From Lophium mytilinum (lineage: Eukaryota), in the NCBI GenBank assembly GCA_010093605.1, contig MU004197.1:248001-312000 (forward strand): a stretch of 64,000 nucleotides of DNA. Reading direction: 5' to 3'. Below are positions 1-64,000 of this stretch, piece after piece. Positions within the stretch are counted from its first letter, which is position 1, and every line of letters begins with the position of its first letter. The position numbers and the translations under genes were made by a program. The notes under the pieces were generated by a model. That model was not told where the DNA came from, did no database searches, and saw only the letters and a program-made list of their open reading frames with translations.

Positions 1-1561
1 CGTCGCGCAACGGACATTCATAAGCCGAGAGATATGAGCCTTCTGCGCCAGAGCCGCCGTCTAGCTCTTCATAGTCGTCGAAATCTGGCTCGTCATAGTC
101 GTCGATGAAACGAGAGCCGTTGAGGCTCAAGCCCTCGAGTCTTGGCAGTTCAAGTTCCGTCCTCAATGCTGATGACTTTTCGCGGAACGGGAATTCGCCT
201 CCTTTCATCAGGTAGTCTATCACCGGAAGATTCAAGCCGGTCTTATGTTCCACTGGTTGAGCTTCGCCATATTGCCCTAGCTGAACAAATGGAAACCGCC
301 AATCATACATATCGCCATGGATTTGACCCTCGTCCAGATCGACGGTATAAGCGATCAGCGTTCCACGGACGGTAACTCGCTGCAATTGGCTGGATGCGAT
401 CCATTCGCGGAATTCCGGAAGCGCAGTGAGCCAAGAGCCCCCGTCGAGAGCCACTCTCTCGAGATCAAGGAATTTGAGGCTCGAGTCATGGTCCTTGAGG
501 AATCCAAGAAGAGCATCAAATTTGATCGCAATCCAAGCGAGTGAGAGATGTTGTAATCTTGGCCAATTGATCGTCATTCCATCGTTACTTAGTTGCAGAT
601 CTTCCAGGACCTGACCAAAGTCGCACATGAAACTGGCTTCATATGACGAAGTCGTCTGTTCTGATTTCCGAGCAAGCGTCAAGGATTGAAGATTGGGCAA
701 TACTCTGAGAGTGTTGATCGTGCTGTTTTGGTCATCCCGATTCTCGGAGAGATCGAAGCGGATACTGGTGAAATTGTTGAGGGCCCACTGCCACATGAAG
801 CGGCCCATATTCTCATTGCCAAACAACCAGCAGAATCCCCAAACGGAAAACCGGCGATAGGCGACGTCCGTCCACAGGGCCTCTACTTGCTTGAGCTTGA
901 CGCCAGCAGCGAAACAAGCCATGTACACTGCGTTGAAGAAAGTTGAACCTTCCCCATAGCGATTAGGAGTCTCCGAAAACTTGATGGACTCGAGAGCCGC
1001 CATTCGCTTCATCAGGGAGACAAGATTTTCGAGTTGATCCACCTCCGGTGGGTAATTTTCCCGATCAGTTGCCGCCAAGTATTCATAATGTTGGTAGTAC
1101 GGGGAGGACGGATCGCCCTCAGCTCGTTCCAGCAGCATCTCTCGCTCCACTTGCCGTTCCGCACCCCGAATGAATGACGAATCCAATTCCTGCCGCATCT
1201 CCCGCTCATAGTATCGGTTCATGGAATGAATGAAACCCACAGGCGAGTGCAGCGCGGATTCCCAGTCGATATCATGGGCTGCTCCGGACGGACAAAGGTC
1301 ATGTTCGGCTACGCAATCGAGAGACTTGATGTATTTCGCACAGTGTGGACCTTTGGTGAGCAACGTATGCAACCGCGTATAGCTGGATATGGTAGGTCTC
1401 AGGTATGCTTCCGAGAAGAGGTGTGGAATCGCAATCTCGTTGTACGTTTTTGATGCAAGCCGGAACGACTTTAGCGTAGGGACATCAAGATAGTTGCAGA
1501 CAGTGTGAAGCAACTCTGGTGGTAGGCTTGGAATAGGCCCATTCTGCTGGATATCGTCCAT
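1..1561 (-). CDS. F-box-like protein, 3' end runs off the window; paralog of 2726..4552
   Basis: ATG at 1561-1559 gives MDDIQQNGPIPSLPPELLHTVCNYLDVPTLKSFRLASKTYNEIAIPHLFS, then YGEGSTFFNAVYMACFAAGVKLKQVE. The frame is still open at position 1 (..GSYLSAYECPLRD), which explains its absence from the ORF track. I hand-translated 1561-781 and 120-1, not every codon between. Confidence 0.85.
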   Translation of the reverse strand, partial: MDDIQQNGPIPSLPPELLHTVCNYLDVPTLKSFRLASKTYNEIAIPHLFSEAYLRPTISSYTRLHTLLTKGPHCAKYIKSLDCVAEHDLCPSGAAHDIDWESALHSPVGFIHSMNRYYEREMRQELDSSFIRGAERQVEREMLLERAEGDPSSPYYQHYEYLAATDRENYPPEVDQLENLVSLMKRMAALESIKFSETPNRYGEGSTFFNAVYMACFAAGVKLKQVEALWTDVAYRRFSVWGFCWLFGNENMGRFMWQWALNNFTSIRFDLSENRDDQNSTINTLRVLPNLQSLTLARKSEQTTSSYEASFMCDFGQVLEDLQLSNDGMTINWPRLQHLSLAWIAIKFDALLGFLKDHDSSLKFLDLERVALDGGSWLTALPEFREWIASSQLQRVTVRGTLIAYTVDLDEGQIHGDMYDWRFPFVQLGQYGEAQPVEHKTGLNLPVIDYLMKGGEFPFREKSSALRTELELPRLEGLSLNGSRFIDDYDEPDFDDYEELDGGSGAEGSYLSAYECPLRD

Positions 1562-2725
1562 GCCGGAGAACTGGAGGACTGGAGGACCGGAGGCGCGATT
1601 GAGGCGGGAGAGTGGGGCTCAAAGATAGGCTGCTTGTGTTGTGGCTTGGTTGAAGGTAGTGGTTGTGAGGTGATGTGGTGGGTGGTGTTGATGAGAGTGT
1701 GGTGGTGCGAAGCTAGAGGGACTTGACTGTCAAAGAGGCGCACTTTGATTAGAAGCTGAACGGAAAGTGGAAGCACTCATGGTATTCACCGACACGGGCG
1801 ACAAGGCCCGACCTTCTGAGCGAAGACGAAGATACTCAGCATCAGGAACGCCGTATATTCCTACTTGCTACTCGTTATCATGGCAGATTGAATATATATG
1901 TAGTGTAGAATTTAGAAGTCCTCAGCCCAACTTTCAGCTCCTGCACTACTCGCTCCCGTTTGCCGTTCGCTAGTGATATTCGCTCTCTGATTCTCAACTC
2001 CTCAACCCTAGTCTACACGCCTCGCTCGCGAATCCACAAAGCACCGCCTCTCAAGCCGTATCGATCGCTCTGCTCATCGTACGAGAAACTAGGGTCGTTG
2101 CTATGTTCTAAGTGAGAGCCTGAAGTGGGACGTCAGTACGCAGAGCAGTTGGGATTCCGTTCTATGGTTCTGTTCCGGACGGTCGTCCATCTTTGGGGTG
2201 GGCAAACAGAGGTTGCGATGATATTGGGTCGTAGGGGTGTGGCTGCCGCGCCGTTGAGCAAGAAAGCTCACCATGACCGAGTCGCAGTAATCCAAGTAGG
2301 CGTGCCCAGACTGCGACTGTGAAGTACGACGTGGAATGTGTTTGGTTCGGCTTTTGCTGGTGACAGGCACACCCAGCTGTTGGGACATATGGGTTTAGGT
2401 GAGGTGTCGAAGAACGCTTAGAAGAAGGGCAAACGCAAGGCGCCGCCAAGAAATCGCTCTAACGGATGGTGAATGTGAGATCTACCAACTTACTAACATC
2501 CGCCCTTCGATTAATTCGCTGGGACTTCAACCAAAGGACTCACTCCAACCAAGCCGTTTGCGGTTGTCACTCTTCAACCTCGCAACCACCCGCAGCCCTC
2601 TCTAAGTCCTTCTGTTACCTACTTCCCGCCTACGCGCCTCATCCCCCACACCTCGAGCAGCCTTGTCGCTCAAGGCCGCTCGTCAACTTATACAAGACAC
2701 CGAAATCGATACCTACGTTACCGCT

Positions 2726-4552
2726 ATGTCATTTGACGGGACTCGAGGGACGAAGCGGAAAGACCTACCCCATGCCACGCCGGCAAAGGTCCGCGTGCAG
2801 GCTGTTACACCTCGCCATGGACTCTTTCGCAACCAAAGCAAAGCGATGGAGGGCTCCGAAACAACAACGGAGCTAGGCCGGGGACTCGCTGAGCAGCTTG
2901 CGCCCAATACTGTCTTGGAAACATCAGACCTTACCAGAGACGAAGCAAACCTCAAATCCCGCTTTGCCAACGACGTTTCACCAACATGCAACCTTGAGCG
3001 CACGGGAACCCTCGCAGACAATACACCCGGTCCGCTTGTCGGCTACAATCCAGACAGCGAGGATGGTTCAACTGCTTGGGAAGAGTTACGCTATTCTAGA
3101 AACGATCATTGCCGCAAGTCAGATGCTGGGTTCGACACGTCCTCGAAGTCTTCCGCGGCGTGCGACGTTTCCTCGTTGCTCAGGACAAATCAACTTGACG
3201 AACCAAAAACTACAATCGAAGACCTGCCTGCAGAGCTCATCCACCTCATTTGCAATTACCTCGATGTCCCAGCGCTCAAGGCTTTCCGGCTCGTGAAGCC
3301 GGACTACGGAGAAATCGCGATCAAGCACCTCTTCTCCGTGATGTGTATAAGCGACGACGATGGCAGGAATGCGATCACTCAGCGGATCCTTGAAAGTCAG
3401 AAGGGAAGAAGAGTACTGAAGCAGGCGAAGACGCTGGAGTGTCATGGTTCCACGAGCTTGGACTACGAAATGAGATGGCAGAACATGGCGATGCAGCTAC
3501 TATACGTAGGGCGCCTGGCTCGCACCCATGAAGATCCGGAAGCTCGAAAATACTTCCAGACATGGGCCGACCTGAGTAAAATTCCGGATAAAAAATACTT
3601 CGAAACTCACTTCTTCTACCGCCTGTTGAAGAACATGCACTCCTTGGAAACCATCAAATGCGTCATTGATGTTCCCAAAGTGCATACTCAAATAGGAAGC
3701 CACCTGTTTGGTTTTGGCAGCGAAGAGTTTTTCGAAGCAGTGTTACTCGCATGCGGTCTGAACGGTACCAAGATCAAGAATCTGGAACTTTCATTCGTGG
3801 ATCAGCAATATATGGCGTTCATTGGGGCGATCAACTGGTCCATAGGTCCGCCACCGCCTTTACTCCACGCCAGCACCTACAGTGGCTGGGCTCTTCCACA
3901 CATGGATAGCCTCACAAGCCTAACCATCCGCCTCCGACAACAGCCTGGCCAACGTGGATACGCCCAATCAATCACGCTCGGACTTCTACGCGAATGTCTT
4001 CGATGGCACCCGAACCTGGTGACCTTCCGTCTCGGGTTCCACCGGAATGACACGTACCCGGTTTCCTTGCACTCTGAATACATGCCACCCTCCGTATGGC
4101 GGAAGAAGTTGCAAATCCGCGGGCCCGCCGACGAAAACACCACCATGCCCAAACTAGAGTCTCTTTTGTTAGTCGGTATCAGCATGATCCCCGCCGAATT
4201 TCTCGCTTTCCTCAGCCCCCTCACGAGCTCCTTGAAGGTTCTGGAGCTAGAACTCGTTGGGCTGATCGGCATCGGTTCGTGGGTCTCGACACTGCCACAG
4301 CTCCGCGAGTGGACTCAGGCTAGCGCACTCGAGCGCTTGTCGATTCGCGGCTCGTTACTAGAGCGCAAAGGCATCAATGACGTAACCTACCCATTGAGGG
4401 GCAGTAGGATCAAGGATGGCGAGACCGCGGGCTTAGATCGGAGAGTTATTGAGTATCTGATGCACGCAGGCGAGTTCCCGTTGGCTAGTGCGTGTGATGA
4501 GCGGGACAGTCGTCCTTATGAATCGCTAGGAAAGAGAAAACGACTACGGTAG
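2726..4552 (+). CDS. F-box-like protein with disordered N-terminus and leucine-rich C-terminal region
   Basis: Long single ORF (track start 2663 is TTG; first ATG 2726). F-box-like IEDLPAELIHLICNYLDVPALKAFRLV, with LxxLxL repeats downstream (LTSLTIRL, LESLLLV, LKVLELEL, LERLSIR). Confidence 0.85.
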   Translation: MSFDGTRGTKRKDLPHATPAKVRVQAVTPRHGLFRNQSKAMEGSETTTELGRGLAEQLAPNTVLETSDLTRDEANLKSRFANDVSPTCNLERTGTLADNTPGPLVGYNPDSEDGSTAWEELRYSRNDHCRKSDAGFDTSSKSSAACDVSSLLRTNQLDEPKTTIEDLPAELIHLICNYLDVPALKAFRLVKPDYGEIAIKHLFSVMCISDDDGRNAITQRILESQKGRRVLKQAKTLECHGSTSLDYEMRWQNMAMQLLYVGRLARTHEDPEARKYFQTWADLSKIPDKKYFETHFFYRLLKNMHSLETIKCVIDVPKVHTQIGSHLFGFGSEEFFEAVLLACGLNGTKIKNLELSFVDQQYMAFIGAINWSIGPPPPLLHASTYSGWALPHMDSLTSLTIRLRQQPGQRGYAQSITLGLLRECLRWHPNLVTFRLGFHRNDTYPVSLHSEYMPPSVWRKKLQIRGPADENTTMPKLESLLLVGISMIPAEFLAFLSPLTSSLKVLELELVGLIGIGSWVSTLPQLREWTQASALERLSIRGSLLERKGINDVTYPLRGSRIKDGETAGLDRRVIEYLMHAGEFPLASACDERDSRPYESLGKRKRLR

Positions 4553-4847
4553 CGTGCAGGGTTGTCCATCTCCACCATGGTTTGCTCGGTTGGTTGGTTG
4601 CCTGCCGAGGCACTAAAATTGAAGAAAGGCACTTTAGGACTCTGGTGCGACGAAATGGGGACATTGAAAGCAGCTGAAAAGCATTGGAAAAGATGAGTGC
4701 CGGCCCCCATTGCGGGTAAAGCTTGGGCAGCTTGTGATTCTTGGCGTGGTGGATTAGATATCCAAATGGAATTTCTGGCCCCAACGCTCACTTCTGCAGT
4801 GACATTTCGTGGGTGCCACTGGTATATACTCATATGCTTTCTCCTAC

Positions 4848-6118
4848 CTAATTGCCATGCTCATCATGCCCAGAAAGTTTCGATGAATCCCCTGTAGCCT
4901 CACTGCCGACGGAACGCCTGCTCTCGCGACTGCTGATTGACTTTTCGGCCTCAATATCGTTGCCGACGAGGTTGATCGTATCCAGCGGATATAGCAGCTC
5001 TACAAGATCCACCGCCTTCCGAAAGCCCGTGTTTATGCAATTTCTCGACCCAGCGATGCCGGGAAATATCCCTCTTCCTTTGATTTCGGGTCCTTGGCGC
5101 ATACTCGCCGAAGATTGTGTCTTCCTTGAGCCACGGATGCGGACAGAGAAGTAATTCTTCCACTTCGAAGACGGCGCGAATCGAGGAAAAATCGGTCGGA
5201 GAACGGGGAGGCAAGCATTCACGACTCCAAGCGCCGGCTCGAGGAACGACCATACGCCGAGGTCCGCAGCACCGTGGGTAAAGTCTTGTAAGTCGATCCG
5301 AGCGATGCAAACAATTCGAAAAGTCGAGATGACGCAGATGCTATTGGCTTTGTCAGCGAACACAACATGTTGCCTTTGAAATGCTGAAGACGCTTACCCG
5401 CCGCCTAGACTGAACATAGCGAAGAGCCCAATCTTCCTCGACCACGGCAGCTGCAATTTCCAGAGAATCGGCATCGGCAAAGCCACAACGATCACGTCTA
5501 TAACGACATTTATAGTCCCGACGGCAATATAGATTGGCATCAAGTGTTTGCTGCAGTGACTCCGATTGTTCCAGGCAAGTTGGGTTGCGTTGCAGAGTAT
5601 GAGAGCCTTGAATATGACGAGTAAGTAGTAGAGCGTCGATGCCACCATCAGGGAATAGCAGAGACGGCGCACAGTGCGGGTTGGGAAGGTTACGATGTAG
5701 AGATGTAGGATTGAGAACTTCACGGACCGTGTTTGCGAATGCAGAGACTAATTGACTAGCAGTGAAGGCTTTCCAAGTCCGGCCGCGGTACCGTGGGTCG
5801 ACATCGATGGTGTGGTGGCCAATTCCAGCCCATGCTACGCCTGGGACATTGTGAGCGAAAACGTGATGCGCTCACGGAGACGGTAGGCAGCAAGAGGAAC
5901 GACCCACAAACAAAATTGATCGCGGATAGGATGATTGTGACAAAGAGCGCGCCTAGCACGGCGTAGTCGTTGAATGAGAATCGTTTTCTCTTAATATGGC
6001 GAGCCCATAGCCGGAGACAGACTACAGCTATTGCGAGAGGTTCTAGGACCGATATAAAAATGACAAATCTGACTCCTTTTGGGGCGCCGTACAGAGGGGG
6101 ATAATGAGGAGCGGCCAT
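4848..6118 (-). pseudogene. PTH11/SAT4-like (fungal rhodopsin-domain) membrane protein with an apparent +1 frameshift
   Basis: Motifs AVVCLRLWAR..NDYAVLGAL, VKFSILHLY, DVIVVALPMPILWKLQLPWSRKIGLFAMFSLG and WSFLEPALGVVNACLPVLRP. Introns 5907-5841 and ~5398-5342. Exon 2 (CVAWAGIGHH..SQLVSAFANT) is out of frame with SVKFSILHLY by one extra base at ~5727; a sequencing error is possible. Confidence 0.75.
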
Positions 6119-8654
6119 TATTGCGTACGACTGCCACTACAGCATGAAAGCTGGATACCTCAAGTCATCATGAGGTTCGAACACCGCTTCTGAGCAGCGC
6201 TTTATGGAGGCCAAATACACCGGTCTAAAATAGGCTGGTATCACGGGCTGAGCAAAGGCTGAAACTTCGATGCCCCTCAGCACGATCTTTTTGATCACCT
6301 GTGTGACCGTGGTGAGACCGAGGCGGATACGCAGTACCTCTCCAGGCTCATCTTTTGCCTATGTCGGAACAAGTAGAGCGCTACTTTTGGACCAATCAAT
6401 GCTCGTTGAGCTGGTGTATCCAATGTTTGCACTAAGCCGATGTGTCTCTCCCCGCGCTCTGGGGCGAAGTTCAGATTCAAGAGGTCGACGGGGAAGGAAA
6501 CGACCCGGGTCTAGTGTCACCATTGACCGGAAGCCCGTAGTTTGTGCTCTTTACCTCGGTGACCCAGCATTGATGACATAGCCTTCAGACGCATCCTGTG
6601 GTCAGGTGTAGGTGGCTTTCCATGAGTTACGGGGCGGAAGCTCCATTGCAACTAGTTCATTGGGCCAAAGCAGCCTTTCTCGGGGATCAAAAGCCATTGT
6701 GACACCGTGATCACTTGCAACGGTTTCCACGAGATGCATCTAAAGGCTGCATGTAGTTACTCCTGGCTGTGGTACTTGGTGGGACGGCTGGCAATTGGTC
6801 TTCTACACTCCTCGAAAGGCAGAATGCGCTCGAGGGCCTGTGATAGATCGAGAAACCACTGACGGATAAGTGTGCTAGGTCCTACTTTCGCGGACAAATA
6901 GACCGTTTTTCAGCATCCGCGCAACATCAATGTTCAAATGTTCTCCGAGATGAGCTAGCAATGCTAGGGGTCGGCCTATATGCGTCGTCCTCAGTAACAC
7001 CGCCCAAAGTGCCGCATATTATGTTTCCAATGCCTACCACTCCAAGTCTTGCTTCTCTTGCTACGATCCCGCACCGCCCGGGTACACTTGTTGATCGACG
7101 AACTAATGGTTGGCATCTCGGGGATGTAGGTGGGAGGAAGGCATTCAGAACTGGGTGAGCATGCGTACGAACCGGAATCTATGGCGCAGGCCTCTAGGTA
7201 GCTGGGGCTTCATCAGTATCTACCAACAAGAGGGAGAAGCAAAAGTATACATCAACTACAAGTCAACAGTCGTCTCTAATGCGAACGGTAAAGAAGGTCG
7301 GGACGCGTATAATAGGTCGCAATGCGCGTCTTGCGGTTCGCGCAGATGACGTTCGGAAGAGAAAAGCTTGACATGGCAATTGTGAGCCTAGCGTTACTTT
7401 AAAGAAACGCTGTTGAGTAGACATACTTGGAAATAGAGGTAGAGATGAAGCGACGATGTTGATGTTGATGATGGTGATGATGGTGTTGCTGTATTGAAAA
7501 AAGATTACGAGTATTATAGTTCTAATGAAATACGCTAGCTGTTCCATCCGAATCTCGCTCGGAGATTCCGACCTCCATCCATCACCAACTCAGCTTCATC
7601 CATCTGCCACAAGCCATCGCGTTAAAGATTGCAACTTTGTAATGATTTTGAATCGCTATATTGCCGTGCTCTGAATCCCTTTGCCAGGACACCTGCTGAT
7701 GGCTCCCCCCCAGGCGGCAGAAATCTAGAGGCTCCATGCCATGTGTCACTGTCACACCCTCTCTGGTCGCGCTTTCAAGCTATGAGATGACTTTCATTCC
7801 CGACTAGAAACCATGCAGTCTGTACTTCTGATGTGGGTAATTCTGGAAACATGGGCGAGTGGCGCGGTGCCGAGCATGGCAAACAGCATTCGGTAGTGGT
7901 AGGGTGAGTACTGTTGGAGATGAAAAAGACCAGATGGATGAAGCGGAAAGAGCATGCTGGAGCATACCAACCACAGAGCTCACGTCGGAGGGAGAGTATG
8001 GTTGGGGCTTGGTGGTGGTGAGCATCTTGAGATCTCTGTTCGCCGTAAGCCGTGATACCTAAGATGTCTTTGTAAGGCTAAGCACCGATTTTTGTCGCAA
8101 CTCATTATATACATTCTCTCCACGGTCCTCCAGCTCTATCTATTGATTCCAAGAGGCGATGGTAAATGAGCGACGCTGGTGCTCTAGAGGTGTCGAATTG
8201 GTATTCTCATTCATTGCTTATCTCCACGACAAATCCACTCGTTTTCATAAGGTTTGTTGCGGGCACCTACACGTCATCGGTTTTCGCCCTATCCACTTTC
8301 GTTGCTCATTTTTTGGGCGGTCGGCAACTCTGATTGGCCATATAGACGCCGCCAGCCGCGTGGGTTTCTTAAACTCACGACCCTCCCGCCGTCCACCTCA
8401 CCTCACACACAGCACGGGCTGAGCAGAAACCAGCCAACTCTTTTCAAACTTGTCAATTCGAAAGACGACATCCGTTTCTGGAAGATCATTCGCCGCAGGC
8501 TGCGAGAATACCGTGGCCCGGCATCTCCGTTTGCCTGCAGCGTGCTACGCCGCATCTAGGTAGGTACATCTCAGACTCTCTACTTCACACCGCGCGCGCC
8601 CCCCCCCTCCCTCCCCCATTCCCGACTCCTTTCACGTTTGCAACTGCTCTCAAG

Positions 8655-11600
8655 ATGGCTCTCGCGATGAGTCCCACGGACGAACAGCTCAGATACGTGA
8701 TCGATCACGTTTTCCTGCCCCCGAAAGTCAACAAGCAGGCAGACGACTTCTATGTCGACAGAAGCAACACTCTTCTCGCCATGTTCCTCGACAGTCTGAA
8801 GTCGTACAACGCGTCGTTACCGACTTGGGTATGGGTATCCCAGGGCTGGGATGCGTGCGTTGAGATGATCCAGACCATGTACGACCTGCAAAGCTCCTCA
8901 CTTGCCCTGGATATGAGGAGCCTTCGGGCCAAATATGACGCGTTGGTCACCGGAGGTAGGCTGTAAATGGAATATACAAAGACACACTGATGGCGGACTG
9001 TGACTAGGCACTATCGCACTGCATATTCGAGCACAGAACGCAGCCCTACTTATCCGAAAACATGATCACGACACCACCTTCGAAGCCTTCGAACTTTCTC
9101 CTACTACCAGTGCCGTCATGGGCTGCAAGTCGCGCCTGTGCCGCTCCTTCCCTGGTCCCGCCATCAGCGTCGCCAACAATGTTGTTGTGGACGCAGCTTT
9201 CCGGGAGCCGCTAATGGAAATGCTGGTGAAGCTGGACTCGGAAACTCCTATTGAGGTCTCCCAGGTCACCGGGACAACCAAGGCCAACTCTGTGGTCTTG
9301 GAGAGTCGCGAAAGCATTGATCCAATGATGGTAATCGGGCTCCTCATGGGCGCTTTGCGTGCTGCTGGCGTGCCTGCCCGCAACGTAGTTCGCATTGAAA
9401 AGAACACGCGCGACGATGTTCTTTGGAAAGACGCAAGGAACCCTTGGCGACGATCATCACTATGGCTTCTGCTTCGTGTCGCCGTCGAGACCACGATATG
9501 CCAGCCTGGAATACAGGATGGACCTCGTCAATTCAAATCGTTCATGATCTACTTTTTGAGCCAGGTCCTGCAGATTGCCATGGATGAAGCACGCGACCTT
9601 CCAAGCGACTTGCTTTTTGTAATGAAAACTAAGATCAGTCGGCGCATTCTGAAATTGGGTGAGGCGTCTTCCATACCCGGCGTTGATGCAATTCTCCACT
9701 CAACCCGATCGAGGTTGAAGAGCAAATGGGAGGAGCTGCAGATTGAGAAGGACCCGAACCATATCTGGAAGTCATGGGATGAGGCCCAGTCACACATATC
9801 CTTTCCAGAAGACACGAAATTGGTGCTCAAAACCTTCCGCCGATACCTAGGGTCCGTTTCCGCCCGAGACATATCCACCGCTGTCGAGACAGGGTTCAAG
9901 CCTACCCGGCTGCAGCGTATCCACCGGCGTAGCCATACTTTGCCTAATTTATACGGCCTATCTTCTGCCGGTTCCGAACAACAACTTGTTTTGCTCACTG
10001 ATTTTGAATGTTGGGTTGATATTTGCCTTTCCAAGTGGCTAGTAAACAACATCCAGGATTCAGACACCACGCGTAAACTCGCAGTTTTACTAAAGCTTTA
10101 TGCTACAGCAGGGCGGCAGGTATACGAAGGTAACCCTATACTGGTATCCAAGATGTTTCTCACAACCATGGAGCTCTGGGTTGCAATGGACAAATCTACT
10201 ATTACTCAGCATTCTCTCGTCGCGAACTATTACCCAGACTTCCCATCCACACTCTTGGAGCCGGTTCTTTTGCCGTCGAAGAGAGAACTAACCCGACTTG
10301 CGTTGGTTGAAAAGTACATGCAGTCTCGGAACACTCCGGCCACTCTTGGACACCGCGTCCATTTCCTGTCTACCAAATCTGATAGCCTCTCCGTTCGTTA
10401 TTATGAAAGCTCGCCGAATCACATGCAGCTTCTTCAGCGCATAGAGACTGAAGCGACAAGGAGTCGAGAAGAGAAGCGGGATGAGTTCAACCGGTTGAAG
10501 ACACTCTACGGGAAACTTTCAAATCAGCTTGCCAACATGGTCTGTAATAACACAACGTTTTGGAGGAAAGGCAAGGGCCTGGTCACCGAGCATTCGGATA
10601 GCGATTGTAAGAAATGCCAGTTGAAGAAGGGAATGGAGGACATGAAAATCGATGTTCACGAGTGGCCGCTGCCTTCCGACAGCGTTCAGGCCAAATTGGT
10701 CGTATTTGAGCTCGACGTACCCGAATCGATCCGACAATGGCGAGACACGACGTATTGGCTTCAAGCTGACATCCTTGCTCGAGAAGACTACGGCTCTAAG
10801 TCACGGCTATATTGGCTTAGTACCTATGATGATCTGTACAACAATCCGGCGCCGACGCTGGGAAGATTACAGCTAGGATCACACGAGAAGTCTTTCACCA
10901 TCGCCCACTACAGGTCCACGCCCGTCTCGACCGCCACTGAGGCCGGCGTAATGGTGAATCATGGCATGAAATACGACCTATGCGACCGTGACCTAGAGCG
11001 AACTGCACGCCGTTGTATCGGCGGATTAAGTATCCGCCCCGAGTGCACATTTAAACTCGACAGTGAACCTTATTGGATGCTTCAAGACACCATCTCTGAC
11101 ACAACTCATACTTCGAATGAGGTCATAGCTCGTCAAGGGGAATGTATCCCTGCCATGACTCTTCATGAGTTCTATGCGTTTGGCAGTCTACGTGCAGGCC
11201 ATCGCCTTCAATGGATCAACATAGCGAGGGAGCTGAGCGAGAACGTCCTGTCCTTCAACGAACACGATGTGTGCGCCTTGTTTCTCCAAGCTTCTTTGCA
11301 AGCTGGGCCAGCGGCGATGTTTTCAATTCTTCGCGAGTCTCACGAGATATTGGAACAGAAACATGTTTGCCTAGGCTTACTCGCCGCCCTTGATGAGGGC
11401 CTTTCGGGCGTCGAAGCTAATTGGCAGAGCGCGATAGCAATGCGTCTGTTCACCGTTCTTGCGTCTCGTATCTTGTCCCTTGCTGGTCAGGGGGATTTAG
11501 AGGAGACATGTCGACTCTTCTTACGCCGAGTCCGCAAGATCGTTCTAAGTTGGACACGAGAGCTTCAGGGGAAACTCCAACGGAGCACCGACGAAGGCGA

Positions 11601-14600
11601 ACGTATCAATCTTCGAATTCGGTGTTTGGAAATTGCGTTGATCGGCCACTTGACTTTCGGAGTCAGCAACGAATTCGTGCCATCGCTACTGGCAGACCAG
11701 TCGGATGTTTCCAACGCTGTTGAGTTCATGGTCTTGATCCGCGACAACTGTCCGACAGTCGAAGAATACGTCAATGCTCCGCTATTTCGGTTGATACAGG
11801 AGTCGACTGTCCTGTGTCTTCGGCTGGAAGATCAGATTCGGTGCCTGGTTCTTGCAGACAGTTCAGGCCTCAACCAAGTAATTCGGCAAATCTGGAGAGG
11901 CTACGGGTCTTCCAACAAATGGGTCGCTCTTCCTACTCCAGATCAGCACTGGCTTACCACAGAGACATCATCTGCGCTCACACAGACCTCCGTTACGGTA
12001 CATTTCAACATTTTAACCGGCCAGCTACTTGTTAAAGGGAAGCCGGTATCAAGACTCCCTTCGCACTACGAATGCCATAGTACTTTCCGGCGGCTCTTTG
12101 GCGAGAGTATGCTCGATGTTATCCCATCCACGCTAGAAGGAATGGAATTTGAGGTGCGCGAGCAGATTGAAGAACACCGAGTGCATTTCAGAATCGTCGA
12201 ATCCGAATTGATTATCCGTGCAATTAATGCGGAGAAGCAAGTGTTGGAGCTGGTGCCGACATGTGCGCTAGAAGGGGATTTTCCCACTGCGTTCATCGAA
12301 GATTTCCATCACTGGCGTAACGTAGACAACGGCGTAGTGGAATGGCGTCAACTTTCATCGCCATGGGTTCGAGAATCACAGCCTTGGAAGCTCATTCCTA
12401 ACGGCCAAATCGTGTACCGATTGAAAAAAGGAACCACAGGTCTCTATCTCATGGACCCCGAAAGCTCCACAGGTCGCAGCCTGTCCACCTTGCTCCAGCC
12501 TCTAGAAAATGAGCATCACCTCCATGCTATTCTAAATACGCATACCAAGGAGGTCACCGTCCACCTCCCCCGGCTGAATCTTGAATTTACACTGGGGCCC
12601 GACATGTCTGATTTGAAGTCCAAGCAATTTCGAGGACTAGTAGTAGACCGGAATCAGGCTATCGGAACATTCACCGGGCTAAGGTCGAAGCTTGTGCTCA
12701 CAACACCTGATTGTACAAATGAAGGTTCCCAGCGATGCGTTATTGTCCCTTATGGAGAGGTTCAATTTGCCCGCAGTGGTCATCATGTCGACGTCAGCGT
12801 CGTTGAGACCGGGACCGCACGTCAGATTGGGTACTACGCCTATGACCTGGATCTCAATCTGAGAAAGTTGACTGGAAAGACTACCTTGAAGGGCCATCTC
12901 TTCAAGACTTATCTCCACGCCGTGACTGCGCACTGTCTGGCAGACAAATTGACAGCCAGAACCGGCACCGAAGAGGCTCTTGATTGCATTCGAAGCGCTT
13001 CTATGAGATCTTATGACAATCCCTCGGAAGAAGAGATTGAGCTTCTGAAGTCTATAGCCGGTCTGACGCCACGTCGTGAATTCTATCCAATTCATCTGAA
13101 GGTAATGCAGACCGTGCACTGGGCTGACCTACCACCACTTTCACAGCACAATGAATTTGCTCCGGAGGTAGAGAAGATTCTTTGGCACTACGCAAAGCTT
13201 GGCTTCTTTCGTGGTGTTTTCAATGACGCGACTGTCGATGACATGACGGACGACACGAAGTTCCTTCGGGATAGAGCCACCCTCCGCGACGCGGTATATC
13301 GCCTTGATGGATTTGGGGCGGAGACTTACACCACCCGCCACGACGTCCCGTATGAGGCTCGTAATCGCGATATCACACGCGACGGCGAGCTCCGATCTTA
13401 TGCGGCTGCTCGTTTAGCGTGTGACTGGACCGTGGATTTGAATGATAGTTTCAACATACGGTCTTACTTGGAAGGCTTTGGGGAGGTCACCATCAACGGC
13501 GTCACTGGCCCTTCTCATCCTGAAGATGCCATGATTCAGCAATTGGGGTACGATGCTTTTTGGCTCAAAGAAGGGAAAGCAACTTTTCCTGGTCTATGGT
13601 GCGCGCTGCAATACCGCTTGTCTTCAGCAAATCAGTGGAGGGACAAGTATCGCATCAGCTTCTTCCTCGCGACACTCGCCTTCAGCGGTCGCAACCATCA
13701 GAGCCTTGTAAAAACGCTTCTAGCATTTGCCACTGTCCCTCAGCTCCGCAGTATGCGGACACCCGCTTACGACACGTTCAACCTAGAGAAGTATGGATAC
13801 TCACCCTTAATCAAGCAACTGTTCGCAATCGCGAGTAATCGCTGCAGAGGCTGGGATAGTTCCCCAGAATCACGGCTTCCTGACCTCCCCAACGAGTCCA
13901 GTGGGACCTCCAAGCATCGCCGCTACAAGCAATACGTCAAAGCGTTCAATTTGCATGCCCAGGAATTTGCCAATGCACTGATGCCGCAGTGGGCAGTCCC
14001 ATTCCCGGATGATCACTCACTTCTCCTGACCTCTATCAATGCCATCGATGCATATATCCATACCGCTAATGCGATCCTGGATGTCCTGGTAGTATTTCGT
14101 GAATGCGCCCAGAACAAAGAGCTGCTGAACTCTGTCGAAGCGATGCAGTCCACTTTGGACAGTCTAAACCGATCATCATCTGTACCAGACTCGTGTAAAC
14201 CATCCACTCGGGCGCCTAAGAAGCGACGAGGATATAGCTCCATCCGTTATGTCGATGTGTTCCAGGTAATAGCACCAACGTTGGACGATCCGCAGAATAC
14301 CGGAGTCTTCACTCAATTTCTGGAGGCTAAGGTCCACACGAAGAATCGGGACCAAAAGCGCCGTATGGAGGCGCTACTAGCCCGCCTCCGCGCAAAGCCC
14401 AAGGACGGATTCGAGAAAGAGTACGCAGAAGACTTGCAGCGAAGCTATGCGTCTCTCGAAACTTCGGACGCCCTCCCAGAACTGTCTGGTCCTAAGGAAG
14501 ATTTGGAGGTGGCAATCCATTATCATCTAAAGTCGTGCGACCAGCGCGTTGAGTACATCTACCATGTCATTTGCGAGGTAATGCGAGCAGGGCACACCCA

Positions 14601-17600
14601 GATGATGGCCTCCGATGTTTGGACCGACCTCGCGCCACGACTTTCGCCTTTGGACTTGCTACAACATTTGTCATACCCAAAGCGGGAGACCTTGGATAAT
14701 AGATGGAAACTGGTTTTGATCCAGTATGGCGTCGCCCTTACCGAGCTCCAACGTGCGCAGCGACTTGTCAAAGTGTTTAAAGGCTACGACGAGAACCCGG
14801 TAGGCCTTGTGAAAGAGCTAGTCAATCCAGGCCATGAGAACTGGAATCCGAACACGCGTCCAGACTGGCTACTTCTGGAACTTGAGGGCAATCTTCTGAT
14901 ACGTCCGGTGCAAGCTCGGATCGCGATGGAAATGATCGAACCATCATCCAATATGAACTCAATCCTGCAACTCAACATGGGCGAAGGAAAGTCTTCTGTG
15001 ATCGTACCAATCGTTGCGGCGTTTCTCGCCGACACAACAAAACTGGCGCGAGTGGTTGCGCTGAAGCCACTCGCTCCCCAGATGCTAAATACGCTGATCT
15101 CTAAGTGCAGTGGTCTGCTTGGTCGACCTATCTACTATATGCCTTTCTCTCGATCACTTCGGGTGTCAGCCGAGCAGGCCATAGACATTCGCGGGCTCTA
15201 CAAAGAATGTATGCGCTCAGGCGGAATTCTACTCTCACAGCCGGAGCACCTTTTGTCGTTTGAGCTGATGGGTTACGAGAGCATCCTCTCCGACCGGTTT
15301 CTGGTGGGACGTGAGATGATCGAGACTCAGCACTGGCTACAACAACACGCGCGGGACGTTCTTGACGAAAGCGACGAGATTCTTAGTGTTATCTTTGAGC
15401 TTATATACACGATGGGTACGCAGCGTCACATTGAGTTCAGCTCCGATCGATGGACTCTGATTCAGAGTACTTTGACACGACTCTCTGAGCTTGCGGGCGA
15501 GACCCTTGCGAAGTTCCCGGAAGGCGTCGAGGTGGAATCAAAGAACGGACCCGGGAGCTTCCCTCACATTCGCATCCTCGACTCAGAAGCTGGGGAATAT
15601 CTCATCATGAATCTCGCTCGCGACATCTGCACCAACGGGCTGCCGACGGGTCTATTGAAAGTCCGGAATCTGTCAGAACAAACCCGCGATAATCTCATCA
15701 AACTCATTACAGATCCGAGGGTGCTGAAACAAGACATTGCATCGTTGCTCAAAATGAAAGAGGACAGCAAGTTGGACCAGTTGATGTGGAATACAATTCT
15801 TGTTCTTCGGGGGATGATAGCGTGTGGAGCCCTGAGCTTTGCTTTTAAGGAGAAGCGGTGGCGCGTTCAGTACGGTCTTGACCAGAGTCGCTCCCAGCTT
15901 GCTGTTCCATTCCGAGCAAAGGATATGCCGTCTGCCCGAGCGGAGTATAGCCACCCAGACACGACCATTATATTGACCTGTCTTTCCTACTACTACAAAG
16001 GGCTCTCGAACGAGGAGCTCCTGTACGCCTTCGACGCGCTTTTCCGCTGCGACAATGAACAAGAAGAGTACGAAGCTTGGATCCGTAACGTGGGACTCGA
16101 AAGCATACCTGTAGCGTTCCGGCAGGTCAAAGGGATCAACCTCCAGGACGTGGAAATGTGCAATATCGAACTCTTTCCACGTCTCCGTTATGCGAAAGGA
16201 GTGATCGACTTCTATCTCTCGCATCTGGTCTTCCCGAAAGAAATGCGTGAGTTCCCTCAGAAGCTCTCTTCCTCCGGCTGGGACATCGCGCAGATGAGAA
16301 AGCACGCCACTACTGGTTTTAGTGGAACAAATGACAGCAGATATATTCTTCCGTTGTCAATCGAGCAGTCCGATCTCGCCGAGCAGTTGCACACCAACGC
16401 TATGGTCATGTACTACCTTCTGGGAGATGAAAACAGCTACCAGCGGATTCAAGCACCACCGGGCACGGCTGTCAACGCTGCAGTACTCCTGTCTAATGTC
16501 GTCGAAGCTAAACCACCAGTACGTGTTATCCTCGATGTTGGTGCCCAAGTTCTTGATCTTGGGAACGAACAAGTCGCGCACGAATGGCTAGAGCGCACGA
16601 GCGGTCAGCCGGATGCGCCGCAAGCCGTGGTATTCTTCAACGATCAGGACGTTCTGTGTGTGCTTGATCGGAACAAGACGCTGGAACCTCTCAACGTTTC
16701 TCCGTACCTACGACAAATGGACCGTTGCCTGGTGTATCTTGATCAAGCACATACGCGCGGCACCGACCTGAAGCTTCCCGACTACTACCGCGCTGCCGTT
16801 ACACTAGGCCCGCTGCTGACAAAGGACCGGTTTGTGCAAGCATGTATGCGCATGCGCAACTTGGGCCATGGGCAGTCTGTCGTTGTCTTCGCGTCGAAAG
16901 AGATTGAGAAGCAGATACAAAGCTGTTCTAGTATACTTGTATGGGACGAGATTGGAATGGAAAGCGTGTTAGAGTGGTGCATTCAGAACACATGCACGCA
17001 GGCACGAAAAGAGCTGGCGTTGTGGGCGCAACAAGGACTACGATACCAGAAGCAGCAATGTGCCTTGGCTAAGGGCGGACGGGACCCGAAGGGTAATCTC
17101 TCTGTGCAAGTTGCGAAAACGCTCCTTGAGCCTGAGGCACAGAGTCTGGAAGAGCGGTACGGATTGGACTCGTCCAGATCACTCCACTGCATCGTCACGG
17201 ATTCCGAGAAAGAGATGATGACGGATAGGGCACACCAAGTCAATGCGATCATCCAGAAGTTGCAGAAGTATGGCATTACTTCACTAGCTGGCGCAACTCT
17301 ACAAGAAGAGCAGGAACGCGAGCTTTCGCCGGAGAACGAGAGAGAGCAGGAAATAGAGCGACCCAGGAACACGCATCCATGCCACCACGTTGTCGATCCC
17401 ATCATCGGGCGCTTTGTGCAAACTGGCAACCTATCACCCTTAGGACAAGGACGGGCGTATCGATCTGCCTTCGCCAGCTTGCGCTACACCAGCGCTGGAG
17501 AAGGAAAGCACTCCGGGATCGAAGAATGGCCCAAGCACGAACTCCTAGTCTCCGTCGACTTTGTGCAGACAGTCCGGATCCCAGATTACCAGTTCGCAGA

Positions 17601-18150
17601 CTTCTATATCCGCCCAGTGAACTGGATCCTGAGTAGCACCGACGTGCACGGAGAGGGCACATACCTAATCATCAGCCCGGAGGAAGCCAACGAGCTGCTG
17701 CCAATGATCATGTACTGGAAGCGGGTGAAGCTACACACGTACTCTGCGCGCACCCGCCTCTCCATGCGCACGTTCGAGGACCTCACCTTTTGCTCCATGC
17801 CGGCATTCTCGCCTCCGCGTTTCCCGTCGCAATCTATGCCTGTCCCGACTCTCATCAATCTTTTCGCGGGCCAGCTGTACTTCCGCGACTGGAGTGAGTA
17901 CGAGCGCGTGCGTCTGTTCTTGGGCATCTGCTACGACACGCAATATGCGAGGAGTGATGGGTTCGTGATGCCGCGGGATAGAAGCTTGGTTGCGCAAGAG
18001 CTGGAGGACTGTCGCTTTACCGTCTCGCCCGTCGGGTTCTTGAGGGCGCTTGTTAGCATTAGGCGGAAGGGACAAGGCTTCGAGCGGTCGCATATGGGTG
18101 CCCTGCTCCGTGGAGAGGCGGTGGATTTGGACGAGTTGATGGAGGGGTAG
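8655..18150 (+). CDS. Giant DUF6606/DUF3638/DUF3645-type protein with SF2-helicase-like P-loop region (paralog 1)
   Basis: Exon 1 8655-8955 (YVIDHVFLPPK), GT..AG intron 8956-9007, exon 2 to TAG 18150. Motifs QLNMGEGKSSVIVP, DVLDESDE, KRWRVQYGLD..LAVPFRAKDMPSARAEYSHPD, GFSGTND, HTRGTDLKLP, QACMRMR and EEQERE. Confidence 0.92.
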
Positions 18151-18424
18151 GTGGTAGGCGGGGTTCTATAGCGCACCCGGTGACGGTGCAGTCATTGTGT
18201 TGACTTGATGGAACAAGTATGGTGGCGTGAATGGTTGTGGTAGCTTAAAGGGATAGATGCCCATGAATCCATTGATTCTCTCCCAGCATAGGTTCACCGT
18301 GACTCGTGAGGTTGTTTGTTCTTGAAAAGGGTAAACTCTTCAAAGATGACGTTCTTTCTACGATACTAAGCCATATGTCTGGGCACACAGATCCATCACT
18401 ACTCAGCTTCAGATTGGCAAATAT

Positions 18425-19450
18425 GACACCACTGTAGGGGGTAGCCTGACTGCTAGGGAGCTACGCAGTCAAGAGGCAGTCTAATCTGCGCTGCTAGAAA
18501 ATATGATATTATCTTACGTCTTACATATCTATAATACACAGATCTATCCCTACTTAGTTCTTGTTTTTACTTACTTAACACCGCTGTAGGGGGTGGCCTG
18601 GTTGCTTAGTAGCTATCTAGTTAAGAGGGAGTCTAATTTACACTGCTTAAAACTTGACTTCGCATTCAGATCTTCGAGATTCTTAGGGGGTCCTCCAAGC
18701 AGTGGCGAACTAGTAGCCTTTAACCTCTATCTTACTACCAAGTAATAATGTATTAGTCTAGGCACCGAATCTACCACCGCTTAGCTTTTATGCTGCTCAC
18801 TCGACACCACTGTACGGGGTGGCCTAACTGTTAAGCTGCTACGTAGTTAAAAGGGAGTCTAATCTGCACTGCTTGAAATTCAACACTACCTATAGGGCCT
18901 TGTATACACAAAGATGCGTATTAGACTGCATGGAGCGCTGTTCTGAAAGGCCGATGCTACCGTCTGACTGCCCTCAAAAGCCGCAAAATCACAAAGATAC
19001 GATGTCAAAAGCCATGCAGTTTATTTTACCCTACAGCGAAAAAGATCCTCCTGAAACCGTTAAAATCCTATAACACACAGATCTACTACGCTTGGATCCA
19101 ATCTTGCTCTCTGGACACCACTGAGAGGAGTAGCCCAGCTAGTCACTAGCCAATGAGCCAAAGAATAGTCCGATCTGCATTGCTCGAAACTTGACATCGC
19201 ACCCAGACTTTCGAAACGTATGGGGGTACTCCAAGCAGTGGTAAACGGGTGTGCCTGAGATCTTTGAAATCCGGTAACACGCGGATCCGTGACTGATATA
19301 GCTTTAATATTGCTCACTTGATACCACTGTAGGGGGTGGCCTGGCTGCCAAGCAGCTAATTAGTCAAGAGGTGGTTCAATGTACACTGCTTGAAACTCAG
19401 CATCACCTTCAGACCTTCGAAATCCTTCGGGGGTCCCCTACACAGTGGCA
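18425..19450. repeat. Array of ~125-bp degenerate repeats with inverted ends (CCACTG...CAGTGG), family A
   Basis: Unit starts at 18429, 18581, 18807, 19118 and 19324 (consensus near cttgacaccactgtagggggtggcct..gct..agtcaagag..gtctaat.t.cactgct.gaaa). Matching CAGTGG ends at 18705, 19241 and 19448. Confidence 0.85.
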
Positions 19451-19467
19451 ACCCAATGTGCCCATCC

Positions 19468-20369
19468 TTAGCGACGTTTCACCAAATTTAACCCCCGTTC
19501 CCCATTTACCAACTTATCCACTAACCACGCCGGAAGCCCCCAGGTTATGAACCGCACAAGTCCAGCCAACGCTCCCTGCCAAATAGGCCCCCTAGTACCA
19601 CCTAGAATGTCTTTAACCAGCTTTTCAGCCAGCACTTGGACTTTCATGGCCTTTCTCTGGTGATCCATCCGCTCCTTGTAAGCCTCATCCTCAACACCGC
19701 AGTAGTACGAGCTTTCGGGCAGCTTCATCCGCCCCCCCGGCTTGCCAAACATAGGCGTATCAGCGGACCCGCACATGACCGTCACAACGCGCACGCCCAA
19801 CGGCTCCAGCTCAAGGCGCAAAATCTCCGACATGCGCGCTTCAGCTGCTTTAGAGCTGGCGAAGACGCCTAAGCGCCAGATCAGCCTTCCATTAATCAAT
19901 CCGAGGTAGACTTCGCCGACTTACCCGTCCACACCATCGACAACACCGCATCAATAGAACTCTGATTCGCAACAATCCCCTTCGCCTCAATAAGCAGCGG
20001 CGCAAACGCCTGCACCACAGTAAGCGGCCCCCAGACATTAACGTCGTACAGCGCCTTCGCCTCGGCGACGTCGACGTCCAGCAGCGGGCTGAGCACCTCG
20101 ACGCCGGCGTTGTTGATGAGGACGTCGAGCCGGCCGCCCGTGCGTTTCGCGACCGTGTCTCTGCATTTTGCGATGGTTTCGGGGAGCGTGACGTCTAGCT
20201 CGAGGATCTCGATGTTGGGGAGCTGCGAGAGGTCTGCGGCGGTGGAGACGTCGCGCGCGGTTGCGAAGACGTGGAAGTTGCGGTCGTGGAAGTTTTTGGC
20301 GAGGGCCCAGCCGATGCCGCCGGTGCTGCAGCCGGTGATGAGGACGGTTTTCTTTTGGGTGGTGGACAT
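19468..20369 (-). CDS. Short-chain dehydrogenase/reductase (Ayr1-like classical SDR)
   Basis: TVLITGCSTGGIG, LDVLINNAG, DVNVWG, and FASSK at the YxxxK position. One intron 19924-19869 (GTAAGT..TAG) joins the two track ORFs in frame. Confidence 0.9.
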
Positions 20370-21370
20370 GGTTGTGGTGGTAGTGGAGGCGGGGATGGGT
20401 GAGTAGGTGTTGTTTTATAGTTGTGGGTAGTAGGTTTGTTTGCCTAATGGGGTGAGAAATGCGTACGACGACGTTTTAGGAATTAGATTGGCATATAGTG
20501 GTTTTCAGCGAATCGTTGGCAGCTAGTTTCTAATTATAGGTACGTAGTGATACGAACATAGTAAAAGAGGGGGATCGATCGCCGACAATAAGCATATCTA
20601 GCGGCGGCGCTCCTGCATTAGCGGCGGCGCGCGAGTGTTGGCGGCTTCGTAAGGCGGATGCCTGGGTGGTATGGATTACGGACATGGCGGACTTGACGGA
20701 CATGCCGGAGATGTACCTAAGTAGACCTCCAAGATATGCGGCACTGTTCACGATATGTTGTCCTGGACTTGTTGTTCCTTCTCATTATTCGACATGCTTA
20801 CTTCTGTCGATGATAGCCCATACCCCCGGCTTGCAACTTCTTGAAATCTCCGGTCCGAAGATCGACTGCTTCTACGGGATGTCTCGTTGCATTAGCATCA
20901 GGTGTGAGCATCTTGGGACAGCTATGAGTAGTGTAGATATATAGAGGGTATCAATGGAGCCAGGCCGATTTCATTACTCACGAGCTTCTTCTCTCCATAC
21001 ATACTAGTTGCCTCGTTGCTCATGACGTATATTTTGATAAGGCGGTCTTTATACAGCTGCGACGGTTGGAATGGGGTATAGCTTTCGATGCCATGGGTGT
21101 CGAGCCTTACTTCAGCGTGGACGAGCGCGAAGAGGCTGAAGACGCGGACGGTATTCTGTGAAATAGGGATCTCTTCAATTCTAGGCCACGTTCGATTTCA
21201 AAGTTTGGACGAGACTTCGGATTTGGGCATTGATAGTAGGTAAGCTGGAGTTCAATTAGACCTAAGGAAGGCCGCACATACTTGCTACAGTGATCTGTTC
21301 TATGTAGAAGTCTGCACCGCAAGCAAGCAGAACGCGCCCAAGTTCAATGGACCACTCTCCAGGAACACAG

Positions 21371-22366
21371 CTAGTGAAAGGTCAGAGGATGATCGAAAGA
21401 CCCGTCCGTGGATGCTACTACCTTCGCCAAATCCCTGCCGTCGTTCACTTCCCTCAAGGCAATCCTCATCTCACTACCATACGCTGTTTGCTGCCTTTGT
21501 CCTCGCCAGTCCCTCGTGGGTCGCGGGTGGTCGCTCGGCCTCGCATTCGCCATGAATCCCTTGAGATGCATACTACTCGCGAATTGCCACCAGTCTCCAT
21601 ATTCCGGTTGGTAGGAAAGCCCAACAACTGCATCCACCTGGCTTTCAGGTAATCTACCGACCAACTCGTAAGCGAAGCCCATGATACGCCTAGAACTCAT
21701 CCCAGGGCAGAACACCCAAACTATTGGCATGAGTCTCTCAAGATGGGCCTGCATGTGAAGAACTGCCGCCTTCCAGAAGGACTGCTGGAACATCGTGTCG
21801 CGCTCCTCGAGGTACTTAAGCAATGCCGGAGGTACCGTGAGGTCGATCGCCACACGCTTAATAGTATCGGGGATATTCTGGAAGGTGTTGCTCCAATCCT
21901 GAACAATCCTCAATGCGCCTGTATCCCATGTACTGACCGAGGTTACGAGCATTTTGCGGACCAGTGACTCGACAGTCAACCGTGGGAGTTGATCTTCCAA
22001 CGTCGCCAAGGTCCACCTTGGCTCCTCCGAGCTGAAGAGCTGTACCTGGATCTCCTCGAAACTTGACCATTCTCTCCTCGTTGATTCTGCAAGATTCCGG
22101 TAGTAGCGCTGGACCCTGTTCAGATGGCGGACCGCAGCTGGGGAGGAGATTCTCAGGATGGATTTGGGGCCTGGGAGCCAGCCACGATGGATCTGCTCCA
22201 CATCGGCTTGCAGGATCTTGCAAAGACCATTGAGCGGGGTCGAAAGGCTGAAGGGATGTGGGCCGTTTGAGCTGGCCTGGGCTCCACCGACATTGATTGT
22301 GATGGTCTCGGCGACAATCTGCTGTCGGATCTCGGCGGGAAGGGTGGTGAGGGTTGGTGGAGGCAT
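21371..22366 (-). CDS. Hypothetical protein with F-box-like N-terminus
   Basis: About 330-codon ORF from ATG 22366: MPPPTLTTLPAEIRQQIVAETI (LPxEIRxxI motif). Confidence 0.65.
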   Translation of the reverse strand: MPPPTLTTLPAEIRQQIVAETITINVGGAQASSNGPHPFSLSTPLNGLCKILQADVEQIHRGWLPGPKSILRISSPAAVRHLNRVQRYYRNLAESTRREWSSFEEIQVQLFSSEEPRWTLATLEDQLPRLTVESLVRKMLVTSVSTWDTGALRIVQDWSNTFQNIPDTIKRVAIDLTVPPALLKYLEERDTMFQQSFWKAAVLHMQAHLERLMPIVWVFCPGMSSRRIMGFAYELVGRLPESQVDAVVGLSYQPEYGDWWQFASSMHLKGFMANARPSDHPRPTRDWRGQRQQTAYGSEMRIALREVNDGRDLAKVVASTDGSFDHPLTFH

Positions 22367-22765
22367 CTGGATGTGGGTGCCACGGTCGCTTGGTGGAGTG
22401 GGTCTGGGTTGTTGTGGTCCGATCAAGGGTTGTTGATGGTCGCGGAGGTGATGCGGCCAAGAGGTTGGCCTTTTTAGGACACGGGCATGAGTGAGAACGA
22501 ATAGTGAAGGGACAACCTCGCTTACAGCGCCAAGGGAAACGGATCTACCGCTACGACTATGAGGACGCTGGAAAGCAATGTGTCTCCGGGCATCCCAAAC
22601 TGGCGATAGAGTTCCAGGTCTGGTCGAATAGGATGCCGTTCGAATGCCCGGATATTACGGACCTTAAGTTGCACGGAACTCACCTCGATGGACTTCCATA
22701 ATTCTCTATGTCCTTCCGCGGCGGGCCCGTCTAGGTCAGCCTGTATCTTCTCACTGATCGACGCC

Positions 22766-23141
22766 CTTACTAATCCTTGGCGCGCTGATGACTTTCTACC
22801 TATATAAAGTCCCCTCGTCCACGCGACCTTTCTTTCTCCAGGCTTCTCACGGTGTTTTACAGCCATGATCATGAAGTGCCGCTACCAAGGGAAAGCCTCC
22901 ACGCCACCTGGATGACACCGGACGGGCGGGGGCCCCTTGGGGCGCGCTCGCAACTTGATCGTATCTACATGGTATTCTTTGCGCGAGCGTTGGAGCAACT
23001 CCTCTGAAAGTTATGGCTGTAAGATTTCCTTGAGCAGGTCACCAAGCACTGAAAGGTATTGGTGGATCCGAGACCGTTTTTGCACCATGGCAAGGTGGAG
23101 GGCATTGGTTCTCTGGCCTTGTGCCGGAAGCTGAAGTCTTC
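22766..23141 (+). ncRNA. Putative structured ncRNA unit U1 (type 1, one module)
   Basis: TATATAAA 22801-22808 followed by a pyrimidine leader (ttctttctccaggcttctc) and a ccaaggg..cccttgg stem. Ends in gggcattggttctctggc-cttgt-gccggaagctgaagtcttc (23100-23141). Homologous to 24276-24831 (-). No shared ORF. Confidence 0.5.
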
Positions 23142-23386
23142 TTAATCTCCGCTCTTGGAGAGAGTGTTGTATTGGGCTGTGGTTCTTAAGGGTGGTGTTA
23201 AGGTGGTGGAGATCATCTGCAGTATCAAGGCACGGTAATCAGCGAAGCCCCCAGGCGAAGAGAGGCTGGAGTTTACGCGTATAGATGGTAATAGCATACA
23301 GACGTCATAGTGAAGGTTATCATTAGTCTTCAAAGCTGCACAATGCCAAAGCACCAAGCTTGAGGGAACATCGCAAATGGAAAAAA

Positions 23387-23912
23387 GAGACTTCAGTCTC
23401 CGGCACAAGGCCGAAAGACCAATGCCCCCGGGTCGGTCCAAGTGTCGCGTTTGGGTGAGAGCAATGTTGCAAGGGGAGAGAGTGGTCAGCCGGATGTAAC
23501 GACCTCACCGCTGGAGCTGCTGCTCTGAAAAGCAACAGCCACCACTCTTCTTAAGGAGGTTAAAATAAAAGTAAGAGACAAGCCTGTGTTAGCAGTCCTC
23601 CACCTCTTGAGACCGCTCTTGCCGCCATGGCTCTTGAATACGTAGGGGTGCTCCTAGCCTCTCGCACTCTGGTGTTGACGGAGAAAGAATCGTAGGTCCT
23701 CCTAGTGAAACCCCATGGCCACAACTGTCCGGGATCGACAGCTCTTGGGGGAGCGTGACCTTCCCTAGGCCAAGGGAGTGGCCACCTACCGTTGGAATCG
23801 AAGGAGGGAGGTGCGGACGAAGAAAGGAAATCCAACGCCAAAAGTAGGGGCGTTTAAATACGGCAAGAGGGAGGCGATGGCTTGACGACTTGACGAAGCC
23901 CGTGACTCTTCC
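23387..23912 (-). ncRNA. Putative structured ncRNA unit U3 (type 2)
   Basis: TATTTAAA at 23860-23853. Colinear with 37211-37780 (+), with the shared 3' motif at 23427-23389. Confidence 0.5.
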
Positions 23913-24275
23913 ATATTATCAGGTGATTCCCACACCTATGGCATGTCGCTGTTAGTCACTGTCACGAGCGAGGTCAGGTCTGAATCAATACCACGGGTTA
24001 GCTTGTTAACGTGATCACGTAAACGCATCTTAATTCTGTTCTTGTTAACCGAATGTAATATCAACCTCTAAATAAGGGGATTAGAACTTGTTATTCGTGA
24101 AGGTACTAAGGAGTTTACGGGAGTCTTGCATAGCTAAGGCACTACGGAATGATGGTCGGCAGTGAAATGGAATTACTATAACAATTGAAATCATTACGAA
24201 TTATAGTGAAGCTCAGTATCAACTTTGCCAGAATCCAAAAACAAAACTCGAGTTCAAACTTGCCAGTTCGAAAAG

Positions 24276-24831
24276 GAAGACTTCAGTTTCCAGCACAAGG
24301 CCAGATAACCAATGCCCTCCGCCTTGCCACGTTGCAAAACCGTTTCACCCCAAGGAAATGATACAACAAACGAGATCATGATGCTCAAACGATCGCGACT
24401 AAGACTCCATACCATTCAGATATCATCAAAGCGCTCACGCACCCCAAGGGCCCCCGTCTCCCGGTCGAGCAAAGATGACTGGGATGCCCTTGGTGATAGG
24501 ACACTCCCTCAAGGATGTTGTATAACCCGCATGAGAAGCAAACTTTCGATAATTGGCGACCTGCCCAAGGAACTAATACAATAAAAGAGATCATCATGCT
24601 CAAACGCTCGCGACTAAGACTACATACCATGTAGGTATCATATCAAAGCACTCACGCACCCAAGGGCCCCCGTCTCCCGGTTGAGCAAAGGTGGCTGAGA
24701 CGCCCTTGGTGAAAGAACACTCCCTCAAGGATGTGGTAAAACACGCATGAGAAGCCTGGAGAAAGAAAAGTCGGGTGGGCGAAGGGGGTTTATATAGGTA
24801 GAAATTCCTGAGCTTGCCAAGGATTAGTAAG
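24276..24831 (-). ncRNA. Putative structured ncRNA unit U2 (type 1, module duplicated in tandem)
   Basis: TATATAAA at 24796-24789 with the same upstream and leader sequence as U1. Two ~215-bp tandem modules (24349-24540 and 24565-24755), then the shared 3' motif at 24320-24276. Confidence 0.5.
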
Positions 24832-26537
24832 CCTGTCAACCAATCAGAGCGTACTAGATAGCGGCATGGAATGTCTATGAGTCGCGCGTTCTCCGGCATC
24901 TCCCGAGCCTCACGTGCCGTCGCTCACATGATCATTTTGGTGTCAGGAACGAAGTCACGAAGTCACCCCAGCCAATGTCTACAAAACATTGTTGGGCTTT
25001 TCTCATGGAGCTTCTCAATATTTGCCCAACTTCCCACCTAGCTGTGTGTATAATCCGTTTTCCCCTTGCCAAAGCTATGGATTGAAGCAAACTGCATGAT
25101 TATAGGAATGGCGAAGCCTAGTGCAATCGACTTTGCTGAAACGGTGATAGGCAAGGCTTCCACCGCAACGTCGAATCACACTCTTGGACGGACCTAAACC
25201 CCCTTGTGTCAAGAACAACAAGGTCCAGGAGTGCCATTGATGTCTGTAGTTGTCCAACCAGTCAAGAATTTGCAGAGTTGCAGCGAATGCGGAAACGTCG
25301 GCCATATTTTCAAAAACCATTCGGCTACCCCGTGTCTGTTCAAAAGACGAAAGGAACGGCAGCGTTCAAGAGAGCGTATGAGATCTGATACAAGTCGGAG
25401 GGCAGAGATCAGCGTAGGAAGAAGGGGAGGTGAACAATCCAGGATGTGCTCCTCTTCAGAGCAAGCGACTGGAAGGGTTGGAGGGGAGCTTGGCAATTGG
25501 GCTACACTTGAAAGCGAGGATAGGGATGAGCGCCGGGTGGTTGTTGTCTGTCATGAGACAGGATACCCCCATAGAACGAAAATGGCCCACGGCTGCAAAG
25601 GCGATCCCAGTGCTAAGAGATGTGAATCACGCTCTCATAATAAGATCGTCTTAGGCCGTCAAGAGCCTTAGTCGCCCCCGCTTCTTAAACAAGTGGTGAA
25701 GTGATATTCCCAATATGCTAGTTCCAACGATAGAGCTGGCACAGTGACAATGATGCACCATTTTAGGCCATAAAGACTGAATGAAAGCTAAGAACTCGCT
25801 TACTGCTAGATTCCGTCGAGTGGAGGGCAAGGAGAAGATGGCTCAACGCCGTGTTTCTGACCAAATTGGAGGGTAGGAGGTGAGCGAAGGCGTTGAGGGG
25901 TTGTATATTCGATGGGTCGAAAGCTACTTTGGGGAATTTCTATTAGAAGCAAGACGTGTAAATGGTCATGCGCGACAAGGCCCTTTTCTCTTGCTAGATA
26001 ACGAATACGCTAGGGCAAAGCGCGATTTATGGAAGGTCAATTGGCATGCCTGAAGCTAGGCTGAGTGTATGCCCATGAATGAGTGTTCTTCTAGAACTTC
26101 ACACTATTCAGGTCTCCTATTTTCTCAGGCATGACCGGTTCCTTGTCATTGTTGATGCAGTCAAAGCACCCGCGCCGCTTTTCTACTTCAAAAATTGTAG
26201 CAGAACACTTCCTTTGCGACTTGCAACCGGGCCCATGCCTTATAGTTTGGTTATCTCGTCCCTAGGCCCTTATTTGCCGACGTGTTCTCCCTTCGTGACT
26301 CTCGAATGCTCGGCCCGGCAAAATTTTAATCCATAGCTGTGGCATTCACTAAGTCTCCGGGAAAACGTCTTGCTGCCTAGAAACGAATCCGCCCACGAGG
26401 AACACGAAACCTCTGCACCATCTAAATCATCCCTACCTTCAGCGACATCGCCAACCCTACAGCAACACCATCTCCCTCCCCTCTCTTTGTCCCTCGACCT
26501 GCCACTTCCTGGGGTTTCAACTACAGTCGCCGTCACC

Positions 26538-29500
26538 ATGACGGGCGACAAGGACGCTCTCGCGTACATCATCGCGCACACGTTTCTACCGCCGCGAGTT
26601 CCACAGGGCGATGATGAGTCAACATCAATGAGCGAGGCTCTATATAACAAATTCTTGGAAGGGATGATCAGATACCAGGCGTTACTCGGGGAAGAAGAGG
26701 GTGCTTTGTGGGATTTGTGTATCCAGATGGTCAAGAGCGTTTGTACAGAGCTGGATACAAATAGGCTTCTTGTCAAGATCGAGTCGTTGGCCGTCGGAGG
26801 TATGTGTAGTATATATATTCACATCGAGCGATCACTAATCGTTATTGGCAGAGTCTTTGGCATTGCATATTTCCGCCCAGAATGCAGCACTTTTTATCCG
26901 GAAATCCGAATCTAGTACGGCCTTCGGGTCATTCGAGCTCTCTCCAAGTACGAGGATGGTAATGAGCTGCAAGGGCCGTCTGCGCCGTTCCATTCCTGGT
27001 CCGGCTATTGATATACCCAACACAGTCCTAGCAGATATGACTTTCCGAGATCCTGTGGTCGAAACACTCGTCAAGTTTTCCTCCGATACCCCATATGTGG
27101 TAAAGCCATCCACCAAAAAGGCCGGATCGACAGTCAATGAGATTCGCGAGACCATTGACCCTATCTTGGTTACCGGCATGCTGACTGGGGCGTTACGAGC
27201 TGTCGGGACTCCTGCAGATGTGGTTCGCATTCAAAAGAACACTCGAGATGATGTCCTTTGGGACAACAAGCTGAGGCCGTGGCGTCGATCACCTTTCTGG
27301 CTACTGCTACGTGCTGCGGTTCACACTACCTTGGCGCAGATTGATACAGACCTTGCACGAGCGACCCATCGCTACAAGCTGTTCATGATATTCTTCCTCG
27401 GAACCATCTTGGATTCGGCGATAGACGCATCACCACCGTTGCCGAGCGAACTCCTGTTCGTCATGAGCGCGAAAATTTCTCGGCGCATCCTGAAGCTGGA
27501 CATTCGTTTTTCTTTACTAGGGACCGAGAAGACGCTCTTAATTACCCAAGAACTACTCCGGAGTAGATGGAATAAACTTGAGACAGAAAAGGATCCGGCA
27601 GGGATTTGGGGAACATGGAACGACGCGAGCTTTAGAATCTCGGCTTGGGAAGATGTCGCGTTGAAGCTGCCAAAATTCCGATCGTACCTGGACAGTCTCG
27701 CCAATCGACCTCTATGCTCCTCAACGGCAGTCGATTTCAAGCCTGAGCGATTATATCGCATTAAAGAGTCTAGCGAAGCATTGTCATTTCGCATGATAGA
27801 CCCTATCTCTCTACCTACTTCACACGCGAAGCATATCATACTTGCTGATATTGAACGGTGGGTAGCCAATTGCCTTCCATCTTGGCTCACGAACAACATC
27901 CATTTGCCAACTACGGTAGTCCATCTTGCGGCAGTTCTAAAGACCTACTCCACCGCGGCAGTGCCTGCATACTCGGACCATCCTGTGCTACTCTCGCGGA
28001 TGTACCTTACCGTGATGGAAATATGGATTGGCATGGACAAAGCAGTCATTGAAGCCCATCCTGTCGTCGGCCAGGTCTCTGTCGGGTTTCCCCCTGCGTT
28101 CCTGGAGCCTCTGCTTCTACCTTCAAAGGAAGACATGGATCGATTGTTGTCTATAGAGCAATACCTTACCGAGAGGAACCGCTTCGATCCGTCTGGAAGG
28201 CAGACAAATTATTTATCATCGGAAGCCAATGGCCTAGCATATAAGTTCTACGACAGTTCGACGGCTCTAAGGGAACTACGCGAGAAGATAATGCTAGATG
28301 CTGAGAAAGAGCGAGCCAAAAAGTGTGACCAGATGCAAATCGCGAAGGAGAGCCATAGTAGACGACTGGCAGAGATCAACGAGCGCGAGCATTTTCATCA
28401 GTCTAGAATCAACAAACGAGGGACTACAGTATCGGAACATATCGAAACGCAGTGCCAGACGTGCGTGGCTTTAAACAGATTGAACGCAATGACAATCGAT
28501 GTCTATGAGATGCCAATACCTTTGGACGAAGTGCAGGCCCGGCTGGTAATGTTTGAGCTAGGTATGCCTGAAGAAGTTCGACAATGGCGAACCGCTACCT
28601 ATCGATTGCAATTTGAAATTATAGCATCCCAGGCCCAACAATCCGGGCGGACTAAAGCGAAGGAGAAGATCTACTTCTTACGGGACTATTGGCCGCTGAA
28701 CCGTTACCGGCATAATGAGAGTCGTTGCAGCCTCGAAGAAGGACTACAGCTTGGATCGGAAACGAAGTCATTTGTTGTCGCACATTATAGAAAGCCAACA
28801 GTGTCTGCATCGCTCAGCGAGAACGATGTCATCGTAAACCACGGTATGAAGTACAACATGTATGATTCGCGCACATCTAGACCAGCAGAGGGCTTACTCA
28901 GTCTTTGCGATTTCGATATTCGCTCACGTTGTACTTTCAGGATCCCGAAAGGATCTTATAGCAAGCTGGATTTTGCGATCTCCGATACCAAGCAGACATC
29001 AAACCAAATCACCGCTCTGCAGTCTGATTGTCCGACAACAATGCACCTAGACGAGTTCACTGCTTTCGGGAATTTGCGTGCTGGTCACCGAGTGCAATGG
29101 TTAAGCATTGCAAAGGAGCTCGCCGCTAGAGAGCTGTCGTTCGGACGATACGAGGTTTGTGCCTTGTTTGTCCAGGCATGTTGGCAAGCGGGGCCATCCG
29201 AGCCATCGAGTTCACTCCGCGAAGCTCACCTTATACTCGAACTGGAACACGTCGGTCTGACACTGCTAACGACGATGGAAGATAATTTGTCTCTGATTAC
29301 GAAAAACTGGGAAGGCACTATGGCAGCTCGTATCTTCACTGTGATTGCAGCCCGTTTATTATCACTTTGCACTCATCAAGATCTCCGTACAAAGGCTCGA
29401 TCATTTCTACGTCGAGCTCGGGACATTTCCCTCGCCTGGACTCGGGAGCTGCAAGAAAAGGTTCACAAAACCATTGATGACGTCGAGCGTAGTAGGCTGC

Positions 29501-32500
29501 GTGTAAAGCTATTGGAAGCCGCATTGGTTTGTCATACAAGCTTTGGTGTAGATTTTCTTTCGTCGTCCGATTCTATCTCGCCTCAAGATGATGTTTCCGA
29601 TGCTCTCGAATGCCTCATCACGATTCAACAAAACTACCCCAGAGACAAGCGGAGTATCCCATTTTCTATCCGCGACCTCTTGATGGAGTCCTTCCACCTG
29701 TGTCACCGTTATGAAAACAAAATGCGGCACAGAATTCTAGAAGATAGTTCAGGGATCGATGCGGCAATAGGACGTATATGGAAAGATTACCAGCCTTGTG
29801 GAGAATGGACTATGGTAGCCGCACCTAACGGGCATTGGGTTACAACATCCACGAAACCCTCGATCACACGTGAGCCTAGGAGCATTCATCTAAGCCTACT
29901 GACGGGTGAGCTCTTGGTTGATGGCAAGCCTATATCGAGACTACCCCCTGAATTCGAAAAACACCCAACCTTCAAGCGGCTGTTTGGCAAGCGTATTCTC
30001 GACGTTGTCTCTTCGGATATGAACGGCATGGATTACAGAGTTCGAAACCACATTGAGGGATATGGAATCCATTTGGCAATGTGTGATACAGAGTTGATTA
30101 TTCATGCAATCGCCGAAGACGGTCATGAAATTCAGCTCATTCCGTCAAGCAAACTGGAAGGAAACTTGCCAAATGCTCTGGTCCAAGATCACGTCCACTG
30201 GCGCCACCTTGACAATGAAGTTGTGGAGTGGCGTCTCGCCAAGTCACCATGGATCGCTGAGGTAGTACCTTGGAAACTTATCCAGAACAGCGATAGCACT
30301 ACTTGCACATACCGATTGCACCAGGGAAACAAGATTCTCGTTGAAAATGATAGCTCCATCGGTCATGTCTTGGCAGCTTTACTTGCGCCGCTCGAGCAGA
30401 CGGACAATATCCAGATCACTCTTGATGAACTTGCCAGGACGGTTGAAGTCCATCTTCCGCGCCTCAATCTGGATTTCGCCCTCAGCGCCGACATGTCCAC
30501 TCTGGAGTCGAAACAATTCCGTGGTTACATGATAGATGACGACCAAACAGTCGGGACCATGACTGGATTGAAAAACAAGCTTGTTTTGAGTAACCTCGAT
30601 AGCTCGAAGCGGTGTATTATTATTCCATACGGGAAGGTCAGTTGCGTCAAGAATAGCAATCACGTAGACGTCACGATTGACGCTGGTGGTACAAGCCATG
30701 TTTCATATTACGTGTATCATGTCGATTTAGTCCTTGGAAGATTGACGGGTAACGACACTTTGACGGGAAGTTTGTTCAAAGCGTATCTGCACGCTATGAC
30801 TTCCCATTGCCTGCCCGACCGACTGACGGGTAGGACGGGGACTGAGGAGGCGCTGAACTATCTTCAAGGCGCAGCGATTCGGTCATATACGACCTTCACT
30901 GATGATGATGCAGACCTCCTATCGCTTCTCGCTCGTCTGACGCCGCAGCGAGTCTTCTATCCCAAGAACAGCAAGCTCATGCAGCAAACAGAATGGTCAG
31001 ACCTGCCAGCACACTCTCAACACAATCGCTTCGGGACGGAAGTCCGGGCCGTCATAGAGCATTACAACAAATTGAATTTCCTTTCCAATCAGCTTATTCC
31101 GAAGATGGATCTGCCTCAGCTTGACCAGCACCTGCTCGAACGAACTAGCATTCGGGATGCTTCATACCGTGGTGACGGTTATGGTGCTGAGCTTTACACA
31201 ACTCAACACGATTCTGTTTACGTAACTCGAGATGATCAAGAATGGGGGAAAGTAGAACTTCGATCCTATGAAGCAGCGAGGCTGGTCTGTTCATGGTCTG
31301 TAGATCTTAAGTGCGACTTCCGCATCTGGAACTTCCTGCGAGACGGGGGAAAAGCTCCGATTCCAGGAGTAATTGCTCAGAATAAGCCCTATTTTGAACT
31401 AGTTCAGAATCTAAGTTACGATCCGGCGTGGCTAGATGCCGGAGACGACTTTCTTGCTCACGTCTGGTGGTCATTGCAGTCCCGCCTGTCTACAGCTGTT
31501 GAGGCTGTGGATAAGTACAAGATCATGCTATTCCTTTGCACGCTCAGTTCATACGGCCGGACTTCCGAAGGAAAAGCCAAGACTCTCCTTGCGTTTGCGA
31601 TTGTCCCTAGGCTTCGCGCTTTACGGCCTCCTCGCATCCACGCCTTCGATCCTTACGGTCGCACCAAGCCCTCTAGACGAGACCTCCTGGAGTTGGCAAG
31701 GCAGTACCTGCGCAACCCAGCTAATTCCCCAGAAGCCTATTTGCGTAAGCTACGGCACGAAAGTAATGTCGAATTCGAGAATCGCTGCAGACGCAAATAC
31801 GAGGAGGAGGTTGATCGGAGTGAGCAATTGTTTGTGGACGTACTAATGAGACACTGGCTGGTTCCATTCGATGGATTTCCTCGCCTTTTCGAATTTGAGT
31901 CTATCACACAATACATGGATACGGCCGCTGCAGTGCAGATTGCAGAAAGAGACTTTTGGGATATCTCTGACAATTTCCAAGCCCGAGACTATATCGACTA
32001 TCTTCAGGCAATTTTGAACAGTCTCAACATTGAAGTTGGCCCCTCACGGCCGTATTCTTTGCCACTGTCCCCAGCAAGCAAGTCCGAAACGACCCGGTAT
32101 ATCGGATACTATGATCTTTTCCAAACTTCTCCACCCACCATAAGCCCGCCCGTCCAAAGCCCAGATTTCTCACAATGGATGAGAGCTGCCGCCGAGGATA
32201 CCATGAAGCATGGAAAACTGGATGAACTGCTATTGCGACTCCGCTCGAAGCACAAGGATAGCTTTCCAGCCGAGTACATGCAAGAGCTTCAGCGAAGTTT
32301 GGACGCTTTAAACAGCTCGTCTCCCATCACGGATCTCGACGATCTACGCGAAGGGATTGCCAATGTCATTCGGGAATACCTGAGAGTTTCTTTGCACCGC
32401 CTTGAGTCAATTGAAGATGAAATACTGAACGCGATGAAAGACGGAACCAAAGAGCTGTCTGAGTTCGACTTGTTTACCATGCTAGCACCACGACTATCTC

Positions 32501-35500
32501 GGATGTCCCTCTTGGAGCACTTGTCAATTAAGAAGCGCAATGTAGTATCTCCAGACTGGAAGAATGTACTCATCCAGTATGGTGAAGCAATCAGCGCCGT
32601 TCAGCGTGCTCATCGTTTGCATCAGGCCGTCCGCAACCCCCACGCAAACTCCACGGAGCTATCGAGAGAACTTACCAACGCTAGTCATCCGAACTCGACA
32701 TGGGACACGCACAAGTACCCAGATTGGCTTCTCCTAGAATTGGAGAACGACATATTGATACGCGACGAGCAGGTAAACATTGGCCTTTCCATGATTCATC
32801 CGAAGGACAACAAAAACTCAATCTATCAATTGAATATGGGCAGAGGAAAATCAACCGTCATAGTTCCTATGGTCGCTGCGGCGGTCGGCGATGGGTTCAA
32901 AATGACGAGGGTAGTGGTGCTGAAATCTCTAGCTCCCGAAATGCAAGCTACCCTTATCGCGAAGTGTAGTGGACTGCTTGGGAGAACGATATACTCTATG
33001 CCGTTCGCAAGGTCTCTTAAACTTCTACCCAGCCTGGTTAGAAGGATTCGCGAGATCTGCCAAGAGTGCATGCGCACAGGCGGTATACTTCTTGCTCTAC
33101 CTGAACATCTGCTATCGTTCGAGCTGATGGGATATGAGAGTATCTTGAACAAAAAAGCAGCACTTGGCAAAGAACTTTGGATCACTAAGCGCTGGCTACG
33201 GGATAACGCACGCGATATTCTTGATGAATGCGACGAGCTGCTCAGCGTTGCTTCTGAGCAAATATATACGATGGGTACGCAGAGCCAGATTGCGTATGGC
33301 GCGCAACGATGGACGATGGTCCAATATCTCTTGGCCATTGTAGCTCGAAAGGCGAAAGAAGTTTTTAATTCGTTCCCCGACGGAATTGAATTTGAAGACA
33401 AAAATGGACCTGGAAGCTTCCCCCAGATTCGAATCCTGCAACCGCAAGCTGGCGATCTGTTGCTAAAGTCTGTTGCTCGCGAAGTGAGCTCGAACGGATG
33501 CCCTATCGCTCATTTTAGGGTCCGAGATCTCTCAGCAGTGTCGCGAGACAAGATATACAGAGCAGTCACAGAAATGGATTCGTCTGAGCTAGAGGACTTA
33601 CGCCTGTTAAGAGATCAGGGAAAGATCGATCAGCCCACTTGGAACTCCATCCTGATCCTTCGTGGGTTGATCGCCTTTGGGATTTTCAAATTCGCTTTTG
33701 AGGAAAAACGCTGGCGGGTACACTATGGCCTTGACAGAACGCGATCTGGCTTAGCTGTTCCTTACCGCGCAAAGGACGTGCCTTCTGCGAGAGCAGAATA
33801 TAGTCATCCCGATTCGACTATTGTACTCACTCACTTGAGCTACTATTACGAAGGGCTACCGGACAAAGAGATGAGAAGTACTTTTAGTTCTTTGTACCGC
33901 TCCAATAACGCGCAAGAAGAATACGAGTCTTGGGTTCGGGATGCCGACGGAATCCCGGTGGAGTATCGCCACATAGAGGGCGTTAATCTTCAAGACACCG
34001 TTAGGTGTAGTGTCGATATCTTCCCGCACCTTCGTTTCGTTAAGCGAGTCATCGATTTCTACCTTTCTTCGCTTGTACTCCCAGTCGAATTGAGGGAATT
34101 CAAGCAAAAGCTTTCCGCCTCCGGTTGGAATATCGCGGAGGACCGAGCCCACCCAACAACTGGCTTCAGTGGCACGAATGACACTAGCTACCTACTTCCA
34201 CTTTCCATTGCTCAATCGGACGTTATGGATCAGTTACACACAAATGCGGCTGTTCTAAGTGATATTCTTGGATTGGAAAATTCGTACAAGAAAATCATGG
34301 GCACATCCACCAGCCGGCCCGTGAGCGCAGAGATGCTACTCCAAATGGTCACCGGTCTAGATCCACCAGTACGAGTAATCCTTGACGTCGGCGCGCAAGT
34401 CCTCGACCTACGCAATGAAGGTGTTGCGCAACGGTGGTTAGATATCGTGCCTGTCAATGAGGCGGAGGCGGTCGTTTTCTTCACTGAAACCGATGTCCTT
34501 TATGTTCTCGATCGAAAGGGCAAATTAGAGCGTCTTGCAGTTTCTCCGTTTTTGCGCCAGATGGATCGCTGCTTAGTTTACTTCGATCAAGCGCATACGC
34601 GTGGAGCAGACCTCAAGCTCCCGAAGCATTATCGAGCAGCAGTAAATCTAGGGCCTCTATTAACAAAAGACCGGATCGCGCAGGCATGCATGCGGATGAG
34701 GGAGCTTGGCAAAGGGCAGTCAGTTGTGATGTGTGCCTCGGAAGAAGTGGAAAAGCGAATTCGGGATACTTGCCGTATAGATGCAGCGGGCCATGTAAAC
34801 GTCTCACATGTCTTGGAATGGTGCATTGACAATACCTGCACCCAAATTCGCAAGGAAATTCCCCTGTGGGCAAAGCAGGGACAGAGATACTTGGATCAGC
34901 AATCTACACTTCTCAGGATGGACACAGACATCAAAGATAGCTTGCCGCTAAACGTAGCAGAAGAGCTCCTTGAGGCCGAAGCACAAGATTTGGAGACTCG
35001 ATATGGGGCCAAACCGCAAAGCCTGCTTCCTGATTTCGTCTTCTCATCAGGAGAAGGCGGGTCTCGGAGTCGATCAACCAAGCTGAATGACATAATTGCT
35101 CGATGTTACAGATTCAACATCAATTCTTCCAGCGGTACCACCTTGGGAGATGAGCAAGAACGAGAGCAGGAGCTATGCCCCGAGAACCAGCGCGAGCAAG
35201 AAGTGAATCGGCCTCGTCCCATGCAGCCTTTGAAGCATACTGTCCATAGAAGTATCAAGCATTTCGTCGAAACGGGTATACTTCTGGAGGATGCAGGTAC
35301 GCAGCCAGCATTCACAAGTCTAACTTCTACAAGCGCCGCGAAGCACTCAGGTCTGGACGAGTGGCCTCAAGATCTTCGAGTTACTATGGATTTCGCCAAG
35401 ACTGTCAAAGCACTACCGGGCCATCTTCTTGACAAGTATCTTAAACCGGTAAACTGGATTTTGAGTGCACACCACGACGCAGGATCACAATATCTCATCA

Positions 35501-35997
35501 TCAGCCAAGAAGAGGCTAATGAGCTTCTCCCGTCAATTCTTGGCGGCGGCAAAGTCACCTTACATGTCTATACTCCCCGGGTTCGGCACTCAATGCGATC
35601 CTTCGACGATCTGTCCTTCTGTGAAATCCCCCAGGCGGCCACTAGCACGGTACCTCCACAGATTGCCACCTCCATCGGTTGCTTCGCAGGCCGAACCTAT
35701 TTCCCGGACTACGAGGAGTATCAGTCAACGTGTGACATGCTGGGGCTTTCGTACGATACGCCGGGTGCACACAATGATGGTTTTGTTCCACCGAAAGATA
35801 GGTCTACGGTGCGATTAGCTCTGAGCCAGTATACAATTCGTCATTGCCCGTTTACAGTTTCTCAGATCAACTTGCTCAGAGAAGTTACAGCCATCAGGCG
35901 AAAGGACCAAAGCGTTGAGCGCTCGCACATGGGAGCAGTGTTCCGGGGAGAAGTTTTGAGTCGGGGGGACTTTGACTTGCCATTGCGTCCCCGTTGA
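26538..35997 (+). CDS. Giant DUF6606/DUF3638/DUF3645-type protein with SF2-helicase-like P-loop region (paralog 2)
   Basis: ATG 26538 (MTGDKDALAYIIAHTFLPPR), intron 26800-26851 (GTATGT..CTAAT..CAG), exon 2 to TGA 35997. Motifs QLNMGRGKST, DILDECDE, LAVPYRAKDVPSARAEYSHPD, GFSGTND, HTRGADLKLP and QACMRMR. Confidence 0.92.
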
Positions 35998-36258
35998 TGA
36001 TACGTCAAGTAGTCCCATAGATGTAGATATGGGTAACCAATGGGTTTATAAGTGACGGTCTTGCTGTAGTATGGGTAACTTTGACCGACTTTCATAGCGT
36101 TTTAGGTACTGGCAATCCAATTGTTCCTCTATTTCCAGAAGCTTTAATAGTGATCAAACATGTTCTTGCACTAACTATATCTTACTATCCCTGCCATAGT
36201 AGGCGGTAAGTCTGAGCGCACGAATATGAACCGGCGCTAGCTCTAACCTTGCGCGCCC

Positions 36259-37122
36259 AACACTACTGTGAGGAGTAGCCCAGCTAGCTAGTAGCTGGCT
36301 CATCAAAAGACAGTCAAAGTTCCGCTCTATCCAATTTGACATCGTATTCTGGTCTGAATTAGCTCATGAAGGCGCCCCAAGCAGAGGCAACTGGACATCT
36401 TCATTCCCTTTTCTTTAGTGCTGATACTCATTCGGCTCCATACACCTTCGCTTTAGAACCCTAGATGTGTTCTCAGTGAAGTTAGACAGACGGATATAAC
36501 GCTACTAGGAGTTCCCTCTTGCTTGCTTAATACCAATGGCAGGAGCAGCCCCGTCGTGTCGAATTCGGCCAATCAATAAGTGTCTTGATTCCTACTGCAT
36601 TATCCTTATCATTGATTTCCCTCGCGTCATATTTCCGCACTCAAATTCAGCCCTGCTTTCGTTCAGCCTTGCCTGCTTCACACCAACGTAAGGGGTGGTC
36701 CAGCAAGCGGGTGGTGAGCCAGTCAAGAGAAAGTCTAAATTAAATTCCTATAACCTTACCATTCTTTCAGGACGTAATAAGGTACACGTCCGTACACCAA
36801 CCTGAATATTTAGTACTCCTAGTTTACACTTGCTTATTTGATGCCACTGTGTGGGTTACCTCAGCTTTGAGCTGGCTAAATCAGTAAAAGGCAGTCTGGT
36901 TTCCACCGTTTCAACTATAGTATACTGTTGGCGTAGGTATATGTAAAGCTAGCCGGAATTACCACTGCTTCCGAGCCAATTTGAAACCTAGAAACCACTG
37001 TCAGGAGCACCCCCGGTGCCTGGAAGTTGGCTAGTCAAATGGTTCGTCAAACTTCGCTGCATGAAGCTTGACATTGCGGCTAGACTTGTGAGGTCCTACG
37101 AAGGTACCCCGCGCGGTGGCAA
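36259..37122. repeat. Second, more degenerate array of family A ~125-bp repeats
   Basis: Unit starts at 36263, 36533, 36683, 36844 and 36995. Ends CAGAGG 36387 and CGGTGG 37119 give 125-bp units. The 36263 unit shares aggagtagcccagctag with the 19118 unit. Confidence 0.75.
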
Positions 37123-37210
37123 ACGAGCTTACAAGAGCTTCTAGACTGCCGGTGATCTAGAGCTCTCAGCGAGAGACAGTATCACGTGACCGAGAAAAAA
37201 ATTGACGAGT

Positions 37211-37780
37211 TCACGTGAAAGAGGGAAAGTCACGGGATTGCCAAGGCGCCAAGTAAACGTCTCCTCGCTTGCCGTATTTAAACCCCCTCACTTCTGGTTT
37301 TGGGTTTCCTCTCTTCCACAACTACCTTCTTCCCTCCCTCCCTCCCTCCCTCCCTCCTCCCTCCTTCAATTCCAACGGTAGGTGGTCAGCCCTTTGGCTC
37401 GGGCAATCCACTCCCCCAAGCTGTCGTCCCCGGGCAGCTGTGGCCAAGGGGTCACCTAGGAAGACCTACTCGCTCCTTCGCCGGCCCCGGGTGTTGGAGG
37501 TTAGGAGCACCCCTTCGTATTCAAGAGCCATGGCGGCAGAGTGGCAGAAACAGGTGGAGGACCTGCTAACACAGGCTTGTTTCTCTCTTTCTTTTTCCCT
37601 AGGAGAGTGGTGGCTGTTGCTTTTGAGGGCAGCAGCTCCGCTGGGGCAGTCAACTGACTGACCACTCTCCCCCCTTGCAACAATAGTCCTGCCCAAAAGC
37701 GTAATTTGTTTGACTCGACAACATCTGGACCAACCCGGGGGCATTGGTCTTCCAGCCTTGTGCTGGAGGCTGAAGTCTTC
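37211..37780 (+). ncRNA. Putative structured ncRNA unit U4 (type 2)
   Basis: CACGTG 37212, GCCAAG 37240 and TATTTAAA 37275-37282, then a (CCCT)n leader. Intron-like GTAGGT 37378 .. GCTAACACAG 37573, stem ggagagtggt..accactctcc, and 3' motif gcattggtcttccagc-cttgt-gctggaggctgaagtcttc. Confidence 0.5.
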
Positions 37781-40127
37781 TTGAGATTCTTTTCCTACCG
37801 TGGGCATTAGGGACAATGAAGATAAGGGCGTTGGAGCTGCAATACTGGTGCTGCTAGCTGAAGATACGTGTCCTTTTCTTCATAATCTTTGGTGATGATT
37901 AGCACCGATTGATCATGTTCTGCAACGAATATGTAGATAAGTAATAGCAGCAGAGTTTACCAATTAATAATGACCGCCTCCATCTATCTTGGGCCATGGT
38001 CTTGTCTTTACCTCACCACGCGATATCAAAAGTATCCCATAAGATAATTCAGTGTTGCCCTACTCTAGGATCGCGTCGAACTCTGAACCTCCCCACCGCG
38101 GCCCATCCCCACCGCGCTTTTCGCAATTACAGCACGATCAGCACAACAAAGACAGGCTTCACCATACAAACGCGTAAGGAAACGCGCTTGACGCGTTACA
38201 TAGTAAGCCAAGCTACTCCTTACTAGACGATAGCCATAATTTCCGTCGCCGTGAAACTGTTCGCCCAGGCTGACATGCTGCCGCAGCCGTACCTTTCCAG
38301 AACCCGCACAAGCGTGCGAACAACCTTCGCGAGCCTCAAGCTAGTAGTACTCGCTTCTGCCATCCAATCCTAGCCTACCAAATCCTGACTCCCCAACGCC
38401 GTGCCGCGCCGCCATAACACCAGGTCACTTCTATACTTGGGGAAGGAGGATTAGGGAGGGGGAGGAGGTATGCTAGTTCAAGGAGGAGTGCTCTATGGCG
38501 CAGGGCTAGGCCTTTTCCACCGTCATGCTTAAGAGGCAGGCTTAGGGACTCCATGGCGAGATTTCCAAACACCGCACCGAAGAATGTGGCATCTTCTTTT
38601 GCGGCTTTGAGCTCCAATCTCAGAGTCTAGCGATATAACACACGTGGTTCAAGCGTGCCGAGGGCGAGGGCGAAGCCCTGCGCGCCGTTGCTAGGCGTTG
38701 TCGAAATAAGGCGTGTTTGAAGTCCTCGATTGCGAATAAATACTAGGACGCAAGGAGTGGTTGAACTTCTGACTCCACTGGCTTCGGTAGCATGCACTGG
38801 GAAAAGAAACATCAGATACATCTTTAGGGTAGGCATACCCCCCGTTCTGTGCGCTTCTCTAAGTCGACGACCTATAGCAACACCATATTGCTGGCGTGCA
38901 TGAAAATATTGTCCTGCCTTGAACTGATGTGCAATAAGAGAAAGGCGTGTGGCGCACTTGGGGGCAGACAGGGTACTTCAATAACAAATTGGGAGCGAGC
39001 GGAAACTTTCAAGTCATTCGTATTGTGCTGAAGAAGAATCGGAGGTCTCATGTACGGAAAATCGGTCCTGAGGGATAGGGCAGGGAGATAGGAGAGTATA
39101 GGAGAGTGTGACGACGGCGGCGAAGAGAGGACATAGGTAGAATCGCTGGTCATCGTAAAGTTTAGTATTCTTTATCTGACTCTTATTCATCTGCCCTATC
39201 TTCTTCAGCCCTGAAGCTCACAGCCGGTCTTCAGCGTCGTCTCCGCCAGCAGCAACACAACTCCCAGCGCGATAGCGCCTCTACGAAATGAACGCTGCCT
39301 CAAAATTCACCCCAGTAGGCGCGGCAGGGAGAGCAGATTATGAGAGGCATACGGCGCGCCCCCTCCAACGAAAAGCTCCACGGACGGCTCGATGAGGAAG
39401 TGGTTGATATATCCAGATCTTCGGGTTGTAGAGATGGAGGTGGCCGACGACGACGCGGAGCGCTCGAAACGTAGATTGTAAGGTTACTAGAGAGGGTGAC
39501 ATCTAGGAAGCCACCGTTAGCTAATGTCATGAAGGGCCTCTTTTTTATCTTCCTACTCTTACTCGCGCCCCTTCATCGGTTTTTGGAACCCGCCTTGGGA
39601 TTGTTGTCCAGCCAGCGTACCCAACAGCCCAAAACCTCAACATCATGATATTGTTGTGGGCCAGCGCGCGAAGCGTCTGCGGCAGCAGGCTCGTCGGTCA
39701 TCGTCGTCGAGAGAAGGCGTCGAGAAACGCGGCACGGTGAATATGCCAGCAAGGGATTGAAAGCCGGCTCCGCTAGAGCAGATTTGTAGAAAAGGTGTCG
39801 AAGATCGATTCGCTAGGCTCGTATGGGAGGTAGGTTGCCGTATAGGGCATGGCTTCGACGTGGAGGTGGCCGTGGATGGAGATCTAGACCAAGGAAACCT
39901 GTGGCGGGGCTTGAGGAGGAGATGTTGGAGTGTATATCTATCGCTATACCGTAGAGACGATGGCGGAGCGGCTGTCAACAGCTTAGATAGTCGGGGTTGA
40001 TTGTGCTTGTTATGACTAGCTCTGCTAGAGAGCAGAGATTTTCACGGCAACATCATCAACGAGAACACGCACGCATGAGCGATAGGCCAAGGGCTGGCAG
40101 ATGGTAAACCGAGTTGCTTGCATTCTT

Positions 40128-40660
40128 CTTCAAGGTCCCACACAAGGCGAGAGACTCAATGAAAAATTGTGGTGCAAGCACCTGCCCGGGCCCCTCCATC
40201 GCCCTGGGCTCGTGATGGCCATACCACGCGACCGTGCCACCTCCGAAGAGAAAATAGGGAAGAAGCTACGAGGAAAAGAGCGCACCCGCAGGCACGAGAA
40301 GACCCGGGCCCCTCCACCGCCACTGGGTTCGTGATGGCCATGCCAGGCGACTGCGCCACCTCCGAGGGGAGAAAAGAGAGGAGAAACTACGAAGAAAAAG
40401 AGCGCACCCGAAGGCACGAGAATGTCCGGGCCCCTCCACCGCCACTGGACTCGTGATGGCCATACCACGCGACTGTGCCACCTCCGACGAGAAGAAAAGA
40501 ATCGCACCCGAAGGTGTGAGAGAAGGTTGTAGGAAGGAAGCCTGGAGCTGGGGCGGAGAAGTTTAAATAGTCGGGCAAAAGTATCTAACGCTAGCGCCTT
40601 GGCAACCTTCTCTCGAAGATGCAGTCAACAGTGACGTAGACGCGCCCAAAAACCCACGTG
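40128..40660 (-). ncRNA. Putative structured ncRNA unit U5 (type 3, three tandem ~120-bp modules)
   Basis: TATTTAAA at 40569-40562 with ttgccaaggcgc upstream as in U4 and a leader ctccaggcttc as in U1/U2. Tandem units at ~40185, 40303 and 40425. Degenerate 3' motif cattgagtctctcgc-cttgt-gtgggaccttgaag at 40161-40128. Confidence 0.45.
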
Positions 40661-41219
40661 GATGGTGGATTTCTATGCTGTGGGACCACTTCACTAATAA
40701 GACCTCTTGGCTCCAGGCGTTCCCTGTCTTATTATGCACGTGCATGGGTCTTAAGCTGGAATTGTAAGCAACATGTTCAAATTATAAGCATATTCAGGAG
40801 TTGATCAAGCAACCGCAGAGCACATATGCCCCGACAAACATAATCAGCGCGCCTTGTTCATCTCTTGCAGGTAGAAGTGAGTAGAAAAGTGGCCTGGGCA
40901 CGTTCTCCGTTGATGTTAGGGCAATAATAACTATAATGCTGCCCTGAACGTCGTCAAATCCGAAAGTAGTATCTGAAATACATCAGCCCAGAGCAGAAAT
41001 GAGATGTGCTCACGCCGTGGTGACATCACTGGCACTCCTTCATCGTACAGTCATCTCGTAAAGCGTTGATGTATTAAAGATTAACTCTGCAAAACCCATC
41101 GTATATTGCCAAAGCTACATCAACTGAAGGTATGCCTCGTCAACTCCCGAGCGTTTGACAGAGTCGACCTCAGTCAAATAATACCTCTTTCTGCTAACGT
41201 CTAAGACTTTGAATAGCAC

Positions 41220-42192
41220 ACTCAACAGATCTCCGAGCATTGATCTAGCCTCATTTGCCTGCTAGGTATTGATGCCCCAGGCTTCCACTTGTTTCTCGAT
41301 AGACTTGCAGTTTCTCGTTGCCTCATGGAAGACCCCAGCCTTCGCCGCCTTCGCCGCCCACTTCGCCCATTCAATGCGCTGATCAACTTCGAGGTATCCT
41401 CCTCGACGAAGGTCTTTACGTCCACGGTCTTCGAGATACGAGACGAGTCTTGCAGAAACTCTAGCCATAGCCCGTATCGCCTCTCCCCATTCCTCAGCCT
41501 CCTCCTGCTCAAGATCCACAATCTTCTGAAGGCGCGAGAAAATGTCCTCTGTTGGATGAAAAAGCACGCCCCGCCTAAGATTAAGGGGACCGGAAAATAA
41601 GCGGCGTTATATACTCCAACATCCTCTCGGAGGTGCATTGCCACCGATGGGGCCTGGCGGATCAGGAATGCTGCGCGCGATCGATTGCAGTGTCGGCGAC
41701 AGAGTGTCCACTCAGAGGAAGACTCCTCCTCAGAGAGAGGCTCTCCGTCGGGAGAACGACTGATGGTTCCGCTGAGTTGCTATGGGTGTGTACTCCACTA
41801 GGCCTTGTTGACTTTTCCTCGTCATCACTTCCTTCAGGGATCTGTATCGACTGTGGAGCTTCGGCCATGGAAATATCCCCCGACTCTTCGTGGATGGTGG
41901 GGTGCGTGGTATTCATGTTCAGCTAGGACATGTCTAGCATTTCCATAGACCCATCCTACATCGCATCGATAGGTGGAGTTTGCTAGTTATCTGATGTGTG
42001 GGAGACGGTCGTTCCGGATGAGCTAGTGTGCTCAGTCTCTGATTTTGACTTGGACTCATCCCGGGCTTCCATGTCAGCTAGGCCGTTGTTGCTCAGGCTA
42101 GATGTGTCGTCGTCAACATCGGAGTGGAAAGTAGCATTAGCCGGGGCTGCCGTTGGTGTGGCGTTCTGGCTGGAGCTCCGTGTGATTGGCAT
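41220..42192 (-). pseudogene. Decayed hypothetical gene with multiple in-frame TAG/TAA stops and a frameshift
   Basis: ATG 42192 MPITRSSSQ..SDN*QTPPIDAM*DGSMEMLDMS*LNMNTTHP.. reads in one frame. A second frame gives ..GCWSI*RRLFSGPLNLRRGVLFHPTEDIFSRLQKIVDLEQEEAEEW..GINT*QANEARSMLGDLL. Confidence 0.55.
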
Positions 42193-42701
42193 GATGCGGC
42201 CCTTGAGTATCTGCCGTCTGACAAGACCGTAATGTAACGCAAACTCTGAAACAGGCTTTGGTGGGTAGTGCCTCTTTGTGTGATCTGGTGGTAGTTTGTA
42301 CAGAGAACCGTGAGAAGAGGCCATTAAGTGGCATTTATACTAGCTTCGCTAGATCTTGCCGGCAATCTACAAGCTTCTTTCAGAAGGGATCGACATTACG
42401 GGAAACAACTACGGTTTGCTGGAAAATGTTCACAGGGCAACATACTGAGGAATATGCGGCGAGATGCCTGTTTGGCCAATCATCAAGAAAGACAGAAGCA
42501 TTTTGAGACTGCTAGGGAATCACTGTGATGGATCTAGGCACCGCTTCCGGTACTTTCCGAGGTAGCCGCGCTAGTTTATCAGTCATCTAGAATGATGCAG
42601 TTGGAATCCAGCAGACTTTTTGAAGACACCATAAGCAGCGATGAAAGCGTGTATACAAATCAATTACAATACATTCTAGAACGAAGGAGCTTGGAAGAGA
42701 C

Positions 42702-43286
42702 TCAGGACTCGCCAGGCTTAGATGATCCTTTCTTCTTCCACCACGCAGATCGAAGCCACTTCGGTTTGCTGGATTTGGTCTTTGTGTCCTCCGCAGCCAG
42801 AGTGCTCTGTTCAGGCTCGCCTCCAACCTGTGGGAATGGAGTTGGGGGTCTGACATTCGAAGAACTGACACGCGGAGAATCGATAATTGTGGAAAGCGGC
42901 CTCGGTACTGGTGCGTCTGTGTCCTCTAAACTTGGCGTGCTGCTTCCACTGTGCCGCTTCTTCTTTCCGCCTCTACTTCCTCTCCTATGTTTCTTGCGTC
43001 CCTCGCCGGAATGAGTGCTCGACCCAGTTGACCCACCCACTACTTGTGGAGCTTCCGTCTGGGTGCCTTTGTTGAACCGATTGCTCGCTCCCGTTGTCTC
43101 GCTGACTACCAGTGGAGTCCCCGTCTGCGTCCTCCCTCTAAAGTGAGTGCTCGCTCCGATTGTCTCGCTCAGTGGACCTTCTGTCTGAGTTCCCGCATTT
43201 GCCTTCGTTGGGAGAGGGACGCCGCCGTTGCGGTCCGAATCGCTGGAGGAATCGCCATTCGTATCCTTGTGCTCCATTTGATCCAT
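42702..43286 (-). CDS. Hypothetical disordered protein (194 aa) with three TQT repeats and a basic patch
   Basis: ATG-initiated ORF with internal repeats AGTQTE / GRTQTG / KGTQTE, SET(I/T)GAS and RKKHRRGSRGGKKKRH. Confidence 0.5.
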   Translation of the reverse strand: MDQMEHKDTNGDSSSDSDRNGGVPLPTKANAGTQTEGPLSETIGASTHFRGRTQTGTPLVVSETTGASNRFNKGTQTEAPQVVGGSTGSSTHSGEGRKKHRRGSRGGKKKRHSGSSTPSLEDTDAPVPRPLSTIIDSPRVSSSNVRPPTPFPQVGGEPEQSTLAAEDTKTKSSKPKWLRSAWWKKKGSSKPGES

Positions 43287-44518
43287 TTGCAGTTTGGCAG
43301 CTGCAAGTGACGACCCGAAGAATGTGGAAGTGGTGCAGATATGCGTAGAAAGCGACTATTGGATTAGCTTTGGTAGGCCTCAATCTCAGGGGGGGACGCA
43401 TTACCCTTCTCTCAGATTGAGAGTAGCGCTCAATAGTCGTTGATTGTGGTAGCGATAGTCGAGTGAAGCGTAGTAAGATTTTGTTATGGCGTGTTAACGA
43501 ATACACCGATGATGTTGTTGTGAGGAAGGAGGACGAGCTGCGAGGAGATCATGATAAGGTGGAAGAATACTTGGGGAAGCAGCGCCCGAATCTCGAGCAG
43601 GAGCTGCGCAAGCCCTGCAGCTTCCAAGGCAACGCATTCTCTTCATTCTTCTAGATTTCAGGGCATATGACAGGATTGAATTATTGTTGTTGCGATTTGC
43701 TTGTTGTGCACACGCCACTCATCTGTGATGAAGCAGTGTTGCGAGGTAGTGAGAGGAGAGTGTTGACGATAGACCAGGTTGGCGGCTCTCCATGAGATTA
43801 CGGATTACGAGAAGGTATGTCGGTATGTTGACGGCCCGAAGGTGTAAGTGCTATATGCCAAGAGCTACTTATGTGTACTGCTTTACACCGCCGCCTGAGG
43901 TCGCCCAGCGAGCTTACTAGTAGTCATCCAAAATGCTAAGCCTAGATCAGCCACCATACTTCGATAATCGCTCGAGGCATCACAAACATTGGCAAGACGG
44001 CGTAGATAGCAAATCAAGTAGAAAGCTGGGGAAAAGGTTGGCAAGTAATTCAACGACTGAGAAATCGACGTTCCATCTCAAAATCTCCCGTAAGAGTTCT
44101 CCGACCGAACACTCATTTCAAGATCCCTCAAGAATTCAAGCGATCAATCGAGGGCCTCTTCAGCGACTTGAAATCATTCCTCTGCAATACCGGGCCGATC
44201 CCGACTTCGAGCCGAGAACTCACCGTTGCAGTCGACAAGGTACGCTGTCACATGCGTCTGATATCTCTTCTCTACAGCTTGACAGATGCCAAGCTTCCCT
44301 CTGTCACCGACATCGCAACCTTATTCGCCTACGCCGAGACTAGCCGGATCGGGTGTGCTTAAGCGAGCGACTCGGCTACCTATCAATCAACTCCCGTCTT
44401 TCTTCAACCACTCAACGTTCATCAGCGCGCGTGGTCACAACATCAGGTTTCTCATCGCCTACAACTTCAGATCCTGAGCCCGCAACCCCAGCAACATTCA
44501 TCATGGTATCGTCGGATC

Positions 44519-45661
44519 TTGACTCCCTACGCGTGCTTTATTCACCACCTACTGACGCCACAGCCAACGGACGTCCCCAAAACTCCGCCGCAGAGAGATA
44601 GCCGCGGTAGTATCCAGTCAACGCCTCCGCGCATGAGAGGTGCTATGACGCTTGGGACTGCTGTGCCCGTGACAGATACAGAAGATCGCTCGTCCAGTGG
44701 CCACCAGACGCAGGCTATCGGCAATAGAACGACCTTGACCAGATACATCAACAACCGGACGCTGCCGTTTGATGGTAAGATATCTCCTCTGCGTCATTTT
44801 CCAACCACACACCTGTAGTCAGTCGCTCACAGACTACCTGCAGGCTTTTCACGCAGGTCTAGAATGCGCAATCCCACACTCGTCGTCACCGAAGCTCAGC
44901 CTGACCCGACCATCCTCGCCGACTCCCCCCCGACCCACCTCCGCCACCATTCTGAGACCCTACGCGTCCTCGAATCACGCGACCTGCCCTCTTTTGAGCC
45001 CATTCCCGACACCCGCCCTCCTACATATACCGCCAATGATGAACATTCGACCCTCCACGTCACCACTGGCCGCACCCCGCGCGAAGCCGCTGTCCACAAT
45101 CCCCACGACCTGCCACGCCAGCTACCCAGGCTGGATCAAGAACTCGTTTATCCTACAATCATGCCGATCACGCTCACGCACCTCCGCGTCGCCTCGATCG
45201 CATGCTTCAAACCGCGCATCCCTGCGCACGAAATTGCCGTCCTCAATCGCTATGCGAGGGACCTCTGCCCGTGGGGAGAGTCGCACGCACTGTTGCGCGA
45301 CATCATACTCAAGTTAGACGCTGCGGTCGGACGCCTGCGGCTGGCTCCCGCGGTCGTTCGCGCCGAGCAAATCCTACCTAACGCGATGGCTATTTGGGAA
45401 GCGGGGTTTCAGGAAGAGAAGACTGAGCGCGTGAAGCAGCATCAGGACCCTTGCAAAATTGCTGTGGCGACTGGGTGGTTTGAGTGGATTCAACATGCCG
45501 TAAAAGAAGGCTACATTCATGTAGATCCAGAGCATGCAGGTCAGGCTGGGGGCATGGGGGGTGAGGGAGCGTGCCGATGTGAAGGTTCCCTCTTTAAGGA
45601 GGGCTGGGCATGCTGGGATGTGGAGAGTTCTTGGGGCGGTAATTTCTGGGCGGTTAGGTAG
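44519..45661 (+). CDS. Hypothetical protein; 5' end uncertain
   Basis: The 265-aa ORF 44864-45661 joins in frame to the upstream ORF by intron 44775-44843 (GTAAGA..CTCAC..CAG). The true start codon is not resolved. Confidence 0.55.
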
Positions 45662-45939
45662 TTGAGGTGTCTAATGGAAGGTTAGAGGGCATAGAAATTC
45701 CGGCGGAAATTGAATATCATCTGGCAGATGATGTTTTCTGCTTTTCTTTCTGAACTGATTTTGGGTGATTCTGATGTTGGTGTAATGAGTCCGGGAGTGT
45801 CCTCGTGATTATTTCATGGTGGCAATATCGACCTCAGATGGAGTTGAATTTAACTCCGTGCCTTCTTCAGCTGGAGCTAACACATGTCTTTGTAATACTT
45901 TGATGGTGGTCTCGATTTCAGGCTATCTGCTAACCGCGG

Positions 45940-48340
45940 TTGCCATCAGCCTGACGCTATCTGACGGAGCTCAAGATGCGGATGCCCTTTTACATTGAAT
46001 GTAAAAGCCATTACAAAGTCAATCAGAGCATACCATATTCAGTCATTCTTTGATCACGAAGTTCGGGAATCTGCAATATCAGGCTACATACCTCCCAATT
46101 TTGCCGCCAGAATGGTGCCGTCTGAGGTGGCCTAAGCTATGAACGATTTCAAGACAGGAAGTAAGAGTTGTAAGTCCACAAATCGAGCCGCGAATTAATC
46201 AATCGCTCTTCTGCATCGAAATTGTGGAACAAGCAGTATTAGACCGTATTCCTATTATATTTGCCGTCGGCTTGATGCTGTCTGAGGTGGCCTGAGCTAT
46301 GAATGGGTTTCAAAGTAGGATGTCAAAAGCGACACTTTTCAGATTAAGCCACGAATCAACCGGGTACGTTTCTGCATCGAATTTGGGCAAACTGCGATAT
46401 TTTTCCATATTCCTATCAGAATTCCACCAGCCTGCTACCGTCGGAGGTGGCCCAAGCCGTAAATCTGTTTCAAAATTGGACGTCAAAAGCGTAACTCTTC
46501 GAATCAAGCCGCGGATCATAGAATCTTGCTTAGCTTACAAATTTGGAAAATTGGTTCCCACGGTGCAAGTCAGGACAGACGTCTTGCCGTTAATGCCGCC
46601 CGGCTACCACTGTATGAGGTGGCTCAGGCCATTTCAGAATAATGGGACCTGCACTGCGATTTGGAAGCGGTCTCTTCTCATATCGCCATCCGCTTGACGC
46701 TGTCTGAGGTGGCTATAAGTACGACTGCATCGTAAAGCAGGATGTGAAAACCGAAGCTCTTCAAATCCAAATGCGATTCTTCCGATTACGCTTTGCCTAA
46801 ATATCTTGAAAATCACGCCGTGCAGCGTGTATTAGCAGGAGCATCTATCGTTCATGCCACCCGCTTGTCGTCGTCTGAGGTGGCTCCAGCTACGAATTGG
46901 TTGTGAAGTTGGATGTAAGAAACGTGACTCCTAAAATCAAGCCACCGAATAGTTGCGCATGTGTCGCATACAAATTTCAACGACCACTCCAAACTCTTTC
47001 ATTTAGCAGACTCGTCTATCGAAAATGTCACCGGCTTGAAGTTGTTTGGAGGGGCTCTAGGGGCCGAAGCCTTTCAAGAATGAATGTAATAAGTTCAGCT
47101 TCACGAATTATGTCCGAGTTCACTTAGCCAAGGTTTGTACCCCAAATCTAGACCGTACGCTGTGAGCAGCTAAGTCACAATAACTGTTTGCCAGAATTGC
47201 CACTGGGTCGACAATGCTTGAGAGACCTCCAGGTGGCGAAACTTTTAGAACATCGATGTAACAAAGTCAGCTTTACAAAATAGGTCTCAGTTCACCTAGT
47301 CGAGCTTCATACTCCAAATCTAGACTATATACCGTATTTAATCATTTCAGAAGAGATCTAGATCACCTATGCTACCGGCTTTTCGATGTTTGGGGTTCCC
47401 CTAGGTGTCGAAGCCATTTAAAAGTGAAGGTAAAGACTTCCCCGGCAATAGTCACGCTAGAGATTTTGGAATCAACCTTATGATCCAAATCAGACTACCC
47501 AGCGTAATTAGAAATTTCAGGCAAGGTATACATGGCTTTTGTCATCCGCTTGACGACCTTTGAGAGAGCTCCAGGTACCGAAGCTTTTGAACAATGAATG
47601 TAGAGACTTCCACGGCAGGCATTACGCCCAAGCCGTTAGACCATACCTTACACTATGAATTTGGAGTAAACAATACAAGAATACGTTATAGGCGAGGTGT
47701 TTGTTACTATTGATACCGGCTTGACGGTAAACGAGGTTGCTCCCTCTGCTGATATTTCCAGACACGCATGCAATGATCTCGAGACTAGAAATTAGGGCCC
47801 AAATAGCTTAGCAAAACCTAACATACTCAACTCCAGTAGCGTGATAGTAGGAGGTGTCTCAAGATGCAAGTCTTTCGCTCTTGGTAGCAGCTTGCCAGTG
47901 TATGAGGTTGCTGCATCTGCCGAAAACTTTCTAGAGAGTATGAAATAATCTCGATGCCGGAGATTGGCATCCAGATTACAGAACCATCGATTAGACCCAA
48001 AAGCAGTAGCACTCGCGGTGCAATGGAGTTTACTGTAGGCATAGCGCCCTATTGCTTCCGGTATAGTGCTGTGAGAAGGGGCCGAAGCCATTGAAAACTG
48101 TCAGTTCTAGCTGTCATAAGCTCGCCACCTAGATTAGACCCTAGATTATTGAACCAGCTTTGAGGCTCAAGAAAGCAAATGTACGCCGCACAAGTCAAGT
48201 TCATATAGAGATCCTTTGCTATTGCCTCTGGCTTAATATCGCATGAGAGAGCCTAGGGGGTGAATTATTTCGGAAGCGAATGCGATATTTAAGACTCTGA
48301 TTCACGGTCTCGCAGGTCTTGAAGCTTGCATATAAATTTG
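45940..48340. repeat. Diverged tandem array, 15 units, period 160-161 then 170-172 bp (family C)
   Basis: The motif (t/a)tgcca.c.gcttga..ctgt.tGAGGTGGC recurs with anchors at 45963, 46124, 46284, 46444, 46616, 46706, 46877, 47049, 47220, 47392, 47562, 47733, 47904, 48075 and 48245. Confidence 0.85.
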
Positions 48341-48572
48341 TGGGTATGAGGTAGCTCAAGCAGTGTGGTAGGATGATATTTGGAAGGTTTTGAAGCCCTC
48401 ATTCAAGACTATTTGCAGAAGGAAAAGCCGATCGAGCATGAAACTGGAGAGGTAAGGAACAAGAGAGAGAACCTATCCCAGACACTCTTCACTCACCCCC
48501 CGCATGCCGGCGAGTAATCAAACCGAGAGGCAACACTTCTTCCGCATCTCATTGACGAGGACGGTGTATCTT

Positions 48573-50153
48573 CTACCCAGATAGATCGTGTCTAAACTTC
48601 CCAAACGTGCAATTTCCTCGGCACCCCAAGGTCAAAGGCTCCGTAGACGCACAGCCAGCCTCCCTGTGCACGTTGGCGAGGCGCTCCGAAGTCAATTCGA
48701 CCCCAACTCTCGCAAAACCCATGATAAGATCGAGTTGGTCCACGCTCTTTAAAATCGTCTCCTCTGTAGGAGTGCAGTCATGGTCGTCTCCATACTTTGC
48801 CTCTGTCACATTGATTCGCCGCAGACACGGCAGCTCGCCTTGCTTTATGAATGAGATCAAGTGAACCAGAGGCTCCAGATCACAGTCGTCGTCAGGGCAG
48901 AGATCTGATGGGTCCGTTGGCTCGTCGTACACCCACTCAGCGAGCGTCAAGGACTTTAGGGATGGCGGAAGGCGGCATACGATCTCTCGCGCAGCGATTT
49001 CGGGCTTTGTTGAGCGTCTATCGCAAGGCATGAGGGCTCTACTGGGGACACACAGGCTATGGAGCTTGTCGAATTCTGGGAAGCAATCGATCAGGTGGAC
49101 GGATTTGGAGCGCCACCATGGGTACGTATAGTGAACAATCCTGACGTTCTCCAGGGTCTTACGGTGCGCGTATAGTCCCGAAGCCAACCTCGCCAAGTTT
49201 TGGTCGACAAGAGGGTCCTTAAAAGAACATTCAAAGAATTTCAGAGCCTTTAAAGAATGCAAGAAAGAGGCCAGTTGACTGACTTCAACTGAGTTCTTGA
49301 TTGATAGATTGGTGACGGCAGAAATCCCGCGTCCGTTCTGGAATACAGTTGAAGGCCGCCACCTGGCGGAATGCGGGTTAGCACCGTCATCAATCCAATC
49401 ACCCCAGAAGTCTCTGTCGCCCTGCAGATTAATGCGAAGTGTGTGGATAGAAGGGAGATACATGATCGACGTGGCCGAATCCAAGGCCGGGACGTACTTG
49501 CCGCAGGCTTTGCCCGTTCTGGCTTCGATCTCCAAAACCTTTACCGTCCCTAGAATTGGCCTGGATGGCAGCTGAGCTAGACTTCCTAGCAAGGTAGACA
49601 GGCTGTCCTCTGCGTACAAGCGGAGCTTTTGTAGATTTGGGATGGTCCATAGAAGGGCAGCGATAAGGGCATCATTCCAGTTGTCGTGGACGTCCCGCCA
49701 GCTGCTGCTGTTATGTCTGGCAGCACCCACCCAGTCTATCTTGGCTTTCAAGGGAATATCTAGGGCCCATATAATACTTGGCAGTGTTGTGTGCACGAAT
49801 TTGCATGCCGGCTTGTTATGTACTTCGTTGAACGTGCTCAAGTGCAAAGTTTGGACTTTGCGAGCGAGCCCAGGAGTATGTTCCAAAGTATTGCACAGTT
49901 TGATAATACGACCTTGGGTACTATCTCCGTCGCCGTATAGGTCGATATCCTTGAATAAGACCTCCTACACACAGTTGGCGAACTTCCTCGAAACTAAGGC
50001 CATGCGCGCCAGCCCATCACGCTTGTCGTCTTGCAGGTAAACCTCCGAGAGAATCTGCACAACGACCTCGTCCGGGAAGTCTACGAGAGAATTGGTAGCT
50101 CTAGGCGTTGGCGATAGGACCAGGGCACGTAGAAGGGATGCCAGTTGATTCAT
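48573..50153 (-). pseudogene. F-box/LRR-like gene interrupted by one in-frame TAG
   Basis: ATG 50153 MNQLASLL..SLVDFPDEVVVQILSEVY..LARMALVSRKFANCV*EVLFKDIDLY..LEHTPGLARKVQTLHL. The TAG at 49967-49965 is in frame with the 437-aa downstream ORF. Confidence 0.75.
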
Positions 50154-51137
50154 ACTGTGGGGTGTCGCCGTGGCGCAAGCTACGGCGAAGGAGGATTCCG
50201 GGGAGGGTGAAAGCTCTCCCGACAGCAAGACGATCTGTGGCGCGCCCTGTTGACGGAGGTCCTGTAAGGTCGAGCTGGACTGTGGAGGCACTCTTGACGG
50301 GGACAAGTTGTGGTAGTTTGTTCTGTGGATGCTGGTGGTGATGAGGGACTCGACCCTGTAGTTGCGTGATGTCAGGGTGTGTGGTGCGTGGATGTAGGAG
50401 GCTGAGAAGTTTTAGGGGAGCACTCTAATGTGTACACAAGCCTATCAGCCTGAAATGTGCGTTCACCATCGTAACTCTCCTTGCTTATGCAACTTTCGTC
50501 CCCTGTGTCATCTTCCTTAGCTCCATATCTAACTATCTGATGTGCTAATACCAGCGCTAGAGTGGATAACAAACGGTTCAATCTTCAGTCCGATTGACAG
50601 CCTTTGTTAAAACTCTGAACACTCTTAACAATCCAATCAATTCATTCCGAAATTCTATAATGCTCATTCCGTCCGATCCGCTCCAGTCAATCCACACTTC
50701 TATCCAGCCAATCCAATTCAGCTTTTATTCCTACCTAATACCTCAAATATTTCATCAATTACCATCATGATGTAGTTCAGACTCCCATTGCGTTGCGAGA
50801 CACGCCTAACAATGCAGGGAATCCTCAATCACCCACCATATCCCATTCACCCATTGTTCAAGGACAGCTTCACCCGCGCTCAAACCACGAAAGGGCTTCT
50901 GGAAAGTGTAAGTGCCCTCGCATTACTTAGTCCGGTGAATCATCTCTTCCCATAACCGATTTCCTGTCTACTTAACACTGGCTCAGTCAAAGCCCATCCC
51001 ATATTCTAACTACTGCGTTAGCAAACCCACCACTTGTATCACCAGTCATTGGCATTCTTTAAGAACCAAAGTCCTCTCCAACAACCTTACTCCCTCAGAT
51101 CTATAACAGTAAAATCTATCCTTGCTTACACGCACCA

Positions 51138-52457
51138 ATGGAGCGCCGTCTCTCGAACACCCTCGATGTCCTGGACTCACTCCAGCCGTTCCATACCACC
51201 CCTCTGAACTCTAGCGAGATCGATGCGAAAGTCCGAGCTCGAAAGAACTCTGGGGGTGCGGTTGAGAGCAAGGGATGGGCGCATCTTGAGAAAGATAAAT
51301 CCTCCGAGCGCGAAAACTTTCCTAAGGGCTTCCCAGCTGAGGAGGGAGCGTTTCGTGCTATCGAACCGATCACCGCATGGGAACACGTTCTTGTATTCGA
51401 GAATGGCGGATCTAGGACTTCAACTTCAACTAGCCCCGAGGACGAAGGAGGGAAATCGTATGATCCATTTGAGGGCGGGGATATGGACGAGCTTGATGGA
51501 GACACTCTGAACGAACTCGACGAAGCTCAGGACAAGTCTCAGGTAAAACCCACCAATCAACCAGAGGGAGACGTCCAGAACTCACCCCTCTCTCTACCCC
51601 ATACCCCACCACCCCAAGAACCACCAAGAGGCCTCGAAGCCGACCATCCCACCCAGCCCCAGCCCACCCCACGTCTCCGCTTCTTCAACCCCCTGACCTT
51701 CCTAAGTACCACGAACCGCGCCATCACCCGCGCTTCTCTCCACGTACGCGCCCACCTCATCGGCCTAAACCGCGCCAATACCCTCCTCCGCAACAACTTC
51801 GCCCACTTCGGCAACCTCCTCCACCTTCACGCGGAGCTCTTCGCCGCCGCACGGCGCGAATGGCTCCTAACCCGCATCACCGGCAACCAAGCCGACATGC
51901 TCGCCATCAACGCGGAGACCATCCACAACCTCAACGGCCAAATCGACGGCCTAACCTCCCTACTCGATCCTTTGATGGAATCCCACCGACTACGCGAGCA
52001 GCTCCTCGCGCGGCTGCGGGAAGTAGAAACGCGGAATCAGCAAATGGAGGCGCAGAAGGCTGGGGAGAGGCAATCAATGCTGATGGCGCAGCAGACGATC
52101 TTGGAACTGATCCAAGAGAATCGGCGGCTGGCGGAGGTGAATGAGGAGGCGGTTCAGGGGTTTAATCGCGTGGTGGGAGAGAATGCGGGGTTGCGGGATG
52201 CGCGGGATGAGGCGGAGGATAGGGTGCAGGAGTTGGAGGGCGAGACTGAGGGGTTGCGGGCGGAGAACTTGGAGGCGTGGAATGGGTTGGCGGAGATGGA
52301 TGGGGCGTATGCGGCCTTGAGGGAGACGTATGCAGAGGCGGCAGGGGGTTTGAAGAAGATGGTGGAGGAGATGCGAGAGGGGCCGTTGGATTGGACGGTG
52401 CGGGAGGGGTTTGGGGGTGAGGGAGAGGGGAGTGGGAAGAAGAGCGGGGATGACTAG
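51138..52457 (+). CDS. Hypothetical protein with C-terminal coiled coil
   Basis: 439-aa ATG ORF with an acidic/Pro-rich N-half and a heptad-like E/L/R/Q-rich C-half. Confidence 0.75.
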   Translation: MERRLSNTLDVLDSLQPFHTTPLNSSEIDAKVRARKNSGGAVESKGWAHLEKDKSSERENFPKGFPAEEGAFRAIEPITAWEHVLVFENGGSRTSTSTSPEDEGGKSYDPFEGGDMDELDGDTLNELDEAQDKSQVKPTNQPEGDVQNSPLSLPHTPPPQEPPRGLEADHPTQPQPTPRLRFFNPLTFLSTTNRAITRASLHVRAHLIGLNRANTLLRNNFAHFGNLLHLHAELFAAARREWLLTRITGNQADMLAINAETIHNLNGQIDGLTSLLDPLMESHRLREQLLARLREVETRNQQMEAQKAGERQSMLMAQQTILELIQENRRLAEVNEEAVQGFNRVVGENAGLRDARDEAEDRVQELEGETEGLRAENLEAWNGLAEMDGAYAALRETYAEAAGGLKKMVEEMREGPLDWTVREGFGGEGEGSGKKSGDD

Positions 52458-53044
52458 CACTGATGGGGCTAACAGCTTGAAGGGATAGAGGGAATAAACG
52501 GCACGAGAGGATACAAAGTTAGAAGCGTTGAAGTAGAATGTGAGGTAGCCGTTGGTTTTTTCAACTATCTCCACTTGGATCTACTTATTGCAGTCAGTAC
52601 CTTTAAGTAGAAGAACTTGGGGCCAACACAATCAACATTAAGTCGTTGTCAGGTTTACTTCTGATAAGTTCAACCAATATTCAAGTCATGCTCCCCCAGC
52701 CGCTCCATCTAAATGACAGGACGGCAGAAGCCCCCTCTGCCCTGGGTACGGGCTCCGTCAATTTGAAGAGTACTCGTACTTTTTTAGCATTAGGGATCGA
52801 GACTGGTGGTATTTGCGAATCTAGTGAGACTGTCTGGACATGACCCTGAACAATAAGTAATATACATGTGCGTATTATTGCGTGAAAGCCAAGGCTTTGT
52901 ACTATGATACACAGAGCAGAACTTTACCACCTTCCTCGACCCAGGCTAGAAGACAACAGTATGATACAAGACTTTATCTCAGAACCGAGGCGTATTACAT
53001 CTAAATCAACCGACTACTACAGAGTTCAGTCCCTGCCATAATCC

Positions 53045-53914
53045 TCACGCCGCCGAATAATAATTCCCCTCGTCAACTTCTCCTGCATGGCCACGCTCAT
53101 GCTCATGCTCTTCGATATCTATTGCCTCACCTTCGTCTTCGGCATGTTGTTCCTCATTTACGGCGTTAGGAGACTGGGAAGCATTTGCCTGCACAACAGG
53201 CTGCTGTGGCGGCGGGGGCATAGGCGCCAGCGTCGGTATCGGAAAGGGAATCAACGAGGTCTCCTTGATCCGACACACACTACTCGCCGTCTCGTATTGC
53301 GTGATGGTAGTTTTGATCGTTGCCGTGGTGCGAGGGACGATGGACCGAACTGAAGTAGCGTTCACGGAGACGGTCACTACCGAGGTTCCTGGGTGAGTGA
53401 CCGTGTGAACCTCATCGCACAATCCTAAGAAAGCGTCAGTACTTCAGGCAACGTCCTTCTTTGCGAAAGAGCTTACCGTCAGTAATTGTCGTTTGGATAC
53501 TGGTCACGACCACGATTTCGGTGACGTTGTGGGTTGAGACGGGGAGGACCTGGGACGGTCGGTTAGCATGAAGATGCATCCGGGGAAGAATAGAGGAAGA
53601 GATCGCGTACTGTCGTGCTCGTCTGCCATTGGACTTCTGTCACCGTAGAGTTGTGCTGGTACACCGTCTGCACCCTTTCAAACTTGCTTTTGCACACGCT
53701 CACGGAATCGTCGCAGAGTTGGATCTCACTTGGCCGGACAGTGACGCTGGGAGCATTTGGAATGATCGAGTCTATGCAGTGCATAGCTAGTCAGAATCTG
53801 AATGGGTGCATGGTGCTGTCTGAGAGTTTACACACCTGATTGAGAGTTGATTGTACAAAACCCGGGCACGGCAGCGGCCAAGAAGATAATTGTAGGCCAT
53901 GAAAGTGACAACAT
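53045..53914 (-). CDS. Putative secreted Thr/Val-rich protein, 4 exons
   Basis: ATG 53914 MLSLSWPTIIFLAAAVPGFC (signal-peptide-like). Three GT..CTRAC..YAG introns join AMHCIDSIIPNAPSVTV..QTSTT, VLPVSTHNVTEIVVVTSIQTTITD and GLCDEVHTVTHPG..NYYSAA* in frame. Confidence 0.75.
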
Positions 53915-56066
53915 TGTGCTTGAAATCGAAGTTGAGTAGAGTAAAGAAGTCTCTCGGTTTGCGAGACAACCTTCCCATAATATGGCAGCATCACTCAGCC
54001 AGAAGCTTCAATCGATAGTCAGGTTGGGGCGCCAGGTCCGCGAGCAATTTTGGATCTTCATAATGTGGCGTCGTTCATTTCCCCGATCATTTCGGTTTTT
54101 GGTCCAATGGCTCGTGCAGCTCTTTGTGCTATGGAATGCGCGGTTGAGAATGTGATCCGAGGAGCATCATTCAGCTTCTTACAGGAGATCGAGGCTCAGC
54201 CAAGCGAGTTCTGAGTCGGCATCCTGCCGTCAAGCTCGATTCGCAGCGCTTCCACTGAAAAGGACGCACGCTAAGGAACATCGGTGTGGGGCTGCGGAGC
54301 TTGTGGAAAGAACATCTACCGGGGCGATGAATGTCTCGAGCTGAAGGCAGTGCTTTGTGGCACTATCGTGGAGTGGCTACCTCACTGGTAGACCTTCGGC
54401 AAGTCTGATGGACTGTAATACCTCGAGCTCTAGTCATTAGAAGGCTGGGCTCTCTGGTGATATTAAGAGCCGCAGAAAGTACCTAGCCTAGGCACCGAAC
54501 GCTCCTCACAACCGCGGTCCTTGATGAAGCACCAGGAGCGCCATCGATGAGACAAGCTGTTCCAGAATTTCCCGCTGATCGTGTGCAAGAAGCGGAGTCT
54601 AGAGCTTTGTACCCATATGACGGCTTGCATTTCTCGCTTAACTGTGATAGTGAGAATGCTAGCTGCGTCTTCTCATTCTTTGATGATACTACAGTCTCCA
54701 CTCTAAGTGGGCCACGTAGGTCTGTGCATGCACTCCCTTGGAGACCCTCCTGCCTTGCAAGCTTCGTGTATATGCCTTTACTCAAGTCTTGACAAGAGGA
54801 ATAGCGTTTTAACTTTTAATAGTTGGCCGATAAAGGGTAGCCATTCAGAACTTCGAATCGAATAGAAAGCAACGTTGAGACCTGTCCTAGAGCACAGGCC
54901 TGCGCAGCCCGTACAGGAGAGACTGAAATCTCGATCGTCTACAACTGGAGATCACCCCAGACTGGAATGATCGTCTAAAATAGACGAGGACCGATTCCTA
55001 TTCAAGATGGCTGGCAACTTCGGATGAAGATGTGGTGACCTGTGGTGACCTGAAGTGACGCGAATAAGGTTTAGTGGTTCGCGGAGCTGTCAGGCACATC
55101 CGTAGCGTTGTGGCGTCGGAACCTGCATTCCTTTGAACACGCTAATTAGCATTCAACCAAGCGGTTTAAGATTCTCGGCTAACGCATTGAGCGGTCGAGG
55201 CCCGTCCCGCCCGCACGCACTAGGTCGTAGAGAACTGTTACTGGCTCTGGTACCACATTGAAGGGTGCTCGGCTAGGTCATGGCTGGCTGGTTCTGCGTG
55301 CACTCACAGTAGCCAGCCACAGTAGCCAGCCGCAATAGACGCCACACCATAAGTCTGTGGGTTACATCACACGAAGTGCGTACGTACAACGATGCGTATG
55401 TACAGCCTCTTGGCACGTCCGCCGGTCTAGCGCTAAACTGAGTCGATGCTGGTATTCCTCTTTTCCGAACTAGAACTTAAGCGACTCGAGAATTGGTTGG
55501 TTAGAAGGGTTCTATTTCCCCCTAAAGGCGCTCGGAGTCGCTCCCTCATACGGTAAGTCTGTGGCTTGGTATTACAGAGTGTTCGCCGGACGTGTCAAAA
55601 GACTGTAGTGGTGATTGATTTACCCTGACGCAGCTTCGAGTCGAATCTGCGAACTAGAACGAACTCACATTACATGGTATGGCGGCTAGCCAGTACTTTG
55701 CGAGATCAACAACATCCTCAGCCCGCAACCTCACACGCCACGAATGCAGGTCGCCTTCGCTGTCGCCGAGAAGAAGAAACATCGCAAAGCGGTCGTTCAA
55801 CTGACCAATATCTAGCCTTCTTGGAGTCGAGACCATGCGGGTTCCCCGTAGCATGTTCTCGCACTTGACTTGCCATGGCAGACGACTGCATCACCATCAG
55901 CATAACATACCCCCAAGGCACGCATATAAGTATCGCCATCCCCCTCACCGAACCAGTGTCCTCAGACAGCAGCACACCTCACACTTCCTCCCACAACATC
56001 CATCCCCCAATAGCCCACTCCGTTCAATCAACTCTTCCGAACTACTTTCTCCACCGCACACGCAAG

Positions 56067-56695
56067 ATGGCCTCCCAGAAAGTCACCCCCGCCGACATGG
56101 TGTCCGTCGAGTCCAACTCCACCAGCTACCTCTACTTCGTCAACCAGAAGGGCTTCATCTCGTCGCTCAAGAGCAGCTCCACCGACGGCGTGGAAGCCGA
56201 GTCCGCCGGCTTCTACAAGAAGGAGAGCGTCAACGTGACCAAGAAGGACTCCGACGATAACGAAATCACCGTTCCCGTCAAGACTCACGCGGACTTGAAG
56301 CAGATTGCTGCTGTTGCTTACAAGGATCCGCAAAACAGATACCAGGTACGTCCATCCCTCGTGGAATATCATATCTCCACCACCAACGTCGGAACTGACA
56401 CGAGCACTTCCAGGTCCGTCTGTACTACGCAGAGGAGGGAACTCTGCGAATCAGGGAGCTCTGCAGGACCGATGGCGGCAAGTGGTATGAGGGTGCGCTT
56501 GGCCGCACTACTTCTTACAAATTGCCGGCTGGTTCGTCCATCTCGGCCAATGTGCAGGGCGCCCAGTTGAAGGTATTTGCCTGCTCTGATGATGATGTCA
56601 ATGAGGAAGGCAATCAGGAGTTGAGCTGCTTCTATGCTCAGCTTGGTTCCCGCGATTGGGCACGTCGTCGTGTTACCAACGACATCAAGTACTAG
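56067..56695 (+). CDS. Small fucose-specific-lectin-like beta-propeller protein (~186 aa)
   Basis: ATG 56067, intron 56346-56413 (GTACGT..CTGAC..CAG), TAG 56693-56695. IAAVAY..QVRLYYAEEGTLRIRELCRTDGGKWYEGALG..GSSISA resembles AAL/FleA-type blades. The gene model is solid; the family call is tentative. Confidence 0.7.
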
Positions 56696-57422
56696 AGCGG
56701 AGTTTCGCGGCCAGCCTAGCGAGGGTAATTCCGGCTGGCGCTAGTACATGATCGGGGATGTCGTAACAAGATGATGAGAGCCTCTTGGCTGGAAGTACGC
56801 TCGTTTTTGTTTTTGCTTTACGAACTCACTCCTTTCGGAAGGTAATTGGCGGGTGAGTAGCGCATAGCCATCAATCAAGTCTTCAAACCAAGTACACCTT
56901 CTGCTGCTGTTGTGTGATGCGTGAGTTGAAAAGAAATGTTCCGCGCAATGAAAACAAAACGCAGTGGCATCGACTCTTACGGTCGGGCTTCTTCTGCAGT
57001 ATGTGAGAATCCCTGGCAACACAAGGTTCTCATGAGAAAATAGACAGCAATGAAGCGGGCATGGGTTGTATAGATCCTGAAGTATGATTCGTGATGAAGC
57101 ATGCACAAAAGGCGGTTAGGTGGAAGGTGGAAACGTGTAAGTAGAACTGGAGGTAGCGGTCGGTTTCTTCATTGTGATACCGCTCGCCTTGATCTGCTTG
57201 GTGCGGTTAGTGAGGTCCGAGTGGAAGATCTTTGGGCACATAGGAATCCTACCTCTCCCATCCTGTCTTTCCTAGGCGTAGCATCTTTCGTTTCTCATCT
57301 TGCTCGGATTTGCAAGCGTCACTTTCATCATCGTGTGTACCCTTTGATCATCTACAAGAATGGAAATGGATTGAACATATGAGCTTTCGTACTCTCCACG
57401 AGATAGATCACGACCTTGGGAA

Positions 57423-59612
57423 TTATACTAAAGTAATCGTCTCTTCGACAATCTCATCGAATAGATCACCTGCTGATCCCTCATGAAATTTGGCAGCCCC
57501 GATGCGTTCGTACTGCCCACTGTCGTCGGCGAGTTGGCGCACCACTAACGAGAAGTAGCTTCCGGCGAAACGAGGGTGCTTGAATAAGCCCAAGCAGTAC
57601 ACTATTTCTCCATCCCGAACTGGAGCTCTCCCCTCTGGTGACCAGAAGTAGTCAGGAACTACCGTATACTGTTTCCCTTTCACGTGTAAGAAGTACCGAG
57701 AAGGGTCTATATAGACCACAATTGCAGGCTGAAGGGTGCCCTTTATGACCAAGCTTCCGGAAGCAACTTCGCCGTACCAATCTCCATCGCGAACAGGGGC
57801 GCATCTCGATTGGAGCACACGAAAAGTCGGAAAGGTAAAGTCTCGCAAGCCATTTGAGTTAACGAATATGACACCCGAGCTCGTAGAGGCCCAAGACCAT
57901 GTAGGAGCCCGATAAGCCGTCGGCCTTGGATATGCTACCTCCTTATGGCTTATCCGCTCCGGACGGCTTATCCAAAGAAGGTCTTCATATATGGAATCCT
58001 CCCAAAGTCCTGCAAGATAAGTCCCTGTTTTCAATGCTCCGATTTGCTTGGCCAACCCCGCTATTGCTGGGAGTTTGTCACTTCTTTTTGAAAGCCGAAG
58101 GCTTGAATACTCCTCGACTAGACGGTGCCAAGTAGAGACAATGTTTGGTATGACCCTCTCGACGGAGTTGGCGAACGGAGTGGATTGCGAATTTACTTGT
58201 GGTCGACAATTCAAAGTTTTTGACGTTAACTTGGGCTGAATAAGGCCCGTGCCATTGCCGTGGGGCAGCTTCAGTAGGGTCGCGGACTCTTCGCTGCTAT
58301 GCTGGCTTTTATTCTGACTATCGTCGACTGTCAAATTTAGATGAGCTCGTCGATTCGTCCATGTTCCTATAGTTGTAGAGTACATCTGCTTTGGGTGAAT
58401 ATCTGGATCAAAAGACCGACATTCACATAGCGTTATCTCCTGGCATTCCCAGACCAACTCCTGCTTACAGAAATGAAGGACCCTGGGCGATAGTAGCCTT
58501 TCTTGATATGCCCAAGCGCGAGTCATCAAAGGATTTGCTGTCTGGAAACCATCGGCTGCCTTGTAACTCGAATCGAAATGCACGATGCGCCGGCGGACGT
58601 AGTATTGCATTGTCGAATATTCCGTCCCTATGAGGGGCACTGAGAGGGGCACTTGCAGTCGCGGCTCTAATGGATGGTTGTGATCGAAGATCGAGCCTTC
58701 AGAAAAGAAACCTCCGTTACCGTCTGGAGATTTAGTGGCTGCGAGTGTGATGTATGAGTTCTGATATATGGCGGCCATTTGGGCGGATTCCCTTCTCCAA
58801 TCTTCCTTATCATCTTGAAGTATACACAGGGAATCGATCCATAAGTAACGCAAGCCTATAAGTCGAGTATATGTGACAGCGTCTTGGAACGTTTTCGAAA
58901 GGCCTTTCCAGGGAATTTTTTGGCAATGAGCAGCGAGATTTTTGCGAGTCGTTGTGATTACCTCCACGACTCCCCAGCAATGGCTGAGACATGCATATTG
59001 AGCAGAGATACTGAATGGCTCAACTAACTTCACTTGGTTCCCAGGCGAACCATCCAAGGGGCCCACGTCAAGGATGCGAGTAGGAAGTTTGCTAGCAGTC
59101 GGACGGTTGCACTTGCCATGATCCTTCCGGCACGTGTTCAGACGGTCAGAAACCCAGCTGAAGGATTCTGCCGACGCTGTATGCCTCGGAATGATGCCTG
59201 TAATAATATTAGCTCTCGGTGACAAGGGCGCATATGTCGTTTTTAATCAGGCCGAGAGATGGGTGGCACGGTTGCTGGGTGTCAAAACAAAGGAGTTACG
59301 AAGGAGACATGTGTAAAGTTAATAACAGAACTATATACCTGCAGTAAAGTCGAGGGAGATTCTCCTCCTACCGTACAACTCGACTCGAAAGCTGTGGTCT
59401 GTAGGGTTGACTCCAGCAATCATGATATCCTCAAAATCGCAGAATTTGGACTCAATTATAGCGATACCATTGTGAATCGAAGTGCTTCTTGGACATCCAA
59501 CTTTGACGGAGTCCTCAAGCGCTGCAAAGCTGCAGCTGAACTGGTACTCGGCCCTGGGGCATAGATATTCCGACTCAAAGTAGTCACATAAGCTGCAGCG
59601 TGGGGATGACAT
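57423..59612 (-). CDS. Heterokaryon incompatibility (HET domain) protein
   Basis: LPTRILDV, YACLSHCWG, TFQDAV..GLRYLWIDSLCILQDD..W..ESAQMAAIYQNSYITLAA, RAWAYQERLLSPRVLHF, YLAGLW and APTWSWAS. A Cys-containing first exon (59612-59339) joins in frame via probable intron 59338-59198. Confidence 0.92.
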
Positions 59613-60936
59613 GACGAGGGTAGATGAGTTGAAGGGGGAGAGGATGGTTAGTTGACGTCTTCTAGAAGTGGACGGAGGAGAAAGCTGGTGGCTGAGGCGT
59701 GATCCGCGCCGCCTAAGGCTCCAAGGCTGAGAGCTATCACCCCGCCTTCTAGCCTATATCATTCATGATTGGATGAAGATGCCAGGCTGTCGACTCCGAG
59801 CAGGAGGCTTGGGAAGAAACGGACGAGGCCAAGAAGAAAGCATGAGGGAAGTCAGCCTCGAGACTTGGCCCAAGTGGGACCAAAGCATAAATAGGAACTT
59901 GGTATCGTTTCTGAGAAATAGTATTCATCACCATATTCTATAGATAGCGTATTTTCTCCATGCAGGATCAGGTATAATGAGGCTAGAAATGGGGTCAGCA
60001 CAAGTTAATTTCGATGAGTTGTGTATGTAAGGCTGAAAGGGCCCTCGTGGCTTCTCCGCGTGGTGTCAGCAAAGTTTCGCGTGCCGTCCCGACTTCCCCG
60101 GAGTCTCCCGCAGATTTGAGTACGGATGACATGGTGGGCGATGAACTGGGCCGCCTCAGCGACAAATCAAGCGCCTTGCAGGCCACTTGCAGGGCCGAAC
60201 CACAGCGTCGGGCCGCGATGGGTATATTTCTTTTTCCCGCGCGTCTGGAAGGCCGCCCAGAGATGCCCAAGAAAGCTGGCGGTGGAAGTTCGGGCAGGTT
60301 GGGAGAAGATGCAGCAGCGGAGTGAACGGCGAGGTCAATGAAAGGGGTGAAGCACTAGACTGGTGGAGCTGGAGGGGCAAACGACAAATGGCCATTCGAT
60401 TACTTGATGCGAATTCCTCCGTCCAACCACCCGCCAGCTGCTGTGTCTGACGGTGACGTTGCCCTGGGCCTGAATCATTGCTGGTGTTGCTTGATAGCCC
60501 TCTTGTTCGCTGGCACATCCCAAGCTTGCTTTGTGTGAGATCGACGTTTCTTCTAGCGCTCCCAGACTGTAGCTTCGAGAACTACCTCAACACCACCGCC
60601 GACCACCATCACGACCGCCTTCGAATTACCTCGGAGCGTTCAACCCATTGATCGTACCTGACTCGACTTATTTTGCCCGTCCCAGCATTCCATCGTGATC
60701 GCCGTGCAAAGGACACCACACGCGCCAGGCAGCAGCTGCAAAGCACCGACGACGACAGTAGCGGTCAACCTTACTCTAGACGACATCCTCATTCGAACCA
60801 CAGCCCACCCGCTTCCATTCGCCTTCTATCCAGCTACACGGGCTTTGACATTCTCGAGTCAGCCTTCTCGCCCCGTTTCCGCCTTCTCTTCCCGTTTCCG
60901 CCTTCTCTCAGCCTTTCGCTCCCCCACACGCCCACC

Positions 60937-61997
60937 ATGCCTCCCCCAGCGAAACAGCGCAAGATCGCCGTCGTGGGCAGCAGGTCCGTCGGTATGTGTG
61001 CAACTGCAGTCTAATTGAACCTCTCTCATCCATCGACAACGCGTCCCTTAGTGCGCTGTGGCAACTACCAATTCCCAGGTCTAGTATCATCCGATCATCA
61101 AGCTAACACCGAGATCACTCCACAGGCAAATCCTCCCTCACCGTCCAGTTCGTGGACAACCACTTCGTCGAATCTTATTACCCCACCATCGAGAATACCT
61201 TTAGCAAGGTCATCCGCTACAAGGGCCAGGATTATGCGACCGAGATTATCGATACCGCCGGCCAGGTATGTGGACACGCACGACTGCGGGACATGTGCTG
61301 CGGCAGGGTTGCGGAGCTGGGCTGAGACATGACTAGAACGACCCTGATCGGTTGTTTGCAATCCAATTGCAGGAGGCAGAAGAGGAGAAGGTATAGGCTC
61401 TATGCATCTACAGGATCCCCATGTCCCGTCTTTGCCTCTGGCGCTATACCGCTTTCTTCGTCGGCCTCTACCACGTCTCAGCCTTCCCCTGCGCAACTCC
61501 CGCCCATGTTGCAATTTGGAAGTCGCCGCTCACGCGTGTGATTACAGGACCAGTACAGCAACTTGAACTCGAAGCACTTCATTGGAGTCCATGGATACAT
61601 GATTGTCTACTCTGTGCAGAGCAGAACGTCTTTCGATACAGCAGAGATCATCCGTGAGAAGATCCTGAATCATCTCGTATGTTACTTCTCCTCAACAACC
61701 CCAACGCGCTCGACCCTTCAGTCGGCGTCAGTACAAAGTCAGAGCTAAGATTCCCAGGGCGCCGAAACCATTCCCCTCGTCCTCGTTGGCAACAAATCTG
61801 ATCTCCGCCCCGAACAACGCCAAGTCACGTCCGAAGATGGCAAAGCAAAGGCCGAAGAGTTGAAATGCGCATGGACCGAGGCGTCCGCATGTTACAACGA
61901 AAACGTTAGCAAAGCGTTCGAGCTCATGATCGCCGAGATCGAGAAGGGGACCACCCCGAACGAGCCTGCGAGCGGCAAGAATTGTGCTGTCATGTGA
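60937..61997 (+). CDS. rhb1: Rheb small GTPase
   Basis: [43 protein letters not shown], GNKSD and CAAX CAVM*. Introns 60992-61125, 61266-61547 and 61677-61757. Confidence 0.97.
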
Positions 61998-62857
61998 TCT
62001 GTACGCACTTGCTAAATTTTCTTAGGCCTGCTCGCCAAAATCAAGCGGAAGCTCAGTGTCTAATGGGAAGACGTCTAGTCTTCGCCACGGGGAGAAGAAT
62101 GTGCTCGGATACTAGAGGTACTATAGCACTCGTGGGCTCCTTTAGGGCTTAGCGGCGAGATGAATGGCTGTCTGGTACTATCCCAATCGCTTGGTTTTGT
62201 TTTTATTAGGCGTTAGGGTGTGGCGTGGACTCTTTCTAGCGCTGTGTAAGGTGCCACAGTAAGGTTGGCACTCTGTGACTGACCTGTTCTTCTTTCTTTA
62301 ATTTCTACTTTGTTCATTGCAACGACTGGTCCTCGGTGGCCTTTTCAATGCTTCCTCTATTATTTGTCCTAGATCTCCTAGCATCTTGTTCGCCATGGTC
62401 GGCACCTTTCTTTCTTCATTACGCTCACGCAGGATGGGTGGGGGTCTGCGCTCTAAGGCTACGATGAACGATGCGATGCGATGGTATAGATTAGAGGATG
62501 GGTGGCTTTCTTTACTACCGCTCTCGAGGTTTTTGGGGGCGTATTATCCTAGGTACCTGACGCGTTATGCGGAACGAACACGAGTATGCCATTGCCATCT
62601 CGTCCCAAGGCTTGTGTGCAAACCGTAGCTATTTGTGACAGCAGTCAACTTTGATGAGAGGGTAACGTGGGGCTGATATGTGCAAGTCATAAAGTTATGC
62701 GGCCCGTGCACAAAGACCCCACCATCTTGACTAAGAAAGAAATGCGGCCAACATCCCACCACCACCGCGAGCGCGTGAAGTCGACGCCCACAACAATTGA
62801 CCCCTCTTTTCTCCTACACCCTACACATCACCTACAGAATACTCCAGAGTCGCGATC

Positions 62858-64000
62858 ATGGTACGCAATCCCCCCAAACCTCTTGTTTCCACCCTTCCAA
62901 CCGCTCCAATACCTCCCGCTTCCATCTCCACCCTGCCCACGGTCCTCACATCCTAACTTCCGCAACCATTCCTTCCCTTCGACATGCCTCAACCTTTCTA
63001 GTGAATAGATGTGCTAACGTGGATTGGTTCGGATAGCTCGACATCAACGACTTCATCAAAGAGCGCGGCGGCGACGTGGCCAAGATCCGCCAGAGCCAGG
63101 AGAAGCGCCACGCGAGCGTTGAGCTGGTCGATGAGATTATCGAGGGCTTTGAGGTGCATCGGAAGAGTGCGTTATACCCTGCCTACACTACCCTACCTAC
63201 CCACCCCGCTTCCTTGCTCTGGTTCTTCATCGAAATCCTCACGATAGCCATTTGGGGTATACAAAAGACGCAGGCACAAATGGGCTCAACGCGCCAGAAT
63301 TTGAGAACATGCGCTAACATGCTTCCTTTTGAATAGCTCAATACGCATCCACCCAAGTCGGCGCCGCCATCAACCCCATCCAGAAGCAAATCGGCCTCAA
63401 AAAGAAAGCGAAGGAGGACGCGACGGAGCTGCTCGCCGAGGTCGCGAAGCTGAAGGAGGACAAGAAGGCGAAGGAAGAGGAGGCTGCGGAGCTACTCGAG
63501 AAGCTGTTGCGGAAGGTCAAGACGGTGGGGAACTATGTGCATGAGAGTGTGCCGGTTAGCGGGAATGAGGATGATAATGAGACGATTAAGGAGTGGGCAC
63601 CGGAAGGGGTGAAGGTGGAGCACAAGCCGGATGTGCTGCCGCATCATGGAGGTGAGTGGGGATACTGGGGTGGAAGAGGGAAGGGCGGAATGCTGATATT
63701 GGGTAGTGCTCACACGTCTGGATGGGTATGATCCGGAGCGGGGTGTGAAGATTGTTGGTATGTGGAGTCCTCATGATCTCAGAGAAGGGGTAATGATGTG
63801 CTGACTCTTTAAGGCCACCGGGGATACTGCTTGACTGGCTACGGTCTCTTCCTCAACCTCGCGGTAATATTCCTCCCCTTTCAGACCCCCAGAAACCAAG
63901 CTAATGAAAACAGCTCGTCAACTACGGCCTCGAATTCCTCTTCAACCGCGGCTTCACACCAAATCAGCCTCCGTTCTTCATGCTACGAGACGTCATGGCG
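62858..64000 (+). CDS. SES1: Cytosolic seryl-tRNA synthetase, 5' part (runs off the window)
   Basis: ATG-only first exon 62858-62860, intron to 63036, then LDINDFIKERGGD..IRQSQEKR, VGNYVHESVPVSGNEDDN, LDGYDPERGVKIVGHRGYCL and LVNYGLEFL..PPFFM across several short introns. Confidence 0.96.

What the first reader, a model, noticed from the sequence alone, without database searches (positions are those of the whole stretch)
18425..37122. Both giant DUF3638 genes are followed ~270 bp after the stop by an array of the same ~125-bp inverted-end repeat
Seen: the arrays begin at 18429 (stop 18150) and 36263 (stop 35997), in the same orientation, with five recognisable units each. Complete units are 124-125 bp from CCACTG to CAGTGG (e.g. 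ccactgtagggg 19324 .. cccctacacagtgg 19448), separated by unrelated spacers. Several start-to-start distances are 150-152 or 160-161 bp. The proteins have diverged heavily, yet this non-coding array is retained at the same place. Inference: gene plus array may be one functional cassette (helicase-like protein with a repeat-derived RNA or DNA binding array), or the units are MITE-like elements with a 3'-of-gene preference.
Basis: partly seen in the sequence, partly recalled or inferred. Interest (0 to 1): 0.7.

Follow-up and report, generated by a model that had tools for sequence, protein, structure and literature searches.

The report
Dispersed fungal repeat arrays behind genes
The repeat arrays behind the two giant fungal genes are real, but they belong to a wider family of short, length-conserved tandem repeats that also follows an unrelated gene and occurs elsewhere in the genome, so they are probably not a dedicated partner of these genes.

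Summary
Both arrays exist as described: five units each, starting 279 and 266 bp after the stops. Corrections: only 5 of 10 units carry the inverted right arm, conservation extends at least 20 bp beyond the supposed left end, and there are no target-site duplications. A third array of the same superfamily (14-15 monomers of 160-172 bp) begins 293 bp after an unrelated orphan gene in this window. In the DNA run, 99 of 113 laid contigs are under 99% alike and excess depth sits almost only on array 1, so the family is dispersed. None of 70 testable DUF3638 loci from distant fungi has such an array. RNA covariation is not above shuffles. Best reading: an undescribed short-array, satellite-type DNA family with a 17-bp box, whose long monomers carry the box as an inverted pair. 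Very few indels suggest selection on length. Why both paralogs carry it is unexplained; close relatives could not be checked. The scan noted a 151-bp family with a 17-base box elsewhere in this genome (e1-7554657, unchecked).

The parts
9118..18150 (+). Giant DUF6606-DUF3638-DUF3645 gene 1 (main ORF; an ORF at 8655-8966 holds the first part of DUF6606)
   Evidence: residues 2450-3010 are 100% identical to P0001, named Lophium mytilinum by the source; an RNA? contig covers 17251-18145 with 0 differences
18380..19460 (+). Array 1: five monomers anchored at 18429, 18581, 18807, 19118, 19324; three complete; possible array-3-type monomer in register at 18957
   Evidence: 18957 lies 150 after 18807 and 161 before 19118 but scores 1.3, below the shuffled maximum of 5.5
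18581..18705 (+). Complete unit with inverted box arms
19118..19241 (+). Complete unit (124 bp), 15 of 15 arm pairs Watson-Crick; a subtype closest to the first unit of array 2
19324..19448 (+). Complete unit, best folding (z -3.2 on +, -2.4 on -); ends 20 bp from the stop of a convergent short-chain dehydrogenase ORF
19468..20369 (-). Short-chain dehydrogenase gene (two ORFs), convergent with gene 1; array 1 lies between the two 3' ends
26845..35997 (+). Giant DUF6606-DUF3638-DUF3645 gene 2, 47% identical to gene 1, four-fold sites near saturation
36210..37130 (+). Array 2: five more decayed monomers anchored at 36263, 36533, 36683, 36844, 36995; complete units 36263-36387 and 36995-37119
44864..45661 (+). 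Last 265 codons of an orphan gene (432-aa P0122, only self hit), upstream of array 3
45940..48330 (+). Array 3: 14-15 monomers, spacings 160-161 and 170-172 (one of 90), sharing the box region with arrays 1 and 2
   Evidence: AA/TT/TA period 10.8 bp, p=0.005

Best explanation
A lineage-restricted, dispersed, short-array satellite-type DNA family. SHOWN: the basic monomer is 150-172 bp and carries a box (CRCTGTNNGRGGTRGCY) in head-to-tail arrays; longer monomers (206-270 bp) add a second, inverted copy of the box, which gives the 125-bp inverted-end unit; the family occurs on many other contigs and in transcribed sequence from other loci; arrays here sit just beyond a 3' UTR-sized distance from a stop, two of three between convergent genes. 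INFERRED: arrays spread and are partly homogenised by unequal exchange, interlocus gene conversion or circle reinsertion, and persist where they miss promoters; the scarcity of indels and the roughly 10.7-bp steps between monomer lengths reflect selection on spacing for a DNA-binding protein or nucleosome phasing; both DUF3638 paralogs carry an array through local spread, or through an old co-duplication later refreshed by conversion, not because the protein uses it.
For: Cross-trained matrices: arrays 1/2 place 12 of 14 array-3 anchors at tail probability <0.01, array 3 places 10 of 10 array-1/2 anchors at <0.001, and all 5 right arms match the left-arm matrix on the minus strand at 1e-4 to 4e-4. 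Box: 15 matches vs 1.2 expected, 14 in the arrays (pattern drawn from the arrays). Dispersal: 113 contigs laid, 99 under 99% alike; depth 1099, 644 and 335 over array 1 vs about 115-120; units in the middle of 19.4- and 28.1-kb contigs; joints showing successive units on other contigs. Not a passive relic: four-fold sites 194 of 673 identical (28.8% vs 24.8% by chance), stop-to-array segments do not align (189 of 300 shuffles as high), yet units are 54% identical between arrays. Indel scarcity: 300 substitutions to 2 gaps within array 1, against 80:14, 32:4, 15:2, 13:1 and 18:0 in other non-coding duplicates of the window. No array behind 70 distant homologs.
Against: The neighbours of the other copies were not seen, so enrichment at DUF3638 genes in this genome is not measured. 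Contigs are not loci. Two of three arrays in the window follow DUF3638 genes, which random dispersal does not explain. The consensus fold is much better on + (-25.9 vs shuffled -10.3 +/- 2.8, 0 of 200) than on - (-15.3, 5 of 200), which a pure DNA element does not predict. Phasing is weak: length classes p=0.056-0.085, arrays 1/2 dinucleotide period p=0.079, and a control region also peaks at 10.25 bp. Substitution:gap ratios for arrays 2 and 3 are only 13-21 with the same aligner. No large master array was seen.
Confidence: 0.6

Rival explanations
1. A non-autonomous mobile element of REPIN/BIME or rolling-circle type: the inverted-box doublet folds as single-stranded DNA, is moved by a trans-acting enzyme, and grows into tandem arrays with variable 3' truncation.
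For: Inverted box doublets with internal hairpins; fixed left part and variable right part; no TSD; many copies 90% or more alike elsewhere; extragenic position. REPINs are extragenic inverted doublets forming hairpins (PMC3116915, abstract).
Against: No transposase family among 39 ORFs scanned in the window; array 3 is a plain 160-172-bp tandem with no full doublets seen; element ends could not be defined; no empty sites available.
Confidence: 0.17
2. A structured RNA module array acting in 3' UTRs or read-through transcripts (four-helix 125-nt unit).
For: Consensus fold on + far better than column shuffles and than the - strand; G.T exceeds A.C in the small hairpin, 11 vs 4; units occur in contigs of the RNA? 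run from other loci; same orientation as the upstream gene in 3 of 3 arrays.
Against: Covariation 0.229 vs shuffled 0.249, 380 of 500 shuffles as high; arms G.T 10 vs A.C 8; only 2 of 5 complete units fold better than shuffles on +, both also on -; half the units lack the right half; no Rfam match to E 1.
Confidence: 0.13
3. A functional cassette of DUF3638 protein plus array, limited to Mytilinidiales, in which the protein binds the array or its RNA.
For: Both paralogs have an array at 266-279 bp in the same orientation although synonymous sites are nearly saturated; best cross-array match 78% over 54 bp; likely orthologs of both genes, P0002 and P0006, list the same longest contig length in Mytilinidion resinicola.
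Against: 0 of 70 testable homologous loci carry an array; same superfamily behind an orphan gene; about 100 other contigs against 2 proteins of this species among the 120 listed of 1852 hits; no constant-length unique spacers.
Confidence: 0.07
4. An ordinary MITE with terminal inverted repeats and TSDs, clustered by insertion preference.
For: About 19-bp imperfect inverted arms in 5 of 10 units; dispersed copies.
Against: 0 of 5 complete units have a flanking duplication of 3-10 bp, 1 of 5 a 2-bp match; flanks are conserved between copies; regular tandem spacing.
Confidence: 0.03

Closest known systems
Euchromatic short-array satellites (Drosophila 1.688 and Rsp-like; PMC7403614, passages read)
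   Same: Short clusters of diverged monomers at many loci, often near genes; truncated monomers; spread proposed through gene conversion and extrachromosomal circles.
   Different: Fungal; monomers 150-172 bp with 206-270-bp variants; inverted-box doublets; no large heterochromatic block seen; spread mechanism untested here.
Nucleosome-length satellites with a conserved box (alpha satellite and the 17-bp CENP-B box; PMC8122249, passages read)
   Same: Nucleosome-scale monomers, a short conserved box, inverted repeats.
   Different: Small intergenic arrays between genes, not centromeric blocks; box sequence unrelated; no binding protein known.
Bacterial REPINs/BIMEs (PMC3116915 abstract and outline; PMC3337134 start of abstract)
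   Same: Extragenic inverted doublets of a short motif predicted to form hairpins, in clusters.
   Different: Eukaryotic host; no RAYT-like partner found; direct nucleosome-length tandems dominate.
MITEs (definition recalled, not from a call)
   Same: Short, non-coding, inverted arms, dispersed.
   Different: No TSD; arms are internal to the conserved unit; tandem organisation.

Membership tests
Short-array satellite DNA | Head-to-tail tandem non-coding monomers | tested here: met
   no Pfam or Rfam assignment inside arrays; longest stop-free stretches 99, 70 and 133 codons
Short-array satellite DNA | Monomer of nucleosomal length | tested here: met
   150-161 bp in arrays 1/2 and 160-172 bp in array 3, plus 206-311-bp spacings
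Short-array satellite DNA | Dispersed at many loci | tested here: met
   (99 of 113 contigs under 99% alike; contigs, not loci); third array
Short-array satellite DNA | Concerted evolution (within-array similarity above between-array) | tested here: inconclusive
   within array 1 68%, within array 2 51%, between 54%
Short-array satellite DNA | Large heterochromatic array or extrachromosomal circles | not testable with these tools
   no genome held
MITE | Inverted repeats at the termini | tested here: not met
   arms in 5 of 10 units, but conserved sequence continues outside them
MITE | Target-site duplication | tested here: not met
   0 of 5 with 3-10 bp, 1 of 5 with 2 bp
MITE | Autonomous transposase partner | not testable with these tools
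   none among 39 window ORFs; genome not held
REPIN/BIME | Extragenic inverted doublets of one motif | tested here: met
   5 of 5 right arms match the left-arm matrix on the minus strand
REPIN/BIME | Associated RAYT (HUH) transposase in a bacterial genome | tested here: not met
   fungal window; no transposase family among 39 ORFs
Structured non-coding RNA family | Compensatory covariation above chance | tested here: not met
   five sequences only, so low power
Structured non-coding RNA family | Expression as a defined RNA | not testable with these tools
   only contigs of one RNA? run; no raw reads
Gene-plus-array effector system (CRISPR/TIGR-like) | Array kept beside homologs of the gene | tested here: not met
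   0 of 70 loci (36 clusters at 95%, 23 at 85%), homologs 38-48% identical; close relatives not available
Gene-plus-array effector system (CRISPR/TIGR-like) | Unique spacers of near-constant length | tested here: not met
   spacings 150-311 bp; inter-unit sequence partly homologous

The most novel reading that the evidence does not exclude
A eukaryotic counterpart of bacterial REPIN/BIME arrays: a box that spreads as a folded inverted doublet through an unknown trans-acting enzyme, grows into helically stepped nucleosome-length arrays just beyond gene 3' ends, and is kept by selection as a terminator-side boundary or binding platform, with giant DUF3638 genes among its preferred or protected sites in this lineage.
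Probability: 0.12. Interest if true: 0.65.

Novelty: new member of a known kind. Interest (0 to 1): 0.33.

Why it matters
Short dispersed satellite-like arrays are well described in insects and mammals; my searches (listings only) showed no description of this family or of such arrays in this fungus. A family that diverges 30-45% in sequence with almost no length change in array 1 points to selection on geometry in fungal intergenic DNA, which can be tested with a genome-wide profile and nucleosome mapping. The more exciting claim, a giant enzyme with its own RNA or DNA array, is not borne out beyond this locus.

Tried and rejected
Whole genome not held, so copies and neighbours could not be counted directly. 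Rfam: 0 matches to E 1. Tandem Repeats Finder does not detect the arrays. Viral contigs: 0 exact matches to a 28-base pattern. Nucleotide profiles, covariance model and exact box: no relevant hit in 80 of 80 loci. Ten of the 80 loci were dropped from the de novo test for having under 600 nt after the stop; 80 of 346 confirmed relatives were returned. High scorers were inspected or explained: L013/L015/L018 a 17-bp minisatellite, L033/L034/L036 one 73-bp duplication, L045 AT-rich DNA (L013, L011, L033, L045 read), L025 16.0 not read. Minus-strand 9-nt microexons: rejected, GT donors in 3 of 10 units and no spliced joint listed (table cut). Coding repeat: rejected, periods not multiples of 3. 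No RNA holder is on record; the gene-1 contig of the RNA? run stops at 18145 and no listed piece from this locus covers the arrays, which is no evidence on their expression. Orphan protein: no Atlas hit. DUF3638 region: no solved-structure match; helicase activity was not tested, sources name these proteins ubiquitinyl hydrolase or P-loop NTPase. Bacterial promoter scan uninformative. DUF3638 literature: 6 papers listed; one passage read, which concerns a polymorphic predicted effector and no array. No supplements were read; repeat libraries in supplements of genome papers could already hold this family.
Full report
Setting. The window is fungal. Two ORFs of 3010 and 3050 codons (9118-18150, 26845-35997) carry DUF6606, DUF3638 and DUF3645. 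Residues 2450-3010 of the first are 100% identical to a protein that the source names Lophium mytilinum; the nearest relatives are from Mytilinidion resinicola (76% and 74%). No whole genome is held.

Observation. A profile built from five units finds ten units at E<=2.4e-5, five behind each gene, and nothing else below E 0.32. They start 279 and 266 bp after the stops, on the gene strand, with spacings 152, 226, 311, 206 and 270, 150, 161, 151. Five units are complete (124-125 bp) and align with one gap. Two corrections follow. The other five units lose similarity after 75-90 bp. And the sequence before the inverted left arm is conserved: 0.52-0.54 pairwise identity over 20 bp, 0.31-0.37 over the next 30, 0.24-0.30 beyond. 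So the repeating unit is a 150-161-bp monomer with longer variants, and the 125-bp inverted-end piece is internal to the long variant.

A third array. At about 45940-48330 lie 14-15 monomers spaced 160-161 and 170-172 bp, one 90. The first anchor is 293 bp after the stop of an orphan gene whose only database hit is itself. A matrix trained on arrays 1/2 alone puts 12 of 14 array-3 anchors below tail probability 0.01; the reverse training puts 10 of 10 below 0.001 (the register between the families was set on one unit). Whole-unit profiles do not cross-detect significantly, so the shared part is the box region of about 34 bp. The box CRCTGTNNGRGGTRGCY has 15 matches at two mismatches against 1.2 expected, 14 of them in the arrays (pattern drawn from the arrays). 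All five right arms match the left-arm matrix on the minus strand: the inverted end is a second copy of the box.

Dispersal. On window 17250-37200 the DNA run X1 (possibly the source of the window) laid 113 contigs, 14 at 99% or more, 28 at 95-99%, 71 at 90-95%. Depth is about 115-120 except 1099, 644 and 335 over the three bins of array 1; array 2 shows little excess (126). Listed pieces put units in the middle of contigs of 19.4 and 28.1 kb, and joints show successive units on other contigs (tables cut). The excess equals roughly 8 kb of aligned foreign sequence. Contigs are not loci and their genes are not shown. Run X3, guessed to be RNA, has depth in 9 of 30 bins, covers gene 1 to 18145 without differences, and holds contigs of 1.7-3.0 kb with units from other loci. 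The family is thus dispersed and partly in transcribed sequence.

Link to DUF3638 genes. A scan of metagenome contigs with a C-terminal alignment returned 80 of 346 relatives, 38-48% identical. Nucleotide profiles, a covariance model and the exact box found nothing relevant in any. A de novo self-similarity test, which scores the three arrays 49, 22 and 54 and four control regions 11-13, found no comparable array in 70 loci with 600 nt or more after the stop (36 clusters at 95%); the high scorers were a 17-bp minisatellite, a single 73-bp duplication and AT-rich DNA. No Mytilinidiales DNA was available, so a lineage-limited link stays open.

Not a passive relic. The paralogs are 47% identical, four-fold sites 28.8% against 24.8% by chance, and the stop-to-array segments do not align; yet units are 54% identical between arrays, 68% within array 1 and 51% within array 2. 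The arrays therefore arrived later, were refreshed by conversion, or are under selection. Array 1 shows 300 substitutions for 2 gaps, against 80:14, 32:4, 15:2, 13:1 and 18:0 in other non-coding duplicates here; arrays 2 and 3 give 13-21:1, where the aligner may add gaps. Monomer lengths step by about 10-11 bp; phasing of eight length classes gives p=0.056-0.085, the AA/TT/TA signal p=0.005 at 10.8 bp in array 3 and p=0.079 in arrays 1/2, with one control region also peaking near 10.25. This is suggestive of selection on geometry, not proof.

RNA or DNA. The five complete units share a four-helix consensus that beats column shuffles on + (-25.9 vs -10.3 +/- 2.8) more than on - (-15.3 vs -9.3). 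Against this, covariation is not above shuffles, G.T and A.C oppositions are balanced in the arms (10 vs 8) though not in the small hairpin (11 vs 4), only 2 of 5 units fold significantly on their own and do so on both strands, and Rfam has no match. With five sequences the power is low. MITE status fails on TSDs and on the conserved flanks.

Mechanism. Most likely (0.6) a dispersed short-array satellite-type family, spreading by unequal exchange, interlocus conversion or circle reinsertion as proposed for Drosophila euchromatic satellites (PMC7403614, passages), with a conserved box and nucleosome-scale length like other satellites (PMC8122249, passages). The 270-290-bp offset is read as the first free position after a 3' UTR (inference; no poly(A) data). 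Rivals: REPIN-like mobile doublet (0.17; PMC3116915 abstract), structured 3' RNA module (0.13), Mytilinidiales-limited cassette (0.07), ordinary MITE (0.03). Unexplained: why both DUF3638 paralogs carry an array, and what binds the box.

Prior work. Six papers mention DUF3638 (listing; one passage read); searches on this species and on fungal satellites (listings) showed no description of the family; supplements were not read. Verdict: real, undescribed as far as searched, a new member of a known kind; interest 0.33.

Noticed in passing
window 45940-48330: Third, larger array (14-15 monomers, 160-172 bp) of the same superfamily, between an orphan gene and a convergent ORF ending at 48573; AA/TT/TA period 10.8 bp.
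   Followed up: yes
window 22749-24848: Two inverted 101-bp homologous ends, each with a TATA-like word, face inward across non-coding DNA with a 216-bp duplication; an RNA? contig covers 24076-24742. Resembles the promoter-driven non-coding units of note e1-7639938 (unchecked).
   Followed up: no
window 23388-23867 and 37268-37778: An inverted, roughly 83% identical 500-bp non-coding duplicate; the second copy begins about 150 bp after array 2.
   Followed up: partly
window 40185-40500: 122-bp tandem repeat, 2.6 copies, 85% matches.
   Followed up: no
window 52638 and 43992 (minus strand): Weak solo matches to the array-3 matrix (12.9 and 11.6; maximum in 10 shuffles 5.5), possibly decayed single monomers.
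   Followed up: partly
L013, L015, L018 (264 bp after the stop); L011: A 17-bp minisatellite of variable copy number starts 264 bp after the DUF3638-gene stop in one unrelated fungal lineage; unrelated in sequence and period.
   Followed up: partly
window 2-1561, 49965-50306, 57423-59225, 4848-6118: F-box-like, HET-domain and fungal rhodopsin-domain genes and several ORFs without Pfam match surround the locus, a gene set typical of variable fungal regions (recalled).
   Followed up: no
genome-wide notes: Earlier notes list many other old, box-conserving tandem arrays in this genome, which suggests a genome-level tendency worth one joint study; unchecked.
   Followed up: no

Follow-up and report, generated by a model that had tools for sequence, protein, structure and literature searches.

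Five units with a common layout

The window, meaning the whole 64-kb stretch of DNA analyzed here, carries five dispersed units. Each is built from promoter elements, a pyrimidine tract, a variable body (here called cargo), and a hairpin at the 3' end (Table 1). The units are most readily recognized by the motif CATTG-N-CTTGT-N-TGAAG, which was indeed found at the five places named in an earlier, sequence-only reading of this DNA. Five matches occur in the window against 0.05 expected, and none of 100 shuffles of the window contained more than one. Although the search pattern permitted gaps of 8-22 nt, the 34-nt spacing is identical in all five copies.

Two other shared elements named in that reading were likewise recovered. 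Every unit has a TATA box, with one version in units 1 and 3 and another in units 2, 4, and 5, and a pyrimidine tract lies downstream of this box in five of five units. Among paralogous units, sequence conservation ends directly after the hairpin. The proposed element TTGCA(A/C)C fared less well. All five units contain it 10-61 nt upstream of the motif, but the layout does not generally include it. The window holds 20 copies versus 16.9 expected, which is no enrichment, and none of the 19 related metagenome loci (see below) has a copy within 100 nt. For these reasons it was rejected as a general shared element. The suggested linkage of the units to DUF3638 genes is unsupported.

Possible transcript coverage was judged from the contigs of run X1, a run that is only guessed to be RNA and that contained 0.17 of the sampled words. 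Three of these contigs fall on positions 21200-41000 (the 667-nt contig listed in Table 1, 25242-25427, and 39653-39866) and none has joints; the uncovered parts are uninformative. If X1 is RNA, cleavage or termination at unit 3 must be incomplete, because the 667-nt contig passes the hairpin by 200 nt.

Table 1. Positions of the features of the five units in the window
Feature	Positions	Strand	Remarks
Motif copies, units 1-5	23103-23136, 23391-23424, 24281-24314, 37742-37775, 40128-40161	+, -, -, +, -	
Unit 1 upstream box CTTACTAATCCTTGGC	22766..22781	+	20 nt 5' of TATA box; common to unit 3
Unit 1 TATA box TATATAAA	22801..22808	+	pyrimidine tract, then A at 22840 (putative start)
Unit 1 cargo, type A, one module	22840..23095	+	long closing stem formed by its 5' and 3' parts
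Unit 1 3' hairpin	23097..23142	+	three helices, A.A mismatch, loop CUUGU; 59.9 bits
Unit 2 3' hairpin	23385..23430	-	60.0 bits
Unit 2 leader and cargo, type B	23431..23852	-	
Unit 2 intron-like segment	23550-23789	-	GTAGGT ... CTGCTAAC ... AAG
Unit 2 TATA box TATTTAAA	23853..23860	-	
X1 667-nt contig	24076..24742	- (assumed)	depth 15.5, no differences; covers unit 3
Unit 3 3' hairpin	24275..24320	-	60.3 bits
Unit 3 cargo, type A, two tandem modules	24349..24755	-	
Unit 3 TATA box TATATAAA	24789..24796	-	putative start A at 24757
Unit 3 upstream box	24816-24831	-	common to unit 1
Unit 4 upstream box TTGCCAAGGCGCC	37238..37250	+	begins 37 nt 5' of TATA box; box and spacing as in unit 5
Unit 4 TATA box TATTTAAA	37275..37282	+	
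Unit 4 intron-like conserved segment, 225 nt	37378..37602	+	GTAGGT ... CTGCTAAC ... TAG
Unit 4 conserved long hairpin of putative second exon	37603..37669	+	
Unit 4 3' hairpin	37736..37781	+	59.6 bits
Unit 5 3' hairpin	40122..40167	-	59.2 bits; outer helix TTTTTC/GAAGAA
Unit 5 cargo, type C, 2.6 tandem modules	40185..40500	-	60-nt conserved core
Unit 5 TATA box TATTTAAA	40562..40569	-	
Unit 5 upstream box TTGCCAAGGCGCT	40594-40606	-	box and spacing as in unit 4

A three-helix hairpin at the 3' end

The 3' element had been described as a stem-loop with an invariant CTTGT loop and a stem of 5-9 bp that changes by compensation. The invariant loop (CUUGU in five of five window copies) and the compensating stems were borne out, but the structure proved to be a 46-nt hairpin of three helices. 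Its stem consists of 19 pairs, one A.A mismatch, and a constant one-nucleotide bulge in the 5' arm, and its loop has 5 nt. The CATTG and TGAAG boxes pair with each other around the mismatch, giving in order C-G, A.A, U-A, U.G, and G.U. The outer helix covaries, with G(A/G)GGGC opposite GTCT(T/C)(C/T) in units 1-4 versus the sequence listed for unit 5 in Table 1, which also forms the outer helix in 9 of 14 aligned metagenome copies. All five window hairpins fold alike, with energies of -14 to -22.1 kcal/mol and z-scores of -2.75 to -3.95, and no further copies were found in the 64 kb.

Three types of cargo

The bodies fall into three types with the module counts that had been proposed. Type A, with a period of 216 nt, forms a single module in unit 1 and is repeated 1.9 times in unit 3. 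Units 2 and 4 each have one type B body, with 79% identity between the two, and type C is repeated 2.6 times in unit 5 with a period of 122 nt. By blastn, the three bodies are unrelated to one another, and a comparison of all five with 40 metagenome loci returned only self matches and paralog matches inside the window. The description of the bodies as rich in hairpins holds, in thermodynamic terms, for type A (z of -2.99 in unit 1) but not for unit 4 (z of +1.15) or unit 5 (z of +2.64), and the stability of type B and C cargo is no higher than that of shuffled sequence.

No convincing splice signals were seen by eye in types A and C. The intron-like segment of type B was compared with the plan of a box H/ACA snoRNA, in which two hairpins flank an ANANNA hinge and ACA stands 3 nt from the 3' end. 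It has two folded domains followed by CUAACACAG, with a hinge lacking ANANNA, as judged from its two sequences. When the alignments were read for box C/D features, no C (RUGAUGA) or D (CUGA) boxes conserved between module copies were found. Single type A modules do carry TGATGA-like and CTGA strings, in columns not common to all copies, and the type C alignment has neither string. A search of the whole window with the Rfam 15 covariance models gave no matches at the gathering score, and at E<=5 there were none to the cargos in 22600-25000 and 37100-40800. The sequence-only reading, too, had recognized no known RNA family in the units.

Related hairpins and the RNAs that precede them

Metagenome contigs, judged to be fungal from their content, were scanned with the motif pattern. 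Among the 40 matches, 19 have the fold of the window hairpin and 21 are unstructured. A 48-position covariance model (R1), trained on 14 of the 19 structured loci, scores all 19 at 54.7-66.3 bits, compared with 21.2 bits or less for the rest. Outside the window, the invariance of loop and boxes was imposed by the search pattern. The covariation claimed for the stems is evident: across 19 hairpins, 90.3% of cells are paired versus 48.5-52.1% in slid controls. Changes on both sides affect 13 of the 19 pairs (92 cells), the observed covariation score was reached by none of 500 shuffles, and substitutions in the central part of each arm are free but compensated. The selection of structured loci by fold inflates these pairing statistics.

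The Rfam contexts of these loci are independent of that selection. In L010, L036, L025, L018, and L006, the hairpin begins 0-10 nt after the end of a full-length U1 match (E values of 1.8e-12 to 4.7e-6), and U2 snRNA lies upstream of it in L003 and L017. Clusters of C/D snoRNAs precede the hairpin in L004, L008, and L016, where Afu_300, Afu_513, and snR75 each appear to be intronic, and in L028, which carries Afu_513, snR75, and snR73. At these snoRNA-host loci the hairpin lies inside the short last exon. In L031, LSU rRNA (LSU 1-335) ends at position 335 and the motif begins at 338. No Rfam RNA is present at 20 of the 21 unstructured control loci. Furthermore, the metagenome U1 and U2 genes have the same order of TATA box, pyrimidine tract, and A as the window units.

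The sequence-only reading had proposed a family of Pol II-type ncRNA genes with interchangeable cargo and a common 3' signal. The signal is supported by its position after U1, U2, snoRNA hosts, and LSU rRNA, but it is not private to one new family. Rather, housekeeping RNAs appear to use it as well, which would make it a general signal of a known functional kind, namely RNase III-type 3' processing.

A probable RNase III signal and its alternatives

The occurrence of the same hairpin after U1, U2, snoRNA-host, and LSU rRNA sequences makes a common signal for 3' end cutting its most likely function. Nuclear RNase III (Rnt1 in budding yeast, Pac1 in fission yeast) has its substrates in these same classes, which leads to the explanation favored here: the five units are probably Pol II ncRNA genes of the snRNA/snoRNA type in an ascomycete mold, and their 3' hairpin would serve as an RNase III processing and termination signal with a sequence code of its own in place of the AGNN loop. 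In each gene, an upstream box and a TATA box would be followed by some 40 nt that close with a pyrimidine tract and an A start, and then by the cargo and the 46-nt hairpin. This plan would resemble that of the snRNA and snoRNA-host genes of the clade, with cargo of three unrelated types in one to three tandem modules. The hairpin would lie outside the mature RNA and would most likely be a substrate of the nuclear RNase III (an Rnt1/Pac1 ortholog). The enzyme might recognize the invariant, GC-closed CUUGU loop and cut about 14-16 nt from it, inside the invariant CAUUG/UGAAG box. The upstream product would then be trimmed back to the mature 3' end, and the downstream product could be the entry point for a 5'-3' exonuclease that stops the polymerase. 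The hairpin, its covariation, and its genomic positions are observed, whereas the acting enzyme, where it cuts, where transcription begins, and the expression of the units are inferred.

Several known systems provide useful parallels. Like the metazoan snRNA 3' box and Integrator, the hairpin would be a dedicated 3' signal of Pol II snRNA-type genes that is coupled to a special promoter. However, the metazoan 3' box is a linear sequence element rather than a hairpin, and it is not known to follow rRNA. In S. cerevisiae, Rnt1 substrates are AGNN-capped hairpins in the 3'ETS, in snRNA 3' flanks, and in snoRNA precursors, and Rnt1 cuts 14-16 nt from the loop. The hairpin described here shares the three substrate classes (in positions seen in the metagenome relatives, not in the window units), the fixed-length stem, and the invariant loop, and its conserved box, 10-15 nt from the loop, lies roughly at the Rnt1 cut distance. 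Its 19 pairs and small loop also agree with the stem of about 20 bp or more that is typical of RNase III substrates. By the strict definition of an Rnt1 substrate, though, an AGNN or AAGU tetraloop is expected, whereas all five window copies have a pentaloop closed by G-C and C-G; the loops of the 14 metagenome copies were fixed by the pattern. Also foreign to Rnt1 substrates are the additional invariant box, the A.A mismatch, the tandem U.G and G.U pairs, and the constant bulge. Since the loop is not AGNN, the S. cerevisiae rules do not transfer directly. In that yeast, Rnt1 uses a loop-specific contact of its dsRBD to cleave the 3'ETS (PMC3579876).

The S. pombe enzyme offers a second comparison. 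The Pac1 hairpins of snU1/2/4/5, snU3, and snU32 sit immediately 3' of these genes and bring about termination (PMC8421224). The position right after the mature snRNA, the small loop (3-5 nt), and polyadenylation-independent termination, as the role proposed here, are common to both systems. The passages on Pac1 sites give stems of 23-32 nt and mention no loop or box sequence common to them (PMC8421224), whereas the hairpin here has a 19-bp stem with strictly conserved sequence blocks. Units 2 and 4 also recall snoRNA host genes and the C/D clusters of A. fumigatus (PMC2377427) in having a leader, a conserved intron-like segment, a short 3' part, and a hairpin. Unlike those clusters, the window cargos have neither conserved C/D boxes nor an Rfam match at E<=5.

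The hairpin could instead mark 3' ends or direct termination through some factor besides RNase III, such as a sequence-specific CUUGU-binding protein (Nrd1-Nab3-Sen1-like or Seb1-like) or an endonuclease complex. An invariant single-stranded loop and an internal box do suggest sequence-specific protein contacts, a CUUG-type motif binds Nab3, and a position after ncRNA genes would suit any 3' end signal. We nevertheless regard this as unlikely. A Pol II-specific termination pathway is insufficient because the LSU rRNA of L031 is a Pol I product, RNase III enzymes measure stems of just this kind, about 19 bp long and strict in length, and the set of substrates matches that of Rnt1 and Pac1.

A Dicer-type substrate, that is, a microRNA-like precursor releasing small RNAs with the conserved 5' or 3' arm ends, is decidedly improbable. 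The stem of about 20 bp and the conserved arm ends are suggestive, and in C. albicans one Dicer performs both the Dicer and the Rnt1-type job (PMC3579876). However, the arm middles vary with compensation, unlike a conserved mature small RNA, and the housekeeping contexts indicate processing rather than targeting. A. fumigatus, moreover, retains a separate and intact Rnt1 (PMC10275271).

The chance that the units are non-autonomous mobile elements or dispersed repeats is slight indeed. The comparison is invited by five copies within 18 kb whose 5' and 3' ends (the presumed termini) are alike and whose insides vary. However, the window holds only these five, no terminal inverted repeats or target-site duplications were seen on reading the flanks, the three bodies are unrelated, and the hairpin that forms their common 3' end is found in other contigs behind U1, U2, snoRNA-host, and rRNA genes. 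Equally slight is the chance of short protein-coding or peptide-precursor genes with the hairpin as a 3' UTR element, which might be suspected from the TATA promoter, the tandem modules, and a 164-codon open frame over unit 5: as had been claimed, no ORF is conserved between copies, the leaders of units 2 and 4 lack an ATG, indels between paralogs break the frame, and coding by unit 5 was rejected since the first ATG of its frame comes only close to the end and its period is not a multiple of 3.

Implications for filamentous ascomycetes

The RNase III explanation can be extended to a bolder proposal, which is put forward tentatively and might well prove wrong. Filamentous ascomycetes may use an undescribed RNase III code, in which a GC-closed CUUGU pentaloop and a CAUUG/UGAAG box with A.A at a fixed distance replace AGNN. 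The hairpin would then tag every Pol II snRNA-type gene, and the units would make up three new classes of capped nuclear RNA, amplifying in tandem and distinct from both snRNAs and canonical snoRNAs. Among the literature matches listed, from a search with most subscription journals outside its scope, none described the hairpin or the substrates of Rnt1 in Pezizomycotina.

Should filamentous ascomycetes indeed use this hairpin as their RNase III site, it would provide a defined and compact recognition code for an essential enzyme. The 48-position covariance model could then find Pol II ncRNA genes, both annotated and unannotated, in mold genomes, including those of plant and human pathogens, and would be useful where Rfam found nothing, as for the window units. 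The hairpin might also serve as a portable, polyadenylation-independent terminator for guide RNAs or other ncRNAs made from Pol II promoters in molds. Finally, three new RNA types would be flagged that share the expression route of housekeeping snRNAs and snoRNAs and undergo tandem amplification.

Structure of the Shared 3' Hairpin

All five putative noncoding units of the window end in the same hairpin. A pattern search for CATTG-N(8-22)-CTTGT-N(8-22)-TGAAG recovered five motif copies where the sequence-only reading had placed them, against 0.05 expected, and none of 100 shuffled sequences held more than one match. Spacing is identical (34 nt) in every copy. The stem-loop is indeed shared and covarying, as that reading had proposed, but it is larger than described: with 7 nt added on each side, all five copies adopt one common 46-nt fold.

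This fold comprises an outer helix of 6-7 pairs in all five copies, the invariant box CAUUG/UGAAG (pairs C-G, A.A, U-A, U.G, and G.U, the A.A being a mismatch), a middle helix between the box and a single unpaired nucleotide in the 5' arm, and an apical helix whose closing pairs beneath the loop CUUGU are G-C and C-G. Outer-helix sequences are G(A/G)GGGC/GUCU(U/C)(C/U) for units 1-4, and unit 5 has UUUUUC/GAAGAA instead. Counted from the loop, the invariant box is 11-15 nt away along the 5' arm and 10-14 nt away along the 3' arm. Predicted free energies fall between -14 and -22.1 kcal/mol, and z-scores relative to dinucleotide shuffles between -2.75 and -3.95.

Related Hairpins in Metagenomes

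A metagenome scan with the pattern CATTG-N8-GCCTTGTG-N8-TGAAG, which fixes the loop, boxes, and spacing of all hairpins from outside the window, returned 40 loci; 19 of these share the three-helix fold and 21 lack it. The covariation alignment holds 19 hairpins, those of 14 structured loci plus the five window copies; L025, L017, L016, L029, and L032 were left out because their hairpins are identical or nearly identical to those of L023, L003, L008, and L040. Standard pairs occupy 90.3% of the cells, and 48.5-52.1% when partners are slid by 1-3 columns. Changes on both sides occur in 13 of the 19 pairs (92 cells), and none of 500 shuffles reached the observed covariation score.

A covariance model of the hairpin, R1, detects no copies in the window beyond the five already known (59.2-60.3 bits; the next match scores 11.5 bits). 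The 19 structured loci, which were chosen by fold and 14 of which were used to train R1, score 54.7-66.3 bits versus at most 21.2 bits for other pattern matches.

RNA Genes Upstream of the Hairpin

A stable RNA gene supported by Rfam lies just upstream on the same strand in 12 of the 19 structured loci, a context independent of the choice of loci by fold. No Rfam RNA gene was found just upstream in the 20 unstructured loci searched (all except L039). In L031, an LSU rRNA match ends at position 335 and the motif starts at 338. U2 snRNA precedes the motif in L003 and L017; the end placed by Rfam is ~65 nt upstream, and an intron read by eye inside the last U2 stem-loop puts the true end closer. 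Clusters of snoRNAs precede the hairpin in L004, L008, and L016 (Afu_300, then Afu_513, then snR75) and in L028 (Afu_513, then snR75, then snR73). These rRNA, U2, and snoRNA matches, all on the same strand, reach the Rfam gathering score. Full-length U1 matches in L010, L036, L025, L018, and L006, which score below the gathering threshold but have E-values of 1.8e-12 to 4.7e-6, end 0-10 nt before the hairpin.

Splice signals read by eye place each C/D snoRNA of L004 and L028 in its own intron and the hairpin in a short last exon, ~30 nt past the last 3' splice site. Spliceosomal introns also appear, by eye, to interrupt some snRNA genes (U1 in L018 and L006, U2 in L003 and L017). The U1 5' end ATACTT(AC) of L018 and L006 is broken by GTGAGT ... 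CTGAC/CTAAC ... AG; removal of this intron would give ATACTTACCTTG, the form seen in the uninterrupted L010. In L003, GTAAGT ... TAG breaks the loop of the final U2 stem-loop, and a second intron is possible near the 5' end.

Among the remaining structured loci, L023 and L020 carry too little upstream sequence; the end of a U2 can be read by eye in L020. In L014, L040, L011, L029, and L032, contigs closely related to one another, the hairpin follows a purine-rich sequence, GGAGGAGGATGGTGGGGAGGGGG..., a further cargo (unit body) that has no Rfam match.

A Probable RNase III Processing Site

Nuclear RNase III acts on the 3'ETS of pre-rRNA, on 3'-flanking sequences of Pol II snRNAs, and on snoRNA precursors. 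The yeast Rnt1 enzyme cuts 14-16 nt from its loop. Passages of published work describe Schizosaccharomyces pombe Pac1 hairpins directly downstream of snU1, snU2, snU4, snU5, snU3, and snU32, where Pac1 triggers termination (PMC8421224), a Saccharomyces cerevisiae 3'ETS cut that requires the Rnt1 dsRBD bound to an AGNN loop (PMC3579876), and a conserved, apparently intact Rnt1 in Aspergillus fumigatus (PMC10275271). Because the contexts of the hairpin are those substrate classes, and given the Pac1 and Rnt1 precedents, we infer that this fungal group uses the hairpin as its RNase III site. A nuclear RNase III would make staggered, loop-dependent cuts, predicted to fall within or beside the CAUUG/UGAAG box, and a torpedo step would follow cleavage. 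The strict length of the hairpin and its invariant loop point to a possible ruler mechanism of the Rnt1 type. The sequence signature of the hairpin differs from the AGNN loop of Rnt1 substrates. A literature search of incomplete coverage found neither this hairpin nor any Rnt1 substrate of filamentous ascomycetes described.

The sequence-only reading had proposed a common 3' processing signal, and the same hairpin does follow U1, U2, snoRNA clusters, and LSU rRNA. The upstream element TTGCA(A/C)C, which that reading placed in the layout, is shared by all five units despite their three unrelated kinds of body, but it does not belong to a general signal: it is missing from all 19 related structured loci and shows no enrichment in the window (20 copies versus 16.9 expected). 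Its presence may thus reflect a species-specific element or chance.

Promoter Layout and Extent of the Units

The TATA box and pyrimidine-rich tract claimed for each unit are present in all five. Atlas neighbors of an adjacent protein indicate that the window is ascomycete DNA. The layout of the units is the same as in metagenome U1 and U2 genes, where 41-53 nt, the last part of them a pyrimidine tract, separate TATA from the A at the start of the mature RNA. For units 1 and 3, the A in AGGCTTCTCA lies 39 nt after the TATA box and is the predicted start (22840 and 24757, respectively). Units 4 and 5, whose bodies are unrelated, have a TTGCCAAGGCGC box in common, a possible proximal promoter element of genes of this class. 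Units 1 and 3 carry CCTTGGC in a different box.

In both paralogue pairs (units 1/3 and 2/4), the alignment starts at the upstream box 5' of TATA and ends just past the 3' motif. Thus, the flanks are fully diverged and the whole unit is under constraint.

Positions of the units, their short elements, and the neighboring open frames
Feature	Coordinates	Strand	Remark
Unit 1	22766-23141	+	
Unit 2	23387-23912	-	
Unit 3	24276-24831	-	
Unit 4	37211-37780	+	
Unit 5	40128-40660	-	
TTGCA(A/C)C, unit 1	23080-23086		TTGCA(A/C)C copies lie 10-61 nt upstream of motif
TTGCA(A/C)C, unit 2	23466-23472		
TTGCA(A/C)C, unit 3	24331-24337		
TTGCA(A/C)C, unit 4	37675-37681		
TTGCA(A/C)C, unit 5	40171-40177		
Box TTGCCAAGGCGC, unit 4	37238-37250	+	Starts 37 nt before TATA box
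Box TTGCCAAGGCGC, unit 5	40594-40606	-	Starts 37 nt before TATA box
Paralogous open frame	9004-18150	+	3048 residues; DUF6606, DUF3638, DUF3645
Paralogous open frame	26839-35997	+	3052 residues; DUF6606, DUF3638, DUF3645

The units sit between and just after two paralogous open frames that share the domain order DUF6606-DUF3638-DUF3645. These proteins are neighbors by position, and nothing ties them functionally to the units.

The only public sequencing run placed on the window, X1, is a set of contigs that can only be guessed to be RNA. In one of them (667 nt, depth 15.5, no differences), coverage of unit 3 extends from 15 nt past its predicted start to a point 200 nt downstream of the hairpin. 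If this contig is RNA, unit 3 is expressed and cleavage or termination at the hairpin does not always occur; if it is DNA, it is uninformative. Two X1 contigs lie outside the units, at 25242-25427 (depth 2.5) and 39653-39866 (depth 2.76), the former within a 157-codon open frame that has no Pfam match.

Unit Bodies and Their Cargo

Tandem Repeats Finder and paralogue alignment confirmed three body types with one, two, or three tandem modules. Type A comprises units 1 and 3 (period 216 nt, 1.9 copies in unit 3), type B units 2 and 4 (79% identity over the aligned stretch), and type C unit 5 (period 122 nt, 2.6 copies). A (TCCC)n microsatellite of 8.8 copies (37331-37364) in the unit 4 leader is missing from unit 2. 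As claimed, no ORF is conserved between copies. A coding role is rejected for the units: the open frame over unit 5 lacks an early ATG, the module length there is not divisible by three, and units 2 and 4 differ by frame-breaking indels.

The bodies had been called hairpin-rich, which by folding stability holds for type A only. The two ends of its module pair in a long closing stem that is supported by alignment of three type A modules, and the unit 1 body has a z-score of -2.99, with 1 of 200 shuffles folding as well. Types B and C fold no more stably than their shuffled sequences (z +1.15 and +2.64, respectively).

Type B holds a conserved, intron-like segment, GTAGGT ... CTGCTAAC ... YAG (240 nt in unit 2, 23550-23789; 225 nt in unit 4, 37378-37602), followed by a conserved long hairpin and then the 3' hairpin, a layout that resembles the metagenome snoRNA host gene L004. 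Because this segment is as conserved as the rest of the unit, its sequence may contain the functional RNA of type B.

Alignments of the modules revealed no C/D boxes conserved between copies, and no homologues of the cargos occur among the 40 metagenome loci. The units had not been recognized as any known RNA family, and an Rfam search likewise gave no match for cargos A, B, or C. By its probable function the hairpin belongs with already known elements, the hairpins that direct RNase III-type 3' processing at ncRNA genes, and the cargo RNAs are new to Rfam.
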